Assembly: GCA_036556625.1 (NCBI GenBank)
Contig: DATBJC010000020.1
Span: 14,587 to 78,586, forward strand
Direction of reading: 5' to 3'
Length of the DNA: 64,000 nucleotides
Origin: Gemmatimonadales bacterium
Lineage (GTDB): Bacteria > Gemmatimonadota > Gemmatimonadetes > Gemmatimonadales > GWC2-71-9
The notes under the pieces were generated by a model. It ran no database searches. It saw nothing but the letters and a program-made list of their open reading frames with translations, and was not told the DNA's origin. Shown here piece after piece: positions 1 through 64,000 of the stretch. A program made the translations under genes and the position numbers. How positions within the stretch are numbered: position 1 is the stretch's first letter; every line of letters begins with the position of its first letter.

Positions 1-434
1 TCCAGATGCCGACCATCGACGAGCGCCTGATCAAGACGGGCAGGGTGCGCTGGCGTTATCGCGACTTCCCGTTGCAGCAGCACCAATTCGCCCGGCTGGC
101 AGCACACTCCGCGGCCTGCGCCGACGAGCAAGGCAAGTACTGGGAGCAGCACGATCGCATCTACGAGGGCCAGTCGGACTGGGCGGCCTCGCGGGACGCC
201 GGAGATCACTTCCGCGAGTACGCGCAGGGTAACGGACTGGACCTCGGCCGCTACGACGAGTGCATGCAGTCGGGGAAGTACGCCGGCAGGATCCAGGCGA
301 GCCTGGAGGAAGGTACCCGGGCAGGCGTCAGCTCCACGCCTACGCTCCTGGTGGGCGACCGGCTCTATCAGGGACGGATCGATTCCGACGCCATCCGGCG
401 GCTGGTGGACTCTATGGCCCCGGTCACTCCATGA
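1..434 (+). CDS. DsbA-like thioredoxin-fold oxidoreductase, C-terminal portion (gene starts upstream of window)
   Basis: The frame is open to base 1. The sequence (KYWEQHDRIY...GVSSTPTLLVGDRLYQG) looks like the C-terminal half of DsbA-family proteins. No CxxC is present, so the catalytic N-terminus lies outside the window. Confidence 0.65.
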   Translation, partial: QMPTIDERLIKTGRVRWRYRDFPLQQHQFARLAAHSAACADEQGKYWEQHDRIYEGQSDWAASRDAGDHFREYAQGNGLDLGRYDECMQSGKYAGRIQASLEEGTRAGVSSTPTLLVGDRLYQGRIDSDAIRRLVDSMAPVTP

Positions 435-475
435 GCGACGGGGGGGACCCGGCGTGGCGGCGCGGGAACGGCTGA

Positions 476-2410
476 GTGTCGTCCACCCACACCCACGCGC
501 CGCCCACCGGCAAGGCGCTGGCGGCGCTGGCCTTCACTGCGCTGGGCGTGGTGTACGGCGACATCGGCACCAGCCCGCTGTACGCCATCAAGGAGTGCTT
601 CAGCGGACACCATAGCGTCGCTCCCAGCCGGGAGAACGTGATCGGCGTCCTCTCCCTCATCTTCTGGTCCATCAACTTCATCGTCTCGTTCAAGTACATC
701 GGAGTAGTCCTGCGGGCCGATAATCGCGGGGAGGGAGGAATCTTCGCCCTCTTGGGACAAGTGCGCCCGCACGCGCGGCCCGACGCGCCGCGAACCATAC
801 TCATCATGCTCGGGCTGTTCGGGGCCGCGCTGCTCTACGGGGACGGAATCATCACGCCGGCGATCTCCGTGCTCGGCGCCGTCGAAGGCCTCTCCGTGGC
901 AGCGCCCGCGTTGAGCCACTGGGTGTGGCCGATCGCGGCCCTGATACTCACGGCCCTCTTCGCGCTGCAGAAGCATGGAACCGCGAAGATCGGCAACATG
1001 TTCGGGCCAGTCATGACGGTCTGGTTCAGCACCATCGCCATCCTGGGAGTGCGGGGAATCCTGATGGCGCCGGAGGTCCTCAAGGCGGTGAACCCCTGGT
1101 ACGCGCTGGAGTTCTTCATTCGGGACGGGATTCAGGCCTTTCTGATACTGGGCTCGGTGGTGCTGGTAGTGACTGGGGCCGAGGCACTTTACGCCGACAT
1201 GGGCCACTTCGGGCGCCGGCCGATCCGAGTGACCTGGTTCGCCGTGGTCCTTCCCTGTCTCCTCATCAACTATTTCGGCCAGTCGGCACTGCTGTTGGTC
1301 TCACCCGACAGCAGTGGCAATCCTTTTTTCTCCCTGGTCCCGACGTGGGCCCTCTATCCCATGATCGGCATCGCCACGGCGGCGGCCATCGTCGCGTCGC
1401 AAGCCCTCATCTCCGGTGCGTTCTCGCTCACCCGGCAGGCCGTTCAGCTGGGCTACATCCCGCGAGTGACCATCGTCCACACGTCCAGTACCCAGATGGG
1501 ACAGATCTATATCCCGGAAGTGAACTGGGGGCTGTGGCTCGGCTGCGTCGCATTGGTCCTCGGATTTCAGAACTCGAGCAATCTCGCGGCCGCCTACGGC
1601 GTGGCGGTCACCGGGACGATGCTCATCACTACCCTTCTCCTCCACACGGTCGCCTGCGAACACTGGGGATGGCCTCACTGGCGGGCGCGGGCGCTCACAG
1701 CCCTGCTCCTGATCGTGGACGTGGCCTTCTTCAGTGCGAACGTTATCAAGGTGGAGGAGGGAGGGTGGTTCCCGATCGTGGTGGGCGTCGGGATGTACCT
1801 GGTCATGACGACCTGGAACCGCGGTCGCGCGCGGCTGCAGGCCATCGTTCGGGAGAACACGCTGGAGATGGATCTCTTCCTCTCGGATGTCTCCCGGCGG
1901 CAGCCGCCGCGGGTGCCCGGTACCGCGGTGTTCCTGACCTCCAACATCGGGGGCGCGCCGCCGGTGCTGCTGCACCATCTCAAGCACAACAAGGTGCTGC
2001 ACGAGAAGGTCATTCTGATGTCGGTGGTGACGGAGGAGATCCCGCTGGTGGATGAGGACGAGCGGGTGGAATGCAAGGAGCTGGGCCAGGGATTCTTCAA
2101 GGTGGTGGCCCACTACGGCTTCATGGAGTCTCCCGATATTCCCCAGGCACTCGCCAGCCTGGGCAGCGCGGGCAACGGCCGCCCGGTGGAGATCAAGGCC
2201 ATGGAGACCAGCTTCTTCCTCGGTCGCGAGACGCTGATCGTGTCGCGGAACGCGCGGGTTCAGGTGCCGAGCCCCGACACTATCGGCCGCATGTCCATGT
2301 GGCGAAAACGGCTCTTCGTTCTCATGACCCGCAACGCCCGCTCGGCCACTGCATTCTTCGGGCTGCCGCCCAATCGCGTGGTGGAGCTCGGGGCGCAGAT
2401 ACAGTTTTAG
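476..2410 (+). CDS. kup: KUP/HAK/KT family potassium uptake transporter
   Basis: 644 aa with a GTG start. It has the N-terminal hallmark GVVYGDIGTSPLY, a multi-TM core and a cytoplasmic C-terminal domain, at typical Kup length. Confidence 0.93.
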   Translation: MSSTHTHAPPTGKALAALAFTALGVVYGDIGTSPLYAIKECFSGHHSVAPSRENVIGVLSLIFWSINFIVSFKYIGVVLRADNRGEGGIFALLGQVRPHARPDAPRTILIMLGLFGAALLYGDGIITPAISVLGAVEGLSVAAPALSHWVWPIAALILTALFALQKHGTAKIGNMFGPVMTVWFSTIAILGVRGILMAPEVLKAVNPWYALEFFIRDGIQAFLILGSVVLVVTGAEALYADMGHFGRRPIRVTWFAVVLPCLLINYFGQSALLLVSPDSSGNPFFSLVPTWALYPMIGIATAAAIVASQALISGAFSLTRQAVQLGYIPRVTIVHTSSTQMGQIYIPEVNWGLWLGCVALVLGFQNSSNLAAAYGVAVTGTMLITTLLLHTVACEHWGWPHWRARALTALLLIVDVAFFSANVIKVEEGGWFPIVVGVGMYLVMTTWNRGRARLQAIVRENTLEMDLFLSDVSRRQPPRVPGTAVFLTSNIGGAPPVLLHHLKHNKVLHEKVILMSVVTEEIPLVDEDERVECKELGQGFFKVVAHYGFMESPDIPQALASLGSAGNGRPVEIKAMETSFFLGRETLIVSRNARVQVPSPDTIGRMSMWRKRLFVLMTRNARSATAFFGLPPNRVVELGAQIQF

Positions 2411-2413
2411 GGA

Positions 2414-2637
2414 GGCGGACGGTGGACGGTGGACGGTGGACGGGTCAGCGGCCGGTCAGCAAGCGCGTCATCCCGAGCGCAGCGAGGGATCGGCTCGCCA
2501 CTCGTTCGGATACCGAGCCTCACGCTCTGCACGAACCCCTCGAATACGCACCCTCGTCCGCCTGCCCGCCCCTCCGCAGTCCGCCAGTCCGCCAGTCCGC
2601 CACTCGCCCGACCGCCGTCCACCGTCCACCGTCCGCC
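2414..2637. repeat. MITE-like inverted-repeat element built from short tandem repeats, enclosing a REP-like palindrome
   Basis: GGCGGACGGTGGACGGTGGACGG at 2414-2436 has its perfect 23-nt reverse complement at 2615-2637. The interior holds GTCATCCCGAGCGCAGCGAGGGATC (2467-2491) and (CAGTCCGC)x3 at 2577-2600. It lies in the 505-nt kup/STAS intergenic gap. Confidence 0.6.
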
Positions 2638-2914
2638 CGTCCGCCCGTCCTCCGTCCGCCGTCTATCGCAGCACACTCTCGCGGACTGCGACGCAAGCGG
2701 TCGCATCCGCTCGATGCAGCCGGCGACAAGTGTGGCGGCGGATTCGGGTTACCGCGCATGGCATCGGACTCGCCTTCTCCTGGGCCTGCCGCGACACAAC
2801 CGTCCGGCGAGGCGTCGATCCGCCCGATAAGAGCACACCCGGAGTGATCCGGGGCCGCAAAACTTGAGGTCTCACCGGACGAGGGTGAGATAGCTCGGTG
2901 CCGAAGGAGGATGG

Positions 2915-3229
2915 ATGAGAACCCCGCAGGAGGCGCAGCGCGGCCTGTCCGCGCCCGATACCCTCGGGCTGGAGTCCCGAGTCGAGATCCGCGAGGCAGC
3001 CACCCAGCTGCTGAAGGACATGCCCGAAGGAACCGGGCGGCTGGTCATCGACCTCGGCAACACCCGCCACATCGATTCCGCCGGCCTCGGCGCGCTGATG
3101 CTGATCCAGCGCACCGCCGCCGAGCGCCGCCAGACGGTGGTGCTCCGCAATCCCAGCGAGGAGATCCGGTTCCTCCTCCTCCTCACCAAGCTGTACGATC
3201 TCTTCCAGATCGAATTGGAGGAGAGCTGA
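2915..3229 (+). CDS. STAS-domain protein (anti-sigma-factor antagonist, SpoIIAA-like)
   Basis: 104 aa with AAGGAGG 5 nt upstream of the ATG. The 'LVIDLGNTRHIDSAGLGALMLIQR' block is the typical STAS core. Confidence 0.8.
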   Translation: MRTPQEAQRGLSAPDTLGLESRVEIREAATQLLKDMPEGTGRLVIDLGNTRHIDSAGLGALMLIQRTAAERRQTVVLRNPSEEIRFLLLLTKLYDLFQIELEES

Positions 3230-3345
3230 GCGAGTGCTCCGCCCCCTCGTCCCTGCCGCTATGGACGGGTCCGCCACGATTCGTTAGTGTACCCCCCTGG
3301 CGTCCCTCTCCTTAACCGCGGTGCCTCCCGGCACCGGTTCGCGGG

Positions 3346-3723
3346 GTGCGAGGCATGACCCAGGCGACCCGCCGCCGGCGGGTGCTCATCGTGGAGGACG
3401 AGCCGGCGCTGCGGCTCAGCTACGACCGGGCCTTCCGGCCCAGGTACGATCTGGCGTTCGCCACCAACGGTGCCGAGGCGCTGGAACAGCTGGAACAGCA
3501 TCAGCCGGACGTCGCCGTCCTCGATATGCGCCTGCCCGATACCGACGGGATCGAGCTGCTGCGCCGTATTCGGGTGACCCATCCCGATCTCCCGGTCATC
3601 ATCACGACTGCCTATCTCAGCATCGAGCCGCAGCTCAAGGTGCTGGACCTGCCCCACTCCGGATACATCGTCAAACCCTTTCGACTCGACGAGCTCGGCG
3701 CCCGCATCGATGCCGTCATCTGA
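3346..3723 (+). CDS. Stand-alone response-regulator receiver domain (CheY-like)
   Basis: 'RVLIVEDEP...DVAVLDMRLPDTDGIELL...VIITTAY...GYIVKPF' has the acidic pocket, phospho-acceptor Asp and conserved Lys of REC domains. There is no output domain. An alternative start lies at 3355. Confidence 0.85.
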   Translation: MRGMTQATRRRRVLIVEDEPALRLSYDRAFRPRYDLAFATNGAEALEQLEQHQPDVAVLDMRLPDTDGIELLRRIRVTHPDLPVIITTAYLSIEPQLKVLDLPHSGYIVKPFRLDELGARIDAVI

Positions 3724-4438
3724 CGGCGCCGACGGCTCCGTCCTGCTCGAGGCCCGAGGGCTGCGCCGCTCCTTCGGCCGGGCCCCAGTGCTCCGGGGCG
3801 TAGATCTCCGGGTGGACCCGGGCGAGGCGGTGGCGGTGGCTGGGCCCAACGGCGCGGGCAAGACCACGCTGCTCCGGCTGCTCGCCGGACTCATGCGGCC
3901 CGACGCTGGCGAGGTCCGAGTGCTGGGCCGTCCGGTTCGGGGCGAGGACGGCGCGGGACGGCGACCGATCGGGTTCGTGGCGCACCAATCGCTGCTCTAC
4001 GACGACCTCTCGCTGGCGCAGAACCTCACCTTCGCCGCTCGACTGTACGGCCTGCCCCGGCCCGCCGAAGCAGCCCGGGCGGCGCTCGAGGCGGCGGGCC
4101 TCGCGGCTCGGGGCGACGACTCGCCCCGGCGACTGAGTCGAGGGCTCACCCAGCGGACGGCGATCGCGCGGGCGCTGCTGCACCAGCCCCGGCTCCTGCT
4201 GCTCGACGAGCCGTTCACGGCGTTGGATGCCGGGTCGGCGGAGCGCCTCCGCGCGGAGCTGGCCCGACGCCTGGCCGCGGGACTCGGCATGGTGATCGTG
4301 ACCCACCGGCTGGGCGAGGTCTGGGGCCTCGTGACCCGGGTGGCCGTCCTGGTCGAGGGCGAGTGGGCCTGCGACGAGCGGCGGAGCGGTTCGTTGGAGG
4401 CGTTCCTTCCTCGGTATCACGGGTTGGTCGGTGCCTGA
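3710..4438 (+). CDS. ccmA: Heme exporter ABC ATPase CcmA
   Basis: Walker A GPNGAGKTTLL, signature LSRGLTQR and Walker B LLLDEP are present. It is followed directly by ccmB/C/D. The start overlaps the receiver gene by 14 nt. Confidence 0.8.
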   Translation: MPSSDGADGSVLLEARGLRRSFGRAPVLRGVDLRVDPGEAVAVAGPNGAGKTTLLRLLAGLMRPDAGEVRVLGRPVRGEDGAGRRPIGFVAHQSLLYDDLSLAQNLTFAARLYGLPRPAEAARAALEAAGLAARGDDSPRRLSRGLTQRTAIARALLHQPRLLLLDEPFTALDAGSAERLRAELARRLAAGLGMVIVTHRLGEVWGLVTRVAVLVEGEWACDERRSGSLEAFLPRYHGLVGA

Positions 4439-5111
4439 CACCATCCGACTCGCGCTCGCCATCGCGGGCAAGGACATCCGCGCGGAGCTGAGGAGCCGCA
4501 CCGCGCTCCTGTCCGCGGTGGTCTTCGCGGCGCTGGTGCTGGTGGTCTTCAACTTCGCGCGCGATCCCACCGCGATCGCGGCGGTGGACCTGGCCCCCAG
4601 CGTGCTCTGGGTGACCTTCGCGCTGGCCTCGATGGTGGCCCTCAACCGGGCCTTCACCATCGAGGGAGAGAACGGCGCGCTCGACGGGCTCCTGCTGGCG
4701 CCGGTGCCGCGGGGGGCCGTGTTCCTCGGCAAGCTGCTGGCCAATCTGGCGTTCGTCGGCACCGTCGAGGCGGTGACCTTGCCGCTGTTCGTGCTGTTTT
4801 TCAACGTGGACTTGGGGCGGGCGCTGCCCGGCATCGTCGGAGTGACGGCACTGGCCACCGTGGGGTTCGTTGCGGTGGGGACCATCTTCAGCGCCATGGC
4901 GGTCCGCACCCGGTTCGCCGAGCTGATGCTGCCGGTCCTGCTGCTGCCGTTCATGGTCCCGCCGCTCATCGGCGCCGTCCAGGTCACGTCCCGGCTGCTC
5001 GCCGGCCGTTCGTTGAGCGAGATGATGGGCTGGCTTAGGTTACTCACCCTCTATGATCTGGTGTTCGTGACCCTCTGTACCATGGCCTTCGCCGCGGTAG
5101 TCGAGGAATGA
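4431..5111 (+). CDS. ccmB: Heme exporter permease CcmB
   Basis: 226-aa six-TM protein between ccmA and ccmC. Its GTG start overlaps the ccmA stop (GTGCCTGA). Confidence 0.8.
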   Translation: MPDTIRLALAIAGKDIRAELRSRTALLSAVVFAALVLVVFNFARDPTAIAAVDLAPSVLWVTFALASMVALNRAFTIEGENGALDGLLLAPVPRGAVFLGKLLANLAFVGTVEAVTLPLFVLFFNVDLGRALPGIVGVTALATVGFVAVGTIFSAMAVRTRFAELMLPVLLLPFMVPPLIGAVQVTSRLLAGRSLSEMMGWLRLLTLYDLVFVTLCTMAFAAVVEE

Positions 5112-5806
5112 CCGGCATGACGGCGGCCCGGGCACTGGTGCGCCGGGGATCGGTCATTACCGCGGTGGCGCTCCTCGGACTCTGCGGCGTGTACGCGCTC
5201 GCCATCGGGTATACCCCGATCGAGGCGAGACAGGGAGTGGCGCAGAAGATCTTCTACCTGCACGTCCCTGCTGCATGGAGCGCGCTGATGGCCTTTTCGC
5301 TGGTCGGCATCTGCGGCGGGCTCTATCTCTGGCTCAAGGATCGGCGGCTGGACCGGTTCGCCGCCTCTTCCGCCGAAGTGGGCGTAGCCTTCGCCGTCGT
5401 GATGCTCACCACCGGGCCCATCTGGGCCAAGCCGATCTGGGGAACCTGGTGGACCTGGGACGCCCGGCTCACGCTGACGCTCTTCCTCTTCTTCCTGTTC
5501 ATCGGCTACCTGGCCCTGCGCGCCGCGCTGCACGATCCCTCGGAGCGGGCCCGCTTCAGCGCCGTGGTGGGCATCCTGGGCCTGCTGCTGGTCCCCTTCA
5601 TTCATCTCAGCGTGTACCTCTTCCGCACGCTGCACCCGCAGCCGATCGTGCTCAAGCCGAGCGCGCCCTCGCTGCCGCCGGAGATGCTCCGGACCCTCCT
5701 CATCTCGCTCGCCGTGTTCAGTCTGCTCTACATCGGACTGGTGACCATCCGCTACGGGCTGGCCCTGGCGGAGGATGAGCGGGAGGCGATGGCCGATGCC
5801 GCCTGA
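5108..5806 (+). CDS. ccmC: Heme exporter protein CcmC
   Basis: It carries the WWD motif 'WGTWWTWDARLT' characteristic of CcmC/CcmF heme-handling proteins. There is an ATGA overlap with ccmB. Confidence 0.87.
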   Translation: MTGMTAARALVRRGSVITAVALLGLCGVYALAIGYTPIEARQGVAQKIFYLHVPAAWSALMAFSLVGICGGLYLWLKDRRLDRFAASSAEVGVAFAVVMLTTGPIWAKPIWGTWWTWDARLTLTLFLFFLFIGYLALRAALHDPSERARFSAVVGILGLLLVPFIHLSVYLFRTLHPQPIVLKPSAPSLPPEMLRTLLISLAVFSLLYIGLVTIRYGLALAEDEREAMADAA

Positions 5807-5942
5807 GAACGCCGGCTACATGGTCGCGGCGTACGTGGTCACCGCCGTGATTCTGGGAGGATACGCGGTCGGTTTGTGGGTGCGAGCGAGGAAGGCGATT
5901 GCGGCAGGACAGCGGGACGGCGAGACGGCGGGACGGCGGTAA
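5796..5942 (+). CDS. ccmD: Small single-TM protein, probable heme exporter protein CcmD (below the ORF-track size cutoff)
   Basis: Hand-translated 48 aa: MPPENAGYMVAAYVVTAVILGGYAVGLWVRARKAIAAGQRDGETAGRR. It has one TM helix followed by basic residues, and its ATG overlaps the ccmC stop. This position and size are canonical for CcmD. Confidence 0.55.
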   Translation: MPPENAGYMVAAYVVTAVILGGYAVGLWVRARKAIAAGQRDGETAGRR

Positions 5943-5976
5943 GGGAACGAAATGCTCCTGGCCGCTGACCGCCGTC
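5932..5976 (+). terminator. Hairpin between convergent ccmD and aquaporin genes
   Basis: GACGGCGGT (5932-5940) pairs with ACCGCCGTC (5968-5976). A T-rich run TAACTTTTCTCCCCTTTC follows. Confidence 0.4.
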
Positions 5977-6656
5977 TAACTTTTCTCCCCTTTCAACAAC
6001 ACATACTCCCACAGCACCGCCGCCAGCACGCCTCCGATGATCGGGCCCACCCAGTAGACCGCATGGGCCACCCACTGGCCCGACACCAGCGCCGGGCCGA
6101 AGGCCCGGGCGGGATTCACCGCCGCGCCGGTGAGCGGCCCTCCCACCAGGACGTCGAACATCAAGGCCAGACCGATGCCGAAACCGCCGACTCGAGGTGC
6201 GGCCGGGTTGACGCAGGTGCCGAACACGGCGGAGACCAGGAAGAACGCCATCACCGCTTCCAGCATCATCGCCTGGTGAAACTGGATGCTGTTGGCGATG
6301 GCCGGCGTGCCGAGGGATATGGAACGGAGGATGCCGGGCGGGTAGACCATCTTGATCAGCCACGCGGCCAGCACCGCGCCGAGCAGCTGCGCCACGATGT
6401 ACCCGGCGGCGCTCCGGACATCGGTGCGCCGCGCGGCCAGGATGCCCAGTGTCACCGCGGGGTTCAGGTGTCCGCCGGAGATGCCCATGAGCGCGGTCAC
6501 CATCACGCCCATCACCAGCCCGTGTGCCAGGGCGATGCCGAGGATCCCGTAGCTCGCGTTGGGGAAACTCATGGTGGCCACCGACGCGACGCCGATGAAC
6601 ACCAGCGCAAAGGTACCCAACAGCTCGGCGAGCGTGCGGCGAAGAAGCGACGGCAT
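5976..6656 (-). CDS. MIP-family aquaporin/glycerol-facilitator channel
   Basis: 226 aa with two NPA boxes (GGHLNPAVT and AAVNPARAF) and six TM segments. Only the last third of the 630-aa track ORF is real; the ATG is at 6654-6656. Confidence 0.9.
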   Translation of the reverse strand: MPSLLRRTLAELLGTFALVFIGVASVATMSFPNASYGILGIALAHGLVMGVMVTALMGISGGHLNPAVTLGILAARRTDVRSAAGYIVAQLLGAVLAAWLIKMVYPPGILRSISLGTPAIANSIQFHQAMMLEAVMAFFLVSAVFGTCVNPAAPRVGGFGIGLALMFDVLVGGPLTGAAVNPARAFGPALVSGQWVAHAVYWVGPIIGGVLAAVLWEYVLLKGEKS

Positions 6657-6694
6657 CAATGATCTCCGTGTGAGGTCGGCAACCGGCGGCGAAT

Positions 6695-7936
6695 CTAGGC
6701 GTCCGCCTTCCGAAATACCAGCGCGGCATTGATGCCCCCGAACCCGAACGAGTTGCTCACCATGTAGTCGGGATCCAGGGGCCGTCCTTCGCCGGTGACG
6801 TGGTCGAGATCGCAGGCGGGATCGGGTGTCTCGAGGTTCACGGTCGGGGGGAACCAGCGCCGTCGGCTGGCGAGGGCGCAAATGGCCGCTTCGATCGCGC
6901 CGCTGGCGCCGAGGGCGTGGCCGTAGTACCCTTTGGTCCCGCTGAACGCCAGGCGATAGGCGTGCTCCCCGAAGACCTGCTTGACCGACGAGGTCTCGGT
7001 CGGGTCGTTCAGCGGGGTAGACGAGCCGTGGGCGTTGATGTATCCCACCTCCCCCGGCGAGACTCGGGCCTCCGCCAGGGCGTTCCGGATGCAGCGCGCC
7101 GCCTGGCTCCCGTCGGGGCGCGGCGCGGTCATGTGGTAGGCGTCGTTGGTGAGCCCGTAGCCGCACACCTCGGCATAGATCGGCCCGCCTCGGGCCAGCG
7201 CCCGGCTTCGCTCCTCCAGGATCAACACCGCGGACCCCTCGGACATGACGAACCCGTCGCGACCGGCATCGAACGGGCGGCTCGCCGTCCCCGGGTCGTC
7301 GTTGCGAGTGGACATGGCCCGGATGATGGCGAAGGCGCCGAAGCAAAGCGGCGCCAGCGGCGCCTCGGCCCCTCCGGCGACCATCACGTCGGCCTGGTCG
7401 CGGGCGATCGCACGAAACGCTTCCCCGATCGCGATCGCGCCCGAGGCGCAGCTCATCCCGTTGGTGGCGTTGGGGCCGGTGCAGCCGAATTCGATGGCGA
7501 TGTTGCAGCTGGCTGCGCCGGCGAACACGGTCAGCGCGAGCGCGGGGTCCACCGCGCGAGGCCCCTGGGTCAGGAAGTTGTTGTACTGCTGCTCTCCGTG
7601 TGCCACGCCCCCGAGTGCCGTCCCCATCATGGCCCCGACCCGATCGAGATCCTCGCGATGCAGGTCGAGGCTGGCATCCGCCAGGGCCATGCGGGTCGCG
7701 GCGATGCTGAACTGGGAATAGCGGTCCAGCCGTCGGGCGCGGCGCTCCTCGATGTGATCGGTGGGATGGAACCCGTCCACCTCGCCGGCGATGCGGGACT
7801 TGAAGACCGAAGGGTCGAACCGGGTGATGGCGCGGATGGCCGAATGCCGCCGGCGAAGCCCTTCCCACAGGCCCTCCACGCCGAGCCCGATCGGAGTGAC
7901 CGCGCCGATGCCGGTGATGACCACGCGGCGCGTCAT
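6695..7936 (-). CDS. Beta-ketoacyl synthase, KAS I/II (FabF/FabB-like)
   Basis: 413 aa starting 'RRVVITGIGAVTPIG'. It has the active-site Cys in 'MSCASGAIAIGEA' and the His-His pair in 'YHMTAP' and 'INAHGSSTPLND'. No ACP or partner subunit lies nearby. Confidence 0.9.
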   Translation of the reverse strand: MTRRVVITGIGAVTPIGLGVEGLWEGLRRRHSAIRAITRFDPSVFKSRIAGEVDGFHPTDHIEERRARRLDRYSQFSIAATRMALADASLDLHREDLDRVGAMMGTALGGVAHGEQQYNNFLTQGPRAVDPALALTVFAGAASCNIAIEFGCTGPNATNGMSCASGAIAIGEAFRAIARDQADVMVAGGAEAPLAPLCFGAFAIIRAMSTRNDDPGTASRPFDAGRDGFVMSEGSAVLILEERSRALARGGPIYAEVCGYGLTNDAYHMTAPRPDGSQAARCIRNALAEARVSPGEVGYINAHGSSTPLNDPTETSSVKQVFGEHAYRLAFSGTKGYYGHALGASGAIEAAICALASRRRWFPPTVNLETPDPACDLDHVTGEGRPLDPDYMVSNSFGFGGINAALVFRKADA

Positions 7937-8391
7937 GGACCGATCTCCACGTGTCGCTTGAGGCCGGCCAGCGTGCGCGACGCGATCCCGTGGATGAACA
8001 CCGGGCCGATCACCAGCTCCGCCGCGGCGCGGCCAACCAGGGGCCAGCGCGGACCCGACCAGTCGTGTACGATGGTGACCGCCGTGCTATCCCCCTCCGG
8101 AACGAACTGCCACACCACATCCATCCCCGCGGTGATGCCGCGAACGTGCCGGTAGTAGACCGCCGGCTCGGCGCGGTCCACCCGCATCTCGGAGACCCAC
8201 CAGGTGGGATAGCTGAGGAAGCCGAAGGGTCGCCAGGCCGCCATCTCGACCAGATCGCCGTCCGGGCGGCGCTCGAGCAGGCGCACCCAGCGGTAGTGGC
8301 TGAGCAGCGTGGGCCACCGCTCGACGTCCGCGGCGGCGGCGAACACCCGATCCAGAGGGGCGCGCATGCGGGTCTGGTCGACGGTCTTCAT
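7933..8391 (-). CDS. SRPBCC/START-fold protein (polyketide cyclase/lipid-binding superfamily)
   Basis: 'MKTVDQTRMRAPLDRVFAAAADVERWPTLLSHY' is a typical SRPBCC N-terminus. There is an ATGA overlap with the KAS gene. The track ORF extends to 8472, but the extension is low-complexity. Confidence 0.7.
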   Translation of the reverse strand: MKTVDQTRMRAPLDRVFAAAADVERWPTLLSHYRWVRLLERRPDGDLVEMAAWRPFGFLSYPTWWVSEMRVDRAEPAVYYRHVRGITAGMDVVWQFVPEGDSTAVTIVHDWSGPRWPLVGRAAAELVIGPVFIHGIASRTLAGLKRHVEIGP

Positions 8392-8452
8392 GCGGCGACG
8401 GTTTTCACCCTTCCCCCTTGCTTCGCTCGGGGTGGGGATGACAGATCGCGGT

Positions 8453-9178
8453 TCACGCCCGCCCCCCATCACTGGCCCGCGGCTCCGTCCGCCACGTCGC
8501 CACCAGCCGGTATCCGGGCCGGCGTGCGACCCCCGCGCGTACCCCCGCTTCCGCCAGCAGCGCCCGCAGCTCGCGAGCGGTATACCCTCGCCGGAGCGAG
8601 GTGAGCCCGTCCGCCATGGTGTGACGGTCGAACCGGAGCGCGTGTGCCCCCACCCGGAAGGCCACCGATCCCATGCCCCCCCGCCGCAGATCGGCCACGA
8701 TCACCCCGACCTTCGCCAGCCGGTCGGAGGTCCGCAGCAAGTGCACCGCAGAGTCGGGAGTGAAGTGGTGGACTACCTGGCTCAGCAGGACCAGGTCCAC
8801 CGACTTCTCCCGAATCGGAGGGGCGCCGGCGCAGGCGACCGCGCAGGGCACACCCGCGCGGGTCGCCATCGTCGCCGCGGTGCGGCTCAGCTCCAGGCCC
8901 ACGGGCCGCAGGACGTAGCCTCGGCGGGCCGCCCAGCGCACCGCCAATCGCGGCAGATCGCCCGCACCGGTCCCGAGGTCGAGCAAGGTCAGGGGGCGTG
9001 CTCGGGAGACGCCCTTCAGCAGCCGCGCCAATCCGTAGCGCACGGCGGCCCCGCCGCCGAACCAGCGGTTCGCGCGGGCCACGTTGCGGAGCGACCGGGC
9101 CACACTGGCGGGGTCGGCGGCCGGGTCGTCGAGCAGCTCCACGCCGACGGACGAGATGTGCAATCGAGGATCGGTCAT
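8453..9178 (-). CDS. Class I SAM-dependent methyltransferase
   Basis: It has motif I 'LLDLGTGAGDL' and post-I/II blocks. The start MTDPRLH at 9178 forms an ATGA overlap with the upstream gene. Confidence 0.8.
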   Translation of the reverse strand: MTDPRLHISSVGVELLDDPAADPASVARSLRNVARANRWFGGGAAVRYGLARLLKGVSRARPLTLLDLGTGAGDLPRLAVRWAARRGYVLRPVGLELSRTAATMATRAGVPCAVACAGAPPIREKSVDLVLLSQVVHHFTPDSAVHLLRTSDRLAKVGVIVADLRRGGMGSVAFRVGAHALRFDRHTMADGLTSLRRGYTARELRALLAEAGVRAGVARRPGYRLVATWRTEPRASDGGRA

Positions 9179-9657
9179 CCCAGCGCGCCGTACCCTCCCC
9201 GATAGTACAGCAGCGGGTGGCCGCCGCCGGTGGACCCGCCGATCACCCTGCCGATGATGATGGTGTGGTCGCCGCCGGGATAGCTGGCATACTGCTCGCA
9301 TTCGATGTGCGCCAGCGCGCCGTCCAGCATGACCAGCCCTTCAGGACTCCGGTGATAGCCCACACCATCGAAGCGATTCTCATGCGGGTCCGCGAACCGG
9401 CGGGACAGCGTCTCCTGCCCGCTCTCCAGGACGTTGACCACGAACACCGACGCCGCGAGAATCGCGTCGTGCAGTTCGGCCTGATGGTCGATGCATACCG
9501 ATACCAGCGGCGGCACCAAAGACACCGAGGCCAGGCTGCTGGCGGTCATCCCCAGCGGGCGGTCACCCGCGCCGTTGATGGTGAGCACGGTGACGCCGGT
9601 GGCGAACCGGCCCATGAGCTCGCGGAACTGGGCGGGGTCGACGTCGGTAGCGGTCAG
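9175..9657 (-). CDS. Flavin reductase-like (FMN-binding split-barrel) protein
   Basis: 'FRELMGRFATGVTVLT...PLGMTASSLASVSLVPPLVSVCI' is the conserved flavin-reductase core. The start is ambiguous. It is either CTG at 9657 (CTGA overlap with the upstream stop) or ATG at 9615, which would clip conserved residues. Confidence 0.78.
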   Translation of the reverse strand: MTATDVDPAQFRELMGRFATGVTVLTINGAGDRPLGMTASSLASVSLVPPLVSVCIDHQAELHDAILAASVFVVNVLESGQETLSRRFADPHENRFDGVGYHRSPEGLVMLDGALAHIECEQYASYPGGDHTIIIGRVIGGSTGGGHPLLYYRGGYGALG

Positions 9658-10892
9658 AGCAGCATCCTGGCGAGGAAGACCGGATTGAGCACCGCTCGCG
9701 CGGGCACGAAGTCGGCCGTCACCCCGACGAGCGTATGGGCGAGCCCCCGGCGGCCGAGCCGGCCGACCGCGCGGTCGAACAGCAGTGGAAACTGCATCCC
9801 GTAGCCGATCAGCCGCTCCACCGCCCACTTCCCGCCGAAGGCGCGTCGGCGGGAGCGGCGGTAGGACGCGAGGGAGACCGCCGTGACCCGTCCCGGCTCC
9901 GCCAGCGCGGGAAGCGCGGCCTCGGCCAGCAACTCGGCGCCGCGCAGCGCGCTGTAGATCCCCTCGCCGGTGAACGGATCGAAGAAGTCCGCCGCGTCTC
10001 CTACCAGCGCCGCGCCGTCGGCCGTCACCCGTCCCGACCACGCCGCGAAGGGGCCGGTCGCCAGCACCTCGCGGACCAGCCGGCCGCCGGCCACCCGCTC
10101 GCGCACTCCGGGAAACTCGCCCAGCGCGTCGAGGAAGAACTCCCGCGGCCTCCCCCTCGCGGCGCGGGCGCGGCCGGCAGGAACCACCAGGGCCACATTG
10201 GTGCGGTCCCCGCCGATCGGATTGAGCCCCAGATAGCCCCGCGGACCCACGAACATCTCCGCGTGGTCACTAGTCCCGACCACCCCGTCCAGGTGGGCGA
10301 CGAACGCCACCCGGCGGAGCACGCCGTGGCGACGCCGGCCGAGCCGCCGCCCCACCAGCGAGCGCAGGCCGTCGGCGCCGATGGTCAGCCGGGCCCGGAT
10401 GGTGCCGCGGCTATCGTCCGCCGTGCGGACCACGGCCCCCGCGATGCCCTCGGCGTCGTGCAGCAGCGTCTGCACTGCGGTGCGCTCCAGGACGACGGCT
10501 CCAGCCTGGCGCGCCGCGCAGACCAGACTCTGGTCCAGGATCCGCCGGGCAACCGAGAGGCCGGTGGGGCGGAACGGACGGTGGCCGGCGAGCGCAAAGC
10601 GGCCGTGCAGCCGTGCCCCCCGGGCGGCGGTGACCATCGTGCCGGCCAGCGGCACCGCACCGGCCGCCTCCAGCGCGCCCACCACGCCGAGCCGGTCGAG
10701 GATCCGCACCGCTTCCGGACTCATGTACTCGGAGCAGGCCTTGTCCCGGGGAAACGCGGCTCGGTCCACCACTACGACGGAGTGTCCGGCCTGGGCCAGG
10801 AGCCGACCGACGGCGCTGCCCGCCGGGCCGGCGCCTGCGACCAGCACGTCGGCCCGCGCGATCTCAGGCGATCCGCTGATACTCGAAGCCAT
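9654..10892 (-). CDS. FAD-dependent oxidoreductase, geranylgeranyl-reductase family
   Basis: It has the dinucleotide fold 'DVLVAGAGPAGSAVGRLLAQAGHSVVVVDR'. The central 'GYLGLNPIGGDRTNVALVV' and C-terminal 'LVGDAADFFDPFTGEGI' blocks are typical of GGR-type flavoproteins. Confidence 0.85.
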   Translation of the reverse strand: MASSISGSPEIARADVLVAGAGPAGSAVGRLLAQAGHSVVVVDRAAFPRDKACSEYMSPEAVRILDRLGVVGALEAAGAVPLAGTMVTAARGARLHGRFALAGHRPFRPTGLSVARRILDQSLVCAARQAGAVVLERTAVQTLLHDAEGIAGAVVRTADDSRGTIRARLTIGADGLRSLVGRRLGRRRHGVLRRVAFVAHLDGVVGTSDHAEMFVGPRGYLGLNPIGGDRTNVALVVPAGRARAARGRPREFFLDALGEFPGVRERVAGGRLVREVLATGPFAAWSGRVTADGAALVGDAADFFDPFTGEGIYSALRGAELLAEAALPALAEPGRVTAVSLASYRRSRRRAFGGKWAVERLIGYGMQFPLLFDRAVGRLGRRGLAHTLVGVTADFVPARAVLNPVFLARMLL

Positions 10893-11340
10893 CGAGAATG
10901 AGGCGGTCGGGAGAGAAGTCGGCGAAGGAATACTCGAACACCAGCGCCCCGCCGCCGAGGAAGTCGACGGTGACCTCGAAATCGCCCGCGGTGAAGGTGC
11001 AGGGCCGCTCGGTCACGCGGGGAACACCCTCGGCGAGCGATTCGATCCTGACCGTCTGAAGACAGCTGTTGTCGGGATCGAACCGCCAGGTGGTGGTCCA
11101 GGTCTGCAGGTCGCCCGGCACCTCGACCACGACCACGGTACGCCAGGTCCCGACCAGCTGCTGCGTGGGAGTGTTGCCGCTCCCGATGCCGCTGTTGTCC
11201 TCCGGCCGCTGAGTGCCGGTGGGGTCGCTGTCGCACGCCGCCGCCGGCAGGCTCAGCAACACTGCCAACGCCAGAGCGACCAGGCGGCGAGAGCCGCCGC
11301 CACGCCGGCGCAGAGATTCACCACGTCGTTGTCCAGCCAT
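10864..11340 (-). CDS. Lipoprotein with lipocalin-like beta domain
   Basis: The signal/lipobox is 'RRLVALALAVLLSLPAAAC', followed by a 'GTWR...' beta-rich domain. The only available start (ATG 11340) lies 88 nt inside the DUF92 gene. Confidence 0.55.
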   Translation of the reverse strand: MAGQRRGESLRRRGGGSRRLVALALAVLLSLPAAACDSDPTGTQRPEDNSGIGSGNTPTQQLVGTWRTVVVVEVPGDLQTWTTTWRFDPDNSCLQTVRIESLAEGVPRVTERPCTFTAGDFEVTVDFLGGGALVFEYSFADFSPDRLILDGFEYQRIA

Positions 11341-12035
11341 ACGAGACCTCCCTGGTGGGTCGTCGGTCTCCCGCAGCGATGCGTCGGCCACTCGCTCCGC
11401 TGGTCGCAGTAGGAACAGTGGAATCGGCCCTGTGCCGCGGCGCCCAGGAGGGAGTCGAGCAGCATCCCTCCGAAACCTACCAGGAACGCCGGCGGGAGCA
11501 GGGCCGGCCTGCCGGCGGTCGCCGCACCGACGGCGGCAACCAGCAGGGCCCCGAGCGCGCCGCCCGCCGAGCCGAGCAGCGTCACGCCGCCGCTGGTCCC
11601 GGGCGGGACGACGGCTCCGCCGAGGATCAGGCGGGGCGGCACCCGGCTCCTCGCGCCGAAGGCGGTAGCCCAGGTGTCCGCCGCCGCGGCCGCCAGTACC
11701 GACGTCAGCAGCCAGTGCGCCAGGGCCGGCTCGCGGAAGCCCAGCAGCGCCGCAACGGCGGCGACGCCGCCGTTGGCCAGCACCTGCCGGTGATCCCGCC
11801 GCTCTCCCTTGGGATCCAGTCCAATGGGTCGCGGCGCTCGACGGGACACCAGGTTGCTGGAGACGAAAAAGGCGGCGAGAACTCCGCCGCCTTGCCACCC
11901 GGTACCCGAGAGCACCGCCGTCCCTACCAACCCGGCCGCCACCGCACCCGACCCGGTGAGCGTGCCCGCCCGGTGCGCCAGCCATGCCGCCGCCGCAGCG
12001 ACCGCGGCCGCGACCGGGACGGTGACCGGGCTCAG
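11253..12035 (-). CDS. DUF92/TMEM19 (COG1836) integral membrane protein
   Basis: Multi-TM Gly/Ala-rich protein with 'LTGSGAVAAGLVGT' and C-terminal 'WLDNDVVNL' blocks typical of the family. The first ATG/GTG/TTG is GTG at 11942, but family-like sequence continues upstream to a CTG at 12035 (CTGA overlap). Confidence 0.68.
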   Translation of the reverse strand: MSPVTVPVAAAVAAAAAWLAHRAGTLTGSGAVAAGLVGTAVLSGTGWQGGGVLAAFFVSSNLVSRRAPRPIGLDPKGERRDHRQVLANGGVAAVAALLGFREPALAHWLLTSVLAAAAADTWATAFGARSRVPPRLILGGAVVPPGTSGGVTLLGSAGGALGALLVAAVGAATAGRPALLPPAFLVGFGGMLLDSLLGAAAQGRFHCSYCDQRSEWPTHRCGRPTTHQGGLVWLDNDVVNLCAGVAAALAAWSLWRWQCC

Positions 12036-12289
12036 CTCGGGTCCGCCTCAGCCCGAAGCAGGGCGCAGATCCGCTCGCGCAGGGCTCCCGGGCAGGTCTC
12101 CCGCCGGGCCCGCGCTTCCAGCAGCTGGACCAGGGTCTCCTCGAACTCCGCGTGGTCGAAGCAGCCCCGGCAACGGATCAGGTGATCCTGGACTTCGGCC
12201 GCCAGCTCCGGCGTCAGCTCGCGCTTCAGGTAGTCCTGAAGGCGCTCGGTGGCCTCGCGGCAGTCTATCGGTTCACCCATCCTTGCCAT
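12032..12289 (-). CDS. Zinc-binding anti-sigma factor (ZAS family, RsrA-like)
   Basis: 85 aa with the HxxxCxxC motif 'HLIRCRGC' and an upstream Cys (PIDC). It overlaps the 3' end of the ECF sigma gene. Confidence 0.75.
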
Positions 12290-12878
12290 TCCTCGGCTTG
12301 ATGTAGCCCATCTCCACGGCGTAGGCGTACAGCTGCGCCTGAAGGAGGCGGCGAGCCCGGAACAGCCGGGACTTCACCGTGCCGACCGGCACCTGGAGCG
12401 TGTCCGCGATCTCGGCATACCGCATTCCTTCTATGTCGCTCAATACCAGCACCTCGCGAAAATCAGGCGGTAGCGCGTCCACCGCCTCCAGCACCTTCTC
12501 GTCCACCAGCCGCCCGAAGAAGCTCCCCTCGGGGTCGGCGGACTCCACGGCGCGGTAGAGCGCGTGGGGCTCGATCGCCTCCAGGTCCATCGCCACCGGC
12601 TCCAGTTTGCGGCGCCGGTAGGAGTTGATGAACGTGTTCCGGAGGATGGTGAGGAGCCAGCCCTTGGCATTGGTGCCCGGGCGGTACTGCCGCCAGGAGC
12701 GGTACGCCTTCAGCATGGTGTCCTGCACCAGATCTTCCGCCTGCGCCGGATCCCCGGTGAGCCGGAGCGCCACCCGATACAGCGCATCGAGATGGGGCAG
12801 CGCCTCTTCATCGAACGAGCGCACGGAGGCGGTGGAAGGCTCGGCCATGTGGGAATGTTCCGGGCCCTCCATCCCCAA
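12273..12878 (-). CDS. ECF-type RNA polymerase sigma-70 factor
   Basis: Region 2 is '[14 protein letters not shown]...[13 protein letters not shown]'. Region 4 is '[32 protein letters not shown]'. Candidate starts are at 12878 (TTG), 12872 and 12848. Confidence 0.9.
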
Positions 12879-12893
12879 CGCAAGGACCCCTGG

Positions 12894-12922
12894 TTAGCAG
12901 TTTGGGGCCTCACTATGTTCCC
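12894..12922 (-). promoter_or_regulatory. Candidate ECF-type (autoregulated) promoter
   Basis: The minus strand reads GGGAAC-N18-GCTAA just upstream of the sigma gene, which resembles the GGAAC...TCTRA architecture of ECF promoters. Confidence 0.3.
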
Positions 12923-12933
12923 GCCGACCATCC

Positions 12934-13563
12934 GTGTCCACAACACCCGCGGTTCCCGCGCTCATTCCACTGAGCCTGCTGGAGGCCATCCGGAATCTCG
13001 ACACTCCCGTCGAGGACGGTCTGGATGAGCTGGCCGGCGAGATCGCCGTGCGCCGGCTGGGCCTGAGCCCGACCGTGGCGGCGCAGATTCAGCGCTACCG
13101 TCAGGCCACCGAGCGGGACAGCTCGGTGGATGCGGACGAGGCGATCTCGGTGATCCGCCTGGTGGGCCGGCGTTCCGATGCGCAACTCGCCTTTGCCGAC
13201 GCCGGCCGCCGGGCCGCCCGCTATGCCAGCCGGGTGCACGCCCGGCCGGCGTGGACCCTCTCCAGCGCCACCACCCGGGGGCTGACCCGGCGGCTGGCGC
13301 AACGCTCGGCCAGCCAGCTCGCGCGCCGGGTGTTCGCCAGCGAGCTGCGGCCGGCGGACCATGGAGTCCAGGTGCGGATGGCGGACCCGCTCTCGGTCCG
13401 CGCGCTGCCCGACGGATCGGCCTGCGCCTTCTACGGCGCGGCCTACGGCGAGCTGCTCCGCAGGCTCACCGGCTTCGAGGGGGCCATGCTGCACCAGCGG
13501 TGCAAGGGGCAGGGACAGGACGCGTGCGTGTGGGAGAGTGCGGCGGCGGTGGTGTATGAATGA
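12934..13563 (+). CDS. V4R (4-vinyl-reductase-like) domain protein
   Basis: The C-terminal 'GSACAFYGAAYGELLRRLTGFEGAMLHQRCKGQGQDACVWE' matches the Cys-containing V4R small-molecule-binding pattern. It is divergent from the sigma gene and has a GTG start. Confidence 0.5.
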   Translation: MSTTPAVPALIPLSLLEAIRNLDTPVEDGLDELAGEIAVRRLGLSPTVAAQIQRYRQATERDSSVDADEAISVIRLVGRRSDAQLAFADAGRRAARYASRVHARPAWTLSSATTRGLTRRLAQRSASQLARRVFASELRPADHGVQVRMADPLSVRALPDGSACAFYGAAYGELLRRLTGFEGAMLHQRCKGQGQDACVWESAAAVVYE

Positions 13564-13754
13564 CGGCGGACCGGCGCCGGCGGTAGGCCGGCTCCGAGAC
13601 CGAGGAAGCTCCGGCGCTCGGGCCAAGGAGAGCCGAGTGATCGAGGAGTAAACGTTCCGCCGTTCCGCCGTCCCGCCGTGTTCCATCGGGCAACCGGCTC
13701 GGTTTCAGAGAGTTACGTGACGATTTGCGACGCGTGGCGAGTGGTCAGATCTGC

Positions 13755-13783
13755 TTGACACCCAATTTTGGGCGCTCCATATT
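13755..13783 (+). promoter_or_regulatory. Sigma-70-like promoter candidate for the surface module
   Basis: TTGACA (13755-13760), a 17-nt spacer, then CATATT (13778-13783). It sits in a locally AT-rich patch about 190 nt upstream of the 13973 start. Confidence 0.35.
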
Positions 13784-13972
13784 ATCGAGCCGACCGGGCC
13801 GCGGTCGCGTCTTATCCACTGTGTTGCATCGGACTTGGCCGTCCCATCGATGCACATGAACATCCCACAGTTCCCGCATTCCGCAGCAGGGCAGTGATCG
13901 CCCTGGGGAGGCGCATGCTCCCCGTCGGCAAATCGCAGTACCGGTAGGTTCACGCCTCTGGAGGACGTACAC

Positions 13973-16900
13973 ATGAAGGTAAGCCATGTCAGCGCCTTCG
14001 GCCGCGCTGCGCGAATTATCGCGCTCGCGGCAGTCACGCTCTGTACCGGAGCCACGGCGCTCCTCGGACAGGGCTCGACTGGTAAGATCGAAGGTCGGGT
14101 CCGCGATCAAGCAGGAGCACCCATCGCCAACGCCCAAGTCATCATCGTCGGAACCGCCTTCAACGCGCAGACCAATCCCCAAGGTTACTACTTCGTCAAC
14201 AACGTTCCCGCCGGCACCATCTCCGTTCGCGCCGCCTTCATCGGATACAAGTCCACCCAGGTGGACGGGGTGAAGGTGTTGGCCGGCCAGACCGGCACGG
14301 TGGACATCCAGCTGGAACAGACCGCCGTCGAGATCCAGGAGATCACGGTGGTCACCCAGACGCAGCCGCTGGTGCCGCGCGACGAAGTGACCTCCAAGCA
14401 GCGGATCGACGGCGTGTTCACCGACAACCTGCCGGTGGACCGGCTGAACAACGTCCTGGCCCTCCAGCCGGGCGTGGTGGCCAGCCCGACCTCCAACACC
14501 CTCTCGATCCGGGGTGGCCGCACCGACGAAGCGGTGACCTACGTGGACGGCGTGCCGGTGTCGCCGGGATTCCGGGGCTTCGGCTTTGCCACCTCGCTCG
14601 GCACCCAGATCGCGGTCGGCACCAACGGCCTGGAAGAGGCCTCGGTGACCACCGGGTCGTCTTCGGCGGAGTTCGGCAACGCACAGTCGGGCATCATCTC
14701 GGTCCAGACCCGCGGCGGTGGGGCCGAATACACCGGCAACTTCGGGTTCGAGAGCGACGAGCCGTTCGGTGTCTCGAGCGGATACGGCTTCAACCGGTTC
14801 CAGGGCAGCATCGGCGGCCCGATCCGGGGCAACCTGGGCTTCTTCGTCTCGGCGGCACTCGAGGGACAGGCCTCGGTGGCCACCGGGTTCGACGCCGACA
14901 AGTCGCCGATGTTCGTGCAGGCCGGCATCGACACCGTCGTGGCGGTGCCCTCCGCGGTGGGCGATCCCACGGCCGACACCACCCAGGTCCCGGTGTTCAA
15001 CCACGCGGTGTTCCGGGGCAACTGCGATGATTTCTCGAGCAGTGCCAATCCGGACATCGCCAACAACTACGGCCTGGACTGCCAGGGGATCCGCACGCCG
15101 TACTCGCCGCGGACCACCTACAACCTCCAGGGCAAGCTGAACTACACCTATGGCACCGGCTCCCGGATCTCGCTCACCGGGCTGGCCAGTCAGTTCCAGG
15201 GCCGCACCTTCGTGCAGAACCGGGCCCTGATCGGCCAGGTGCTCACCTACGGCAACCTGTACAATCCCGACGGCCTGCTGGGCTTCCGCAACTGGAGCCG
15301 CAACCTGACGCTCAGCTGGACCCAGAACCTCAGCAAATCGGCCGAGCGGGCGCTGGCGCTGGAGACCTACCTCTCCTACCAGCAGGACAACACCCTCTCC
15401 GGCCCGATGACCCGCCAGGGAGAGCTCGACAGCCGGGATCCGTTCGGCGGCTTCCTCATCGCCCCGATCGATCACCTGTGGAACTTCGACAACTTCCCGA
15501 TCGACAACCGGCTGATCAACAACTTCCGGCTCAACGTGGCCGGCAGCCGGCGCACGCCGCTGGATCTGGAGAACCGCGCGCAGTACGCGGCGGTGGACGC
15601 GTTCCGGAACAACGCGTATGCGGCCTACAACCGGGGCTCCGACGGCGGCGACCTCCAGTTCTTCGAGAGCGGGATCGGCGGCCTGACCAATACCCGGCTC
15701 AACATGTATAAGGAAGACCGCTACATCGGGAAGGCGAACCTGGACTGGCAGGTGGACCGCTTCAACCGGGTCAAGCTCGGTGGTGAGTTCACCCGCTACG
15801 GCATCAAGGCGTACTCGCACTTCCTCGACGACCAGATCTTCGCCGAGGCGTACAGCGAGCGGCCGATCCGCTGGAACGCGTTCGTCGAGGACCGGCTCGA
15901 CCTGGGCGACGTGGTCCTGGTCGGCGGCCTGCGGTACGACTATTACAACAGCCGCGCGTTCCGGCCCACCTTCCCGGCGATCAGCTCCCACCCGGTGTTC
16001 GTGGAGCAGGGGGCGGAGGCCTTCTTCAGCGATCCGACCCTGTGGAAGAAGGACGAGAGCCACGACTATATCAGCCCGCACGTGCAGGTGTCGTTCCCGG
16101 TGACCGACCGGACCAACTTCCGGCTGAGCTACGCCCACCAGGTGCAGGTGCCCGACTTCGCGCTGGTGTTCAACAGCATCAACACCGACGTGAACCTGAG
16201 CAACACCAATACCGTGTTCGGCTCCGACCTCGATTTCGGCAAGACCATCACCTTCGAGTTCGGCATCCGGCACGCGTTCAGCGACGACATGGTGCTCGAC
16301 ATCGCGGCGTACAACAAGGACAACCTGTCCAACGCCGCCGGGCGCCTGGTCTCGCAGCTCGACCCGACCTCGGGGCAGAACACCAACATCAAGACGACCA
16401 CCAACGCCGACTTCGGCAATACCCGGGGCATCGACCTCCGTCTCGACCGCCGCTTCGGCAACCTGTTCAACGGCACCCTGGCCTACACCTTCCAGGACGC
16501 CAAGAACACCGGCTCCGACCCGGAGACCTACATCGACTTCGGCTCCCGAGTGCTGAACGCGCTCGCCGGCGGCCTCCAGCCGCCACCGCAGGCGATCCTG
16601 CCGACCGACTTCAGCCGTCCCCACACCCTGGCGGCTGCGGCATCACTCAGCTTCCCGCGCGACTGGCAGGAGGGCACGGCAATCGGATCCATCCTCCGGG
16701 ATGCCGGTGTATTCGCCACCTTCCGGTATGCCAGCGGCACGCCGTACACCCGTTGCAATCCGGGCATCGAAGACATGGGCATCGTGTCCGGTGACAACTG
16801 CGACCGGGAGTTCCCCGAGGGGCTCAACGGCTCGCGGCTGCCGGCGTTCCGGGTGCTCGATCTCCGTCTCACCAAGGGCTTCGCGCTGGGCGGGATGGAC

Positions 16901-17332
16901 CTCACCGCCTATCTCGATGCCCGCAACGTGCTGAACTTCCGGAACATCATCCAGGTCTTCACCCAGACCGACGACATCGTCAACGAGTTTGAGCGCGAGA
17001 ACCAGTTCGCCGGCAACCTGGAGGACAACCTGAATGAGGCGGAACGCTCGGGCGTTCCGGTCGACGGGGACAACACCATCGACCTCTCGTTCGGCGGGAT
17101 CGACGATCCGCGACAGGGCTGCGGCAACTGGGTGACCGAGGACGGTGACCCCGCGGCGCCGAACTGCGTGTACCTGATCCGGGCCGAGGAGCGGTGGGGC
17201 AACGGCGACCACCTGTTCACCGAGGACGAGCAGCGCGCCGCCTCCGACGCGTTGTACAACACGATCCGGGGAACTCAGAACTTCACCGGCGAGCCGCGCC
17301 GGATGCGGGTCGGCTTCGAGTTGAACTTCTAA
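13973..17332 (+). CDS. TonB-dependent-receptor-like outer-membrane barrel with N-terminal CarboxypepD_reg domain
   Basis: It has a signal peptide and 'GKIEGRVRDQAGAPIANAQVIIVGT...TNPQGYYFVNNVPAG' (CarboxypepD_reg). A plug-like 'LQPGVVAS...LSIRGGRTDEAVTYVDGVPV' follows. The long beta-barrel ends with the terminal 'VGFELNF'. Confidence 0.85.
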   Translation: MKVSHVSAFGRAARIIALAAVTLCTGATALLGQGSTGKIEGRVRDQAGAPIANAQVIIVGTAFNAQTNPQGYYFVNNVPAGTISVRAAFIGYKSTQVDGVKVLAGQTGTVDIQLEQTAVEIQEITVVTQTQPLVPRDEVTSKQRIDGVFTDNLPVDRLNNVLALQPGVVASPTSNTLSIRGGRTDEAVTYVDGVPVSPGFRGFGFATSLGTQIAVGTNGLEEASVTTGSSSAEFGNAQSGIISVQTRGGGAEYTGNFGFESDEPFGVSSGYGFNRFQGSIGGPIRGNLGFFVSAALEGQASVATGFDADKSPMFVQAGIDTVVAVPSAVGDPTADTTQVPVFNHAVFRGNCDDFSSSANPDIANNYGLDCQGIRTPYSPRTTYNLQGKLNYTYGTGSRISLTGLASQFQGRTFVQNRALIGQVLTYGNLYNPDGLLGFRNWSRNLTLSWTQNLSKSAERALALETYLSYQQDNTLSGPMTRQGELDSRDPFGGFLIAPIDHLWNFDNFPIDNRLINNFRLNVAGSRRTPLDLENRAQYAAVDAFRNNAYAAYNRGSDGGDLQFFESGIGGLTNTRLNMYKEDRYIGKANLDWQVDRFNRVKLGGEFTRYGIKAYSHFLDDQIFAEAYSERPIRWNAFVEDRLDLGDVVLVGGLRYDYYNSRAFRPTFPAISSHPVFVEQGAEAFFSDPTLWKKDESHDYISPHVQVSFPVTDRTNFRLSYAHQVQVPDFALVFNSINTDVNLSNTNTVFGSDLDFGKTITFEFGIRHAFSDDMVLDIAAYNKDNLSNAAGRLVSQLDPTSGQNTNIKTTTNADFGNTRGIDLRLDRRFGNLFNGTLAYTFQDAKNTGSDPETYIDFGSRVLNALAGGLQPPPQAILPTDFSRPHTLAAAASLSFPRDWQEGTAIGSILRDAGVFATFRYASGTPYTRCNPGIEDMGIVSGDNCDREFPEGLNGSRLPAFRVLDLRLTKGFALGGMDLTAYLDARNVLNFRNIIQVFTQTDDIVNEFERENQFAGNLEDNLNEAERSGVPVDGDNTIDLSFGGIDDPRQGCGNWVTEDGDPAAPNCVYLIRAEERWGNGDHLFTEDEQRAASDALYNTIRGTQNFTGEPRRMRVGFELNF

Positions 17333-17413
17333 CCATCAGTCGAAGGGCCGCCGGCCGGTCCCGAAGTCCGGGGCCGTCCGGCCGGCTCAGCACTTCCTTC
17401 CCACGAGGCTGCG

Positions 17414-20400
17414 ATGCACTGCTTTTCGCGTATGAGAAGCGTTCTGGTACTCGGACTGGTGGCGCTCACCATGGGCGCGCTGGTTCCCAGCACGGCCGAA
17501 GCGAAGCCAAGGCCCGGCGTGAAGAAGGGGTTCCGGCTGTTCGCCAAGGCGATCGGGGCGATGACCATCAACCGGATCTACTGCGGCATTGCCTCGAACG
17601 GTCAGGTCTGCGTCGATTCCACCAACTCGCCCGTTGTCGGCGGCGGCTTCTGGCCCAAGGGCAGCCCGAACCAGTACGTGTTCAACTCGGGCATGCAGGT
17701 GGCGGGCATCATCGGTTCCGACGCCAATCCGGAGTGGGCCGGCGACACCACGGGCGGCCAGCTGTTCAGCCCCCGCGGTGACGACCACGGCGAAGAGATC
17801 CAGCCGGTCTTCAACGCCGCCGATCCGGCGGACGTGGCGGTATGGCCCCAGGCGGGGCTGGTGCCGTCCGGAGACGCCACCCAGGACCTGTTCTTCCCGG
17901 TGCTGCGGGGCCGGGTGTCCGCCTCCCAGGGCGACGTCTGGTTCGTGTCCTGGGAAGGCAATCCGGGGTTCGCCGCCGGGCGAGAGCACCCGCTCGGCAT
18001 CCTGGTCGAGCAGCGAGGCATGGGCTACAACTTCCCCTCCGGTAACCAGGACATCCTCTACTTCATCTACACCTTCTACAACGTCACCGCGAGCGATCCC
18101 GCGGTCTATGCGGCGATCCGCCCGGGCATGCGGGAGCTCGTCGCAGAGGCGGGCGCCCGGTTCCAGCAGCTCAACGAGGGCCGGTTCGCCGTCGACATTC
18201 CGGATGGCGGCTATACCGTCACCAACATGTTCGCCGCGTTCGGCGCCGACATGGACGTGGCTGCCGCCGGCTCCAACTACGCGTCGGTGAACGTGCCGTT
18301 TTCCCTGGGCTACACTTACGAGAACACCTTCGCCGGGACGCAAGACTGGCAGTTCGACCCCACTATCTTCGGTCCCCCGTTCTTCCCCGGCGCCGGCTTC
18401 GTCGGCGTGAAGTACCTGAAGAGCCCGGTGGTGGACGGCGTCGAAGTGGGTCTGACCCTGTTCAGCAACACCATCAACAGCGGCGCGTTCGACGACGCGC
18501 AGAACGCGGTCCAGCTCTACCGTTATTTGTCGAACAACATCAGCACCGCCGCGGGCGATGCGGCCTGCAATACCGGCAATCCGCAGCTCACCCGCATCTG
18601 CTTCGTCAACAACGTGGCCCCGGCCGACATGCGGTTCTTCCAGTCGTCCGGCCCGCTCGAGCTCGGTCCCGGCCAGTTCGGCTCGATTGCCGTGGCCTAC
18701 ATCTTCGCGGCGCCGGTGTCGGTCGGCGCCTGCGTCGGCCCCGGCACCTGTGACCTGACCCCGGGAGATCCCACCCGGCTGAGCGACGCCACGCTGCTCG
18801 CCAACGGCGCCAACCCGGTGGACTCCGTCGCCGGGTTCGCGGGATACGAGGACGCGAACAACGACGGGGTCGTGCAACAGGAGGAGATCGCGACGGTTCC
18901 CGGCTCGCTGCTCGACAAGGCCAAGGTGGCGCAGACCATCTTCAACAACCGCTTCCTGACGCCGGCCGCGCCGGAATCCCCGAGCTTCTTCCTCATCCCG
19001 GGCAACAACCAGGTCACGGTGCTCTGGAGCCCGAGCCCCACCGAGACGGCCGGTGACCCGTTCTTCCAGGTCGCGAGCGAGCCCTTGGTGGTCCCCGAGG
19101 GCGGCGGTGACCCGGTGCAGAACCCGCTGTTCGATCCGAACTTCCGTGAGTTCGACGTGGAGGGCTACCGAGTCTATCGCGGGCGGGTGGATTCCCCGAA
19201 CTCCCTCAGCCTGCTGGCCTCGTTCGACAAGACCGGCACCGTCATGCAGGACTTCACCAGCCAGGTGAACTCCAGCGACGCGTGCGCCCCCGAGCTCGGG
19301 ATCAACGCCCCCGTTGCCATTGACAGTGTCACCGACCCGCTTGCGCCCGACACGACCTTCGGCTGCCCGGTGGACTTCGACTCCCTGGTCCCCGGCGTCG
19401 CGCCGACCGTGTTCACGGAGATCCCGCTGGTCGGGCCGATCATTCAGGTGAAGCTCGGGCCGGGCGGTACTCCAGGCGCGCGTATCCAGCTCGCCAGCGG
19501 GACAACCATCAACACCGCGGCCGACACGGCGATCACCGGAGCCGAGAGCGGCTGCCTCCAGGCCGGCACCAGCGCGACCTGCGGCCTGGTGGACAACGGC
19601 GTGCCGTTCATCTTCGTCGATCCCACCGCGCGGAACAATCTGCGCTACTTCTACTCCGTGGTGGCGTTCGACATCAACTCGATCCAATCCGGTCCTTCGA
19701 GTATCGAGTCCTCCAGAGTCACCAAGGCAACGACCCCGGTGGCCGGTGCTTCCAACGTGCTGAGCGAGGCGACCTTCAGCCAGGCGATCGTCGGTCGCGG
19801 GGTGACGGTCAGCAACGACAGCACCCTGCCGACCATCGATGCCACGACCGGCCAATTCAGCGGCAAGATGCCGCCCAGCAACGCGGCCACCGCCGCGTTC
19901 GTGGGTGAGTTCGCCCGGGCCATCTTCAGCGGTCAGGGCAGCTTCGGCGCGACCCTGATCGGGCTGGGCATGGGCGACGCTCGTGGCGGCATTCCGACCA
20001 ACTACACCTTCGAGACCAGCGGTGGAGGGACGACCGATACGGTGTCGGTCCAGATCACGCAGACGTTGGATCTCACCGTGCCCACCGCGCAGAGCGGGCC
20101 ATTCCCGGCCGCGGAGGCGGACCCGGCATTGTCGGCCCGGTTCGGCATTCCACCTGGATTCATCCAGAGTGGTACCGTGACGCTGGGCCTGGCCAGCTAC
20201 CAGACCGCCTCGGGTTGGGGTCGGGGGTGCGTGATCGATGCCCTGTTCGGCGCCAACTGCAACTACAACGGCCCCCGCTGGTTCGCGGGAGACAACGAAA
20301 CCAAGGCTGATCCGAACGCCGGCAACGTCAACAGTCCTACCGGTGGCGCGGCCGACAACAACAACGCGGGCGAGCTGCCCGGTGTGCTCACCATTCAGAA

Positions 20401-21355
20401 CCCGCAATCGTATCATCAGACCAGCGGCAACCTGCGCGCCATCGAGGCCATCCTGGGCAGCGCGACCCGCGCGGCCGACTTCAACCTCTATTGGGGCGCG
20501 GGCGGGGTGGTCGATTCGGTCATCGACATCACCCACAACGTTCCGGTGCCGCGGCTCGACAGTCTGGGTGCCGGCTGGGGCTTCCTGACCACGGCCAATA
20601 CATCGGGCGCCGGGTCCAGCGATGGCGATCCCGGCACCGTCACCCTGGCCGACTTCGGCTGCGTATTCCCGCTGATCGATCCCAGCCGCCACGGGGATCA
20701 GATCTTCCCGTGCACGACACCATACGTGCTCAGCAACACCGCCGTGGCAGGCCCCATCGCGATCAGTGGCGATGAGAGCGTCTTCGCACCCAGACCGAAC
20801 CCCGGCTTCGCGCTCTACCTGGCCGGACACATCTTCCTCATGGAGCTGGCTCCCGGCGCTGGGCTTCCGGCGGCCGGTACGGTGTGGACCATGCGGAGCT
20901 ACATCGGCTGGATCAACGGCGGCAATGGCGCGGCGGGGGCGGAAGGACCCTACAGCTTCACACCGCAGGTCCGCAGCTTCTCGGCCCTGGGCGCCACCGT
21001 GGCGCTGAACTTCAACGCCACCAACGCGGTGCAGGCGCCGACCGCCACCAATCTGAGTCAGGTCCACACGGTACCTGACCCGTACTATGTGACCAGCGCC
21101 TTCGAGCAGACCACGGACGCCAAGATCATCAAGTTCGTGAACCTGCCCAACAAGGCGATCATCCGGATCTACTCGTCCAGCGGCGTGCTGGTGTCGCTGC
21201 TCGAGCACAACTCCACCACGTTCGGCGGAAGCGCCGACTGGAACGTCCGGAACCGCAACAACCAAGTCGTGGCCAGTGGCGTGTACTTCTACCACATCGA
21301 AGCGGGTGACGCCCGTCGCGTCGGCCGGTTCACCGTGGTGAACTTCGCGCAGTAG
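17414..21355 (+). CDS. 1313-aa secreted beta-rich protein of unknown function with FN3-like module and T9SS/FlgD-type C-terminal domain
   Basis: The signal peptide ends in 'STAEA'. An internal 'NNQVTVLWSPSP...DVEGYRVYRGR' is FN3-like. The last 97 aa, 'VPDPYY...IIRIYSSSGVLVSLL...WNVRNRNNQVVASGVYFYHIEAG...FTVV', follow the C-terminal sorting-domain pattern. I recognise no catalytic motif. Confidence 0.8.
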   Translation: MHCFSRMRSVLVLGLVALTMGALVPSTAEAKPRPGVKKGFRLFAKAIGAMTINRIYCGIASNGQVCVDSTNSPVVGGGFWPKGSPNQYVFNSGMQVAGIIGSDANPEWAGDTTGGQLFSPRGDDHGEEIQPVFNAADPADVAVWPQAGLVPSGDATQDLFFPVLRGRVSASQGDVWFVSWEGNPGFAAGREHPLGILVEQRGMGYNFPSGNQDILYFIYTFYNVTASDPAVYAAIRPGMRELVAEAGARFQQLNEGRFAVDIPDGGYTVTNMFAAFGADMDVAAAGSNYASVNVPFSLGYTYENTFAGTQDWQFDPTIFGPPFFPGAGFVGVKYLKSPVVDGVEVGLTLFSNTINSGAFDDAQNAVQLYRYLSNNISTAAGDAACNTGNPQLTRICFVNNVAPADMRFFQSSGPLELGPGQFGSIAVAYIFAAPVSVGACVGPGTCDLTPGDPTRLSDATLLANGANPVDSVAGFAGYEDANNDGVVQQEEIATVPGSLLDKAKVAQTIFNNRFLTPAAPESPSFFLIPGNNQVTVLWSPSPTETAGDPFFQVASEPLVVPEGGGDPVQNPLFDPNFREFDVEGYRVYRGRVDSPNSLSLLASFDKTGTVMQDFTSQVNSSDACAPELGINAPVAIDSVTDPLAPDTTFGCPVDFDSLVPGVAPTVFTEIPLVGPIIQVKLGPGGTPGARIQLASGTTINTAADTAITGAESGCLQAGTSATCGLVDNGVPFIFVDPTARNNLRYFYSVVAFDINSIQSGPSSIESSRVTKATTPVAGASNVLSEATFSQAIVGRGVTVSNDSTLPTIDATTGQFSGKMPPSNAATAAFVGEFARAIFSGQGSFGATLIGLGMGDARGGIPTNYTFETSGGGTTDTVSVQITQTLDLTVPTAQSGPFPAAEADPALSARFGIPPGFIQSGTVTLGLASYQTASGWGRGCVIDALFGANCNYNGPRWFAGDNETKADPNAGNVNSPTGGAADNNNAGELPGVLTIQNPQSYHQTSGNLRAIEAILGSATRAADFNLYWGAGGVVDSVIDITHNVPVPRLDSLGAGWGFLTTANTSGAGSSDGDPGTVTLADFGCVFPLIDPSRHGDQIFPCTTPYVLSNTAVAGPIAISGDESVFAPRPNPGFALYLAGHIFLMELAPGAGLPAAGTVWTMRSYIGWINGGNGAAGAEGPYSFTPQVRSFSALGATVALNFNATNAVQAPTATNLSQVHTVPDPYYVTSAFEQTTDAKIIKFVNLPNKAIIRIYSSSGVLVSLLEHNSTTFGGSADWNVRNRNNQVVASGVYFYHIEAGDARRVGRFTVVNFAQ

Positions 21356-21410
21356 TCGCCCACCGGGGGGGAGCGGGCACACCGCCCGCTCCTCCACAAC
21401 CAGGAGAAGG

Positions 21411-22532
21411 ATGAACATGCGATTTTCATTGGTTCCGAGCCTGGCAGTGGCTGCGACGCTGGTCGGCGGCCTTCCCTCGCTCGCGGCGGCCCAGGGGGAG
21501 GACAATACCCCCTATGGCACCACCTCGGCCGAGTTCCTGCTCTTCGGCGCCGGCGCCCGGGGCACCGCGCTGGGCGGCGCGTTCGTCGCCCTGGCCATGG
21601 ACGCCAGCGCGCTCTATTACAATCCCGCCGGCACGGCCCTGATGTCCCGGCCGGGCGCCACCATCAGTACCTACGATTACATCGCCGACACCAGGTACAG
21701 CTGGGGCGGCGTGGCCATTCCATTCTCGGACGGCACCCGGGCGGTCGGCCTCCAGGTCGGCACCTTCGGGTTCAAGGATCAGCCGGTGTACACCCCGCAG
21801 CAGCCGGACGGCACCGGATCGGTCTACTCGGTGAGCCAGACGGTCGCGGGCCTGACCTTCGCCCAGAACTTCTCCGACCGCTTCGCGGCCGGCATCACGG
21901 CCAAGGGCGTATTCGACAACCTGGGACAGGCCTCGGGCCGGGCGTTCGCGGTGGACTTCGGCACCAACTTCCACGCCCAGCTCAGCGGGCACCCCATCCG
22001 GTTCGCCTTCACCGTGACCAACCTGGGCAGCAACCTGTCGTACAGCGGCAACGCGCTGGAGATCGACGCGCCGCGGGACTCCATCCCCGGCGAGGATCCG
22101 GTGCCGGAGAACCCGCAGCCGGGTGAGTTCCGCACCAAGGACTTCGCGTTGCCCACCACGTTCCGGGTCGGTCTGGCGTACGACCTGCTCGCGGGCGAGA
22201 CCAGCCGGCTCACCATCCTCTCGGACTTCAACCAGCCCAACAACAACAGCGCCGGCTTCTCCGCCGGCGGCGAATGGATGTCGGAGCGGCTGGGCGGGTC
22301 CAACTTCGGGTTCGCGGTGCGGGGCAGCTACAGCTACGCCGCCGCCAACAACCTGGAGCCGCTGGATCCCAACGACACCGCGCTCAAGGACGAGGAGAAC
22401 CTCCAGGGCCTCTCCATCGGCGGAGGGCTCAACTACTCGTCGGAAGGATTCCTCCTGGGGTTCGATTATGCCTGGAGGTATCTGGGCGTTCTGGGAGGCA
22501 CCAACTTCTTTACCGTCAATCTGGGTTGGTAG
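21411..22532 (+). CDS. PorV/PorQ-like (FadL-type) outer-membrane beta-barrel
   Basis: The N-terminus 'GTTSAEFLLFGAGARGTALGGAFVALAMDASALYYNPAGTA' closely follows the conserved PorV/PorQ opening motif. The protein is 373 aa and beta-rich, ending in 'FFTVNLGW'. Confidence 0.7.
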   Translation: MNMRFSLVPSLAVAATLVGGLPSLAAAQGEDNTPYGTTSAEFLLFGAGARGTALGGAFVALAMDASALYYNPAGTALMSRPGATISTYDYIADTRYSWGGVAIPFSDGTRAVGLQVGTFGFKDQPVYTPQQPDGTGSVYSVSQTVAGLTFAQNFSDRFAAGITAKGVFDNLGQASGRAFAVDFGTNFHAQLSGHPIRFAFTVTNLGSNLSYSGNALEIDAPRDSIPGEDPVPENPQPGEFRTKDFALPTTFRVGLAYDLLAGETSRLTILSDFNQPNNNSAGFSAGGEWMSERLGGSNFGFAVRGSYSYAAANNLEPLDPNDTALKDEENLQGLSIGGGLNYSSEGFLLGFDYAWRYLGVLGGTNFFTVNLGW

Positions 22533-22553
22533 CAGAGCGGATTCAGGAAGACC

Positions 22554-24002
22554 ATGCATAGCGTGTTGAAGTGGTCGTTCGCCGCGGCGCTGGCGGGCTT
22601 GCCGGTGGCCGCGGCGGCGATGCAATCGGATCCGGAGTTGGTGCTCCGCGCGGTGCGGTTCTATCGCGCGGAGCAGGACCTCACCCGAGTCAAGGGCATC
22701 GTCCAGATTCCCTACGCGCTGGTGCAGCGGACCGGCGAGGGCAGCGCGTACACCGTGTCCGTCCGGGTGGCGGATGCCACCGGGCTCACGCTCTACCAGC
22801 AGTCGTGGCAGTCCAAGGTCGCGGCCGGGCCGGCACCGGAGGACGCCTACGCGGTGGAGATCGTGGATTTCACGGTGGCACCGGGGACCTACAAGCTGGA
22901 GGTGGCGGTCGGCGATTCGGCCAGCGGCAAGCAGGTGAGCCAGACGGTGAGCCTGGAGGCGCTGGGCAAGGCGGCCAAGGTGTCCGACCTGCTGGCGTCT
23001 CCCGCCATTCGAGTGGCGGCGGCCAACGACACCGTGCCCAAGCCCGGAGAGTTTCGGGCCGGCAACAATCTGGTGACCGCCGCGGCGCGCGTCTTTCTCA
23101 CGCCGCTCCGGTCTCACGTGTATTACCTGATGGAGGCCTATTCCCCGGCGGAGCAGAAGGGGAAGATGGGTGTCTCCATCAACGACTCCGCGGGTAAGGC
23201 GATCGTGCAGACTCCCCCGCTCGAAGTCACGGTGGCGCCGGGCGGCAGCATGCTGAAGGGCCAGCTGGACCTGACCGGGCTCCCGCCGGGTGACTACACC
23301 ATGACCTCCAGGCTGGAGCTGGGGGGTGAGACCATCGAGCGGTCGGCGCCTATCACCATGGCCCCGATCACCCAGACCCTGGTGCGCGACTCGGCCGCAC
23401 GGCAGGACGCCAGGATCACCGACGAGGGGTACTTCGCGGCCATGTCGGTGGAGGAGCTGGATCAGGCCAAGGAGCCGCTGGCATACGTCGCCCGGAGCCG
23501 GGAGCTCTCCAGCTGGGACAAGAGCATGAGTGCCGGCGTCAAGCGAAAGTTCCTGACCGAGTTCTGGAAGAAGCGGGACCCGACGCCCGACACGCCGCGC
23601 AACGAGCGGCGGGAGCAGTTCTACCAGGCGATCGCCTACGCGGACAAGCACTACCGGGAGCCCGGCCGCCGCGCGCCGGACGGCTGGCGGACTGACCGCG
23701 GCCGGATCTTCGCCAAGAACGGCACGCCGGACGACGTGCTCCAGCGGCCCGAGGAAGCGTACGGCGCGGCCTTTGAGGTCTGGAAGTACACCCGGGGCAA
23801 GGCGCGCTACTACATCTTCGCCGACCGGACCGGGTTCGGCGGGTTCCAGTTGATCTACTCGAACGACGTCTCCGAGCCGAAGATTCCCGCCTGGGGCGCC
23901 GTGCTGAGCCGCCGCGGTCTGGCGGAGGCCGGCACTTTCCTGGGTGTGGACCTGTTCAGCGTAGTTCGGTCCGAGGACGCCGGCAATATCCAGCGGTTCT
24001 GA
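22554..24002 (+). CDS. GWxTD-domain protein
   Basis: The C-terminal 'FWKKRDP...REQFYQAIAYADKHY...DGWRTDRGRIF...GTPDDV' contains the eponymous GWxTD motif (GWRTD). The N-terminal half looks like two beta-sandwich modules. Confidence 0.75.
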   Translation: MHSVLKWSFAAALAGLPVAAAAMQSDPELVLRAVRFYRAEQDLTRVKGIVQIPYALVQRTGEGSAYTVSVRVADATGLTLYQQSWQSKVAAGPAPEDAYAVEIVDFTVAPGTYKLEVAVGDSASGKQVSQTVSLEALGKAAKVSDLLASPAIRVAAANDTVPKPGEFRAGNNLVTAAARVFLTPLRSHVYYLMEAYSPAEQKGKMGVSINDSAGKAIVQTPPLEVTVAPGGSMLKGQLDLTGLPPGDYTMTSRLELGGETIERSAPITMAPITQTLVRDSAARQDARITDEGYFAAMSVEELDQAKEPLAYVARSRELSSWDKSMSAGVKRKFLTEFWKKRDPTPDTPRNERREQFYQAIAYADKHYREPGRRAPDGWRTDRGRIFAKNGTPDDVLQRPEEAYGAAFEVWKYTRGKARYYIFADRTGFGGFQLIYSNDVSEPKIPAWGAVLSRRGLAEAGTFLGVDLFSVVRSEDAGNIQRF

Positions 24003-24050
24003 CGGCGACGGATCGAATATCTCACAGCTCTCCGCCATGAGGGGTTCACT

Positions 24051-25079
24051 ATGAAGCGCTTGTTTTGTGGTTCGGTCGTATTCGCGGCATCCCTGGTGCT
24101 GGTGTCGTGCTCCAGCGACCCGACCGGCGACTTCCGGGGCGATCCCGTCCGGATCGTGGCCGACCCGTCCTCGATCTTCCTGGAGCAGGGCGCCAATGCG
24201 TCGGTGATCGTGCGCCTGGAGGACGATCAGGGCAATCCTCTTGCGGCGGATTGGCAGATCACCGCCGGCAGCGGGATTACGGTAGACCGCAATGAGGATT
24301 TCCTGGGCACCACCGTGGGTGCCCCACTGGAGTCCGAAGCGCAATTCGATGTCTTCGCAGGGAATGCGCCCGTCGCGACCTCGTTTACTGTCTCAGCGGG
24401 TGGGCTGGACCTCGAGGTCCCGGTCAGGGTGACACCGACCAACCTGGTCGCCTCGTTCTCCAATGCTGCTCCAGCGGCGAGCGAACCGGTGACGATTACC
24501 GCCGAAGGGTTCACCTTCTTAGCCGATGCGACGATCGCCTTCGGTGCGGACACGGCCCTTATCCTCTCCAACGACGGCACCTCGGTGACCTTCATCCCGA
24601 TACCCGGCTCTACCGGACCGGCTACGGTCTCGAACATCGCGGTGAACTTCCTTCCGACGACCCCGCTCACCCTCGAGACCACCACCGAGCTCACGGCAGC
24701 GGCGTTCACCGGGACTGAAGCTCCAGCAACCGCACCGGTCATCCCGGTTCCGGCTGCTGGAGAATCCGTCGTACTCTACGATGGCGGGACTTTTGCTGGC
24801 GCTGACATCACCGGTGACGGTGGCGTGGGAGCACAATACTACCAGTTTACCGTGACTGAAGCCGGTGACTATCACTTCGTAACTGACTGGATCGGGGACG
24901 ACACGGATATCGACGCGGTCGTGTGCTTCGACGCCGCATGCAGCAGCGGCGCCTTTGCAGGTACGGGACTCACTCATCCCGAGGACGGCACCCTTACATT
25001 GGCGCCAGGCACGTACTATTTCGTTTCCGTCTTGTTCGACGGCACTCCGGTGCCGTTCAACGTCACGATCAGTCGCTAG
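24051..25079 (+). CDS. Lipoprotein with Ig-like (Big/IPT) modules and a PPC-like C-terminal domain
   Basis: The lipobox is 'LVLVSCSS'. It carries Thr/Ala-rich beta modules and a C-terminal 'YYQFTVTEAGDYHF...DIDAVVCFD...LAPGTYYFVSV' pre-peptidase-C-terminal-like pattern. Confidence 0.65.
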   Translation: MKRLFCGSVVFAASLVLVSCSSDPTGDFRGDPVRIVADPSSIFLEQGANASVIVRLEDDQGNPLAADWQITAGSGITVDRNEDFLGTTVGAPLESEAQFDVFAGNAPVATSFTVSAGGLDLEVPVRVTPTNLVASFSNAAPAASEPVTITAEGFTFLADATIAFGADTALILSNDGTSVTFIPIPGSTGPATVSNIAVNFLPTTPLTLETTTELTAAAFTGTEAPATAPVIPVPAAGESVVLYDGGTFAGADITGDGGVGAQYYQFTVTEAGDYHFVTDWIGDDTDIDAVVCFDAACSSGAFAGTGLTHPEDGTLTLAPGTYYFVSVLFDGTPVPFNVTISR

Positions 25080-25106
25080 GGCATCCCGTAGGCTCTTGAG
25101 AGTGTG

Positions 25107-25138
25107 AAGAAGCCCCCGTCTGGCAGCGGGGGCTTCTT
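25107..25138. terminator. Bidirectional intrinsic terminator hairpin
   Basis: AAGAAGCCCCCG (25107-25118) and CGGGGGCTTCTT (25127-25138) form a perfect 12-bp stem with an 8-nt loop. It lies between convergent genes. Confidence 0.65.
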
Positions 25139-25170
25139 GCGTTCAGTCCAACAACCATGACACCGGGGTC

Positions 25171-26991
25171 CTAGAGATTGGCGATCATGCTCCTGGCGCT
25201 GTCCGCCGGATCATCGCGGAACTGCCGCTGATACAGCCGCGCGTACAGTCCGCCCTGCGCCAGCAGTCCGGCATGACTCCCCTCCTCCACGATCCGCCCG
25301 CCGTCGAGCACCACCAGCCGATCCGCCCGCCGCACCGTGCTCAGCCGGTGCGCGATGATCAGCGTGGTGCGCCCCACCAGCAGCCGGCTCAGCGCGTCCT
25401 CGATCAGCTGCTCGCTCTCGGTATCCAGATTGCTGGTGGCCTCGTCCAGCACCAGCACCGCCGGGTCCTTGAGGATCGCCCGGGCGATAGCCACCCGCTG
25501 CCGCTGGCCCCCCGAGAGCTTGATCCCCCGCTCGCCCACCACGGTGTCGTAGCCCAGCGGCAGCCGCTCCACGAACTCGTGCGCGTGCGCCGCCCGCGCG
25601 GCCTCCTCGATCTCGGCGTCTGACGCACCCGGCCGGGCGTACGCGATGTTGTCCCGCACCGTCCCGCTGAACAGCGCAGGCTCCTGCGGCACCACACCGA
25701 TCGCACCCCGGAGATCGGCCAGCCGGAGCGAGCGCACGTCGTGGCTGTCCAGCCGGACGTGGCCCCGGTCCACGTCCCAGAACCGCGGCAGCAGCGACAC
25801 CAGCGTGGTCTTGCCCGCGCCCGACGGGCCCACCAAGGCCACCACCTCGCCCGGCAAGATCTCGAGGTCCACGCCCGCCAGCGTCCAGGTCTCGGATCGG
25901 TCCTCCTGGTAGCGGAACCACACGTCCTCAAAGGCCACCCGACCCGCGGCCGGGCGGACCATCGGGGCCGGAGCCGGCGGGTCGGCGATCTCCGGCTTCA
26001 TCTCCAGGATCTCGAACACTCGCTCCGCGGCGCCTACCGCCTCCTGGTACGCGCTGAAGCTGGAGGCCAGCGCTCCGATCGAGGCCGCGATGGTGATGGT
26101 GTAGAGAAGGAAGGAGACCAGCGAGCCGGCGGTGAGCTGGCCCTCCAGCACCAGGAGCCCGCCCTGCCACAGCACCACGGTGATGCCGGCGAAGGTGGAC
26201 AGCGTGAGCATCCCGAAGAACACTCCGCGCACCCGGGCCCGCTGCAGCGCGGTCCGCACGCTCGCCGTCACCCGCTCGCCGTAGCGGGCGCGCTCGGTCG
26301 GCTCCTGCACGAAGCTCTGCACCGTCCGGATCTGGGAGAACGCCTCCTCCGCGACGCCGGTGGCCTCCGCCAGCCGGTCCTGCACGCCGGTGGTGATCTG
26401 CCGGAGCCGCCGCCCGAAAAAGATGGCCGAGCCCACCACCAGGGGCGACACGGCGAGCGCGGTGAGCGTCAGCCTGGGCTGGAGGTAGGTGAGCAGCACC
26501 ACGCCGCCGGCCAGCGACAGCACCTGCCGGGCGAGCTCGGAGATCTGATGGCTCAGGACGCCCTGGAGCAACCCCACGTCGGAGGTGAGCCGGCTGGTCA
26601 GCTCACCGGTGCGCCGCTCGGCGAAGAAGCCGGGGGGCATCTCCAGCAGCCGGGCGAACAGCTCCTTCCGAAGCCCGGCCACCGACTGCTCGCCCACCGC
26701 GCTGAGGAGATAGGTCTGGATGTAGTTGAGGACCGCCTGCACGCTGAAGAGCACTACCAGCCCGATGGCGATCCGGTCGAGCAGGGCCCGGTTGCGCTCC
26801 ACGAAGGCCGCGTCCAGGAGGTAGCGCACGGCCATGGGAAAGGCCAGCGCGAGGAGCCCGCTCGCCACCAGCGCCACCGTCGCCAGCGCCAGCTTCCAAC
26901 GGTACGGCCTGACCCGGGGCCACAGCCTCGTCAGCCGCCCGGGCGGTGGCAATCGGCGGGAGACTGCTTCGCCAATGGAGCTCGTCGTCAA
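25171..26991 (-). CDS. ABC exporter, fused permease-ATPase (MsbA/ABCB type)
   Basis: 606 aa with an N-terminal six-TM domain. It has Walker A GPSGAGKTTL, signature LSGGQRQR and Walker B VLVLDEATS. Confidence 0.9.
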   Translation of the reverse strand: MTTSSIGEAVSRRLPPPGRLTRLWPRVRPYRWKLALATVALVASGLLALAFPMAVRYLLDAAFVERNRALLDRIAIGLVVLFSVQAVLNYIQTYLLSAVGEQSVAGLRKELFARLLEMPPGFFAERRTGELTSRLTSDVGLLQGVLSHQISELARQVLSLAGGVVLLTYLQPRLTLTALAVSPLVVGSAIFFGRRLRQITTGVQDRLAEATGVAEEAFSQIRTVQSFVQEPTERARYGERVTASVRTALQRARVRGVFFGMLTLSTFAGITVVLWQGGLLVLEGQLTAGSLVSFLLYTITIAASIGALASSFSAYQEAVGAAERVFEILEMKPEIADPPAPAPMVRPAAGRVAFEDVWFRYQEDRSETWTLAGVDLEILPGEVVALVGPSGAGKTTLVSLLPRFWDVDRGHVRLDSHDVRSLRLADLRGAIGVVPQEPALFSGTVRDNIAYARPGASDAEIEEAARAAHAHEFVERLPLGYDTVVGERGIKLSGGQRQRVAIARAILKDPAVLVLDEATSNLDTESEQLIEDALSRLLVGRTTLIIAHRLSTVRRADRLVVLDGGRIVEEGSHAGLLAQGGLYARLYQRQFRDDPADSARSMIANL

Positions 26992-27043
26992 TATGGAGTT
27001 CCTTGAAGATTCACCACGCAGGCACCAAGGTCTTCGTGGTGAA

Positions 27044-28957
27044 TCATTGTTCGTGATGTCCGCCTGTCGGGATTCCTGCTACCCGCGACGCGTGGTCCAG
27101 TATCATGACCTGGTGCGGCTCCGACGACCGGCTGAACGGCAGCGCCCGGTCCACCCCCATCGCGACGAAGAGCAATGCCAGATAGAGCAGCGAGTACCGG
27201 TACATCCCCCAGGCCGCCGGGGTGACGGCCCGCTCCCGGACCACCCGCAGGCAGTACCAGAGCAGCCGGCCGCCGAGCAGAACGGCCGCGACGCCGTAGA
27301 ACGGGCCCAGCGCACCGAAGAAGGAAGGCAGCACCGTGAGCGGCAGCAGGATCAGGGTGTACACCAGCATCTCGTACTTGGTCCGCGCCTCGCCCCGGAC
27401 CACCGGCATCATCGGGACCCCGGCCCGCGCGTAGTCGGCCTGCTTGATAAGCGCCAGGGCCCAGAAGTGCGGCGGGGTCCAGTAGAAGATGATGGCGAAC
27501 AGGTACACCGCGGCCAGGTCCAGCCCGCCGGTCACCGCGGCCCAGCCCACCAGCGGCGGGAAGGCACCGGCGGCCCCGCCGATCACGATGTTCTGCGGGC
27601 TCGACCGCTTGAGCCAGATGGTGTACACGAAGACGTAAAAGAGCAGGCCGCCCAGCGCCAGCCAGGCGCTCAGCGGATTGACCTGATACCAGAAGACGGC
27701 AAAGGCGAGCACCGCCAAGGCGAGCCCGAATCCCAGGCCGAACGCGGGCGTGATGCGGCCGGAGGGAATCGGCCGCAGCCTGGTCCGGGTCATCCGGAGG
27801 TCGATGTCCCGGTCGAACCACATGTTGATGGCGTTGGCCCCGCCGGCCATCAGGTACCCGCCGAGCACCACCCACAAGACCAGGGACGGAGAGGGAAGGC
27901 CTTCGGGCGTGATGAACATCGGTGCCACGGTGGTGATCAGCAGCAGCGCGATGATCCGCGGCTTGGTGAGCGCGAGCAAGTCGGCGGCCAGCGACGGCTC
28001 GTTGTCATCCCTCGCGTTCGCTCGGGATGACAGTGCGCGCGGTGTCCGCCCCGAGTAGAAGGTGAGAGCCACCAGGGCCGCCCAGATCACCGCACCGACC
28101 AGGAGGTGCAGCGCGCGCAGACCAGTCGGCAGGAGATGGAGGATCATCCCCGCGGCCACTCCGACCTGCACCAGCGTCGCCCCCAGCACCATCAGCATCC
28201 ATAGCTGGAACGACCGCCGGACCGCCGGACCGCCGGACCGCCGGACCGTGGTCCTGGCCACCAGCACCACGGTCAGCGCCAGGAACGCCAGAGCCAGGAC
28301 CCGATGCGCCCAATGCAGCCGGGCCAGCTCGCCTGCGGGCGGCAGCGCACTCCCATTGCACAGGGGGAAGCCGAGGCAGAGCAGTCCCGCGTCGAAGTTG
28401 GCCACCTGGGCGCCGAACAGGATCACCACGAATCCCAGGCCGCTCGTCGCCAGTACCAGCCAGTGCCCTGGATGCCGCTGGGCGCGGGGGAGCGGCAGAC
28501 CGCTCTCCGCGCCGGCGCGGAGCGCCGTCACCAGGAGCGCCGCCAGCAGGACCATGGCGTTGGCGAAGTGGGTGATGACGACCCAGGGAGGGAGGACCAG
28601 CTTCACGGTCACCGCACCGAGCAGGACCTGGGTCACCAGAAGCCCGGCAGCCAGCAGTGCGGGATTCCGAAGCGACGGCTCGCCGCGGTGCCACTTGAGG
28701 GCCACCCCGGCGGTTGCCAGGACCAGCAGGCTCACCACGGCGGCCGCCCAGCGGTGGCTGATCTCGATCAGGGTCGGCAGGTCGAGCGGGGGGAACCACT
28801 CACCGTTGCAGCGGGGCCAGTGTTCTCCGCATCCCATGCCGGATCCCGTGATCCGAACGATACCGCCGAGTACAATCAGGCCGAGGGCAAAGCCACTGCC
28901 GGCCCACGCCAGCCGCCGGAGCAATTGTCTCCGGTCCGGCTCGCTCGATATAGTCAA
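27044..28957 (-). CDS. Fused heme A synthase (CtaA/COX15) and protoheme IX farnesyltransferase (CtaB/CyoE) reading frame
   Basis: The N-terminal half is 'GGIVRITGSGMGCGEHWPRCNG' (CtaA). The C-terminal half is 'LTKPRIIALLLITT...MTRTRLRPIPSGRI' (UbiA-type heme O synthase). It is one uninterrupted 637-aa frame. A TTG at about 27974 could alternatively start a separate ctaB. Confidence 0.85.
   Translation of the reverse strand: MTISSEPDRRQLLRRLAWAGSGFALGLIVLGGIVRITGSGMGCGEHWPRCNGEWFPPLDLPTLIEISHRWAAAVVSLLVLATAGVALKWHRGEPSLRNPALLAAGLLVTQVLLGAVTVKLVLPPWVVITHFANAMVLLAALLVTALRAGAESGLPLPRAQRHPGHWLVLATSGLGFVVILFGAQVANFDAGLLCLGFPLCNGSALPPAGELARLHWAHRVLALAFLALTVVLVARTTVRRSGGPAVRRSFQLWMLMVLGATLVQVGVAAGMILHLLPTGLRALHLLVGAVIWAALVALTFYSGRTPRALSSRANARDDNEPSLAADLLALTKPRIIALLLITTVAPMFITPEGLPSPSLVLWVVLGGYLMAGGANAINMWFDRDIDLRMTRTRLRPIPSGRITPAFGLGFGLALAVLAFAVFWYQVNPLSAWLALGGLLFYVFVYTIWLKRSSPQNIVIGGAAGAFPPLVGWAAVTGGLDLAAVYLFAIIFYWTPPHFWALALIKQADYARAGVPMMPVVRGEARTKYEMLVYTLILLPLTVLPSFFGALGPFYGVAAVLLGGRLLWYCLRVVRERAVTPAAWGMYRYSLLYLALLFVAMGVDRALPFSRSSEPHQVMILDHASRVAGIPTGGHHEQ
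28003..28032. repeat. REP-like palindrome copy inside the ctaA-ctaB linker
   Basis: TGTCATCCC-N12-GGGATGACA. The reverse complement is near-identical to the 2467-2491 unit and shares its core with 52990-53005. Confidence 0.55.
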
Positions 28958-29010
28958 GGAAACACTGCCCCCGCAGGTTCAGGCCGGAAAGAACGGGGCG
29001 CGGCAGGCCC

Positions 29011-30393
29011 TTGTCAAGGTTACATTTAGCCATGCAATCGCCATCGGCGGATGCCTGGGGTGAACGGCTTCCCCGGCACCTGGGACTCTGGAGCGCCATC
29101 GCGGTTCTGGTCGGGTCCACCATCGGCAGCGGCATCTTCCGGGTGCCCGCCAGCGTCGCGGAACGGCTCCAGGAACCAGGACCGGTCATGGTGGCCTGGG
29201 TGGCCGGCGGGGTCATTGCCCTCTTCGGGGCCCTGACCCTGGCCGAACTGGCGGCCGCGCTTCCCCGCTCGGGGGGCGTCTTCGCCTACCTGCTCGAGGG
29301 CTTCGGCCCGCTGCCCGCCTTCCTCTTCGGTTGGTCCGAGCTGACGGTGATCCGGGCCTCCGCGCTGGGCGCCATCGCCACCATCTTCGCCGAGTATCTC
29401 GGCTACTTCCTCTCGTTCACACCGGCGCAGGTCCGCTACGTCGCCGCGGTCGCCATCGTGGTGATGGGCTTCCTCAACTACGTCGGGGTCAAGAGCGCCG
29501 CCCGGTTCATGAACCTGATCACCGCGCTCAAGTTCGGCTCGCTGGCGGGACTGGCGTTGCTCGGCTTCGCCGCCGGCGAGGGCAGCTGGGGCCACTTCTC
29601 ACCCGCCGTATCGGCCGGTTTCCAGCTCTCGCTCATGGCGACAGCGCTCATCGCCATCATGTGGACCTACGACGGCTGGGCCGACCTGTCGTTCATGGGC
29701 GGCGAGGTGAAGGACCCCGGCCGCACGCTGCCCCTCGCACTGATCCTGGGGACCTCCGCCATCGTCGTGGTCTACCTGCTGCTCAACCTGGCCTACATCT
29801 ATCTGGTGCCCCTGCCGGCGATGGCCGCGTCTCCCCTGATCGCCGCGACGGCGGCTGAGCGGATCACCCTGTTCGGCGCCGCGGGTGCCGCGGTGGTCTC
29901 CGGTGTGGTCATGGTCTCCTGCCTGGGCGCGCTGACCGGGTCCATGATGACCGGGCCGAGAATCTTTTTCGCCATGGCCGACCGGGGACTCTTCTTCCGC
30001 GCCATCGCCCGGGTGTCGCCCCGCTACCAGAGCCCGTCCACCGCCATCTGGCTGGCGACGGCGCTGGGCGTGGTCTACGTCCTGCTGAACGACTTCCAGC
30101 AGCTGGCCGACAAGTTCATTCTGGGGATCTGGCCCTTCTACGCCCTGGCGGTGGCGGCGGTGTTCGTCCTTCGCCGCACTCGCCCGGACCTGCCGCGGCC
30201 CTACCGGACCTGGGGCTACCCGATAGTGCCGGCGCTGTTCCTGCTGGCGTCGCTGGGGATGGTGGTGAACGCGCTGGTGACGGATCCGCTGAATACGGGG
30301 ATCACGTTCGGCATCATCCTGGCTGGGGTACCGGTGTACTACTTGTGGCGGGCGGTTGCCGGGGGGAAGGTTGCGGTCGAGGAAGTCGGGTAG
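29011..30393 (+). CDS. APC-superfamily amino acid permease
   Basis: It has about 12 TM segments and the N-terminal 'GLWSAIAVLVGSTIGSGIF' signature of amino-acid/polyamine permeases. An alternative start lies at 29032. Confidence 0.85.
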   Translation: MSRLHLAMQSPSADAWGERLPRHLGLWSAIAVLVGSTIGSGIFRVPASVAERLQEPGPVMVAWVAGGVIALFGALTLAELAAALPRSGGVFAYLLEGFGPLPAFLFGWSELTVIRASALGAIATIFAEYLGYFLSFTPAQVRYVAAVAIVVMGFLNYVGVKSAARFMNLITALKFGSLAGLALLGFAAGEGSWGHFSPAVSAGFQLSLMATALIAIMWTYDGWADLSFMGGEVKDPGRTLPLALILGTSAIVVVYLLLNLAYIYLVPLPAMAASPLIAATAAERITLFGAAGAAVVSGVVMVSCLGALTGSMMTGPRIFFAMADRGLFFRAIARVSPRYQSPSTAIWLATALGVVYVLLNDFQQLADKFILGIWPFYALAVAAVFVLRRTRPDLPRPYRTWGYPIVPALFLLASLGMVVNALVTDPLNTGITFGIILAGVPVYYLWRAVAGGKVAVEEVG

Positions 30394-30396
30394 ACG

Positions 30397-30439
30397 GCGG
30401 GACGGCGGGATCGCCGTCCCGCCGATCCCGCCGTCCCGC
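30397..30439. terminator. Hairpin with tandem-repeat arms between convergent permease and nadC
   Basis: GCGGGACGGCGGGATC (30397-30412) and GATCCCGCCGTCCCGC (30424-30439) form a perfect 16-bp stem with an 11-nt loop. Confidence 0.5.
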
Positions 30440-30448
30440 TGTCCCGCG

Positions 30449-31306
30449 TCACCCCCTCCCACTCGCTGCTGGAACCACGATCTCTATCCCGAGATCCGCC
30501 GCCACGACGCTGTGGGTCAGCGCGCCGATCGAGACGTAGTCCGCCCCTGCCTCCGCGTACGCCCGGACATTGCCGAGCGTGATCCCACCGGTGGCTTCGA
30601 TCTCGATGTCCCGCGTGAGCTCTCTCGCGCGTGACACCCATTGGCGAACCGTCTCCGGTGACTGGTTGTCCACCAGCAGCCGTGTGGCCCCCGCGGCACA
30701 GGCCTCCTCCAGCTGGTCCATCGATTCCACCTCGACCTGAAGCGAGGTGATTCCCTTGGCCCGCGCATCGGCCAGCGCGACGGCGAGGCTGCTGTGGCTC
30801 AGCCGCAGCCCCTGCCAGTGATTGTCTTTCACCATCACTTCGTGACTCAGGTCGAGACGATGTCGCGCGCCGCCGCCGGAGAGGACCGCCGCCACGTCGA
30901 GCGCGCGGAGTCCCGGTGCGGTCTTTCGGGTGTGGAGGATCCTGCAGGATGTGCCGGCCATCGCCTGCACGTACGACCGGGTGGCGGTCGCGATGCCGCA
31001 GGCGCGTTGCAGCAGGTTCAGCATCGGGCGCTCGGCCCGGAGGATGCGACGCAACGGGCCGAGAACCGCGCCGATCACCGATCCGGCGGGCACCACCCGG
31101 CCATCCGGCACCCGCCACTCGATCCGGCACTCGCACCCGCGGGCGACCGCATCGGCGAATGCCGCCCCCGCTACGACACCGCCACTCCGGTATTCCAACC
31201 GGCCCTGCCCGTCGAGCCCGGCGGGCACCGTGAGACCGCTGGTGACGTCGGTCTCGCCATCCTCCGCGAGCGCGACGGCGGCAATGCGCTCGGCGTCCGG
31301 CTTCAC
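30449..31306 (-). CDS. nadC: Nicotinate-nucleotide diphosphorylase (quinolinate phosphoribosyltransferase)
   Basis: 'ERPMLNLLQRACGIAT', 'ILHTRKTAPGLR' and 'VMVKDNH' are conserved NadC blocks. The GTG start at 31306 forms a GTGA overlap with nadA. The long upstream track extension is spurious. Confidence 0.9.
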   Translation of the reverse strand: MKPDAERIAAVALAEDGETDVTSGLTVPAGLDGQGRLEYRSGGVVAGAAFADAVARGCECRIEWRVPDGRVVPAGSVIGAVLGPLRRILRAERPMLNLLQRACGIATATRSYVQAMAGTSCRILHTRKTAPGLRALDVAAVLSGGGARHRLDLSHEVMVKDNHWQGLRLSHSSLAVALADARAKGITSLQVEVESMDQLEEACAAGATRLLVDNQSPETVRQWVSRARELTRDIEIEATGGITLGNVRAYAEAGADYVSIGALTHSVVAADLGIEIVVPAASGRG

Positions 31307-32358
31307 CGGCCCAGCGCCACCATCCGGTCGATGGCCCCTCTGGCGCGCGCCGCGATGTCGGGCGGGACCGTCACATGATAGCGGTCCAGCAGCAGGGAGT
31401 CGCGCACGCCGCTGATGGTGATCGCTTTCATGTAGGCGCACACCGCCTCGGGATCGGCGGCCACGAACTGCTTGGCGGGCGCCATCTGCCGCATCCGATG
31501 CATGATCCCGGTCTCGGTGGCGACGATGAACTCCGGAGCCGGATTCTCGGTCGCCGCCCGGATCATTCCCTCGGTCGAGGTGATATGGAGGCCCCTGGGA
31601 TCCACCTCGCCCAGACCCATCTCGTAGATCAGCTGGCCGGCACAGCCGCACTCGGGATGCACCAGCACGTCCGCGTCCGGATGGCTGGCGCGCGCGGCGT
31701 TGAGGGTCTCGGCCCGGATGCCGCGGTGGACGTGACACTCTCCCATCCAGACCTCGATCCGCCGGTCGGGGCGCATCCGCCGCGCGTGCGAGCCGAGGAA
31801 AAAGTCGGGGAGAAAGAGGATGCCCTGGTCGGCGGGAATGGCGTCGATCACGTCGAGCACGTTGCCGCTGGTGCAGCAGTAATCCAGCTCGGCCTTGACC
31901 TCCGCGGTGGTGTTGACATAGCCGACCGCGACGTAGCCGGGAAACTGCGCCTTCCAGCGGCGGACCTCCTCCGCGGTGATGGTGGCCGCCAGCGAGCAGC
32001 CGGCCCGGAGATCCGGGAGCAGCACCCGCTTGTCGGGCGAGAGGATCGCCGCGGTCTCCGCCATGAAGTGCACGCCCGCGAAGACGATCACGCCGGCGGG
32101 CGTCTTGGCCGCCTGGCGGGACAGGCCGAGGGAGTCCCCGACGTAGTCGGCCACGTCCTGGACTTCCGGGCGCTGGTAGTTGTGGGCCAGGACCACCGCG
32201 TCACGCCTGCGAGCCAGCTGTCGGATCTCGCGCTGGAGCGCGGCGATCTCCTCCCGCGTCTCGGTGGTCGGCTCGATGACCGGCAGCTCGAGCGTCCTGG
32301 GTGGTGGAAGAGCCTGCCCCGAGCTTGTCGAGGGGTCGGGAGGAGTCCGAAGGATCAC
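31303..32358 (-). CDS. nadA: Quinolinate synthase
   Basis: 'AVVLAHNYQRPEVQDVADYVGDSL', 'GVHFMAETA' and the three Cys-containing segments (RAGCSLA, ECHVH, HPECGC) are typical NadA. The only upstream start is GTG at 32358, in a GTGA overlap with nadB. Confidence 0.88.
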   Translation of the reverse strand: MILRTPPDPSTSSGQALPPPRTLELPVIEPTTETREEIAALQREIRQLARRRDAVVLAHNYQRPEVQDVADYVGDSLGLSRQAAKTPAGVIVFAGVHFMAETAAILSPDKRVLLPDLRAGCSLAATITAEEVRRWKAQFPGYVAVGYVNTTAEVKAELDYCCTSGNVLDVIDAIPADQGILFLPDFFLGSHARRMRPDRRIEVWMGECHVHRGIRAETLNAARASHPDADVLVHPECGCAGQLIYEMGLGEVDPRGLHITSTEGMIRAATENPAPEFIVATETGIMHRMRQMAPAKQFVAADPEAVCAYMKAITISGVRDSLLLDRYHVTVPPDIAARARGAIDRMVALGR

Positions 32359-33887
32359 GCGGTCTCCCGGCGGAGCGTCGCGGGCGGGTAGTCGAGCCGG
32401 CGGTGGCCGCCTCGGCTCTCCCGCCGCCGCCGGGCGGCCTGGGTGATGAGTGTGGCGACCAGCAGCTGGTTGTGGGTGCGCCAGGCGGCGGCGGGGGTCT
32501 CCCTGGTCAGCCGCGCCAGCTCCTGCTCGGCGTGGAGCAACGAGGCTTCGGTTCGCTGGACTCCGACGTTGGTCGTCATGAGCTCGCGCATGGCGCGGCG
32601 GATTTCCCCGCATTCCGCGTCCGCGCCGGTCTCCTGTTGGAGCGGCCCATGGGGAAGCTGCGCGGTGCTCTCTACCGGCGGTCCCTCGGTCCAGCGGTCC
32701 GGCGGTCCGGCGGTCGTCCCGTCCGCCAAGGCATGCCCGGCCCGATCGGCGAACACCAGACCCTCGAGCAGGGAGTTCGAGGCCAGCCGGTTGGCGCCGT
32801 GCACTCCGGTGGAAGCGACTTCTCCCACGGCCCAGAGTCCGGGCAGCGTGGCGCGCCCCTCGAGGTCGGTGCGCACGCCGCCCATGGCGTAGTGCAGGGC
32901 CGGCGCCACCGGCAGCACGTCGCGCGACGGGTCGAGGCCGTGGCGCGCCAGGATCGCGGTGATGCCCGGGAACCGGCTCGAGAAGTCCTCGATCTCCCGC
33001 GCATCCAGCCAGGCTCCGCCGTCGGTGTCGGCCAGGGCGACGGCGCGGGCCAGCACGTCTCTCGGGGCGAGCTCGCCCCGGGGGTCGGCGTCCAGCGCGA
33101 ACCGGGTCCCATCGCGGTCGATCAGGGTCGCGCCGGCGCCGCGAACCGCCTCGGAGATCAGCGGCGCGGGATTGACGCCCGGCAACTTGAGTGCGGTGGG
33201 ATGGAACTGGAGGAACTCGATGTCCCGAAGCTGTGCCCCGGCGCGATGGGCCAGCGCCCAACCGTCCGCGGTGGCGACCTTGGGATTGGTGGTGATGGCA
33301 TAGAGCTGTCCCACGCCGCCGGTGGCGAGAACCACCGCCGTCGCCGGGATGGTCCGGCTCTGGTTCCCCCCGGTGAGCACCGCCACGCCGACGACCCGAC
33401 CCTCCGACGTGAGGATGGCGGTGACCTCGGTGTGCTCCATCAACTCGACCAGGGGATGCGAGCGCACCACCTGCGCCAGGCAGCCGATCAGCGCGGCGCC
33501 GGTCCGGTCACCCCCGGCGTGGATGATCCGAGGCCGGGTGTGCGCCGCCTCCAGCCCGAACCGGAGCTTGCCGTCGGGTCCCCGGTCGAACCGGGCGCCC
33601 AGCGCCAGAAGCTCGTAAATCCTTCCAGGGCCTTCACTTGTAAGGATGCGAACGGCTTCGGGATCGGCCAGGCCGTCGCTGGCGGCCATGGTGTCGGCGG
33701 CGTGCTGGCTGGGACTGTCTCCCGGTCCGAGGGCGACGGCGATCCCTCCCTGGGCCCAGGCGCTGGCGCTGTCGGCCAGCGTTTCCTTCGTGAGGACGAC
33801 AGCCCTCTGGCCTTCGGAAGCAAGCCTCCACGCGGTCCACAGGCCGGCGATGCCCGTACCGACGATGACGGGGCGGGAGGAGGTCAT
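32355..33887 (-). CDS. nadB: L-aspartate oxidase
   Basis: 'PVIVGTGIAGLWTA...SAWAQGGIA' forms the FAD fold. 'HYAMGGV' and 'LASNSLLEG' blocks are also present. The ATG is at 33885-33887. Confidence 0.9.
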   Translation of the reverse strand: MTSSRPVIVGTGIAGLWTAWRLASEGQRAVVLTKETLADSASAWAQGGIAVALGPGDSPSQHAADTMAASDGLADPEAVRILTSEGPGRIYELLALGARFDRGPDGKLRFGLEAAHTRPRIIHAGGDRTGAALIGCLAQVVRSHPLVELMEHTEVTAILTSEGRVVGVAVLTGGNQSRTIPATAVVLATGGVGQLYAITTNPKVATADGWALAHRAGAQLRDIEFLQFHPTALKLPGVNPAPLISEAVRGAGATLIDRDGTRFALDADPRGELAPRDVLARAVALADTDGGAWLDAREIEDFSSRFPGITAILARHGLDPSRDVLPVAPALHYAMGGVRTDLEGRATLPGLWAVGEVASTGVHGANRLASNSLLEGLVFADRAGHALADGTTAGPPDRWTEGPPVESTAQLPHGPLQQETGADAECGEIRRAMRELMTTNVGVQRTEASLLHAEQELARLTRETPAAAWRTHNQLLVATLITQAARRRRESRGGHRRLDYPPATLRRETA

Positions 33888-33916
33888 AGCAGGGAAATAT
33901 ACGGCGGACCGCCTCC

Positions 33917-35002
33917 CTACGTCCTCACCCTGATCAACAGCACCACTCCAGCAATCGCGAACACGATGTTGGGGATCCACGCCGCCAGGTCGGGATTGAC
34001 GACCCCGCCTGCTCCCACCGCCTTCATGATCTGGGTGAGCAGCAGGAAGATCACTGTAGTGCCGAGGCTGATGGCGATGCCGACCGCGGCCCCGGCGCGC
34101 GGGGAGGTGACTGCGAGCGGTGCCCCGAAGAGTGCGATGATGAAGCAGGTGACCGGGATCGCCACCTTGAGCGTGCGCTCGACCATCAGCTTGTTGGCGT
34201 CGTTGCCCGAGCGCTTCAGCGCGTCGACGTAGCGGCCCAGCTCGGCGTAGCGCATCTCGTCCGGCGCCTTCGATTCGGCCAGCAGGTCGGCGGGCGACTG
34301 GGTCAGCGCGCGAAGGCGCATGCTCCTGAACGAGAACATCGCCTGCCGTCCGGGGCCGGCGATGACCCGGCTGGCCCCGTTTCGCACCCGCCAGGAGCTG
34401 AGGGAATCGTCCCAGCTGGCGCTGTCGGCGGTGATCACCAGGTCCGGGTAGTCGAGCCCGGTCCCCTGGCGCTCGAACATCAGATGCTTCAGCTGCCGGT
34501 TGGCCACGTCGAGGGAGCGGATGGTGTACACCCAGCCCACGTCACCCCGGTACACGAAGTTGTAGCGAGTCCTGGTGGGCCGCGCCGCCTTGGCCTTCTG
34601 CAGCTCGAGCTGCTTGGCGGTGGCGCCGGGCGCGAGCTCCCCGACCACGAACGCCAGCCCCGACGCGGCCGCCGCGGCCACGAACAGCGGCAGCATCAGC
34701 CGGTGGAAGCTCTGGCCTCCAGCCTTGGCCGCCGTCAGCTCGGAGTGACGGCCCATGGCCCCTACGGTGAACACGGTGGCGAAGAGCACCGCCGCCGGCA
34801 TCACCAGGAACATGTTCTCCGGGACCGAGTAGACGTAGCTCCACGCGATCTCCCGGGTGGTGAGCCCGCGGTCGAGCAGCCGGTTCAGGGTATCGGTCAG
34901 ATTGATCAGGATGGATACGATCGGAAACCCGAGCGCGGTCAGGACGAAGATCCGGATCCAGCTCCCCAGAACGTAGCGGTCCAACGTGCTCATCGCCTTC
35001 AT
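33917..35002 (-). CDS. lptG: LptF/LptG-family LPS export permease
   Basis: YjgP/YjgQ architecture, with the N-terminal 'LDRYVLGSWIRIFVLTALGF', a periplasmic beta-jellyroll and C-terminal TM helices. There is an ATGA overlap with the upstream paralogue. Confidence 0.78.
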   Translation of the reverse strand: MKAMSTLDRYVLGSWIRIFVLTALGFPIVSILINLTDTLNRLLDRGLTTREIAWSYVYSVPENMFLVMPAAVLFATVFTVGAMGRHSELTAAKAGGQSFHRLMLPLFVAAAAASGLAFVVGELAPGATAKQLELQKAKAARPTRTRYNFVYRGDVGWVYTIRSLDVANRQLKHLMFERQGTGLDYPDLVITADSASWDDSLSSWRVRNGASRVIAGPGRQAMFSFRSMRLRALTQSPADLLAESKAPDEMRYAELGRYVDALKRSGNDANKLMVERTLKVAIPVTCFIIALFGAPLAVTSPRAGAAVGIAISLGTTVIFLLLTQIMKAVGAGGVVNPDLAAWIPNIVFAIAGVVLLIRVRT

Positions 35003-36603
35003 GCGGACGGCCTCACCGGGAAGGACCGGTGCCTGATCCGCCGCCAGAGATGGCGGATCGCGTCCACCACCTCCTGGAAGTCACCGCCGCGGGTGGAGCC
35101 CGACTCGCGGCTCACCCGGATCAGACCGAGCACGCCCACGATGGTGAGGATGATGTTGGGCGACCACATGGCCTGCCACGGTGTCACGAATCCGCGATCC
35201 GCCAGGCTCTCCCCGGCCGTGAGCCCCACATAGTGGACCGAGAAGACCAGGAGTCCACCGCCGATCACCAGCCCGATCCCGCCCCTGGGGAACCGGAGGG
35301 CCATCACGATCCCGATGATGACGAAGGAGATGCAGGCGAGGCTGATGGCCCACTTCTTATGGACCTCGACGGCGTACCGGGCCGCCCGCCGATCCGCGTC
35401 CCGGCCCCGGTCCAGGGCCGTCGCGGTGAGCGACCAGTTCGAAAGCTCCGGTTCCCGGAGTCCTGGACTACGAGGGCTGGGTACCGGGGGGCGCAGGGTC
35501 GGCGCTCCGGCCGGCTTCGTCTTCGGAGGCCTGACGATCCGGCCCTTGCCCTGTCCCGGCGCGCCGGCCTGTGCTCGACCCTGGGCGGGGGCGGCCTGTG
35601 CTCGTCCCTGGGCTTCGGCCGTCCTGGGAAGAACCAGACTCTGGAGCGACTGGAGCCAGCGGCAATAGGCCGGCGTCGCCTTGGCGGTCAGCGACGTATC
35701 AGCCATACCCCGTGGAGGGAGCGCCAGGAGGTTGCGAAGATCGCTCACGATCAGCTCGTGGCGGTCCCGGGCCGACTCGTGCTCCTCGCGTTCGGCATCC
35801 CGGATCACCTCGAGCATCTCGCAGGTGCTCATCTCGCGGTCGCCCCGAACCGCCTCGCTGGTGTTCCGCTCCAGCTCGTCGAAGACGTTCTTCACCCGGA
35901 TGTCGTTGACCTTGAAGTACGTCAACTGGAACCCGGTGGGCTCCACCGGTCGGTACTGGTGAATGCTCCCGTTGAACAGGCGGAGACTCAGATCGGTCTG
36001 GCCTTCGGCATAGCCCATCAGCCCGCTGTCGGCGTAGATGATCCGGCGGCTCGCGTCCCCGCCGACATCGTAGATGGTGACCTCCCGGAGGCGCCCGGTG
36101 GCGCCGTCGATCCGATTGGCGCGGAGGAAGTATTGGGAGGGCGGAACCTCATTGATCACCTGCTCCTGAAGCTCGAAGGTGGGCTTTTTCCGGCCGATGT
36201 CGATCAGCAGGGTTCTCAACCGGGCATTGCTCCGGGGCAGGATCTGATCCACGAAGGCAAAGTTGAAGGCCGACATGAACACGCCCCAGGCCAACACCGG
36301 GAGCAGGATCTGGTACACGCTGACCCCGCTGGCCCGCATCGCCGTGATCTCGTTGTCGGCCGCCAGGTGGCTGAAGGCATAGAGCACGGCCAGGAGCACC
36401 GCCATCGGGAGGGTCATCGCCACGATGAACGGGATGCTCAGGGCGAAGACCTCCACGATCACCGTCCAGGGGAGGCCTTTGCCCACCAGCGACCCGAACT
36501 TCTTCGCGATCTGGCTCAACAGCATCAGGCTGGTGAGCGCGGTGAGCGCGAAGAGGAAGGGGGCCGCCAGTTGGCGGAGCAGGTAGCGACTGAGCAGGTT
36601 CAC
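34999..36603 (-). CDS. lptF: LptF/LptG-family LPS export permease with about 130-aa low-complexity insertion
   Basis: 'LLSRYLLRQLAAPFLFALTAL' is the family N-terminus. The insert contains an Ala/Gln/Pro/Arg-rich tract encoded partly by a 27-nt direct repeat. Confidence 0.78.
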   Translation of the reverse strand: MNLLSRYLLRQLAAPFLFALTALTSLMLLSQIAKKFGSLVGKGLPWTVIVEVFALSIPFIVAMTLPMAVLLAVLYAFSHLAADNEITAMRASGVSVYQILLPVLAWGVFMSAFNFAFVDQILPRSNARLRTLLIDIGRKKPTFELQEQVINEVPPSQYFLRANRIDGATGRLREVTIYDVGGDASRRIIYADSGLMGYAEGQTDLSLRLFNGSIHQYRPVEPTGFQLTYFKVNDIRVKNVFDELERNTSEAVRGDREMSTCEMLEVIRDAEREEHESARDRHELIVSDLRNLLALPPRGMADTSLTAKATPAYCRWLQSLQSLVLPRTAEAQGRAQAAPAQGRAQAGAPGQGKGRIVRPPKTKPAGAPTLRPPVPSPRSPGLREPELSNWSLTATALDRGRDADRRAARYAVEVHKKWAISLACISFVIIGIVMALRFPRGGIGLVIGGGLLVFSVHYVGLTAGESLADRGFVTPWQAMWSPNIILTIVGVLGLIRVSRESGSTRGGDFQEVVDAIRHLWRRIRHRSFPVRPSA

Positions 36604-36621
36604 ACGACCTAACTTGTAGAT

Positions 36622-36649
36622 TTGTAAGGAGTTGTTAGCTTATTATATT
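36622..36649 (+). promoter_or_regulatory. Sigma-70-like promoter candidate for the sprA-like gene
   Basis: TTGTAA (36622-36627), a 16-nt spacer, then TATATT (36644-36649). It sits in the only strongly AT-rich stretch of the lptF/sprA divergent gap. Confidence 0.35.
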
Positions 36650-36694
36650 GTCCGGGTTTCCCATTCTCAAGCCGTCTTCCTCAGCTCCAACAGA

Positions 36695-39600
36695 GTGGCG
36701 CGCCCTCTTCTCACTCTAAGCTGGCTGTGCCTGCTGGTCACGGCTCCCCTGGCCGGCCAGACCCCGACAACCGCCGATACGACCGGGCCGGGCTCTCGCC
36801 TTCGATTCCTGACCAGCCCGTTTCGTCTGGCCGAGCCGGCCGCGCTGCGCGCGCCCTGGCTGGGGGCCCCGCGGTTGGGTCCGACCGGGGCGGCGGAGCG
36901 TTGGGACAGCCTCCTGGCCACCTCGCTGCAAGTCACCCGCCAGGAGCGGGCCCTGGGATACCGGATGCTCAACCTCTACGGAACGGCTCCGGTGCCGGTG
37001 GAGCAGGTCGCGACGGCAGAGGAGGACGAGCAGCGTCGGGGGCTGTTCGGGATCGCCCGCGACAAGGCCGACATCAACATGGACGGCCAGGTCCGGCTCG
37101 AGTTCCGCACCGACCGCCTGCGCAACGAGCGATGCAGTCCCGCGCTGCTGCTGGATCCCAATTCCGGTTGCCGGGGTGGCTTCAGGCCGCCCCGCCTGGA
37201 CAACCAGGTGAATCTCCGGGCCGGCGGCGTGCTGGGCCGACGGGTCCACCTCAACGTGGACTACGACTCGGAGCGGGACTTCGTCGCCAACAACGATGTG
37301 CAGGTGTACTACGAAGGGTTGGAAGACGAGATCATCCGCCGGATCGAGGTCGGCACCGTCCAGTTCCAGCCCCCACCCTCGCGATTCATCACCGCCGCCA
37401 TCCCCACCAACAACTTCGGCGTCAACGCGACCTTCGAGGTGGGGCGGGTGCAGCTCCAGACTCTGGCCGCCACCCAGAAGGGGAGCCAGGTGGCGGAGCG
37501 GGTGTACCAGATCGGCCAGACCACCAGCCAGCCACAGACCAAGCAGGTCCGGGACCTCGACTTCGAAACAGGCCGGTTCTTCTGGGTGGTGGATCCCACC
37601 GGGGTTCCAGGCTTTCCCGACCTCGACATCCTGAACCTGGATCCCACGGTGCTGCCGGCGAACCTGCGACCCGACCAGGTCCGGGTCTACCGCTATCGCG
37701 CCGCGCTCAACCAGTCCAACTCGCAGGCCAACCTGGCGGGCATCCGGGCACTGGCCCGCAGCAGCAACGGGGTCCAGACCTACGGCCCGGTGCGGTGGGA
37801 GCTGCTGATCCAGGGCACCGATTACCACCTGGACCCCTCGGGGCTCTGGCTCGCGCTCGGCACCAAGCTGGACCAGAACGACTTCCTCGCGGTCAGCTAC
37901 ATCGCCGACGACGGCTCGCTGGTGGGGAGCTTTCCCTCTCAGGATCGGCCCGAGGCGGGAGACAGCCTGCGGCTGATCGTGGCGCCGCAGCAGGACCCGT
38001 CCCAGGTCACCTTCAACCACGAGATGCGGCAGATCTACCGGGTGGCGGGATCCGATCTGGACCCGGCGTCGCTCGAGGTTCGTCTCTCGGTCAACCAGTC
38101 GGAGCGGCCGCTGTCGGGAGGCACCACCTATCTCGCCGCCCTGCGGCTGGCGATCCCGACCGACCCCAACATCTTCGACCGGGAGAACCGGCTCTTCCCC
38201 CGGGCGCAGGAGCCGCAGGCGGGGACGGTGCTCAACGAGTCGTACATCATTTATCCCCACCTGCGGCCTTTCGCCGATTCCACCCGGCTCACCCCGGCGG
38301 AACGGAACGACTCGCTGTACCAGAAGCCCCTCTTCCTGCTGAACCAGGGGCCGGCGGCGAAGTTTCAGCTGCGGCTCCACTACAACAGCACCGGCGGAGG
38401 CGACCGGTCCAGCCTGGCACTCGGCGCGTTCCAGCTGCGCAAGGGAAGCGAGCAGGTGTTGCTGGGAGGGCGCCGGCTCGAGCGCGACGTGGACTACACC
38501 ATCTCCTACGAGTCGGGGCAGGTCACCTTTCTCAATCCGGAGTCGTTGTTCGGTACCGGTGCGGCTCAGGTCACCGTGCGGTTCGAGGAGCAGGGCATTT
38601 TCGCGATCGCGCCCACCTCGATCTTCGGGCTTTCGACCCGCTATTCATTGGGTAATGTCGGCTCGGTCAACTTCATCGGCATGTACCAGAAGGAGTCCAG
38701 CGCCTTCAACCGGCCGCCGCTCGGGTTCGAGGCCACCGCGAATCTGATCACCGGCATCAACACCGATCTCAAGTTCCGCTCGGACGGATTGAGCCGGCTC
38801 CTCAGCGGGCTCACCAGCCGGCCCGCCGTTGCTCCCTCCCAGATCAACCTCAACGCCGAATTCGCCCTGACCAAGCCGGACCCCAACCGGTCGGGGCAGG
38901 CCTACATGGAGGAGTTCGAGAGCGAGGCGGGCGTGCCCCTCTCACTGGCGGAAGCCGCCTGGGAGTTCGGCAGCGGACCGGGCAGCCCGCTGGGCGCGGA
39001 GAGCTTCGGCTTTGCCGGCGGGTTCCTCCCGGACGACGCGGTGGCGCTCACCTGGCAGAACCTGGTGCCGGTCGGGAACACCGGTCAGGCGCTGGAGATC
39101 CGCCCGGAGGACATCGACACCCTGATCCGCATCGTGGGCCGGGGCGAGCGTCTGGAGACCACGCTCTTCATGACCCTGCACGCCGACACCGCGGGAGGCG
39201 TGGTCCAGCGCAACAATGCCTCGCGCTGGAGCCTGCCCCGGCGCGACTTCCGTCCCCGGTGGCGCTCGATGGTCACGCCGCTCAGCACCACGGGCATCGA
39301 TCTCACCCGGGACGAGTACCTCGAGTTCTGGGTGTTTCACCCCGCGGGCCGGAGCTCCGACTCGGCCGGGGTGCGGCTGATCTTCGACCTCGGCACGGTG
39401 GACGAAGACGCGGTGGGCGTGGCACCCGAGAGCCTGACCGTGGCGGGCAGCGATACCAGCTACACCGGGCGCCAGCTGATCGGCACCGGCCTGCTCGACA
39501 CCGAGCGGAGCGACCTGGACATCTTCAACGCCGAAGTGGACGACATCGGGATCCTGGGCGACAGGCCGCCCAGGATGATCCGCTCGGACGGGGCTGTGGT

Positions 39601-42600
39601 CGGCGACCTGGCGCTCTGCGAGCGCTTCCTGAGCAACGCGGTGCCGGTGTTTCCCTGGGGCGACCTCAGCGGTCGCTGCACCAACGGCAACGGGATTCTC
39701 GACACCGAGGATCTGGACGCGGACAACGTGCTCAATGCCAAGGGCGCCAACGAGAACGTCTTCCGCTACGTGGTCCAGCTTCGCCCGGAAGACCAGCACT
39801 TCGTGCGAACCGGTCAGGGCCTCATGCCCGGCTGGGAGCTGTATCGGGTCCCCATCCGCACCCCGGACGCCACCATCGGCACGCCCAATCTCCGGCTGAT
39901 TCAGCATCTGCGGGTCACGGTGGCGGCGCCGGCCGACGCCGGCGGCCCGGACCCGGTCGCCCGGTTCGCGCTGGCCCGCATGCGGCTGGTCGGTTCCTCC
40001 TGGACCCGCCGGGCGGAACGGCCGATCGCCGGTCTTGCCGGATCGGTGGCCAACCCCATCGGCGATGTCATCGCCTCGGTAGTCTCCACCGAGAACAGCG
40101 CCGACCTGGGGTACGAGTCCCCTCCCGGCGTGGTCGAAGCCGTGCAGCGGCGAGACGGCGACCAGGAATCGTTCGGCACCCAGATCAACGAGAAGTCACT
40201 CCGCATCGTCGCCCGGGGCCTGGAAACGGGCGACCGGGCCGAGGCGTTCCTCCGCTTTCCGGTGACTCCGCAGAACGCGCTGAGCTACCGCCAGCTCAGG
40301 GTCTGGATGCGGGGCCGCGGGCCCGGCTGGGAGGAGAACGATCTCCAGGCCTTCCTCAAGGTGGGCAGCGACGACCGCAACTTCTACCTGTACCGGGCAC
40401 CCGCCCGCTCCCGGACCTGGGAGCCGGAATTCGTCATCGATCTGGAGGTGTGGCGCGCGCTCCGGGCCCGGCTGGAACAGCAGCGACTGAGCGGACCGCC
40501 GGTGGTGGATCCGGCCTGCGGGGTGCCCGATCCGAATGTCTACGTGACCTGCCGGGGTCCCTATCTGGTGTACAGCGCCGACCCCGGAGTCAACCCTCCG
40601 AACCTGGCGGCGATTCAGGAGCTTTCCGCGGGCATCCTGCGGGTCGCGTCGTCGGTCGTCATTACGGACGCCGAGCTCTGGGTGGACGATATCCGGCTCA
40701 GCAACCCGGTGTCCGAGCTGGGCACCGCGATGGCGGTGGACGCGCGAATCGTCGCCAGCGACGTGGGCAACATGTTCGTGTCCTACACCCGGCAGAACGG
40801 CCAGTTCCGCCAGATCAACGAGGACCCCAGCTACCGCGGCACCGGTGCCTTGCAGGTCACGTCCGGCTGGCAGCTCGATCGGTTCCTCCCCACCTGGCTG
40901 GGCCTCTCCATTCCGCTCAACGTGAATTACACTCGCGCGAACGTGGATCCGGAGCTGCTCACCGGCACCGATGTGAGGGGCGACGCCCTGCCCGGCTTGC
41001 GACGACCGAGCTCGAGCACCCAGAACTACACCCTCGCGATCCGCCGGAGTCAGAAGGGCACCGATTTTCTCACCAAGGCGTTGGCCGATCCGCTGTCGCT
41101 TCGAGCCAACCTGGTCAAGGGACGGACCCGGAGCGAGTTCAGCGACGCCACCTCCGACGCGCGCTCGGTCGCCCTGGGCTACAACCTCCAGATGCAGCGG
41201 CGGGGCATCGGGCTGCCCTTCGGCGGCCTGGTGGGCGGTCTGCCGGACTGGATCAAGAACAGCAGCGCAGGCAAGGGACTGAGCTCGGCAAAGTTCAGCC
41301 TGGTCCCTTCGAGCCTGCGGCTGAGCAGCGGGCTCAGCCGGAACGAAGCCGCCTACTTCTCCTTCGGCGTGCCGATCGCCCGGCCGGCGGACTCGCTGGT
41401 GCGGTCCACCCTCTCGCTCACCCACCTGTGGCAGAACTCGGCCGGCATGACGTACCAGCCGCTGGGGATGCTGTCGGTGAACGTGGACCTCAACAGCACG
41501 CGCGACCTGCGGGTCTACCCCGATTCCAGCCCTCTGGGCCGGCTGGCGTTTGCCGAGCGGAAGCTCTTTCTGGGTATCCCCGTCGGCGTGGAGCGCGACC
41601 GCAACCTGACCACTTCGCTGGCCCTCACTCCGGCCATCAACTCCTGGCTGCGGCCCCGGTTCACCACGGGGAGCGGATTCATTCTCTCCCGGACGCTCAA
41701 CAGCCGCTCGCCGGTCCGCGAGTTCGAGGACAGCGGCGCGTTCATCCTCCCGCAGACGCTCAACAACCGACGGACCCGCGAGCTGGGCCTCTCGGTGGAT
41801 CTGGGCCGCGCGTTCCAGCAGCTGTTCAACGACAGCAGCACGGTGGGCAAGGCGCTGTCGCGCTTCCGGCCGGTGGACCTCAGCTCCGGCCTCACCCGCA
41901 CCTCGACCTACAATCTCGCCGCCTTCGACCCGGGCCTGAAGTACATGCTGGGCCTGGGCGGCCGCGAGAGCTTCCTCTTTCAGGAGCGATCCACCGCGGT
42001 GAATGCGTCGGAGACCCGCACCGCGACGATCGGATCGGGCGCTGACCTACCCTTCGGATTCTCCACCACGATGTCGTACTCGCTCACTCGGACGGAGACC
42101 TTCCGCCTGGTCGGGGACGGCTTCGCCGAGACCGTGCTGCGGCAGCGGGAGTGGCCGTCGGCGACGGTCCGATGGAACCGGGTATTCACCAAAGGCCCGC
42201 TGGTGACCGTGAGCGCCGCCTTCGGGGTCCGCCGCCGGGAGGGCACCTCTCAGCAGCTCAGTGCCGGGGGCGAGGGGCTGGGCGCCGCCAGCGCCACCGT
42301 CTCGTACTCGCTCACGCCGGACCTCCAGTTGACCCTCCGCAACGGGATGAGCTTCTCGACCGGACTCTCCAGTCGCGACCAGCGGACCGAGACCAACGGG
42401 AACGCGACCCTGCTGGATCAGGACGACATCACCGGCACCTTCAGCTACGCCTTCCGGCTGCCCACCTCCATCAGCCGCACCCGCAAGCTGATCCGCTCCT
42501 CGGTGACGGTCTTCAGCTCCAGCGTCCGCACCTGCCTGCTGACGGTGCGCGACCCGGAGTGCGAGACCGTATCCGACCTCCGCCGGCGGGAGATCCAGAG

Positions 42601-42751
42601 CGGGATCGACACCGACCTGATGCAGATGCTGACCGCGGGCCTCCAGTTCGGCTACTCGATCAACGACGTGCGTCACCTGGACGGACGCACGTCGCAGATC
42701 TTCCTCCAGCTGTCGTTCCAGCTGTCGCTGTTCGCGGAAGATTACCGGTGA
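36695..42751 (+). CDS. sprA: SprA-like giant outer-membrane protein (T9SS translocon family)
   Basis: 2018 aa from GTG 36695, which gives the signal peptide MARPLLTLSWLCLLVTAPLAG|Q. 'VNLRAGGVLGRRVHLNVDYDSERDF...QVYYEGLEDEIIRRIEVGTVQF' matches my memory of the conserved SprA block (...YTGxEDEIIQKIEAGNVS...). It is beta-rich throughout. Confidence 0.65.
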   Translation: MARPLLTLSWLCLLVTAPLAGQTPTTADTTGPGSRLRFLTSPFRLAEPAALRAPWLGAPRLGPTGAAERWDSLLATSLQVTRQERALGYRMLNLYGTAPVPVEQVATAEEDEQRRGLFGIARDKADINMDGQVRLEFRTDRLRNERCSPALLLDPNSGCRGGFRPPRLDNQVNLRAGGVLGRRVHLNVDYDSERDFVANNDVQVYYEGLEDEIIRRIEVGTVQFQPPPSRFITAAIPTNNFGVNATFEVGRVQLQTLAATQKGSQVAERVYQIGQTTSQPQTKQVRDLDFETGRFFWVVDPTGVPGFPDLDILNLDPTVLPANLRPDQVRVYRYRAALNQSNSQANLAGIRALARSSNGVQTYGPVRWELLIQGTDYHLDPSGLWLALGTKLDQNDFLAVSYIADDGSLVGSFPSQDRPEAGDSLRLIVAPQQDPSQVTFNHEMRQIYRVAGSDLDPASLEVRLSVNQSERPLSGGTTYLAALRLAIPTDPNIFDRENRLFPRAQEPQAGTVLNESYIIYPHLRPFADSTRLTPAERNDSLYQKPLFLLNQGPAAKFQLRLHYNSTGGGDRSSLALGAFQLRKGSEQVLLGGRRLERDVDYTISYESGQVTFLNPESLFGTGAAQVTVRFEEQGIFAIAPTSIFGLSTRYSLGNVGSVNFIGMYQKESSAFNRPPLGFEATANLITGINTDLKFRSDGLSRLLSGLTSRPAVAPSQINLNAEFALTKPDPNRSGQAYMEEFESEAGVPLSLAEAAWEFGSGPGSPLGAESFGFAGGFLPDDAVALTWQNLVPVGNTGQALEIRPEDIDTLIRIVGRGERLETTLFMTLHADTAGGVVQRNNASRWSLPRRDFRPRWRSMVTPLSTTGIDLTRDEYLEFWVFHPAGRSSDSAGVRLIFDLGTVDEDAVGVAPESLTVAGSDTSYTGRQLIGTGLLDTERSDLDIFNAEVDDIGILGDRPPRMIRSDGAVVGDLALCERFLSNAVPVFPWGDLSGRCTNGNGILDTEDLDADNVLNAKGANENVFRYVVQLRPEDQHFVRTGQGLMPGWELYRVPIRTPDATIGTPNLRLIQHLRVTVAAPADAGGPDPVARFALARMRLVGSSWTRRAERPIAGLAGSVANPIGDVIASVVSTENSADLGYESPPGVVEAVQRRDGDQESFGTQINEKSLRIVARGLETGDRAEAFLRFPVTPQNALSYRQLRVWMRGRGPGWEENDLQAFLKVGSDDRNFYLYRAPARSRTWEPEFVIDLEVWRALRARLEQQRLSGPPVVDPACGVPDPNVYVTCRGPYLVYSADPGVNPPNLAAIQELSAGILRVASSVVITDAELWVDDIRLSNPVSELGTAMAVDARIVASDVGNMFVSYTRQNGQFRQINEDPSYRGTGALQVTSGWQLDRFLPTWLGLSIPLNVNYTRANVDPELLTGTDVRGDALPGLRRPSSSTQNYTLAIRRSQKGTDFLTKALADPLSLRANLVKGRTRSEFSDATSDARSVALGYNLQMQRRGIGLPFGGLVGGLPDWIKNSSAGKGLSSAKFSLVPSSLRLSSGLSRNEAAYFSFGVPIARPADSLVRSTLSLTHLWQNSAGMTYQPLGMLSVNVDLNSTRDLRVYPDSSPLGRLAFAERKLFLGIPVGVERDRNLTTSLALTPAINSWLRPRFTTGSGFILSRTLNSRSPVREFEDSGAFILPQTLNNRRTRELGLSVDLGRAFQQLFNDSSTVGKALSRFRPVDLSSGLTRTSTYNLAAFDPGLKYMLGLGGRESFLFQERSTAVNASETRTATIGSGADLPFGFSTTMSYSLTRTETFRLVGDGFAETVLRQREWPSATVRWNRVFTKGPLVTVSAAFGVRRREGTSQQLSAGGEGLGAASATVSYSLTPDLQLTLRNGMSFSTGLSSRDQRTETNGNATLLDQDDITGTFSYAFRLPTSISRTRKLIRSSVTVFSSSVRTCLLTVRDPECETVSDLRRREIQSGIDTDLMQMLTAGLQFGYSINDVRHLDGRTSQIFLQLSFQLSLFAEDYR

Positions 42752-42816
42752 GAGAGGAGCTGGTCGGCCAGACAGCTTGACAGCCAGACCGCTTCGGAGC
42801 TTTCGTCCCGTCCACC

Positions 42817-43725
42817 TTGCGTCGCTTTCTCCTGATCCTCTCCCTCGCCGCGCTGAATGCCTGCGGCGACAAGCCGCCGCCCCGGGAGTTCGACGGGACG
42901 TCGGCCTTCAAGTACCTCGAGCAGCAGCTGACCTTCGGGTACCGGATACCGGGCACCGATGAGCACCGCCGGATGGCGGCGTGGCTCGACAGCATGGTGC
43001 GGGCGCGGGTCGACTCGGTGATCACCCAGCGCTGGACTCACGTCACCGCCGAGGGTGACTCGCTGGATCTCCAGAATGTCATCGCTCGCATCAACCCGGC
43101 TGCGGAGAAGCGGATCCTTTTTTTGGCCCACTGGGACACCAGGCCGGTCACCGACGGCAAGCAGTCTCCCGACTCGACCAAGAAGGTCATGGGGGCCAAC
43201 GATGGGGCCTCCGGCGTGGCGCTGTTGCTGGGCGTGGCCGATGTGCTCAAGCGGGCGCCGCCCGGGCCGGACGTCGGGGTGGACCTGCTCTTCACCGACG
43301 GCGAAGACTACGGCGATTTCGACAAGGTCATCGATGTCCTGATCGGTGCCCGCTACTACGCCCAGCACCAGCCGCCGGGGCCGAAGCCGCTCTACGCCGT
43401 GCTCTTCGATCTGGTCGCGGACAAGGATCTGCAGATCTACCAGGAGGGCAACTCGGTGACCGGCGCGCCGGAGGTAGTGAACCTGGTGTGGGACGTAGCG
43501 CGAGATCTGGGGTACGGAAAGATCTTCGTAGATACGCCGGGGTACGTGCTGATCGACGATCACGTGGAGCTGCAGAAGGGAGGGATCCGCGCCATCGACG
43601 TGGTGGACTTCAACTATCCCCCCCATCACACGCCGTTCGATACCATCGACAAGGTGAGCGCCCAGAGTCTTCAGATCGTGGGTGACGTCGCGATGGCCCT
43701 GGTGCGGCGCGAGGGTACCACCTAG
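42817..43725 (+). CDS. M28-fold lipoprotein, glutaminyl-peptide cyclotransferase-like
   Basis: The lipobox is 'LAALNACG'. The blocks 'FLAHWDTRP', 'GANDGASGVALLL', 'LLFTDGEDYG', 'IDDHVEL' and 'HHTPFDTIDKVS' parallel the Bacteroidota animal-type QC pattern (AHWDSRP / GANDGASG / DDH / WHT..D). Confidence 0.68.
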   Translation: MRRFLLILSLAALNACGDKPPPREFDGTSAFKYLEQQLTFGYRIPGTDEHRRMAAWLDSMVRARVDSVITQRWTHVTAEGDSLDLQNVIARINPAAEKRILFLAHWDTRPVTDGKQSPDSTKKVMGANDGASGVALLLGVADVLKRAPPGPDVGVDLLFTDGEDYGDFDKVIDVLIGARYYAQHQPPGPKPLYAVLFDLVADKDLQIYQEGNSVTGAPEVVNLVWDVARDLGYGKIFVDTPGYVLIDDHVELQKGGIRAIDVVDFNYPPHHTPFDTIDKVSAQSLQIVGDVAMALVRREGTT

Positions 43726-43809
43726 CCGGAACCGTCCCGCCGGCGGAATCGCACCGGCCCGCGGGAAACCGCTGCGCGGCGGATTCAGCCAGTGCGTTAC
43801 CCTCGGGTC

Positions 43810-44481
43810 ATGTCGGCCACCGAGCGACGCGCCCTCCTGCTCCTGCTCTCCCTCGGGCTTGCCGGCCAGGGCATCCGGTGGTGGGCCACCCGGCCGGGAG
43901 AGGCGCCGGGGCAGATCGAGCTGCTGGCGGCACTCCCTCCCAAGTCTCCGGCGGCCCATCGCGACAGCATCCTCGCCCTGGCCCGGCCTCTCGCGCCCGG
44001 CGAGCGTATCGATGCCGACCAGGCTACGCCGGCCGAGCTGGCTCGGCTCCCGCGGGTCGGCCTGGCGCTTGCCAAGACCATCGTCGCGGATCGTGAGGCC
44101 CGAGGACCGTTCGGCGGCCCTGAGGGGCTCGATCGGGTACGGGGCATCGGGCCCGGACTCCTGGCCGCCATCGGGCCCCACCTGAGGTTCTCCGGCCCCA
44201 AGGGAGTGCCAGCATCCGGGCAGTTCGCCCGACCCGGTGCCGACTTGGCCGGGGGGCCGACTCCCTCCCGGGCAGGCACCACCCCTCCCCCCGTAAATCT
44301 CAATTCGGCGTCGGTTTCCGAGCTGGACCGGCTTCCGGGAATCGGCCCGGCGCGCGCGGCGGCGATTTTGCAGGAGCGCGAAGCCCGGGGGCCGTTTGCG
44401 TCGGTCGAAGCCTTGTCCCGTGTTCCCGGGCTGGGGCAGTCGGCCATCGCCCGGCTGCGCGATCAGGTGGTGGTCGAATGA
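43810..44481 (+). CDS. comEA: ComEA-like helix-hairpin-helix DNA-binding protein (two HhH modules)
   Basis: It has an N-terminal TM anchor. 'ELARLPRVGLALAKTIVADREARGPF' and 'ELDRLPGIGPARAAAILQEREARGPFASVEAL' are duplicated ComEA-type HhH motifs. Confidence 0.75.
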   Translation: MSATERRALLLLLSLGLAGQGIRWWATRPGEAPGQIELLAALPPKSPAAHRDSILALARPLAPGERIDADQATPAELARLPRVGLALAKTIVADREARGPFGGPEGLDRVRGIGPGLLAAIGPHLRFSGPKGVPASGQFARPGADLAGGPTPSRAGTTPPPVNLNSASVSELDRLPGIGPARAAAILQEREARGPFASVEALSRVPGLGQSAIARLRDQVVVE

Positions 44482-44560
44482 GGGGCGGGCGGCCTGTCGT
44501 CGCCCAGCCCGGCTACCGATACTGGCCCAATTAACCCAACACTTCTCCAGCCACGAGATC

Positions 44561-46276
44561 ATGGCGACCGCTGCTGCCGGAAGTAACGGCGATCAGCTCG
44601 GTGAGGTGCTGCTGCGTGAAGGCCTCCTCACGCGTGAGCAGCTCATCGCGGCGAAAGCCGACCAGAAGACCAGCAAGCATCGCCTGGGCTACGTCCTGGC
44701 AAAGCTGGGCATGGTCCCCGAGCTGGAGATCACCAAGATCCTGGCCCGGCAGTACCGGATGCCCGCGGTGGACCTCTCCCGCTTCGAGGTGGATCCCCGA
44801 ATCCTCAAGCTGGTCCCTGCCGACATGGCCTCGAAGGGCGTGGTGCTCCCGCTCAAGCGGGAGGGGCGGACCCTCACCGTCGCCATGGCCGACCCCACCG
44901 ACCTCGGCCTGCTGGAAGATCTCAAGTTCATCACCCGGTTCGATCTCTTCCCGGTGCTGGCCGGGGAATTCACCTTGCGCTCCCTGATCGAAAAGCACTA
45001 TGCCAGCGATCAGCAGGAGCTGCAGACCCTCCTCAAGGACATGGAGGCCACCGGGGAAGACGTCGAGGTCGTCGAGGAGCAGGAAGAGGAGACGGTCACC
45101 CAGGCGCAGATCGAGGACGCCCCGGTCGTCAAGCTGATCAACGGGCTCCTGATCGATGCGGTCCGGCGGGGCGCCAGCGACATCCACATCGAGCCCTTCG
45201 AGCACGAGATTCGGGTGCGCTACCGAGTGGACGGCGCGCTGCTCGAGATCATGCGGCCGCCGCTCAAGATGAAGGCTGCGCTCACCTCTCGCGTCAAGAT
45301 TCTCTCCCAGCTCAATATCGCCGAGCGGCGCGTGCCGCAGGACGGCCGGCTCAAGCTGAAGATGGGGAACCGGGTCATCGACTTCCGCGTCTCCACCCTG
45401 CCGGTGCTGTTCGGCGAAAAGATCGTGCTCCGAATCCTCGACAAGGGCAACCTGACGCTCGACCTCACCAAGTTCGGCTTCGAGCCCAAGGCGGAAAAGG
45501 ATCTCATGAAGGCGATCCTGAACCCCTACGGCATGGTGCTGGTCACCGGGCCCACCGGTTCGGGCAAGACGACCACGCTGTACTCGGCGCTCTCCCGGGT
45601 CAACACGCCGGAAGTGAACATCATGACGGCGGAAGACCCGGTGGAGTACAACCTGATGGGCATCAATCAGGTGCTGATCCGGAACGAGATCGGGCTCACC
45701 TTCGCCGCGGCGCTCAAGGCGTTCCTGCGGCAGGACCCGAACATCATCATGATCGGCGAGATCCGCGATCTGGAAACCGGCGGCATCGCCATCAAGGCGG
45801 CGCTCACCGGCCACCTGGTGCTCTCCACCCTGCACACCAACGACGCGCCGAGCACCATCACCCGTATGATCGACATGGGCATCGAGGCGTTCAACGTGGC
45901 GAGCGCGGTGAACGTGGTGGTGGCCCAGCGGCTGGTGCGCCGAGTCTGCAAGGACTGCAAGACTTCGCACAAGTACACCGACGTGGAATTGCACTCCCTG
46001 GGCACAGAAATTGACATCCTCCGCGGCCTACCGTTCATGAAGGGCACGGGTTGCGACACCTGTAGTGGCACCGGCTACAAGGGCCGAGCGGGTCTCTACG
46101 AGGTCATGGCCCTGAGCCCGGAGCTGCGCCGGATGATCCTGCGGGGCGCCTCGGTCGCCGAGTTGCGAGACCAGGCGGTCTCCGAAGGGATGCTCACCCT
46201 GCGCATGGATGGCATGAAGAAGATCGAGCGCGGAACCACCACCCTCGAAGAAGTGGTCAAGGAGACAGCCGGATGA
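44561..46276 (+). CDS. pilB: Type IV pilus assembly ATPase PilB (GspE family)
   Basis: The N-terminal domain is MshEN-type 'LGEVLLREGLLTREQL'. It has Walker A 'GPTGSGKTTTL', Asp/His boxes and the tetracysteine 'CKDC...CDTC'. The true ATG is at 44561. Confidence 0.9.
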   Translation: MATAAAGSNGDQLGEVLLREGLLTREQLIAAKADQKTSKHRLGYVLAKLGMVPELEITKILARQYRMPAVDLSRFEVDPRILKLVPADMASKGVVLPLKREGRTLTVAMADPTDLGLLEDLKFITRFDLFPVLAGEFTLRSLIEKHYASDQQELQTLLKDMEATGEDVEVVEEQEEETVTQAQIEDAPVVKLINGLLIDAVRRGASDIHIEPFEHEIRVRYRVDGALLEIMRPPLKMKAALTSRVKILSQLNIAERRVPQDGRLKLKMGNRVIDFRVSTLPVLFGEKIVLRILDKGNLTLDLTKFGFEPKAEKDLMKAILNPYGMVLVTGPTGSGKTTTLYSALSRVNTPEVNIMTAEDPVEYNLMGINQVLIRNEIGLTFAAALKAFLRQDPNIIMIGEIRDLETGGIAIKAALTGHLVLSTLHTNDAPSTITRMIDMGIEAFNVASAVNVVVAQRLVRRVCKDCKTSHKYTDVELHSLGTEIDILRGLPFMKGTGCDTCSGTGYKGRAGLYEVMALSPELRRMILRGASVAELRDQAVSEGMLTLRMDGMKKIERGTTTLEEVVKETAG

Positions 46277-47415
46277 GCTTCAATCTGCGGGCGCTGCTGG
46301 AGGAGATGATCCAGAAAGAGGCCTCGGACCTGCACATCACCACGGGCGAGCGGCCTAAGTTGCGCATCGATGGAGACATCACCGACAGCGCGGTGACCGA
46401 GGTCCTCACCCCCAAGGACACGCTGCATCTGGCCTACTCGGTCCTGACCGAAAACCAGAAGAAGCGCTTCGAGACCGAGGACGAGCTCGACTTCTCCTTC
46501 GGGATTCAGAACTTGGCCCGGTTCCGCGGCAACGTGTACAAGCAGCGGGGCTGCGTGTCCATGGCAATCCGCATGATTCCTTTCAACGTGCGGACTTTCC
46601 AGGAACTTGGCCTGCCCCCGATCATGGCCAAGCTGGCCGAGCGTCCGCGGGGTCTGATCCTGGTCACCGGGCCCACCGGCTCAGGCAAGAGCACCACGCT
46701 GGCCGCAGTGATCGACAAGATCAACAAGGAGCGGAAGGGTCACATCATCACGGTGGAAGACCCGATCGAGTTCATTCACCGCCACCAGTCCTGCATCGTC
46801 AACCAGCGCGAGATCGGCACCGACACCAAGAGCTTCGCCACCGCGCTCAAGTATGCCCTGCGTGAGGACCCGGACGTGATCCTGGTGGGTGAGATGCGGG
46901 ACCTGGAGACCATCGCCGCGGCGCTCACCATCGCGGAGACCGGCCACCTGGCCCTCGCCACCCTGCACACCAATTCGGCGGCGGAATCGATCAACCGGAT
47001 CATCGACGTCTTCCCGTCCAACCAGCAGTCCCAGGTGCGGGCCCAGCTCGCCTTCGTGCTGGAGGGCGTGGTCACCCAGACGCTACTCCCCAAGTTGCGT
47101 GGCCGCGGCCGGGTCATGGCGTGCGAGATCATGGTCGCCACGCCGGCCATCCGGGCCCTCATCCGCGACGACAAGATCCACCAGATCTACTCTGCCATGC
47201 AGGCTGGCAAGAAGCACGGCATGCAGACGATGAACGACTCGCTCTACCAGCACTACACCAACAAGGAAGTGAGCCAGGAGGAGTGCGAGCGGGTGTCGCA
47301 CGACCCCAAGGAATTCCTTCGCATGATCGGGGTCACCCCGATGGAGGAGCAGGAGTTCGGCACCAACGGCGCCGCCTCCGAGAAGGGGCGGCCGTCAGGA
47401 GCGGTAAGGCGCTAG
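46273..47415 (+). CDS. pilT: Twitching-motility retraction ATPase PilT
   Basis: 'ASDLHITTGERPKLRIDG', Walker A 'GPTGSGKSTTL' and 'GHLALATLHTNSA' are present. There is an ATGA overlap with pilB. Confidence 0.92.
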   Translation: MSFNLRALLEEMIQKEASDLHITTGERPKLRIDGDITDSAVTEVLTPKDTLHLAYSVLTENQKKRFETEDELDFSFGIQNLARFRGNVYKQRGCVSMAIRMIPFNVRTFQELGLPPIMAKLAERPRGLILVTGPTGSGKSTTLAAVIDKINKERKGHIITVEDPIEFIHRHQSCIVNQREIGTDTKSFATALKYALREDPDVILVGEMRDLETIAAALTIAETGHLALATLHTNSAAESINRIIDVFPSNQQSQVRAQLAFVLEGVVTQTLLPKLRGRGRVMACEIMVATPAIRALIRDDKIHQIYSAMQAGKKHGMQTMNDSLYQHYTNKEVSQEECERVSHDPKEFLRMIGVTPMEEQEFGTNGAASEKGRPSGAVRR

Positions 47416-47488
47416 CCCGCCGCTCCGCACAGCACCGCCCGGCGGAGTGGAGCAGTGGGGTGGGTCCGTCTTTCTAGGAGATCACCGA

Positions 47489-48691
47489 ATGCCAATGTTC
47501 GAATACACCGCCCGGGCGCCGAGCGGCCAGATCCAGAAGGGCCAGCTCGACGTCGCGAGCAAGGACGATGTCAGCGCGTACCTGCGCAAGAACCGGCTGA
47601 TCCTGGTGAGCGTGCGCGAGCAGCCCAAGCAGATCAACATCAGCTTCGGCGCTCAGCGCATCAAGACCCGCGACATCGTCATCTTCACCCGGCAGTTCGC
47701 CACGATGATCAACGCGGGCCTGCCGCTGGTGCAGTCGCTGAACATCCTGGCCCAGCAGACCGAGAACAAGGCGCTCAGGGACGTCACCAAGGCGGTGGTC
47801 TACGACGTCGAGTCGGGCCACACCCTGGCCGACGCGTTCTCCAAGCACCCCAAGGCGTTCACCGATCTCTACGTCAACATGGTCGCCGCGGGTGAGGCGG
47901 GCGGTATCCTGGATACCATCCTGCTTCGGCTGGCCACCTTCCTGGAAAAGAACGACGCCCTGGTCCGCAAGGTGAAGGGCGCCATGGTCTATCCCGGCGT
48001 CATCATCACGGTGGCGGCCGTCGCCATCGCCGTGCTGCTGGTGTTCGTGATCCCGACCTTCGAGAGCATGTTCGCCTCCGCCGGCATGGAGCTGCCGCTG
48101 CCGACCCGGATTGTGATCGGGATGTCCAACCTGCTCATCTCCTACTGGTGGGCCGGGCTGCTGGGCATCGCCGCGGTTCTCTTCGCCATCCGGCAGTACT
48201 ACAACACCCCCGATGGCCGGAAGCAGATCGACGGGGCGCTGCTCCGGGCGCCGGTGCTGGGCGACCTGCTGCGCAAGTCGGCGGTGTCGCGCTTCACCCG
48301 GACGCTAGGCACCCTGGTGAGCTCGGGCGTATCCATCCTGGACGGCCTCGAGATCACCGCCAAGACCGCCGGCAACCGGGTCATTCACGACGCGGTGATG
48401 GAGTCGCGCCAGTCGATCGCCGGCGGTGAGACGATCGCGGCGCCGCTGGAGAAGTCGAAGGTGTTCCCGCCCATGGTGATCAGCATGATCGCCGTCGGCG
48501 AGCAGACCGGCGGCCTGGACGAGATGCTGTCCAAGATCGCGGACTTCTATGACGAGGAAGTGGACGTGGCGGTGAGCGCGCTGCTCTCGCTCATGGAGCC
48601 GGCGATGATCGTGATCCTGGGCGTGATCGTGGGCGGCATGGTGATCGCCATGTACCTGCCGATCTTCGATATGATGAACGCGGTGCAGTAG
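47489..48691 (+). CDS. pilC: Type IV pilus platform protein PilC (GspF family)
   Basis: It has two GspF repeats (FTRQFATMINAGLPL... and FTRTLGTLVSSGVSI...). The ATG at 47489 is preceded by AGGAG. Confidence 0.9.
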   Translation: MPMFEYTARAPSGQIQKGQLDVASKDDVSAYLRKNRLILVSVREQPKQINISFGAQRIKTRDIVIFTRQFATMINAGLPLVQSLNILAQQTENKALRDVTKAVVYDVESGHTLADAFSKHPKAFTDLYVNMVAAGEAGGILDTILLRLATFLEKNDALVRKVKGAMVYPGVIITVAAVAIAVLLVFVIPTFESMFASAGMELPLPTRIVIGMSNLLISYWWAGLLGIAAVLFAIRQYYNTPDGRKQIDGALLRAPVLGDLLRKSAVSRFTRTLGTLVSSGVSILDGLEITAKTAGNRVIHDAVMESRQSIAGGETIAAPLEKSKVFPPMVISMIAVGEQTGGLDEMLSKIADFYDEEVDVAVSALLSLMEPAMIVILGVIVGGMVIAMYLPIFDMMNAVQ

Positions 48692-48720
48692 ACCAAGTCG
48701 ACCTACCGGGACGCAGGGCA

Positions 48721-48750
48721 ACCAGGGCGGATCTCAGGATCCGCCCTGGT
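48721..48750. terminator. Bidirectional intrinsic terminator
   Basis: ACCAGGGCGGATC-TCAG-GATCCGCCCTGGT forms a perfect 13-bp stem, followed by CGTTTC. It lies between convergent pilC and DUF2277. Confidence 0.7.
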
Positions 48751-48754
48751 CGTT

Positions 48755-49024
48755 TCAGGTCCCGAACCGCTTCTGCGACCGCTCTCGCGCCTTCTGGGCC
48801 TCCTCCTCGCGATTCCGCGGCGCGGACCTGACTTCCAGCGAGTCGATCAGGCGCCGGGCGGCCGCGCTCACCTCGTCCACCGCCTGGTTGAACACCGCTT
48901 CGTTGGCCCGCGAGGGATGGGTGGATCCGCTCAGCTTCCGGACGAACTGCAGCGCCGAAGCCCGGATCTCATCCTCCGTGGCCGGAGGCTCGAAGTTGGC
49001 AAGGGTCTTGATGTTACGGCACAT
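48755..49024 (-). CDS. DUF2277-family small protein
   Basis: 'MCRNIKTLANFEPPATEDEIRASALQFVRKLSG' is the strongly conserved DUF2277 N-terminus. The protein is 89 aa. The long upstream track extension is spurious. Confidence 0.8.
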   Translation of the reverse strand: MCRNIKTLANFEPPATEDEIRASALQFVRKLSGSTHPSRANEAVFNQAVDEVSAAARRLIDSLEVRSAPRNREEEAQKARERSQKRFGT

Positions 49025-49183
49025 GGCTGCGGCTCCTGCTGTGGGGATCAGATCGGTTCGCCGGCTGGTTGACCGGCTGGGGAAACTAACCCTGCCCCCG
49101 GCGCCTTCAACCGGTGACCGGTCTCTCGGCAGGGCGTGGGCAGCCAGGCGATACTGCAGGCAGGCGCCGGCCGGTGAGGCTCG

Positions 49184-50402
49184 ATGCAGGTCTTCGGAAG
49201 CCACGACGAAAACACCCGGGCCCAGTTGGCCCAGGTCGCGCAGCGGGCGCGCAAGGTCGCGCTCATGGCCGACGGGCACGTCGGCTACGTCATGCCCATC
49301 GGCGGAGTGGCGGCCTACGAGAATGCCGTCTCCGTGGTGGGGGTCGGTTTCGACATCGCCTGCGGCAATGCGGCCATCCGCACCGACGCGACTCTCGATG
49401 ATCTCGGCCCCACCCCCGCGCGGGCCCGGCAGCGGCTCGGGCAGCTGGCGGACCGGATCGCCGAAACGGTCAGCTTCGGCATCGGCAGAAAAAACCAGGC
49501 CGACGACGCGCCGATGGACCATCCGCTGTTCGGCGATCCGGCCTGGCAGGCAGTGCCCCCTCGGCACCGGCAGACCCTCCACACCAAGGCCCGCCAGCAG
49601 CTGGGCACCGTCGGGAGCGGCAACCATTACGTGGACCTCTTCGCCGACGAGACCGGCACGCTCTGGGTCGGCGTGCACTTCGGAAGCCGCGGCTTCGGCC
49701 ACACGGTCGCGACCAACTTTCTGGCGCTCGGGCAGGGCAAGTCCTGGGGCGAGCGCGCGCCCGAAGCCGAAGTGCTGCTGTCCCTCGATCGGCCGGCGGG
49801 TCAGGACTACTGGGAGCTGATGAATCTCGCCGGGCGCTACGCCTACGCCGGCCGCGAGTGGGTGGCCCGGAAGGTCGTCTCCCTGCTCGGCGCCCGTGAG
49901 GTGGAGCTGGTCCACAACCACCACAACTTCGCCTGGAGGGAGCGCCACGAGGCAGGACCTGATCGTGGTGCGCAAGGGAGCCACACCGGCCTTTCCCGGC
50001 CAGAAGGGGTTCGTCGGCGGCTCGATGGGCGACGATGCGGTGATCGTGCAGGGCACGGCCTCCACTTCCCCGGAGACCCAGGCGCTCCAGCGTGCCGCAC
50101 TGTACTCGACGGTCCACGGCGCCGGGCGGGTCATGTCCCGGACTCAGGCGGCGGGAAAGCGCAACCGCCGCACCGGCCGGGTGATCTCGCCCGGGCGGGT
50201 GACGCCCGAGATGATGCACGCCTGGATTCGCCAGAAGGGAGTGATCCTGAGAGGCGGAGGGCTGGACGAGAGTCCGCAGGTGTACCGCCGGCTGCCTGAG
50301 GTCCTTGCGGCGCAGGGCAGCACCATCGAAGTGCTCCATACCCTGCGCCCGTTGATCGTGGTGATGGCCGGCGCCGACGAGTTCGATCCCTACAAGGATT
50401 GA
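49184..50402 (+). pseudogene. rtcB: RNA-splicing ligase RtcB, reading frame interrupted near 49,950
   Basis: Frame A (49184 onward) gives 'ALMADGHVGYVMPIGGV...GSGNHYVDL...HNHHNFAWRERHE'. Frame B continues 'DLIVVRKGATPAFPGQKGFVGGSMG...HGAGRVMSR'. Together they make one complete RtcB only if a 1-nt shift is introduced. Confidence 0.75.
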
Positions 50403-50417
50403 ATGCCGGATGGCAGC

Positions 50418-51005
50418 TCAGCGGCGGAGATATTCCGCGATTCCCCGCATGAGCATCTCCACCGCCACGATCACTAGCAGCATGCCCATCAGCCGCTCCA
50501 CCGCGGTGAGTCCGCGGTCTCCCAGCAGCTTCCGCAGGTTACTCGAGAAGTAGAGGATGACGGCCGACGCCAGCCAGGCGAGGACCACCGCGCCGAGCCA
50601 CACCGGCCAGCGGTGAGGCTCCCCGCTCATGAACAGCAGCTCGGTCGCCAGCATGGAGGGGCCCGCGGTGTAGGGGACGGCCAGCGGCACCACGAACGGC
50701 TCCTCCTGCACCTCCTCCCGCAGCGACCGCTCCCTGGTGGGAAAGATCATGCGCAGGGCGATCAGCAGCAGGATGACTCCGCCGCCCGTTGTGAGCGCGG
50801 CCGGCGAGACGTGGAGCAGCTCGAGCAGGTAGCGGCCCGCGAAGAGGAAGACGACCAGAATGACCAGCGCGATGAGCAGCTCGCGCAGGATGACTACACG
50901 GTAGCGCGCAGGGTCCACGTGCCGGAGCGCGGAGAGGAACAGCGGCACGTTGCCCAAGGGGTCCATGACGAAGAACAGGAGAACGGCGGCCGAGAGGAGA
51001 CTCAT
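50418..51005 (-). CDS. MarC-family (UPF0056) integral membrane protein
   Basis: 195 aa, six TM segments, with the 'FFVMDPLGNVPLF' signature. Confidence 0.85.
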   Translation of the reverse strand: MSLLSAAVLLFFVMDPLGNVPLFLSALRHVDPARYRVVILRELLIALVILVVFLFAGRYLLELLHVSPAALTTGGGVILLLIALRMIFPTRERSLREEVQEEPFVVPLAVPYTAGPSMLATELLFMSGEPHRWPVWLGAVVLAWLASAVILYFSSNLRKLLGDRGLTAVERLMGMLLVIVAVEMLMRGIAEYLRR

Positions 51006-51236
51006 CGCCTCTAGGCTAGGGCGGACCAACCGGTTGGGCAAGCAGACGGGGCGATGTCGATTTCGGCGGTGCTCGATCGTCGAGCATACAGAGTCCGAGC
51101 TGTGCGCCGCGATTCCTCGCGGCGGCCGGCTTTCAACCCAAAGGGAGAAGGGATCTGGCTCCGTCGCGGAGGGATGCTGCCTCCGGCAGCCGCGCGCAGC
51201 CGGCCCAGCGGTAGGGCCGGCCGCCGAGCCTTTGAG

Positions 51237-51270
51237 ACGAGCAGCCTTGCGGATTCGCGAGGCTGCTCGT
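51237..51270 (+). promoter_or_regulatory. Terminator-like hairpin in the leader of the M24 peptidase gene
   Basis: ACGAGCAGCCT (51237-51247) and AGGCTGCTCGT (51260-51270) form a perfect 11-bp stem. TCGTTTCGCACTT follows, 30 nt before the ATG at 51302. Confidence 0.35.
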
Positions 51271-51301
51271 TCGTTTCGCACTTCGATTGCCCCGAGGCTC
51301 C

Positions 51302-52486
51302 ATGCTTCAGTCCGACGCCTTGCCCCGGCTCCATGCCGCCCTCGCCGCGCTCGCCCACCCGGTGGACGGCTGGCTGCTGTTCGACTTCCGCGGGCTCAAT
51401 CCGATCATGGCGGCGGTGGTCGGCCAGGAGATCGTGGGCTCGCGCCGGGCCTACGTCTACATCCCGCGCAACGGACCACCCATCGCGCTGGTGCACGCGG
51501 TGGATGCGGAGCTGTGGCGCGAGTGGCCGGCGGTCTGGCGCCGGATCGTGTGGGTGCGGCGGGAGGAGCTCGCCCGCGAGCTCGGGTCCCTGGTAGGCGG
51601 TAAGACGGTGGCGATGGAATACTCGCCGGGCGGGGCCGTCCCTTACGGTGATTACGTGCCGGCCGGCACCCTCGAGCTGGTTCGGGCTTCCGGTGCCAGT
51701 CCGGTCTCGTCGGCGGAGCTGGTGTCCCGCTACTGCTCGGTCTGGTCCCCGGAGGATCTGGCCGGGCATCTCCGGGCGGCGGCCGTCATCTCGGAGATCG
51801 CCCGGGCGTCCATCAACCGGATCGGGGAACGGGCCCGCGCCGGCGATCCGGCCGACGAGCACGAGGTGACCCGCTGGGTGTTGGAGGCGTTCGATCGCGC
51901 CGGCCTGGAGACCGAGTCAGCTCCCAGCGTGTCCTACGGCGAGCATGCCGCACGCCCGCACTACGAGGCCCCGCCCGAAGGCTCCTCGCCCATCGTGCCG
52001 GGCGCGCTTCTCCTGTTCGACCTGTGGGCCCGGGAACCCGGCGGCATCTATGCGGACCAGACCTGGATGGCGGCAATCGGACCACCGTCCGCTCGCGCGA
52101 CGGAGCTATGGACCGTCGTCCGGCGGGCTCGCGACGCGGCGCTGGACCTGTTGCAGACCCGGCTCCGCGCCAAAGAGCCGGTGGCCGGCGCCGAGGCCGA
52201 CCGGGCGGCGCGCGGCGTGATCGAGGCCGCGGGGTACGGCGACCGGGTCGTGTGTCGCACCGGTCACTCGATCGATCGGGTGGGATTGCACGGCTACGGG
52301 CCGACCATCGACGACACCGAGAGCTTCGACACCCGCCGCATCCTCCCCGGGGTCGGCTTCTCGGTCGAGCCAGGGATCTACATCCCCGGCGAGATCGGAC
52401 TTCGGACCGAGGTCAACGCCCACGCCCGCGAGGACGGTCTCGATGTCACCCCATCCGACTACCAGCGGGACCTGATCGTGGTGTAG
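51302..52486 (+). CDS. M24-family metallopeptidase (Xaa-Pro aminopeptidase-like)
   Basis: The C-terminal pita-bread blocks are 'LLFDLWA...YADQT', 'GHSIDRVGLHG' and 'GFSVEPGIYIPGEIGLRTE'. A TTG at 51287 is an alternative start. Confidence 0.8.
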   Translation: MLQSDALPRLHAALAALAHPVDGWLLFDFRGLNPIMAAVVGQEIVGSRRAYVYIPRNGPPIALVHAVDAELWREWPAVWRRIVWVRREELARELGSLVGGKTVAMEYSPGGAVPYGDYVPAGTLELVRASGASPVSSAELVSRYCSVWSPEDLAGHLRAAAVISEIARASINRIGERARAGDPADEHEVTRWVLEAFDRAGLETESAPSVSYGEHAARPHYEAPPEGSSPIVPGALLLFDLWAREPGGIYADQTWMAAIGPPSARATELWTVVRRARDAALDLLQTRLRAKEPVAGAEADRAARGVIEAAGYGDRVVCRTGHSIDRVGLHGYGPTIDDTESFDTRRILPGVGFSVEPGIYIPGEIGLRTEVNAHAREDGLDVTPSDYQRDLIVV

Positions 52487-52489
52487 CCG

Positions 52490-52906
52490 CTAGAATCGCG
52501 AGCAGGTCGCCACCCGCTCCCTCAGCACCGCCTCCTGCGCGAAGCGTTGCTTGTATTCGCCGACGACCTCTATCACCAGGCCATCGGAGACCGAGTCGCC
52601 GGCGTGCAGCAGAGTGAGCACCTTCGATCGCTCACGCTCCACCTGCCCGCTCGCGCCGCGCCATTGTCCCGCGGCGTCCCAGATGGTGAGCCCGGCCGGG
52701 AACCGGGGTGTGAGCACCTGGTCCACGAATTGTTGCCACGCGCTGTCGCTGAGCTCGTGTCCGCCGGGCGTATTCCGTCCGAAGTACAACACGTCCCGGA
52801 CCAGCGCGGTATCACCCGCCGCGCAGTGCGCGACGGCGCTGGCTCCGGCGGGGCGGGAGCAGGCGGCGACGGCCAGCAGAAAAGCGTAGAGGGCGAGAGT
52901 GCGCAC
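52490..52906 (-). CDS. DUF3574-family lipoprotein
   Basis: 'FLLAVAACS' is the lipobox. 'VLYFGRNTPGG..VSD..WQQFVDQVLTPRFPAGLTIWDAAGQW' follows the DUF3574 pattern. GTG start at 52906. Confidence 0.6.
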   Translation of the reverse strand: MRTLALYAFLLAVAACSRPAGASAVAHCAAGDTALVRDVLYFGRNTPGGHELSDSAWQQFVDQVLTPRFPAGLTIWDAAGQWRGASGQVERERSKVLTLLHAGDSVSDGLVIEVVGEYKQRFAQEAVLRERVATCSRF

Positions 52907-52989
52907 CGGGTTCCTCGGTCGGGGTTTGCCAAGGAAAGCGCAGAAGGGAGCGGAATCCGGACAAGGAGGATTCTCGAGTACCAACGACC

Positions 52990-53005
52990 TCATCCCGAGC
53001 GCAGC
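52990..53005. repeat. Partial copy of the REP-like unit
   Basis: TCATCCCGAGCGCAGC is identical over 16 nt to 2468-2483. It sits immediately past the PRTase stop codon. Confidence 0.45.
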
Positions 53006-53661
53006 TAGCCTCGCTGCCGAGCTCCACGAGCCAGCAGCTCGCGCACTTCGTCATCCGTGGTCTGGGAGAAGTCCTCGTACCAGAGCCCAACCGCATGAAA
53101 TGGATCTGGAGTGACCGGGCACACCACCTCGTCCGCTTCCTCCCGCAGAAACTCGCAGGTCTCTGGTGCGGCCACCGGTGCGGCGATGAGAATGCGTTGC
53201 GGCCGCTGCTGGCGGACCGCCCTCGCGGCCGCCAGCATCGTGGATCCCGTGGCGAGACCGTCGTCCACCAGGATCACCGTCCTCCCACGCAGATCCGGCG
53301 GAGGTCGATCGCCGCGGTACAGCGACGCCTGTCGCTCCAGCTCGTCCAGCTCCTCCGCGGCCACCAGGTCGATGACCGACCGCGGAATGCTCAGGTGCTG
53401 CACCACCTGTTCGTTGAGCACCCGCACGCCCCCGGTGGCGACCGCGCCCATGGCCAGCTCCTCGCGTCCGGGCACCCCCAGCTTGCGGACCAGGAACACG
53501 TCGAGGGGTGCGTGCAGCGCCCGGGCCACCTGGTATCCCACCGGTACTCCGCCGCGCGGCAGCGCCAGCACCAGCACCTCGGGCCGATGCGCATACTCGC
53601 GGAGCTCGCCCGCCAGCACCTCGCCCGCGTCGGCGCGATTGCGGTAGAGTCGTGAGATCAT
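53005..53661 (-). CDS. Phosphoribosyltransferase-family protein
   Basis: It has the PRPP-binding loop 'VILVDDGLATGSTM' and an N-terminal 'LALPRGGVPVG'. Confidence 0.8.
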   Translation of the reverse strand: MISRLYRNRADAGEVLAGELREYAHRPEVLVLALPRGGVPVGYQVARALHAPLDVFLVRKLGVPGREELAMGAVATGGVRVLNEQVVQHLSIPRSVIDLVAAEELDELERQASLYRGDRPPPDLRGRTVILVDDGLATGSTMLAAARAVRQQRPQRILIAAPVAAPETCEFLREEADEVVCPVTPDPFHAVGLWYEDFSQTTDDEVRELLARGARQRG

Positions 53662-53733
53662 CGATCCCTCCGCTGTATCCTCGTCGCCCGGCAGCCCGGC
53701 GGCGGTGACGCGGCTCCCGGGTGGAGGCGCGGG

Positions 53734-55152
53734 CTACCGTCGCAGGTCGGCCAGGGCCGCCCGGGCGGCGTGGTGGCCGCACATGCCGTGGACCCCTCCG
53801 CCGGGCGGAGTGGATGCCGAGCAGAGGTAGACGCCCCTGATCGGCGTCCGGTAGGGCGTCGGCCGCGCGACCGGCCGCGCGAAAACCTGGCGCAGGTCCA
53901 TCGCGCCGCCGTTGATCTCGCCCCCGATGTAGTTGGGGTTCCGGCGCTCGAAGTCGGCCGGCGTGAGCACGCTGCGCGCGAGGACCCGCTCCCGGAACCC
54001 CGGTGCGAACCGCTCCACCTGTCGCTCGATGCGCTCCGACACATCCTCGGCAGATCCATTGGGGACGTGACAGTACGCCCACGCGGTGTGCCGGCCCGGT
54101 GGAGCCCGGGAGGGATCGAACAACGTGGGCTGCACGAAGAGCACGAAGGGCCGCTGGTGCACGGTCCCCCGGGCGTGCGCCGCCTCGGATGCGACGACTT
54201 GGTCCAGGGTGCCGGCGAGGTGGACCGTCGCCGCGCGGGCGCACTCCGCCGCGGTCCAGGGCACCGGGCCGTCGAGCGCCCAGTCCAGCTTGAACGCGGC
54301 CGAGCCGTAGCGGTAACGCTCCAGGCTCCGGGCATAGCCGCCGGGCAGCTTCCCCGCGGCCAGGCGCAGCACCTGGCGGGGCGCGACGTCGAGCAGCACC
54401 ACCCGGGCGGGCGCGAGCTCGTCCAGATGCTCCACCGGAGCGTCCGTGATGATCTCGCCGCCGAGCGATCGGAAGTACGCCCCCAGGGCGTCGGCCAAGC
54501 GCTGTGAGCCGCCCCGCGGAATCGGCCACCCGACCGCGTGCCCGGTGACCGACAGGAGCAGGCCGAACGCCCCGGTTCCCCAATACTCCAGTGGCAGAAA
54601 CGAGTGGGCCGCGTTTCCGGCAAAGAGGGCGCGCGCCCGCTCGCCTCGGAGGGTCCGCGCCAGTGCCACCGCCGGCCGCAGGGCTCGGAGACCGAACCGG
54701 GCCATCAGGATCGGATGGCGCGGAGGCCGCAACGGCGGCGCCAGCACGTCATGCGACAGCTTTCCCCAGGCGCGGACGAACGGCCCGTGCATCCGTCGCC
54801 AGTCGTCGCCTCCGGGCCCCAGGCCTGCCGCGGTCGCATCGAGTGAGCGCTCCAGCAGGACGGCCGAGCCGTCATCGAGCGGATGGGCCAGGGGGGCGGA
54901 AGGCTGGATCCACTCCATACCGAAGTCGCCCAGCGGCAGAGACTGGAAGAACGGCGACGTGGCCCCGAGCGGATGGACCGCGGAACAGACGTCGTGGGTG
55001 AAGCCGGGAAGGGTGAGCTGGGATGAACAGAGGCCGCCGCCAATGGTCGGGTGGGCCTCCCGGAGCACGGTCTTGAGACCCGCCTGCGCGAGGGTGATCG
55101 CCGCCGCGAGCCCGTTGGGACCCGCGCCGACCACCACGGCCTCAGGCGTCAT
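53734..55152 (-). CDS. Phytoene-desaturase-family NAD(P)/FAD-dependent oxidoreductase (CrtI-like)
   Basis: 'AVVVGAGPNGLAAAITLAQAGLKTVLREAHPTIGGG' forms the dinucleotide fold. The C-terminal 'GVYLCSASTPPGGGVHGMCG' is also present. Confidence 0.8.
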   Translation of the reverse strand: MTPEAVVVGAGPNGLAAAITLAQAGLKTVLREAHPTIGGGLCSSQLTLPGFTHDVCSAVHPLGATSPFFQSLPLGDFGMEWIQPSAPLAHPLDDGSAVLLERSLDATAAGLGPGGDDWRRMHGPFVRAWGKLSHDVLAPPLRPPRHPILMARFGLRALRPAVALARTLRGERARALFAGNAAHSFLPLEYWGTGAFGLLLSVTGHAVGWPIPRGGSQRLADALGAYFRSLGGEIITDAPVEHLDELAPARVVLLDVAPRQVLRLAAGKLPGGYARSLERYRYGSAAFKLDWALDGPVPWTAAECARAATVHLAGTLDQVVASEAAHARGTVHQRPFVLFVQPTLFDPSRAPPGRHTAWAYCHVPNGSAEDVSERIERQVERFAPGFRERVLARSVLTPADFERRNPNYIGGEINGGAMDLRQVFARPVARPTPYRTPIRGVYLCSASTPPGGGVHGMCGHHAARAALADLRR

Positions 55153-56126
55153 GCGCCGAGCGGGCGGCCATCGTGGGGTAGGCGATCGATGAACTCCGTC
55201 ACCTGTGTGATCATGTCGTCCGGCGCGTCGAGCGACAGAAGATGGCCTGCCTCCGCCACCGTCCGGAGCTCCGCGCCGGAGATCTTCTGCGCGTTCTGCT
55301 GGCGCTCACCGGTGCGGGACCAGTCGTGGTCTCCGTAGAGTAGCAGCACCGGCCGGTCGATGGCGCCGTATCGCTCCGCGACCGCTTCCCAGCTGGGCCA
55401 ATGGTGCACCAGCGACATGAACCCCTGGTAATGCCCCCGCCGGTTTCCCACCTGGTAGATCTCGCGCGCCAGCGCCGGCGGCAACGACCCAAGGCGATGG
55501 AGTCCGCCTTCGAGCACGGCGGTGATCACGGGGAGCTGGCGCAGCCGCATCACCGTGCCGCCCAGGATCGGCACATCGTTGAGGCCGAAGAGCAGCCGGG
55601 CGAGCAGAGAGGCGCGCAACAGACCACGCCCGCGGTCATAGTCGTACGGGTTGATCGCGACGACCGCCCGGACCCGCGGGTGGTGGTCGGCCGCCAGCGC
55701 CAGCGCGATGGCTCCGCCGATGGACTCGCCGACCAGCACCGTGCCGTCGAGCTCCAGCCGATCCAGGAAGCCCGCAATCTTATCGATGAAGAACTCGGCC
55801 GAGTAGTCGGCGGCCGGGATGTCGGAGTGCCCGTGGCCAGGGAGGTCCACGGCGTAGACTCGGTAGCGAGCGGCCAACGCGGAGAATACCCGCTGAAACA
55901 GGTCGAGCTGGGTCCGCAGCGTGTGGAGGAGCACGACCGGGACGCCGTTCCCCGCCACGACATACCGGAGCCGCACGCCGTCCACCGTCACCCAGCGCAC
56001 CGGCACCTCGGGCGCCCAGGAAAGTGCCGTCGCGGTCGCCGGAGCCCGGCGCAGCCGCTCCACCAGGTAGGAGATGGCCACCACCGCGCCTGCGCCGGCC
56101 AGGGTGCCGATGATCATGAGCGTCAT
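55149..56126 (-). CDS. Alpha/beta-fold hydrolase
   Basis: It has the 'VVLLHT...YAVDLPGHGHSD' and nucleophile elbow 'GESIGG' motifs. There are ATGA overlaps on both sides. Confidence 0.85.
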   Translation of the reverse strand: MTLMIIGTLAGAGAVVAISYLVERLRRAPATATALSWAPEVPVRWVTVDGVRLRYVVAGNGVPVVLLHTLRTQLDLFQRVFSALAARYRVYAVDLPGHGHSDIPAADYSAEFFIDKIAGFLDRLELDGTVLVGESIGGAIALALAADHHPRVRAVVAINPYDYDRGRGLLRASLLARLLFGLNDVPILGGTVMRLRQLPVITAVLEGGLHRLGSLPPALAREIYQVGNRRGHYQGFMSLVHHWPSWEAVAERYGAIDRPVLLLYGDHDWSRTGERQQNAQKISGAELRTVAEAGHLLSLDAPDDMITQVTEFIDRLPHDGRPLGA

Positions 56127-56575
56127 TGCTCCTCCGGAGAGATCGTCATCACGCTGGAGAGGTCGGCCAGCATCCGGGCCATGCGGCGGGCTCCCAGGTG
56201 CCGCGCGACGGCCCGCTGGGCGCTCTGCCAGCGCGGAAAGGCCTGCGCCAGCTTCGCCAGGCCTTTATCGGTGAGCTCGACTTCGCGCACCCGGGCATCG
56301 CTGCCGGGCTGCACCCGCACCAGCCGGTCCCGCTCCAGCACCTCCAGGTTCCGCGACAGCGTCGTCCGATCCATGACCGCCTCCTCGGCGAGTCTGGTGA
56401 TGGGGAGGGTGCCGGCCAGCCGCAGCAGGGTGAGCAGGGAGAATTGGGTGGTGCGAAGTCCCGTGGGTCGCAGGGCCTGGTCATAGAACTGGGTGACCGC
56501 GCGGGTGGCCTTCCGCAGGGTGAAGCAGGTGCAGCCGGCGGCCCGGCCCAGGGCCCGGCGATCCAGGCGTGTCAT
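56123..56575 (-). CDS. MarR-family transcriptional regulator
   Basis: 150 aa with the winged helix 'TQFSLLTLLRLAGTLPITRLAEEAVMDRTTLSRNLEVLERDRLV'. The ATG is at 56573-56575. Confidence 0.85.
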   Translation of the reverse strand: MTRLDRRALGRAAGCTCFTLRKATRAVTQFYDQALRPTGLRTTQFSLLTLLRLAGTLPITRLAEEAVMDRTTLSRNLEVLERDRLVRVQPGSDARVREVELTDKGLAKLAQAFPRWQSAQRAVARHLGARRMARMLADLSSVMTISPEEQ

Positions 56576-56579
56576 AAAT

Positions 56580-56595
56580 AGGAGTATATACACCT
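56580..56595. promoter_or_regulatory. Near-palindrome upstream of marR-type gene (candidate operator)
   Basis: AGGAGTATATACACCT has a perfect 8-nt core palindrome GTATATAC, with flanks AGG/CCT. It lies 5 nt from the start codon. Confidence 0.3.
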
Positions 56596-56613
56596 TTCTT
56601 CCCGAAAGCGAAA

Positions 56614-56637
56614 TCGCCCCACCGTATGGTGGGGCGA
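56614..56637 (-). terminator. Intrinsic terminator of the padR/small-membrane-protein unit
   Basis: TCGCCCCACC-GTAT-GGTGGGGCGA forms a perfect 10-bp stem. On the minus strand it is followed by TTTCGCTTTCGGG. Confidence 0.6.
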
Positions 56638-56666
56638 CCGATCGTTGCGCCGACTCCTCTTCGCGC

Positions 56667-56906
56667 TCAGGTCGCGCCGGCCGCTCGCTCCGACAACAGG
56701 CGTTCGGTGAAATCCAGCCGCTCTTCCAGGTCGGCGATCCGCCGCTCGAGCGCGTCCACGTAGGTCCGCTGCTGGTCCAGCTCACGCTCCAAGCGCGAGG
56801 ATCCAGCGTATCCCGCCCTGGCCCACCGTTCCCGGCGCCAGTGCCGCGTCACCATGAGGAAGAACAGGAACGGCACCAACCAGACCATCCATGCGAAGCC
56901 CCACAT
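56667..56906 (-). CDS. Small membrane protein with C-terminal coiled coil (PspB-like topology)
   Basis: 79 aa from MWGFAWMVWLVPFLFFLMVTRHW (one TM). A heptad-like 'LERELDQQRTYVDALERRIADLEERLDFTERLL' follows. It lies directly downstream of padR. Confidence 0.5.
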   Translation of the reverse strand: MWGFAWMVWLVPFLFFLMVTRHWRRERWARAGYAGSSRLERELDQQRTYVDALERRIADLEERLDFTERLLSERAAGAT

Positions 56907-56925
56907 CGTTCGTCTCTCCTCTGCG

Positions 56926-57507
56926 TCAGACCGATTTCGCCTGCCACGCCTGCTCCACCTCATCGGCCGCCTTCCGCAGGATCTCGGCGACCCGCTGCAG
57001 CGCCGGGTCGTCGGGCCCGCGGCGCCAGACCCGCTTGAAGGTCACGCTGGCCAGCTTGGCGAAGGCGCTCTGGACCTCTCCGATGTTGCCGCCGGCGAAG
57101 TCGCGGACCGTCTCCCGTACCCGGTCGATGATCTCGTCGAGCAGGTCGCGATGCTCCTCGAGATAGCGCTCCCCCTCGGGAGTGATGTGGTACACCTTCT
57201 TTCCTTCGGTCTCGACCACCCGGACGTAGCCCTCGTCCTCCAGGAGCTGCAGGGTGGGGTAGACGGTACCCGCGGAGGGCGTGTAGTACCCCGCCAGCTT
57301 CTCCTCCAGAGCCTTGATGACCTCATAGCCGTGGCGGGGCTTTTCCTTGAGCAGGCGGAGAATCACGAACTTCATCTCACCCGATTCGAACATCTGGGTT
57401 CTGCGGCGGGGCCCCCGTCCCGAGCTCCAGGGGCCGTGCCGGCCGGGGCCGAACCCGAACCCTCGAAACGCGAAACCGGGGCCGAACCCCCAATCATCCT
57501 TGCACAT
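56926..57507 (-). CDS. PadR-family transcriptional regulator
   Basis: 'FVILRLLKEKPRHGYEVIKALEE...GTVYPTLQLLEDEGYV' is the PadR winged helix. I prefer the ATG at 57507, which has GGAGG 10 nt upstream, over the track start at 57540. Confidence 0.85.
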   Translation of the reverse strand: MCKDDWGFGPGFAFRGFGFGPGRHGPWSSGRGPRRRTQMFESGEMKFVILRLLKEKPRHGYEVIKALEEKLAGYYTPSAGTVYPTLQLLEDEGYVRVVETEGKKVYHITPEGERYLEEHRDLLDEIIDRVRETVRDFAGGNIGEVQSAFAKLASVTFKRVWRRGPDDPALQRVAEILRKAADEVEQAWQAKSV

Positions 57508-57543
57508 AGCGAGCTCCACCTCCGTTATTTCGTGCGACATGAT

Positions 57544-57559
57544 GTACGATATATCGTAC
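57544..57559. promoter_or_regulatory. Perfect 16-bp palindrome, candidate PadR operator
   Basis: GTACGATATATCGTAC sits in the padR leader, with an extra CGTA half-site repeat about 12 nt away. Confidence 0.45.
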
Positions 57560-57620
57560 GAAATGGCTTACGAAGTGTCAAGCGGGGCTGTTTCACAGAG
57601 GTGCGGTGCGGTAACGACGC

Positions 57621-57983
57621 CTAGGGCACCACCGCCGTCGCCGGCGTCACTGCCCGCTCGTCCCGCTCGCCGGTGCGGATCCGGTGAACCTGCTCCACGT
57701 CGAGCACGAACACCTTGCCGTCGCCCACCTCGCCGGTGTGGGCCGCCCCCACGATGGCTCGAACGGTGACGTCCACGAAAGAATCCGACACGCCGATATC
57801 CAGCCGAACCTTCTCCTGCAACTCCATTTTCACGGTAGTGCCGCGATAGGTCTCCACCCGGTCGGTCTCCCCGCCATGTCCCAGGACGCGGGAGACCGTC
57901 AATCCAGTCACCTCGGCCCGGTAGAGCGCCTCCAGCACCTCGTTCAGGCGATCGGGTCGGATGATGGCCACGATCAGCTTCAT
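57621..57983 (-). CDS. glnK: P-II nitrogen regulatory protein
   Basis: 'MKLIVAIIRPDRLNEVLEAL...TGLTV..V.GHGG' and 'TGEVGDGKVFV' blocks are present. It lies 15 nt downstream of amtB. Confidence 0.9.
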   Translation of the reverse strand: MKLIVAIIRPDRLNEVLEALYRAEVTGLTVSRVLGHGGETDRVETYRGTTVKMELQEKVRLDIGVSDSFVDVTVRAIVGAAHTGEVGDGKVFVLDVEQVHRIRTGERDERAVTPATAVVP

Positions 57984-57998
57984 CGGTCTCTCCCGGCG

Positions 57999-59333
<1,335 letters not shown>

Positions 59334-59390
59334 CACCTGTGGAATCCCGAGCTGAAGGTTGGAGGGGCGCCCGGTTGCGCTCCCTAGGAG

Positions 59391-59471
59391 ATTGTACCCA
59401 CCCGGCTGGAGTTGCGCAATACTTCTGTCATATAAAATCGGCAAAAATTGCACGAAACCGGTGACAGAAGT
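59391..59471 (-). promoter_or_regulatory. amtB-glnK promoter candidate with upstream 10-bp inverted repeat
   Basis: The minus strand reads TTGCGC (59414-59419), a 17-nt spacer, then TACAAT (59391-59396). Immediately upstream is ACTTCTGTCA (59421-59430) / TGACAGAAGT (59462-59471) around an AT-rich 31-nt spacer, plus TTGCAC-N16-GTGCAA. Confidence 0.4.
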
Positions 59472-59575
59472 GCAAAATCAGCCGCCCACTTGCCAGCTTG
59501 GTCGTCAAAACACGCGACTTATGCACAATCCCTAGAACACCGCCGAGCCCCAGCCCATTGGCCCGACAGCCCCGC

Positions 59576-59604
59576 GGCCCCCACGATCCGGGATCGTGGG
59601 GGCC
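59576..59604. terminator. 29-nt perfect palindrome downstream of the dehydrogenase gene
   Basis: GGCCCCCACGATCC-G-GGATCGTGGGGGCC. There is no clear U-tract. Confidence 0.45.
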
Positions 59605-59630
59605 GCCTTCAACCCTGCTCACACCGCGAC

Positions 59631-60965
59631 TCAGCTGCCGCTGTACGTCACCCGCCAGAGCCGGCCTCCGCTGTCGTCGCTGATGTACAATGCTCCATCC
59701 GGTCCCACCGCCACGCCGGCCGGTCGGTGCCTCGCGAGGCCCGGCTCCTTCCTCGGTCCCGCGAAGCCGTCCGCAAAGACCTGGTATTGGCCCGAAGGCT
59801 TGCCGTTGGCGAAGGGCTGGAACACGACGTTGTAGCCCTGCTGGGGCTCGGGTGCCCGGTTCCAGGAGCCGTGGAAAGCGATGAACGCGCCGTTGCGGTA
59901 GGACTCAGGGAACGCGGTACCGGTGTAGAAGGCCAGCCCGTTGGGGGCCCAGTGGGCCGGGAAGGCGGCCGCGGGCCCCAGCTTCCCGGTGCATTCCCCG
60001 ACCTTCTCGCCGTCGCCGCCGTATTCCGGCGCCAGCACCAGCTTCTCGGCTTTCGGGTCATAGTAGCAGTACGGCCAGCCGTAGTCGCCCCCGCTGACTA
60101 CTTGGAGCAGCTCCTCCGCGGGCAGCTCCGCGCTCGCCTTCCAGTCGAACAGCTTGGGCCAGTTCTCCCCCAGCTGGTCGCGGCCGTGCTGAGTGGCGTA
60201 GAGCGCCCCGTCCACCGGGTTGATCGCGAGCGCGCCGGTGTTCCGGATCCCGGTGGCGTAGCGGCCATCGGCGTTGAATCGCTGGCCGGTCCTGCTGGCG
60301 CTGAAGCGCCAGATCCCGGCCCGCGTCGCGAGCTCCTTGCAGGGGCGCTCGCCCGGCGAGCCCACCTGCCGATCCTGCTCCTGGCAGGAGTTGGTCGCCG
60401 ACCCGCTGTTGACGAACAGGTTCCCTTCCAGATCGATGGCGAAGGGGTGGGAGGTGTGCCCCTGTTCGGTCGCCAAGCCGGTGATCACGGTCTCCGGCCG
60501 ACCGGAGGGGACCAGCTGGTTGGCGGCCAGCCGGTAGCGGACGATGTCTCCGCCCACCTCCGCATAGAGCGCGTCCTTGAAGATCGCGATGCCGGTTCCT
60601 CCCTTGCCGCTTTCGCTGCCGAAGCGCTGGATCTGGTCGGCCCTGCCGTCGCGGTTGGTGTCTCGCAGGGCGACCAGAAAGCCGCCCGGCGGGATCCGGC
60701 GGTCGCTCTGGGACGAGTGACGGGTGTTCAGGTAGACGTCGCCATTCGGTCTGATCGCGATCTGTCGGGCCTCGCCCAGGCTGTCGGCGAAGATCGCCGA
60801 TTGGAAACCGGCCGGCAGCGTGACGGAATCGGGGGTGGAAGCCGCGGCTGTCGAGGCGGAGTCGCCGGCGCCGTCCGCGCGAGCGGCGCGCTCGCCTCCG
60901 CCGCAGGCCAGAGCAGCGCCGGCGATCAGGGCGACGGCTCCGGGATGGCGGATGAAGGATGTCAT
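59631..60965 (-). CDS. PQQ-dependent sugar (glucose/sorbosone) dehydrogenase-like beta-propeller lipoprotein
   Basis: The lipobox is 'GAALACGG'. 'LPAGFQSAIFADSLGEARQIAIRPNGDVYL' and repeated propeller blades are present. The C-terminal 'RPAGVAVGPDGALYISDD' is typical of the family. Confidence 0.72.
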   Translation of the reverse strand: MTSFIRHPGAVALIAGAALACGGGERAARADGAGDSASTAAASTPDSVTLPAGFQSAIFADSLGEARQIAIRPNGDVYLNTRHSSQSDRRIPPGGFLVALRDTNRDGRADQIQRFGSESGKGGTGIAIFKDALYAEVGGDIVRYRLAANQLVPSGRPETVITGLATEQGHTSHPFAIDLEGNLFVNSGSATNSCQEQDRQVGSPGERPCKELATRAGIWRFSASRTGQRFNADGRYATGIRNTGALAINPVDGALYATQHGRDQLGENWPKLFDWKASAELPAEELLQVVSGGDYGWPYCYYDPKAEKLVLAPEYGGDGEKVGECTGKLGPAAAFPAHWAPNGLAFYTGTAFPESYRNGAFIAFHGSWNRAPEPQQGYNVVFQPFANGKPSGQYQVFADGFAGPRKEPGLARHRPAGVAVGPDGALYISDDSGGRLWRVTYSGS

Positions 60966-61123
60966 AGGGGGATGTTCTCCGTGAGGGAAGACGTCTCAGG
61001 ACTCGCCGCCCCGGACTTGACCCAGACCCCCGGCAGCGGGATATTTCGCGGCTCGTATTCTCGCAATTGAGAACGACTTTCGTTCATTTTCGCTCGCCCT
61101 TTTTCGCTCGACGAGACCCGACC

Positions 61124-61723
61124 GTGAATCTGCGTGGACCTAAAGTCAGAATAGCCCGCCAGCTCGGCATTCCGCTCACCCCCAAGGCGACCCGGATCAT
61201 GGAGCGCCGGCCGGAGCCACCCGGCCAGCACGGCGCCACGCCTCGCCGCAAGGTCAGCGAATACAAGAAGCAGCTGGTGGAGAAGCAGCGGCTCCGTGCC
61301 CAGTATAACGTGAGCGAGCGGCAGCTTCAGAACACCTTCGCCGAAGCCAGCCGCAAGGAAGGCCACACCGGCGTGGCGCTGCTGCAGCTGCTGGAGATGC
61401 GGCTGGATGCCGTGGTGCTCCGCGCCGGCTTCGCCCGCACTATCTTCGCCGCACGTCAGGCGGTCTCCCATGGGCACTTCACGGTGAATGGCAAGCGCAG
61501 CACCATCCCGTCCCGCCGGCTCCAGCCGGGTGACGTCGTGGCGCTGGCGCCGAAGAGCCGCGATCTCGCTACCTTTCTCGGTCCGCTGGAGAACGCCCGG
61601 CCCCCCGCCCACCTCTCGCTCGACCGGGAAAAGCGGAGCCTCCGGATCAACGAGGTCCCCGAGCGCGACCAGATCCCGGTCATCTGCGAGATCTCGCTGG
61701 TGGTGGAGTACTACTCCCGCTGA
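61124..61723 (+). CDS. rpsD: 30S ribosomal protein S4
   Basis: 199 aa from GTG 61124. 'GPKVRIARQLG...PPGQHG...SEYKKQLVEKQRLRAQYNVSERQ' and the S4 RNA-binding domain 'LEMRLDAVVLRAGFARTIFAARQAVSHGHFTVNGK' align with E. coli S4. Confidence 0.9.
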   Translation: MNLRGPKVRIARQLGIPLTPKATRIMERRPEPPGQHGATPRRKVSEYKKQLVEKQRLRAQYNVSERQLQNTFAEASRKEGHTGVALLQLLEMRLDAVVLRAGFARTIFAARQAVSHGHFTVNGKRSTIPSRRLQPGDVVALAPKSRDLATFLGPLENARPPAHLSLDREKRSLRINEVPERDQIPVICEISLVVEYYSR

Positions 61724-61769
61724 TCGGGCCGGCTCCCGGCTTGGGCCTCGCCGGGAGCCGTTGCCGTCC

Positions 61770-62945
61770 GTGATCCGTCCCCTCTCCCGCGCCACCCTGC
61801 TCCAAATCGTGCTCCTCACCGCCGCGATCGCGCCTCGCGGAGAGGCGCAGCGCGCCTGGCCCGGCCTCACCCGCCGCTTCGACCAGTTCGCCCGAACGGC
61901 CGGCGCGGTCGGCGGCAGCGCGGTCCTGGTGCGGAATGGGGAGATCGTCGCTCGGCACCACTACGGGTTTGCCGATCGGGCGAAGCGCCGCCGGGTGACC
62001 GAGCGGACCATCTATCACTGGGCCTCCATCACCAAGACGCTGACCGCCATCGCCGTGCTTCAACTCCGCGACCGCGGGCTGCTCTCGCTCGACGATCGGG
62101 TGACCCGCTGGGTCCCCGAGCTTCGGGAGATTCACGCCACCGAGGGCGCGGCCGACAGCATCACCCTCCGGATGCTGCTCTCCCACACGTCCGGACTGCA
62201 GGCGCCGACCTGGCCCTGGACCAGCGGTGAGCCGTGGGAACCGTTCGAGCCCACGCGGTGGGAGCAGCTGGTGGCGATGATGCCCTATCAACGGCTGCTC
62301 TTCCGCCCCGGCTCGCGCTACGGCTACTCCAATCCCGGCTATCTCTATCTGGCCCGGGTCGTCGAGAAGCTCACCGGCGATCCCTGGGCGGTGTACGTGC
62401 AGAAGAACCTGTGGATGCCGCTGGCGATGGATCGGAGCTACGTCGGCGCCACGCCGTATCACCTGGCGGAAGATCGCTCGCACGGCTACCGAGTGAAGGG
62501 CGAGAGCCTGACCGATGGGGGTGCCGATTTCGATCCCGGGGTCACCATTCCCAACAGTGGATGGAACGCTCCGGTGGACGATGTCGCTCGGTATGTGGCC
62601 TTTCTCACCGGCTTCCCATCCGATTCGGCCACTCGCGCCCGATACGACGGTGTCCTTCGGCGCCGAACGCTGGAAGAAATGTGGCGTCCGCTGGTGAAGA
62701 CCGGCGCCGCCCTGCCGGAGTTCGCCGCGGCGGGCCTCGGCATCTTCTCGCTGGAAGCAGAGGGTCGCCAGATCATCGGTCATACCGGCGACCAGGCGGG
62801 CTATCGCTCCTATGTCTATATCGATCCCGCGGCGTCGAGCGGAATCGTTCTGGTCTTCAACACGTCCAACGACGATGGCGCAGGAGCGCGCGAGATGGCT
62901 GCATTGGCCGCCGAAGCCATCCGAATACTGCGCCTGTCGCCCTGA
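61770..62945 (+). CDS. Beta-lactamase-fold serine hydrolase (class C/PBP-related)
   Basis: It has a signal peptide, the SxxK motif 'ASITKTL' and the YxN motif 'YGYSNPGY'. GTG start at 61770. Confidence 0.85.
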   Translation: MIRPLSRATLLQIVLLTAAIAPRGEAQRAWPGLTRRFDQFARTAGAVGGSAVLVRNGEIVARHHYGFADRAKRRRVTERTIYHWASITKTLTAIAVLQLRDRGLLSLDDRVTRWVPELREIHATEGAADSITLRMLLSHTSGLQAPTWPWTSGEPWEPFEPTRWEQLVAMMPYQRLLFRPGSRYGYSNPGYLYLARVVEKLTGDPWAVYVQKNLWMPLAMDRSYVGATPYHLAEDRSHGYRVKGESLTDGGADFDPGVTIPNSGWNAPVDDVARYVAFLTGFPSDSATRARYDGVLRRRTLEEMWRPLVKTGAALPEFAAAGLGIFSLEAEGRQIIGHTGDQAGYRSYVYIDPAASSGIVLVFNTSNDDGAGAREMAALAAEAIRILRLSP

Positions 62946-63093
62946 GCCCAGCGAAGGGGATCATCACCGCCATGGTCCCCCGTCGTGTGCTCAGGGTGAC
63001 GTGCTGCCATCCCCCCATGCTGGCCCCACTCTTGCCCCCCTCCGGACCCATCCCTTCACTGCTCGATGGACTCCCCCCGGTTCCGGAGGCGAA

Positions 63094-63822
63094 ATGACTG
63101 CTAAGCGACTGTCTCTCTTCGCGCTGACGCTGCTGGCCGCGTGCGGCGGTGAAAGCGCCGACCGCATCGCGGCCGACAGCCTGAGCCGCGATCTGCAACG
63201 GGCCCCGGTGGACTCCGTAGCGACCCTGGGCGATTACCCCGCGGCGGCGCCGGCCAAGCCCGTCGCGACCAAGCCGAAGCCCAAGCCCGCGCCCACTCCG
63301 CGCGCCCTCGTCTCCGGCACCATCATCTCGACGGCGGTGGACCGGGAGATCAACTCCCGCACCAACAAGGCCGGCGAGATCGTCACCACGACGGTCAGCG
63401 CCAACGTGACCGACTCGCGCGGCCGCGTGGTGATCCCGGCCGGTTCCAAGGTCACGATGACCATCACCGAGATCCGCGAGTCCGAGAACAAGGGCGACAA
63501 GACCGGCAAGCTCACCCTCACTCCCACCGAGGTCGCCATCGCGGGGCGGAGCTACTCGCTCAGCGCCTCCGCGGAGGCCCTGGACCGGCAGCTCAAGGAC
63601 CGGAAGACCAATGCGGGAGATGTGGCCAAGGTCGGCGCCGGCGCGGCGGTCGGCGCGATCGCCGGACGGGTGATCGGTGGCAGCACCAAGGGCGCCGTGA
63701 TCGGCGGCGTGATCGGCGGCGCCGTCGGAGCCCAGCGCGCGGTCGAGACACAGGACCGCGACGTGGTGGTGCCGGCCGGCTCGCGGGTGCAACTGACCCT
63801 CCAGTCAGGATTGACCATCTAG
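63094..63822 (+). CDS. Lipoprotein with C-terminal glycine-zipper
   Basis: The lipobox is 'LTLLAACGG', followed by a Pro/Lys linker. The glycine zipper is 'GAGAAVGAIAGRVIGGSTKGAVIGGVIGGAVGA'. GGAGG lies 7 nt upstream of the ATG. Confidence 0.65.
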   Translation: MTAKRLSLFALTLLAACGGESADRIAADSLSRDLQRAPVDSVATLGDYPAAAPAKPVATKPKPKPAPTPRALVSGTIISTAVDREINSRTNKAGEIVTTTVSANVTDSRGRVVIPAGSKVTMTITEIRESENKGDKTGKLTLTPTEVAIAGRSYSLSASAEALDRQLKDRKTNAGDVAKVGAGAAVGAIAGRVIGGSTKGAVIGGVIGGAVGAQRAVETQDRDVVVPAGSRVQLTLQSGLTI

Positions 63823-63832
63823 GCCGTAACGG

Positions 63833-63909
63833 CGTGAAGCGTGAAGAGTGAAGAGGGGGCATCCGATCACCGGCGCCCCCTCTTCACACTTCACGCTTCA
63901 CGCTTCACG
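63833..63909. terminator. Long hairpin with GTGAAG tandem-repeat arms
   Basis: The left arm CGTGAAGCGTGAAGAGTGAAGAGGGGG pairs with the right arm CCCCCTCTTCACACTTCACGCTTCACG. This gives about 27 bp with one mismatch and a 16-nt loop. Confidence 0.6.
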
Positions 63910-63932
63910 AGTTTCGTCTCTATACTCCCTTC

Positions 63933-64000
63933 ATGAGCCGAGCTTTCGTGAACGAGGACGCCGGTCCCGCGCCGGAGCGCTACCCGCTGCCCCCGCGCGA
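63933..64000 (+). CDS. 5' end of a CDS continuing past the window (function not assignable)
   Basis: An ATG is followed by the open frame MSRAFVNEDAGPAPERYPLPPR. A TATACT box lies just upstream. Too little sequence is present for a family call. Confidence 0.3.
   Translation, partial: MSRAFVNEDAGPAPERYPLPPR

Follow-up and report, generated by a model that had tools for sequence, protein, structure and literature searches.

The 2018-residue product of a gene in genomic DNA of a Gemmatimonadales bacterium is, as judged by its sequence, a SprA-type type IX translocon encoded outside the Bacteroidota. The explanation that best covers all the evidence, and which we consider probable, is that this is a shorter, phylum-specific form of the translocon, exporting proteins with a carboxy-terminal sorting domain (CTD) with the help of a carrier. 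The gene was analysed within a stretch of 64 kb (the window); the features described below are collected in Table 1.

Table 1. Features in and around the sprA locus (positions in the window)
Feature	Position	Strand	Remarks
1119-residue TonB-dependent-receptor-like protein	13973-17332	+	CarboxypepD_reg and Plug domains
1313-residue secreted protein, candidate cargo	17414-21355	+	type-A-like CTD at 21068-21352
PorV/PorQ-family outer-membrane barrel, candidate carrier	21411-22532	+	NF033709
GWxTD-domain protein	22554-24002	+	directly after the PorV-like gene; TIGR04514, 88.5 bits
lptG-like	33917-35002	-	Pfam LptF_LptG; LPS-export permease, divergent from sprA
lptF-like	34999-36603	-	Pfam LptF_LptG; LPS-export permease, divergent from sprA
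Promoter-like site of sprA	36622-36649	+	TTGTAA-16-TATATT, upstream of the GTG; consensus match only
Promoter-like site of lptF	36670-36642	-	divergent; consensus match only
sprA	36695-42751	+	GTG start, 2018 residues
Predicted Sec signal peptide	36695-36757	+	SprA residues 1-21, VARPLLTLSWLCLLVTAPLAG followed by Q; read by eye
Part matching the Bacteroidota-based SprA profile	37190-41533	+	residues ~166-1613; TIGR04189 fragments
Conserved amino-terminal SprA block	37301-37366	+	QVYYEGLEDEIIRRIEVGTVQF, residues 203-224; aligned with Flavobacterium johnsoniae SprA
Carboxy-terminal segment, Gemmatimonadota-specific	41495-42748	+	~418 residues, rich in beta-strands; sequence and model
M28-fold lipoprotein, glutaminyl cyclase homologue	42817-43725	+	PDB matches, Pfam M28, lipobox LNAC

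Sequence and family membership

In the list of open reading frames, the sprA frame begins at either 36632 or 36695. The GTG at 36695 is favoured as the start codon, since the upstream promoter-like site overlaps the alternative TTG at 36632; two promoter-like sites were found, where 0.4 are expected from shuffled sequences. The length from this GTG is also that of a public protein of 100% identity (P0001), which carries the name "hypothetical protein" (JGI). The exact sequence, with either start codon, gave no match in the assembly index, P0001 being found in the protein collection. Cleavage of the signal peptide is predicted from the sequence to occur after the LAG motif, leaving Gln22 as the amino-terminus of the mature protein.

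For the whole protein the SprA/Sov equivalog model TIGR04189, whose cutoff is 200 bits, gives a score of 501.4 bits and an E-value of 5.9e-150; this bears out the original prediction of a SprA-like gene. Searches with fragments place residues 166-1613 on positions 131-1720 of the 2319 of this model, and the Pfam SprA_N family scores 58 bits. A phmmer comparison with F. johnsoniae SprA (PDB entry 6h3i) gives an E-value of 1.5e-26. The alignment takes in the amino-terminal block by which the gene had initially been recognised: QVYYEGLEDEIIRRIEVGTVQF pairs with YTPSEDDIIQKVEVGNVSM of F. johnsoniae SprA (residues ~206-227), and the F. johnsoniae block YTPSEDDIIQKVEVGNVS with LEDEIIRRIEVGTVQF in our protein.

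A search for relatives yielded 755 at E-values of 1e-10 or better, and the best 120 of these 755 are all full length. Hundreds of public relatives are 60-82% identical, the many that NCBI names SprA coming from Gemmatimonadales, and every one of the best named homologues is from Gemmatimonadales or Gemmatimonadota, in line with the predicted location outside the Bacteroidota. Intact, full-length orthologues extend down to 33% identity. Comparison of these sequences indicates that SprA is intact and conserved throughout the Gemmatimonadota.

Carboxy-terminal segment and predicted fold

The SprA/Sov translocon is a single giant, capped barrel of 36 strands with a lateral opening. In our protein, residues 1601-2018 gave no match to TIGR04189, nor to solved SprA or other PDB entries, in sequence searches. 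Only 281 cluster representatives match this segment at E-values of 1e-3 or better; its full-length relatives have 2028-2217 residues, and all that carry a name are Gemmatimonadota SprA proteins. By sequence comparison, the last ~400 residues have diverged past recognition, and the Gemmatimonadota SprA appears as a shorter, phylum-specific form of ~2020-2220 residues, versus ~2400.

An AlphaFold2 model of residues 819-2018 has a mean pLDDT of 68.9 and contains about 26 long strands in the last 700 residues; within the carboxy-terminal segment long strands follow each other consecutively. When this model is compared with known structures using Foldseek, the SprA chains 8gl6, 8gl8, 6h3i and 6h3j come out on top (E-values of 1e-32 to 1e-26), with MtrB as the runner-up (1.6e-5). 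As modelled, the fold of the carboxy-terminal 1200 residues is SprA-like. The original prediction had called for a giant single barrel; the modelled part is an open fragment, and its TM-score to the top-ranking SprA chains is only 0.41.

Gene neighbourhood

The divergent arrangement of lptG and lptF with sprA is retained in five other loci (L001-L003, L168 and L169), and across the Gemmatimonadota lptGF, sprA and the gene of the glutaminyl cyclase lipoprotein follow one another in this order. In two lineages, mlaE and mlaD also adjoin sprA. The cyclase homologue resembles solved enzymes (PDB entries 6qro, E-value 5e-46, and 6qql, 7e-44); its lipobox LNAC and its likeness to PgQC and TfQC are those of animal-type (M28-fold) bacterial glutaminyl cyclases. 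In the 65 nucleotides separating it from sprA no terminator-like site was found, so that the two genes are probably co-transcribed. They are adjacent even where SprA is only 33-34% identical.

A glutamine follows the predicted cleavage site in SprA of all five lineages compared. More generally, it is the first residue after predicted cleavage in eight of the nine families of proteins predicted to be secreted at these loci, SprA included. We know of no linkage between the cyclase and sov/sprA genes in Bacteroidota. With the fixed sprA-cyclase pair and the glutamine-first rule, two features can be linked in a testable way; their co-occurrence is all that has so far been seen in Bacteroidota. This "Q-rule" was described for Bacteroidetes and, patchily, for others, Gemmatimonadetes not being mentioned (Bochtler 2018, PMC5837995).

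Carrier and candidate cargo

A PorV-like barrel and one CTD cargo, both of which had been noted in the window, are also found by profile searches, the cargo marginally so. The barrel gene is located 14 kb upstream of sprA, and its product scores 138.7 bits against the PorV/PorQ family model NF033709 (cutoff 90), remaining below the equivalog cutoffs of both PorV (41.7 versus 250) and PorQ (65 versus 220). Against solved PorV, phmmer gave no match. Homologues of 72-91% identity are named "PorV/PorQ family protein [Gemmatimonadales bacterium]", and in one relative the PorV-like gene and SprA share the same 1.07 Mb contig. An AlphaFold2 model of the protein, unreliable at a pLDDT of 33, has 14 predicted strands. 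Phyla that do not have type IX secretion have PorV-like barrels (UPF0164) too, so membership of the family by itself is no proof of a carrier role.

The CTD of the 1313-residue protein scores just below the cutoff of TIGR04183 (20.5 versus 23 bits), its motifs being visible by eye, and of the PorZ model the protein matches the carboxy-terminal domain only (E-value 3.8e-7). Orthologous fragments are labelled "T9SS type A sorting domain-containing protein" by NCBI. Compared with the orthologue in locus L167, the CTD is 92% identical, versus 55% for the rest of the protein; from these sequences, the CTD appears to be under much stronger constraint than the body. No second CTD protein was found in the window, and a search with the CTD alone for further cargo families returned just short carboxy-terminal fragments of the same orthologue. 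No PDB relative was detected with the single sequence or with a three-sequence profile. In many Bacteroidota the PorU gene is located upstream of porV; identification of the 1313-residue protein as PorU is unsupported, as NCBIfam, Pfam and PDB give no signal of PorU or a C25 peptidase. The gene for the receptor-like protein of 1119 residues opens the conserved cluster that holds the genes of the CTD protein and of the PorV-like barrel, as judged from synteny with L167, where the GWxTD-domain gene also has the same position.

Motor, ring and attachment genes

No profile for GldK, GldL, GldM, GldN, PorU, PorZ, PorP, SprE or SprT matched the likely genes of the window. The original prediction had correctly described the motor and attachment genes as missing and had treated the missing porKLMN neighbours as notable. 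However, sprA of F. johnsoniae is far from gldKLMN, as is sov of Porphyromonas gingivalis from porKLMN. Four type IX components are modelled as chromosomal loners in TXSScan, and sprA is present in none of 162 loci with a gldM motif (mostly Bacteroidota gldM loci, of ~8 kb). As type IX genes are normally scattered, their lack near sprA says little.

The amino-termini of GldM and GldL were confirmed against PDB entry 6ys8, and two scans for the conserved amino-terminal motif of GldM/PorM were performed. The scan of genome contigs, using R-Q-[KR]-M-[IV]-N-x-M-Y in GC-ending codons, gave at least 120 matches. Among the matches listed, nearly all organism-labelled records are Bacteroidota, and this saturation makes the scan uninformative on Gemmatimonadota. 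The scan of metagenome contigs, for which the motif was relaxed and flanked by 20 NNS codons, gave 42 matches, with true GldM only on contigs with a GC content of 0.51-0.65. Those of 0.51-0.60 were taken, on sequence alone, as probably Prevotella-like Bacteroidota; those of 0.62-0.65 contain gldL-gldM-gldN at full Bacteroidota scores and belong to Flavobacteriales by their cluster names. No match was obtained on Gemmatimonadales-like contigs with a GC content of 0.66 or higher. Both scans demand an exact seven-residue motif in GC-ending codons and would miss a GldM that had diverged to the same degree as this SprA, which makes them weak negative evidence on a Gemmatimonadota motor.

Proposed mechanism and alternative explanations

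By analogy with F. johnsoniae, SprA would be exported by the Sec pathway, with cleavage of the signal peptide exposing the amino-terminal glutamine, and would be put into the outer membrane by the BAM machinery. The glutaminyl cyclase encoded downstream may turn this glutamine into pyroglutamate. CTD proteins would then pass from the periplasm into the barrel and bind to loops of the PorV-like carrier, after which the complex of carrier and cargo would leave sideways, powered by a proton-driven motor encoded elsewhere in the genome, again by analogy with the mechanism described for the SprA translocon (PMC10994853).

A reduced or differently powered system, composed of SprA, a PorV/Q-like carrier and CTD cargo, and lacking the canonical GldLM/GldKN motor and ring, is rather unlikely in our assessment. 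Export would then be passive or would draw on another energy transducer, for instance of the TonB/Tol type. The profile searches for motor and ring genes, empty across the window, the lack of a GC-rich, Gemmatimonadales-like contig in the metagenome scan, the short and divergent SprA and a PorV-like protein that is no PorV equivalog all agree with such a system. However, scattered type IX genes are the norm (TXSScan), Bacteroidota saturate the matches listed in the genome-contig scan, a strongly diverged GldM would escape the exact motif and codon requirements, and in Bacteroidota the motor is needed for substrate release from SprA (PMC10994853). A more elaborate reading joins several of these features into a Gemmatimonadota variant of the T9SS, with a short SprA carrying a phylum-specific carboxy-terminal barrel segment, a PorV/Q-like carrier distinct from both PorV and PorQ, no canonical GldLM-type motor, and coupling of translocon and periplasmic cyclase in one operon. 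We give this combination a low probability. If true, it would tie pyroglutamate formation functionally to outer membranes of the SprA type, beyond co-occurrence.

SprA might instead be a housekeeping part of the outer membrane, serving LPS or lipid transport and pyroglutamylation rather than the export of CTD proteins. The phylum-wide proximity of lptF and lptG, that of mlaE and mlaD in two lineages, the apparent operon with the cyclase gene and the presence of a single CTD protein in the window fit such a role, which is nevertheless very improbable: family and fold indicate a translocon, a gene of the PorV family and a CTD under strong constraint are among the conserved surroundings, and function can be judged only weakly from gene neighbourhood by itself. 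High-GC DNA yields many long spurious reading frames, several of which overlap sprA in other frames, yet a chance frame or decaying relic has next to no likelihood. The GC content of the three codon positions of sprA (0.65, 0.49 and 0.90) is typical of real genes here, the match to TIGR04189 is strong and intact full-length orthologues number in the hundreds. A spurious frame or pseudogene is ruled out by this conservation and codon-position GC. The SprA-type translocon exporting CTD proteins with a carrier is the reading that we retain.

Occurrence and significance

Gemmatimonadota homologues are already named "cell surface protein SprA" or "T9SS outer membrane translocon Sov/SprA" by NCBI. 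SprA has been described as confined to the FCB superphylum (Fibrobacterota-Chlorobiota-Bacteroidota with their allied phyla) and lacking only in Chlorobiota, with Gemmatimonas aurantiaca among the genomes surveyed (Liu et al. 2025, PMC12611786), and Gemmatimonadetes figure in a list of phyla possibly equipped with a T9SS (Mizgalska et al. 2024, PMC11285876). Literature searches for a T9SS in Gemmatimonadota yielded passing mentions only, and no experimental work. Given these annotations and papers, the novelty originally claimed for the gene was overstated, and by itself it adds little to what is known. Type IX secretion has been studied almost only in Bacteroidota, while Gemmatimonadota are an abundant soil phylum. 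A shorter SprA with a divergent carboxy-terminal quarter helps to sort out the essential parts of the 36-stranded barrel, and a compact, conserved region in which translocon, carrier and candidate cargo are gathered could guide experiments.

Comparison with known systems

Our protein belongs to the same profile family as F. johnsoniae SprA (PDB entries 6H3I, 6H3J, 8GL6 and 8GL8) and P. gingivalis Sov. It shares with both the amino-terminal EDxII..VE.G.V block, a signal peptide and the character of a giant, beta-rich outer-membrane protein, over 2000 residues long, differing from both in phylum. The F. johnsoniae protein is also the best structural match for the carboxy-terminal 1200 residues. 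Unlike it, our protein is about 385 residues shorter (2018 versus 2403), and the sequence match ends at residue ~1613. No partner such as PPI, Plug, SkpA or SprE was identified at the present locus. The candidate carrier falls within the family model that includes PorV (LptO) and PorQ of Bacteroidota, far under both equivalog cutoffs. Of the Bacteroidota glutaminyl cyclases PgQC, TfQC and PiQC (6QQL, 6QRO), TfQC is matched by the downstream lipoprotein at the E-value of 5e-46. The closest resemblance is to the Gemmatimonadota proteins that NCBI names SprA (for example MDQ8167224.1 and MGQ0766502.1). These are 24-82% identical, have 2020-2220 residues and share the carboxy-terminal segment and the gene neighbourhood, with no substantive difference from our protein.

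Identification of SprA

The gene at 36695–42751 encodes a genuine SprA (alias Sov), the giant outer-membrane translocon of type IX secretion, outside Bacteroidota. The original prediction of a SprA-like translocon gene is borne out by the NCBIfam SprA/Sov equivalog model TIGR04189, on which the protein reaches 501.4 bits (cutoff 200, E 5.9e-150); with Pfam SprA_N it gets 58 bits. When the protein was split into four pieces for the TIGR04189 scan, residues ~166–1613 mapped to positions 131–1720 of the 2319 in the model. The F. johnsoniae protein (6h3i) is matched by phmmer with an E-value of 1.5e-26, the conserved N-terminal block QVYYEGLEDEIIRRIEVGTVQF (residues 203–224) being aligned with YTPSEDDIIQKVEVGNVSM. 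The best 120 of 755 homologues are 60–100% identical; those named by NCBI among these 120 bear either the name 'cell surface protein SprA' or 'T9SS outer membrane translocon Sov/SprA [Gemmatimonadales bacterium]', and the placement outside Bacteroidota thus holds as well.

Long spurious reading frames are common in the window, because its GC content is 64–74%; the codon-position GC of sprA (0.65/0.49/0.90) has the pattern typical of real genes here. The GTG start at 36695 is favoured, since a promoter-like site overlaps the alternative TTG start. From this GTG the protein is 2018 amino acids long, the same length as a public protein that is 100% identical to it. Its amino-terminus, VARPLLTLSWLCLLVTAPLAG, followed after the predicted cleavage site by QTPT, reads by eye as a Sec signal peptide.

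Novelty is lower than had been implied: Gemmatimonadota members of the family already carry annotation and have been mentioned in the literature. SprA is described as FCB-specific and missing only in Chlorobiota, with G. aurantiaca in the genomes surveyed (Liu et al. 2025, PMC12611786), and Gemmatimonadetes are listed among phyla possibly having type IX secretion (Mizgalska et al. 2024, PMC11285876). Our literature search found no paper analysing type IX secretion in Gemmatimonadota, and even for Fibrobacter the literature evidence found is indirect.

Features of the window
Feature	Position	Strand	Remark
Conserved cluster	12032–25079		14 kb upstream of sprA
1313-aa protein	17414–21355	+	
Sorting domain of 1313-aa protein	21068–21352	+	last 95 residues
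Cluster-end lipoprotein	24051–25079		no family match
ctaA-ctaB fusion	27044–28957	-	637 aa
lptG, lptF	33917–36603	-	upstream, divergent from sprA
LptF-like permease	34999–36603	-	534 aa
Promoter-like site	36622–36649		
sprA	36632/36695–42751	+	
Gln22 of SprA	36758	+	
Last 418 residues of SprA	41495–42748	+	no match to SprA profile or solved SprA
Cyclase-type lipoprotein (M28 fold)	42817–43725	+	65 nt after sprA
ComEA-like, pilB, pilT, pilC	43792–48691	+	downstream of sprA and the M28 lipoprotein
rtcB	49184–50402	+	apparently split

Predicted fold and divergent carboxy-terminal segment

The model of residues 819–2018 alone (1200 residues, 47-sequence alignment) has a mean pLDDT of 68.9 and contains about 26 long consecutive strands within the final 700 residues. 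In a Foldseek comparison with the PDB, the top four entries are SprA chains (E 1e-32 to 1e-26), and the 26-strand MtrB comes next (E 1.6e-5). As SprA chains lead this ranking, the model does not contradict the giant barrel of the original prediction, within the limits of a fragment whose TM-score is just 0.41, a value to be expected when the modelled piece of a barrel is open.

The last 418 residues have zero matches to TIGR04189 and zero to the PDB. Searched exhaustively against 1.84 billion cluster representatives, this segment has only 281 relatives, the full-length ones being 2028–2217 amino acids long. All those with a name are Gemmatimonadota SprA, which indicates that a shorter SprA with a diverged carboxy-terminal quarter is peculiar to the phylum.

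Gene neighbourhood

Annotation covered nearly all likely genes of the 64-kb window. Beyond the lptF and lptG genes lie nadB-nadA-nadC, an amino-acid permease, the ctaA-ctaB fusion and an ABC exporter. The lptG and lptF genes are divergent from sprA phylum-wide (L001–L003, L168 and L169, loci of Gemmatimonadota relatives), and in L168 and L169 mlaE and mlaD are located directly past them, so that sprA sits in an outer-membrane biogenesis neighbourhood. The entire arrangement of the window is syntenic in relatives with a SprA that is 67% identical.

Some neighbouring genes have features of their own. The LptF-like permease aligns with the LptF_LptG profile in two separate parts, with a Pro/Ala/Gly-rich low-complexity middle (…AQGRAQAAPAQGRAQAGAPGQGKG…PPVPSPRSPG), and its orthologues are likewise long (500–585 amino acids). 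The fusion of CtaA/COX15 (haem A synthase) with CtaB/UbiA (haem O synthase) is common to the window and close relatives; the genes are separate in the distant L168 lineage (L168 1–1651). The type IV pilus/competence block, consisting of a ComEA-like helix-hairpin-helix protein, pilB (MshEN and T2SSE), pilT and pilC, is kept 3' of the cyclase gene in all relatives examined. The rtcB gene is apparently split over two reading frames near 49900, with the amino-terminal part in the 49184 frame and RtcB profile positions 292–424 in the 49896–50402 frame; either the gene is a pseudogene with a frameshift, or the assembly is wrong at this point.

PorV-like barrel and candidate cargo

The conserved cluster upstream of sprA encodes, in order, an ECF sigma factor, a zf-HC2 anti-sigma factor, a 209-aa protein (family unassigned), a TonB-dependent-receptor-like protein (1119 aa), the 1313-aa protein with a carboxy-terminal sorting domain (CTD), a PorV/PorQ-family barrel, a GWxTD protein and a lipoprotein. 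This layout recalls sigma/anti-sigma-controlled outer-membrane uptake loci. The barrel had been noted as PorV-like, and the PorV/PorQ family model NF033709 agrees at the level of the family (138.7 bits, cutoff 90). The claim of a CTD cargo stands in part: a CTD-like domain is present, scoring 20.5 bits with TIGR04183, below the cutoff of 23. The carboxy-terminal part of the PorZ model matches it with E 3.8e-7, and by eye it has the usual sorting-domain pattern KFVNLP..IRIYSSSG..ASGVYFYHIE. Compared with the orthologue in the relative's locus L167, the CTD is 92% identical and the remainder 55%, the 400 residues preceding the CTD being 26–39% identical; such constraint fits a domain that conserved machinery recognises. 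The body has no recognisable relative in family or PDB searches, and the 64-kb window contains no second CTD copy.

Motor and attachment genes

As had been claimed for the motor and attachment genes, GldK/L/M/N, PorU and PorZ were not found among nearly all likely genes of the window, nor were PorP/SprF, SprE and SprT. The weight originally given to the missing porKLMN is not justified: their absence beside sprA is uninformative, because type IX genes are scattered in model organisms, TXSScan handles four type IX components as loners, and sprA is absent from all 162 gldM-motif loci fetched (1.26 Mb in total, for the most part gldM loci of Bacteroidota).

Motor genes were also sought with a validated, invariant GldM/PorM amino-terminal motif (exact 7 residues, GC-biased codons). 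Bacteroidota dominate among the at least 120 matches listed from the genome collection. In a stricter scan of metagenome contigs, true GldM occurred only on contigs with a GC content of 0.51–0.65, the highest-GC group belonging to Flavobacteriales by cluster names. No Gemmatimonadales-like contig with the motif was found there, which is weak evidence, because an exact 7-residue motif would miss a motor that had diverged as far as the window SprA. On one high-GC metagenome contig of Flavobacteriales type (L136, Ga0138256_10000209, GC 0.63), the interval 513–8413 holds gldL, gldM and two gldN-like reading frames side by side, then an ABC-F gene and, behind it, another full-length paralogue of gldM (278 bits).

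The sprA-cyclase pair and glutamine after cleavage

The lipoprotein encoded next after sprA is a close homologue of animal-type glutaminyl cyclases, those of T. forsythia (6qro, E 5e-46) and P. gingivalis (E 7e-44). No terminator-like site was found between the two genes. The cyclase gene is at 16193–17113 in L002, 16495–17415 in L168, where its first 4 nt are shared with the end of sprA, and 16515–17459 in L169; Gemmatimonadota whose SprA is just 33–34% identical retain the order lptG-lptF, sprA, cyclase. This pairing and the divergent carboxy-terminal quarter are the two features worth a specialist's glance.

Judged by eye, glutamine follows the predicted cleavage site of SprA in 5/5 lineages, and occupies the same place in eight of the nine unrelated families whose members are predicted substrates of signal peptidase I (SprA counting as one family), counted in the window (SprA and genes 21411, 13973 and 22554), L167, L168 and L169. 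Besides SprA these are the PorV-like barrel, two TonB-dependent receptors, a CarboxypepD_reg protein, an M13 peptidase, a BNR/sortilin protein and a GWxTD protein; the lone exception is the 1313-aa CTD protein. This Q-rule has been described for Bacteroidetes, where it co-occurs with type IX secretion, Gemmatimonadetes not being reported (Bochtler et al. 2018, PMC5837995). The fixed sprA-cyclase pair therefore adds modest new genomic-context evidence for a link between the Q-rule and type IX secretion.

Follow-up and report, generated by a model that had tools for sequence, protein, structure and literature searches.

What is a gene for a glutaminyl cyclase (QC)-like lipoprotein doing directly behind sprA in a bacterium of the Gemmatimonadales, and does its position reflect a functional link with secretion? 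In Bacteroidetes, Gln is the first residue (+1) of most exported proteins after cleavage by signal peptidase I (SPI), a pattern known as the Q-rule that goes together with a lipoprotein QC (PMC5837995, PMC10653852). On average, 71% of the SPI substrates in this group have Gln at +1, compared with less than about 20% in other groups (PMC5837995), and outer-membrane and T9SS proteins follow the rule most closely (Bochtler et al. 2018, PMC5837995; Mizgalska et al. 2023, PMC10653852). It has been described as specific to Bacteroidetes, with a small number of outliers, Ignavibacterium (77%) among them, left unexplained, in an analysis that left out Gemmatimonadetes, Calditrichota and Zixibacteria (PMC5837995). 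The literature regards the rule and its cyclase as peculiar to Bacteroidetes and, in oral pathogens, as a drug target that is species-selective.

Here we analysed a stretch of 64,000 nucleotides (the window) that carries such a gene. We consider it likely that the gene encodes a general QC at the periplasmic face, that the Q-rule extends beyond Bacteroidota, that sprA and the QC gene share a transcript and that SprA is one of the substrates; this reading is built on homology, conserved residues, fold, the lipobox, conserved Gln and conserved gene order. The QC gene is a genuine open reading frame on the + strand, running from a TTG at 42817, the only start codon to precede the signal peptide, to 43725, with coding-type GC by codon position (0.68/0.41/0.87). 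Its 302-amino-acid product begins with MRRFLLILSLAALNAC, in which residues 1–15 form the signal peptide of a lipoprotein with the lipobox L-N-A-C; Cys16, the predicted site of lipidation, is unchanged in 13 orthologues. The original prediction had been of an M28-fold lipoprotein with four motif blocks, and all four are found in the reading frame: AHWDTRP (residues 104–110), GANDGASG (126–133), DDH (247–249) and HHTPFD (270–275).

Sequence and structure searches assign the protein to the type II, bacteroidal-like QCs of the M28 fold. It matches PF04389 (Peptidase_M28) with an E value of 2e-31, and the sequence search against the PDB returned 6qro, 6qql, 7cje and 4fuu at E 5e-46 to 2e-43 (2.5e-60 with a profile). 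These entries are characterized QCs (TfQC, 6qro; PgQC, 6qql and 7cje; BtQC, 4fuu and 7d1d), and the nearest aminopeptidase was 2ek8, at E 5.5e-5. An AlphaFold2 model of the protein (pLDDT 82, pTM 0.86) was compared with the PDB using Foldseek, and ranks 1–50 were all QCs, headed by 7d1d, 4fuu and 6qro at TM 0.83–0.87; PgQC (PG2157/PGN_0202), TfQC, PiQC, BtQC and PdQC have the same fold, with TM scores of 0.82–0.87 and 32–34% identity in the Foldseek alignments. By sequence, the product is clearly homologous to bacteroidal type II QCs that have been proven by experiment. Like them, it has a lipoprotein signal peptide and occurs alongside exported proteins that start with Gln; its host differs, belonging to the Gemmatimonadota and not to the Bacteroidota.

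The upstream gene (36695–42751, + strand) encodes the SprA/Sov-type outer-membrane translocon of the T9SS, with a match to TIGR04189 ('T9SS outer membrane translocon Sov/SprA') at E 6.4e-150 and 501 bits (cutoff of 200) and the SprA_N domain (PF14349). Its start is likely to be the GTG at 36695; the longest reading frame begins at a TTG at 36632. The QC gene had been placed directly downstream of sprA, and the gap between the two is 65 nt (42752–42816, + strand). Divergent from sprA lie lptF (34999–36603) and lptG (33917–35002), both on the − strand and both matching PF03739 (E 1.6e-86 and 1.7e-66, respectively). The next gene after the QC gene (43810–44481, + strand) encodes a ComEA-like helix-hairpin-helix protein (PF12836 HHH_3, E 5.6e-33; TIGR00426). 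No PorK/L/M/N genes were found within the 64-kb window.

A consensus scan of positions 36000–45000 gave just two promoter-like sites, both in the divergent region between lptF and sprA (36622–36670): TTGTAA-16-TATATT on the + strand (36622–36649) and TTGAGA-17-TATAAT on the − strand (36670–36642). The same interval has no terminator-like site (3.6 expected from shuffles), and the 65-nt spacer matches neither element. Because no promoter- or terminator-like site separates the QC gene from sprA, one transcript probably carries both. The spacer is short elsewhere as well, with a median of at most 69 nt in 61 orthologous loci and frequently zero or an overlap; the two genes abut or overlap in loci from Glassbacteria (L083) and Zixibacteria (L175) and in L082.

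Six cleavage contexts had been proposed for the window, all of which are present in its sequence (slashes mark cleavage). The predicted signal peptide of SprA, VARPLLTLSWLCLLVTAPLAG, leads into the site PLAG/QTPT. A PorV/PorQ-family outer-membrane protein (21411–22532, + strand; NF033709, 138.7 bits with a cutoff of 90) reads SLAAA/QGED, and a TonB-type barrel with CarboxypepD_reg and Plug domains in Pfam (13973–17332, + strand) reads ATALLG/QGSTGK; both are predicted substrates. A beta-lactamase-fold protein reads RGEA/QRAW, a GWxTD protein AAAAMQSD and a 1,313-amino-acid protein AEA/KPR. The Gln assigned to the first three holds across distinct orthologue N termini, occurring at +1 in all 36 of SprA, 54 of 55 of the PorV family and 5 of 5 of the barrel; chance does not account for this agreement, nor for the PDB matches to QCs. 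Residue −1 in these families is nearly always A or G and +2 varies, which excludes an AQA/-type site. The 1,313-amino-acid protein had been called an exception, and its orthologues never have Gln at +1. This protein also matches the T9SS C-terminal domain weakly. The GWxTD family, originally judged ambiguous, stays so, because its orthologues retain the Gln but have impossible residues at −1 (D, P, F or R).

Gln occupies +1 in 11 of the 13 unambiguous SPI families (binomial P of 1e-6 against a 20% background), a figure for hand-read sites in a sample of syntenic loci and not for a whole proteome. The sample comprised about 15 families, with sites read by eye and by a crude home-made rule rather than by SignalP. 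An automatic picker based on a −3/−1 weight rule was dropped after it misplaced the SprA and barrel sites, and was replaced by alignment of orthologues and a count of the first polar residue. ComEA-like proteins have G-Q in 21 of 22 Gemmatimonadales orthologues; the family was left uncounted because its more distant members in the Gemmatimonadota carry a simple membrane anchor and no Gln. As a rough high-GC control, 300 kb of a Ralstonia megaplasmid gave about 2–3 Gln in 10, a small and noisy count from a list that is rich in non-signal peptides and in which proteobacterial AQA/ sites raise Gln. The loci from Calditrichota, Zixibacteria and Glassbacteria likewise encode Gln-first signal peptides, and predicted Gln-first mature ends occur on exported proteins that are unrelated to the T9SS. 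With its lipoprotein QC and its estimated post-SPI Gln, the locus appears to resemble the Bacteroidetes Q-rule; the pattern here comes from Gemmatimonadota, Calditrichota and Zixibacteria and describes some 15 families rather than proteomes.

The adjacency of the two genes, for which conservation in relatives had been proposed as a check, is widespread. sprA lies directly upstream of the QC gene in 72 of the 75 informative Gemmatimonadales genomes, and in the other three, all metagenome-assembled genomes (MAGs; L057, L066 and L073), the QC gene keeps its position next to lptF without sprA. The Gemmatimonadota share a conserved block of sprA-QC-comEA-pilB-pilT-pilC. The pair recurs in Glassbacteria, Zixibacteria, Calditrichota and one further lineage; outside the Gemmatimonadota it is always on the same strand, with a gap between an overlap and 146 nt. 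The genes that flank it vary by lineage (murB, prmA, lptFG or comEA-pilBTC), and the arrangement of lptFG beside sprA-QC is common to Calditrichota and the Gemmatimonadales locus. For the lineage of P0169 and P0383, a homologue search placed only metagenome proteins close by, with names from Poribacteria and Calditrichaeota at greater distance. In contrast, the QC genes of the two Bacteroidota that we sampled do not adjoin sprA: that of Chitinophaga follows cysS, and that of a Muribaculaceae MAG follows secG. The conserved adjacency shows co-inheritance and probably reflects co-transcription, and is not proof of a mechanistic link with secretion. A literature search found no report connecting sprA with glutaminyl cyclase.

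How far, then, does the link go? It is conceivable, if doubtful, that sprA and the QC gene formed a two-gene operon in the ancestor of the FCB group, which Bacteroidota split and which Gemmatimonadota, Calditrichota, Zixibacteria and at least one further lineage kept, and that capping arose together with, and is mechanistically needed for, the biogenesis or stability of the T9SS translocon and its outer-membrane partners. If this were true, the 'Bacteroidetes Q-rule' would be a T9SS-linked trait of the whole superphylum. We think it unlikely that pyroglutamate on SprA, PorV or cargo is required for the translocon to assemble or operate, so that the genes are kept paired for this reason. Such a requirement would fit the persistence of the pair, often overlapping or abutting, across Gemmatimonadetes, Glassbacteria, Zixibacteria, Calditrichota and a further lineage despite differing flanks. 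The near-invariant Gln of SprA and the PorV family would suit it, as would the observation that high Q-values and T9SS strikingly go together, for which no mechanistic link was found (PMC5837995), and the 86% of P. gingivalis T9SS proteins that are Gln-positive (PMC10653852). However, experiments indicate that pyroglutamate formation does not control T9SS targeting (PMC5837995), and Bacteroides spp. are a notable exception that is devoid of T9SS core proteins (PMC11285876), yet the QC of Bacteroides thetaiotaomicron is active (7d1d). Chitinophaga and the Muribaculaceae MAG keep the two genes apart, and the sole window protein with a C-terminal-domain-like tail, that of 1,313 amino acids, does not start with Gln. 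A general role for the QC is favoured because the three Gemmatimonadales MAGs keep the gene beside lptF with no adjoining sprA and because non-T9SS proteins are also Gln-first.

Is the enzyme a cyclase at all? It is very improbable that the product is an ordinary envelope-anchored M28 aminopeptidase that trims peptides or proteins and has nothing to do with the Gln pattern. The two activities are not fully separable by sequence alone among M28 enzymes (PMC5837995), the Pfam family is named Peptidase_M28, and several of the near PDB entries entered the database as 'leucine aminopeptidase'; experimental and structural evidence has since led to their re-annotation as QCs (PMC7948796), as the title of 7d1d, a Foldseek match, also states. 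PgQC itself, a lipoprotein, has no aminopeptidase activity (PMC5837995). Each of the five positions at which true aminopeptidases bind their two zinc ions is filled here (H105, D129, D164, D198 and H271). The motifs around them, however, are those of bacteroidal QCs, which have Asp-Gly after the first ligand (with a trans peptide and without the second Zn site) and a Glu-Asp pair, where aminopeptidases have Asp-Asn and Glu-Glu (PMC7948796): the protein has Asp-Gly within GANDGASG (D129-G130) and Glu-Asp within GEDYG (E163-D164). Matches to true aminopeptidases are some 40 orders of magnitude weaker, and the invariant Gln on the products of neighbouring genes suits a QC. Every top match, whether by sequence or by fold, is a proven or re-annotated QC, so that the original prediction of a QC-type enzyme rather than a generic aminopeptidase appears sound. 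For many proteins of these phyla annotated as 'M28 family peptidase', glutaminyl cyclase is probably the correct name.

The residues of the predicted active site agree with a cyclase. The Zn-ligand positions D129, D164 and H271 align with PgAsp149, PgAsp183 and PgHis299 and with D159, E202 and H330 of the human enzyme, so that D129-G130 corresponds to PgAsp149-Gly150 and E163-D164 to PgGlu182-Asp183; the roles of the Zn-ligand and catalytic residues in QCs have been described (PMC7948796, PMC5837995). The Asp/Asp/His Zn triad, including the 'bacteroidal-specific' Asp of Glu-Asp, and Asp-Gly are therefore common to this protein and the bacteroidal QCs, and D129-G130, E163-D164 and H271 are identical across 15 aligned QCs from at least seven lineages. 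The putative proton shuttle E163 (human E201), D198 (D248) and D247 (D305) are likewise present and invariant in the alignment. A carboxylic-acid hydrogen-bond network formed by these three residues of the human enzyme was reportedly proposed by Huang et al. (J Mol Biol, 2021) to set QCs apart from M28 peptidases.

One position departs from PgQC: the Trp that precedes the His ligand (PgTrp298, human W329) is not found, and His270 stands there instead, a substitution that could be read in favour of an aminopeptidase. The equivalent residue is Trp in 12 of the 14 other lineage representatives and in about half of the close orthologues, and His in another Gemmatimonadota representative (P0123); the site is a variable second-shell position and is non-catalytic. 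His is neither the residue of QCs (Trp) nor that of aminopeptidases (Tyr).

We give next to no credence to passive synteny without co-regulation, in which lptFG-sprA-QC-comEA-pilBTC is simply a slowly rearranging segment: all seven genes are syntenic in almost every Gemmatimonadales locus, so that sprA-QC is conserved no better than its neighbours at that depth, but block synteny is rejected as a full account of the adjacency, given that the flanks change from phylum to phylum while the pair stays on one strand within 146 nt, with no promoter or terminator match in the gap.

We return to a general QC co-transcribed with sprA, and hypothesize that it works as follows. The enzyme would be exported by the Sec pathway, lipidated at Cys16 and anchored towards the periplasm, where SPI would cut most exported proteins after Ala or Gly and leave Gln first. 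The QC would then convert this Gln into pyroglutamate, with Zn held by D129, D164 and H271, E163 shuttling protons and D198 and D247 completing the carboxylate network. If Porphyromonas gingivalis is a guide, the cap may shield periplasmic and outer-membrane proteins from aminopeptidases and so stabilize them; the substrates would include SprA, the PorV-family protein and the TonB-type barrel. Joint transcription of sprA and the QC gene would begin in the lptF–sprA promoter region, the two being an old pair of envelope-biogenesis genes present in several FCB-group phyla, and the QC would be a general-purpose enzyme rather than a dedicated part of the secretion system.

An sprA-adjoining cyclase together with Gln-first proteins in three or more further named groups of phylum rank would provide a genomic basis for the co-occurrence of T9SS and the Q-rule, and the pairing makes it testable whether SprA or PorV requires the pyroglutamate cap. 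The finding also widens the range in which N-terminally blocked envelope proteins are to be expected, which bears on proteomics and on signal-peptide predictors in soil and sediment phyla.

The animal type II QCs (human QPCT and QPCTL) resemble the enzyme in their M28 alpha/beta fold, in having a single Zn site and in their catalytic Glu and Asp residues, with the equivalences E163/E201, D198/D248, D247/D305 and H271/H330, at about 20% identity and TM scores of about 0.65–0.74; human Glu202 is replaced by Asp, and the Ser after the first Zn ligand by Gly. The human enzymes are secretory or Golgi-resident, whereas the Gemmatimonadales QC is predicted to be lipid-anchored and periplasmic. The di-zinc M28 aminopeptidases SgAP (Streptomyces griseus), AAP (Vibrio/Aeromonas) and YwaD (Bacillus) belong to the same superfamily and fold with conserved metal-ligand positions, but their similarity is far weaker (E 5.5e-5 to 3e-4); they bind two zinc ions, have Asp-Asn and Glu-Glu, and strip N-terminal residues without cyclization.

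The M28-family gene studied here (42817–43725, plus strand), which encodes a 302-aa lipoprotein predicted to be a glutaminyl cyclase (QC), lies in a window of 68% G+C, and close homologues of the protein carry Gemmatimonadales labels. A gene map built from GC content by codon position and from Pfam and NCBIfam searches places lptG (33917–35002) and lptF (34999–36603) on the minus strand, followed on the plus strand by sprA (36695/36632–42751, two candidate starts), the QC gene, a gene for a ComEA-like helix-hairpin-helix protein (43810–44481) and pilB, pilT and pilC (44561–48691). [quoted passage not shown] Within 36000–45000, a consensus scan gave promoter-like matches in the lptF–sprA gap only and no terminator-like match, consistent with a single sprA–QC transcript.

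The original prediction described the M28 lipoprotein as QC-like, and when the sequence was re-read, the coordinates, the motif blocks and the cleavage contexts it quoted were all correct. Sequence, structure and residue comparisons agree with this predicted identity. The top matches in a PDB sequence search are characterized QCs (E values of 5e-46 to 2e-43), namely those of Tannerella forsythia (6qro), Porphyromonas gingivalis (PgQC; 6qql/7cje) and Bacteroides thetaiotaomicron (BtQC; 4fuu/7d1d); the closest true aminopeptidase is 2ek8 (5.5e-5). With a 13-orthologue profile, the QC matches improve to 2.5e-60. The best 50 Foldseek matches of an AlphaFold2 model (pLDDT 82, pTM 0.86) against the PDB are all QCs, with TM scores of 0.82–0.87 to the bacteroidal enzymes and BtQC among the best.

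Using published residue roles (PMC7948796, PMC5837995), we mapped D129-G130 to Asp149-Gly150 of PgQC and D159 of human QC, E163-D164 to Glu182-Asp183 and E201-E202, and H271 to His299 and H330; D198 and D247 correspond to human D248 and D305, and were not mapped in PgQC. These residues are identical across a set of 15 QCs that spans seven or more lineages. The M28 protein shares two features described as typical of bacteroidal QCs (PMC7948796, PMC5837995), Asp in its Glu-Asp pair and Gly following the first ligand, whereas aminopeptidases have Glu-Glu and Asp-Asn. Unlike PgQC and human QC, which have Trp before the His ligand, the protein has His270, a position that is Trp in most of its relatives. 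At its N terminus, MRRFLLILSLAALNAC forms a lipoprotein signal peptide whose Cys is invariant among orthologues; PgQC likewise is a lipoprotein, of the inner membrane (PMC5837995). The enzyme adds a new member to an established family, and solved structures of bacterial type II QCs already exist from beyond Bacteroidota (Fimbriiglobus, 7d1b; Acidobacteriales, 7d18).

A link between QC and the secretion pore had been proposed from gene adjacency, to be checked by synteny in relatives, and the adjacency holds. Among 80 Gemmatimonadales loci, 75 have enough upstream DNA to judge, and sprA lies directly upstream of the QC gene on the same strand in 72, with a median gap of 69 nt at most that is often zero or an overlap. 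At this depth the pair is not special, because the whole block lptG–lptF/sprA–QC–comEA–pilBTC is syntenic. In three metagenome-assembled genomes (MAGs; L057, L066 and L073), the QC gene comes next after lptF, about 80–150 nt on, with no sprA between; the three may form a clade in which sprA was lost or relocated. Their LptF proteins are more divergent (59–61% identity).

Twelve gene-context look-ups with diverse QC representatives extended the comparison. The pair occurs in two distant Gemmatimonadota loci (L081 and L082, the latter MAG GCA_046262075.1), in Glassbacteria (L083, where the two genes overlap), in Zixibacteria (L175; murB–sprA–QC–HHH_3), in Calditrichota (L179; lptG–lptF/sprA–QC–prmA) and in a 65% G+C lineage (protein P0169 and loci L180/L181; sprA–QC–prmA). 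As sprA and QC stay joined while the flanking genes change, the pair is conserved in its own right. It is absent from Chitinophaga (L177, QC gene after cysS), a Muribaculaceae MAG (L178, after secG), an Armatimonadota MAG (L087) and contigs L085 and L176. In L082, sprA precedes two tandem M28 genes (9067–11053) encoding QC-like lipoproteins of 315 and 350 aa, both with all catalytic residues.

Under the Q-rule, most substrates of signal peptidase I (SPI) start with Gln at +1. We judged +1 residues by orthologue conservation and read sites by hand, having dropped an automatic site picker as unreliable. We sampled 80 loci surrounding the QC gene in Gemmatimonadales genomes and 80 surrounding the PorV-family gene in metagenomes and, among N termini that differ in sequence, scored the Gln that comes first beyond the hydrophobic core. 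The Gln predicted at +1 of three exported proteins recurs in their orthologues: in 36/36 distinct N termini of SprA (A or G before Gln in 33), 54/55 of the PorV-family protein (53) and 5/5 of the TonB-type barrel (5). In the three SprA N termini with another residue at −1, a Gln already occurs within the signal peptide. The residue that follows Gln is variable (A, T, D, N, G, S, V or E), which excludes proteobacterial-type cleavage after A-Q-A and places Gln at +1. SprA and other exported proteins also begin with Gln after A or G in Zixibacteria, Glassbacteria, Calditrichota and the distant Gemmatimonadota loci; SprA of the 65% G+C lineage (L180) has no Gln at its predicted site.

We clustered the signal-peptide-like N termini of all loci into families and read the plausible ones by hand; in the loci sampled, 11 families had Gln at +1, 2 had another residue and 2 were ambiguous. 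Gln occupies +1 in 20% or less in non-Bacteroidetes groups (PMC5837995), against which 11/13 corresponds to a binomial P of 1e-6; in a small Ralstonia control treated identically, Gln was found in about 2–3 of 10. The sequence evidence for the pattern is strong for individual families and suggestive for the whole proteome.

Among the outer-membrane and T9SS-related proteins of the window, the 1313-aa protein (17414–21355, plus strand) is a clear exception: as predicted, it lacks Gln, which is at +1 in none of the orthologues examined, where Ala precedes KPRPG and variants. This conserved (K/E)PRPG-like motif directly follows the signal peptide in the protein and its orthologues (L092–L166). 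The protein matches TIGR04183, the T9SS type A C-terminal domain, at sub-threshold level (20.5 bits; cutoff 23) and also the PorZ tail; no peptidase domain was detected in it, and, adjoining PorV, it might be a PorU/PorZ-like surface component. The GWxTD protein (22554–24002, plus strand) and its orthologues retain Gln near the signal-peptide end. It stays ambiguous, as first described, because in many orthologues the residue before this Gln is D, P, F, Y, R or M, none of which SPI should tolerate at −1; either these proteins are cut elsewhere and Gln lies inside their mature domain, or they are processed in an unusual way. Both belong to a five-gene cluster (13973–25079, plus strand) with the TonB-type barrel (CarboxypepD_reg and Plug), the PorV/PorQ-family protein and a lipoprotein that carries a weak PPC domain, an order kept in many soil metagenome contigs (L089–L168). 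In Gemmatimonadales, the ComEA-like protein has a short hydrophobic N terminus, with G-Q at its end in 21 of 22 orthologues, that resembles a cleavable signal peptide more than the membrane anchor usual for ComEA; orthologues from more distant Gemmatimonadota carry an ordinary anchor and lack the Gln.

The simplest account is that the published Q-rule mechanism operates in a phylum where it was previously undescribed. SPI cleavage would expose Gln, which the lipid-anchored QC, at the periplasmic face and co-expressed with sprA, would convert to pyroglutamate, a cap that would shield envelope proteins from aminopeptidases (after PMC5837995, PMC10653852); SprA and the PorV-family protein would be among the substrates. 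That SprA or PorV biogenesis truly depends on the cap seems unlikely to us, even though the cross-phylum persistence of the sprA–QC pair, which exceeds block synteny, speaks for it. Several facts argue that QC is a general enzyme rather than a T9SS component: its gene keeps its position without sprA in the three MAGs; Bacteroides spp., a notable exception without T9SS core proteins (PMC11285876), still have QCs; 7 of the 11 Gln-at-+1 families are proteins without relation to the T9SS; and cyclization was concluded from experiments not to direct T9SS targeting (PMC5837995).

The Q-rule has been called Bacteroidetes-specific, with unexplained outliers, in an analysis that did not include Gemmatimonadota, Calditrichota or Zixibacteria (PMC5837995), and possible T9SS components have already been noted in Gemmatimonadetes (PMC11285876). 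In the literature searched, we found no description of the Q-rule in these three phyla or of a conserved sprA–QC pair. By genomic inference, the pair bears directly on the co-occurrence of T9SS and Q-rule that the original authors left open.

Away from sprA, two of the QC genes have other genes of export pathways as neighbours: secG is directly upstream in the Muribaculaceae MAG (L178, 2671–4148), and lgt is two genes downstream of the QC-like gene of a 69% G+C contig (L176, 10001–13982), whose product has an SPI-type rather than a lipoprotein signal peptide. In the window, the minus-strand region 30449–33980, without a clean GC3 frame, encodes nadC, nadA and nadB (quinolinate phosphoribosyltransferase, quinolinate synthase and L-aspartate oxidase); mechanical ORFs there overlap and run long, so that start codons need care. 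In L085, a contig unrelated to the window, the QC gene lies directly 3′ of a nadB-like FAD_binding_2 gene.
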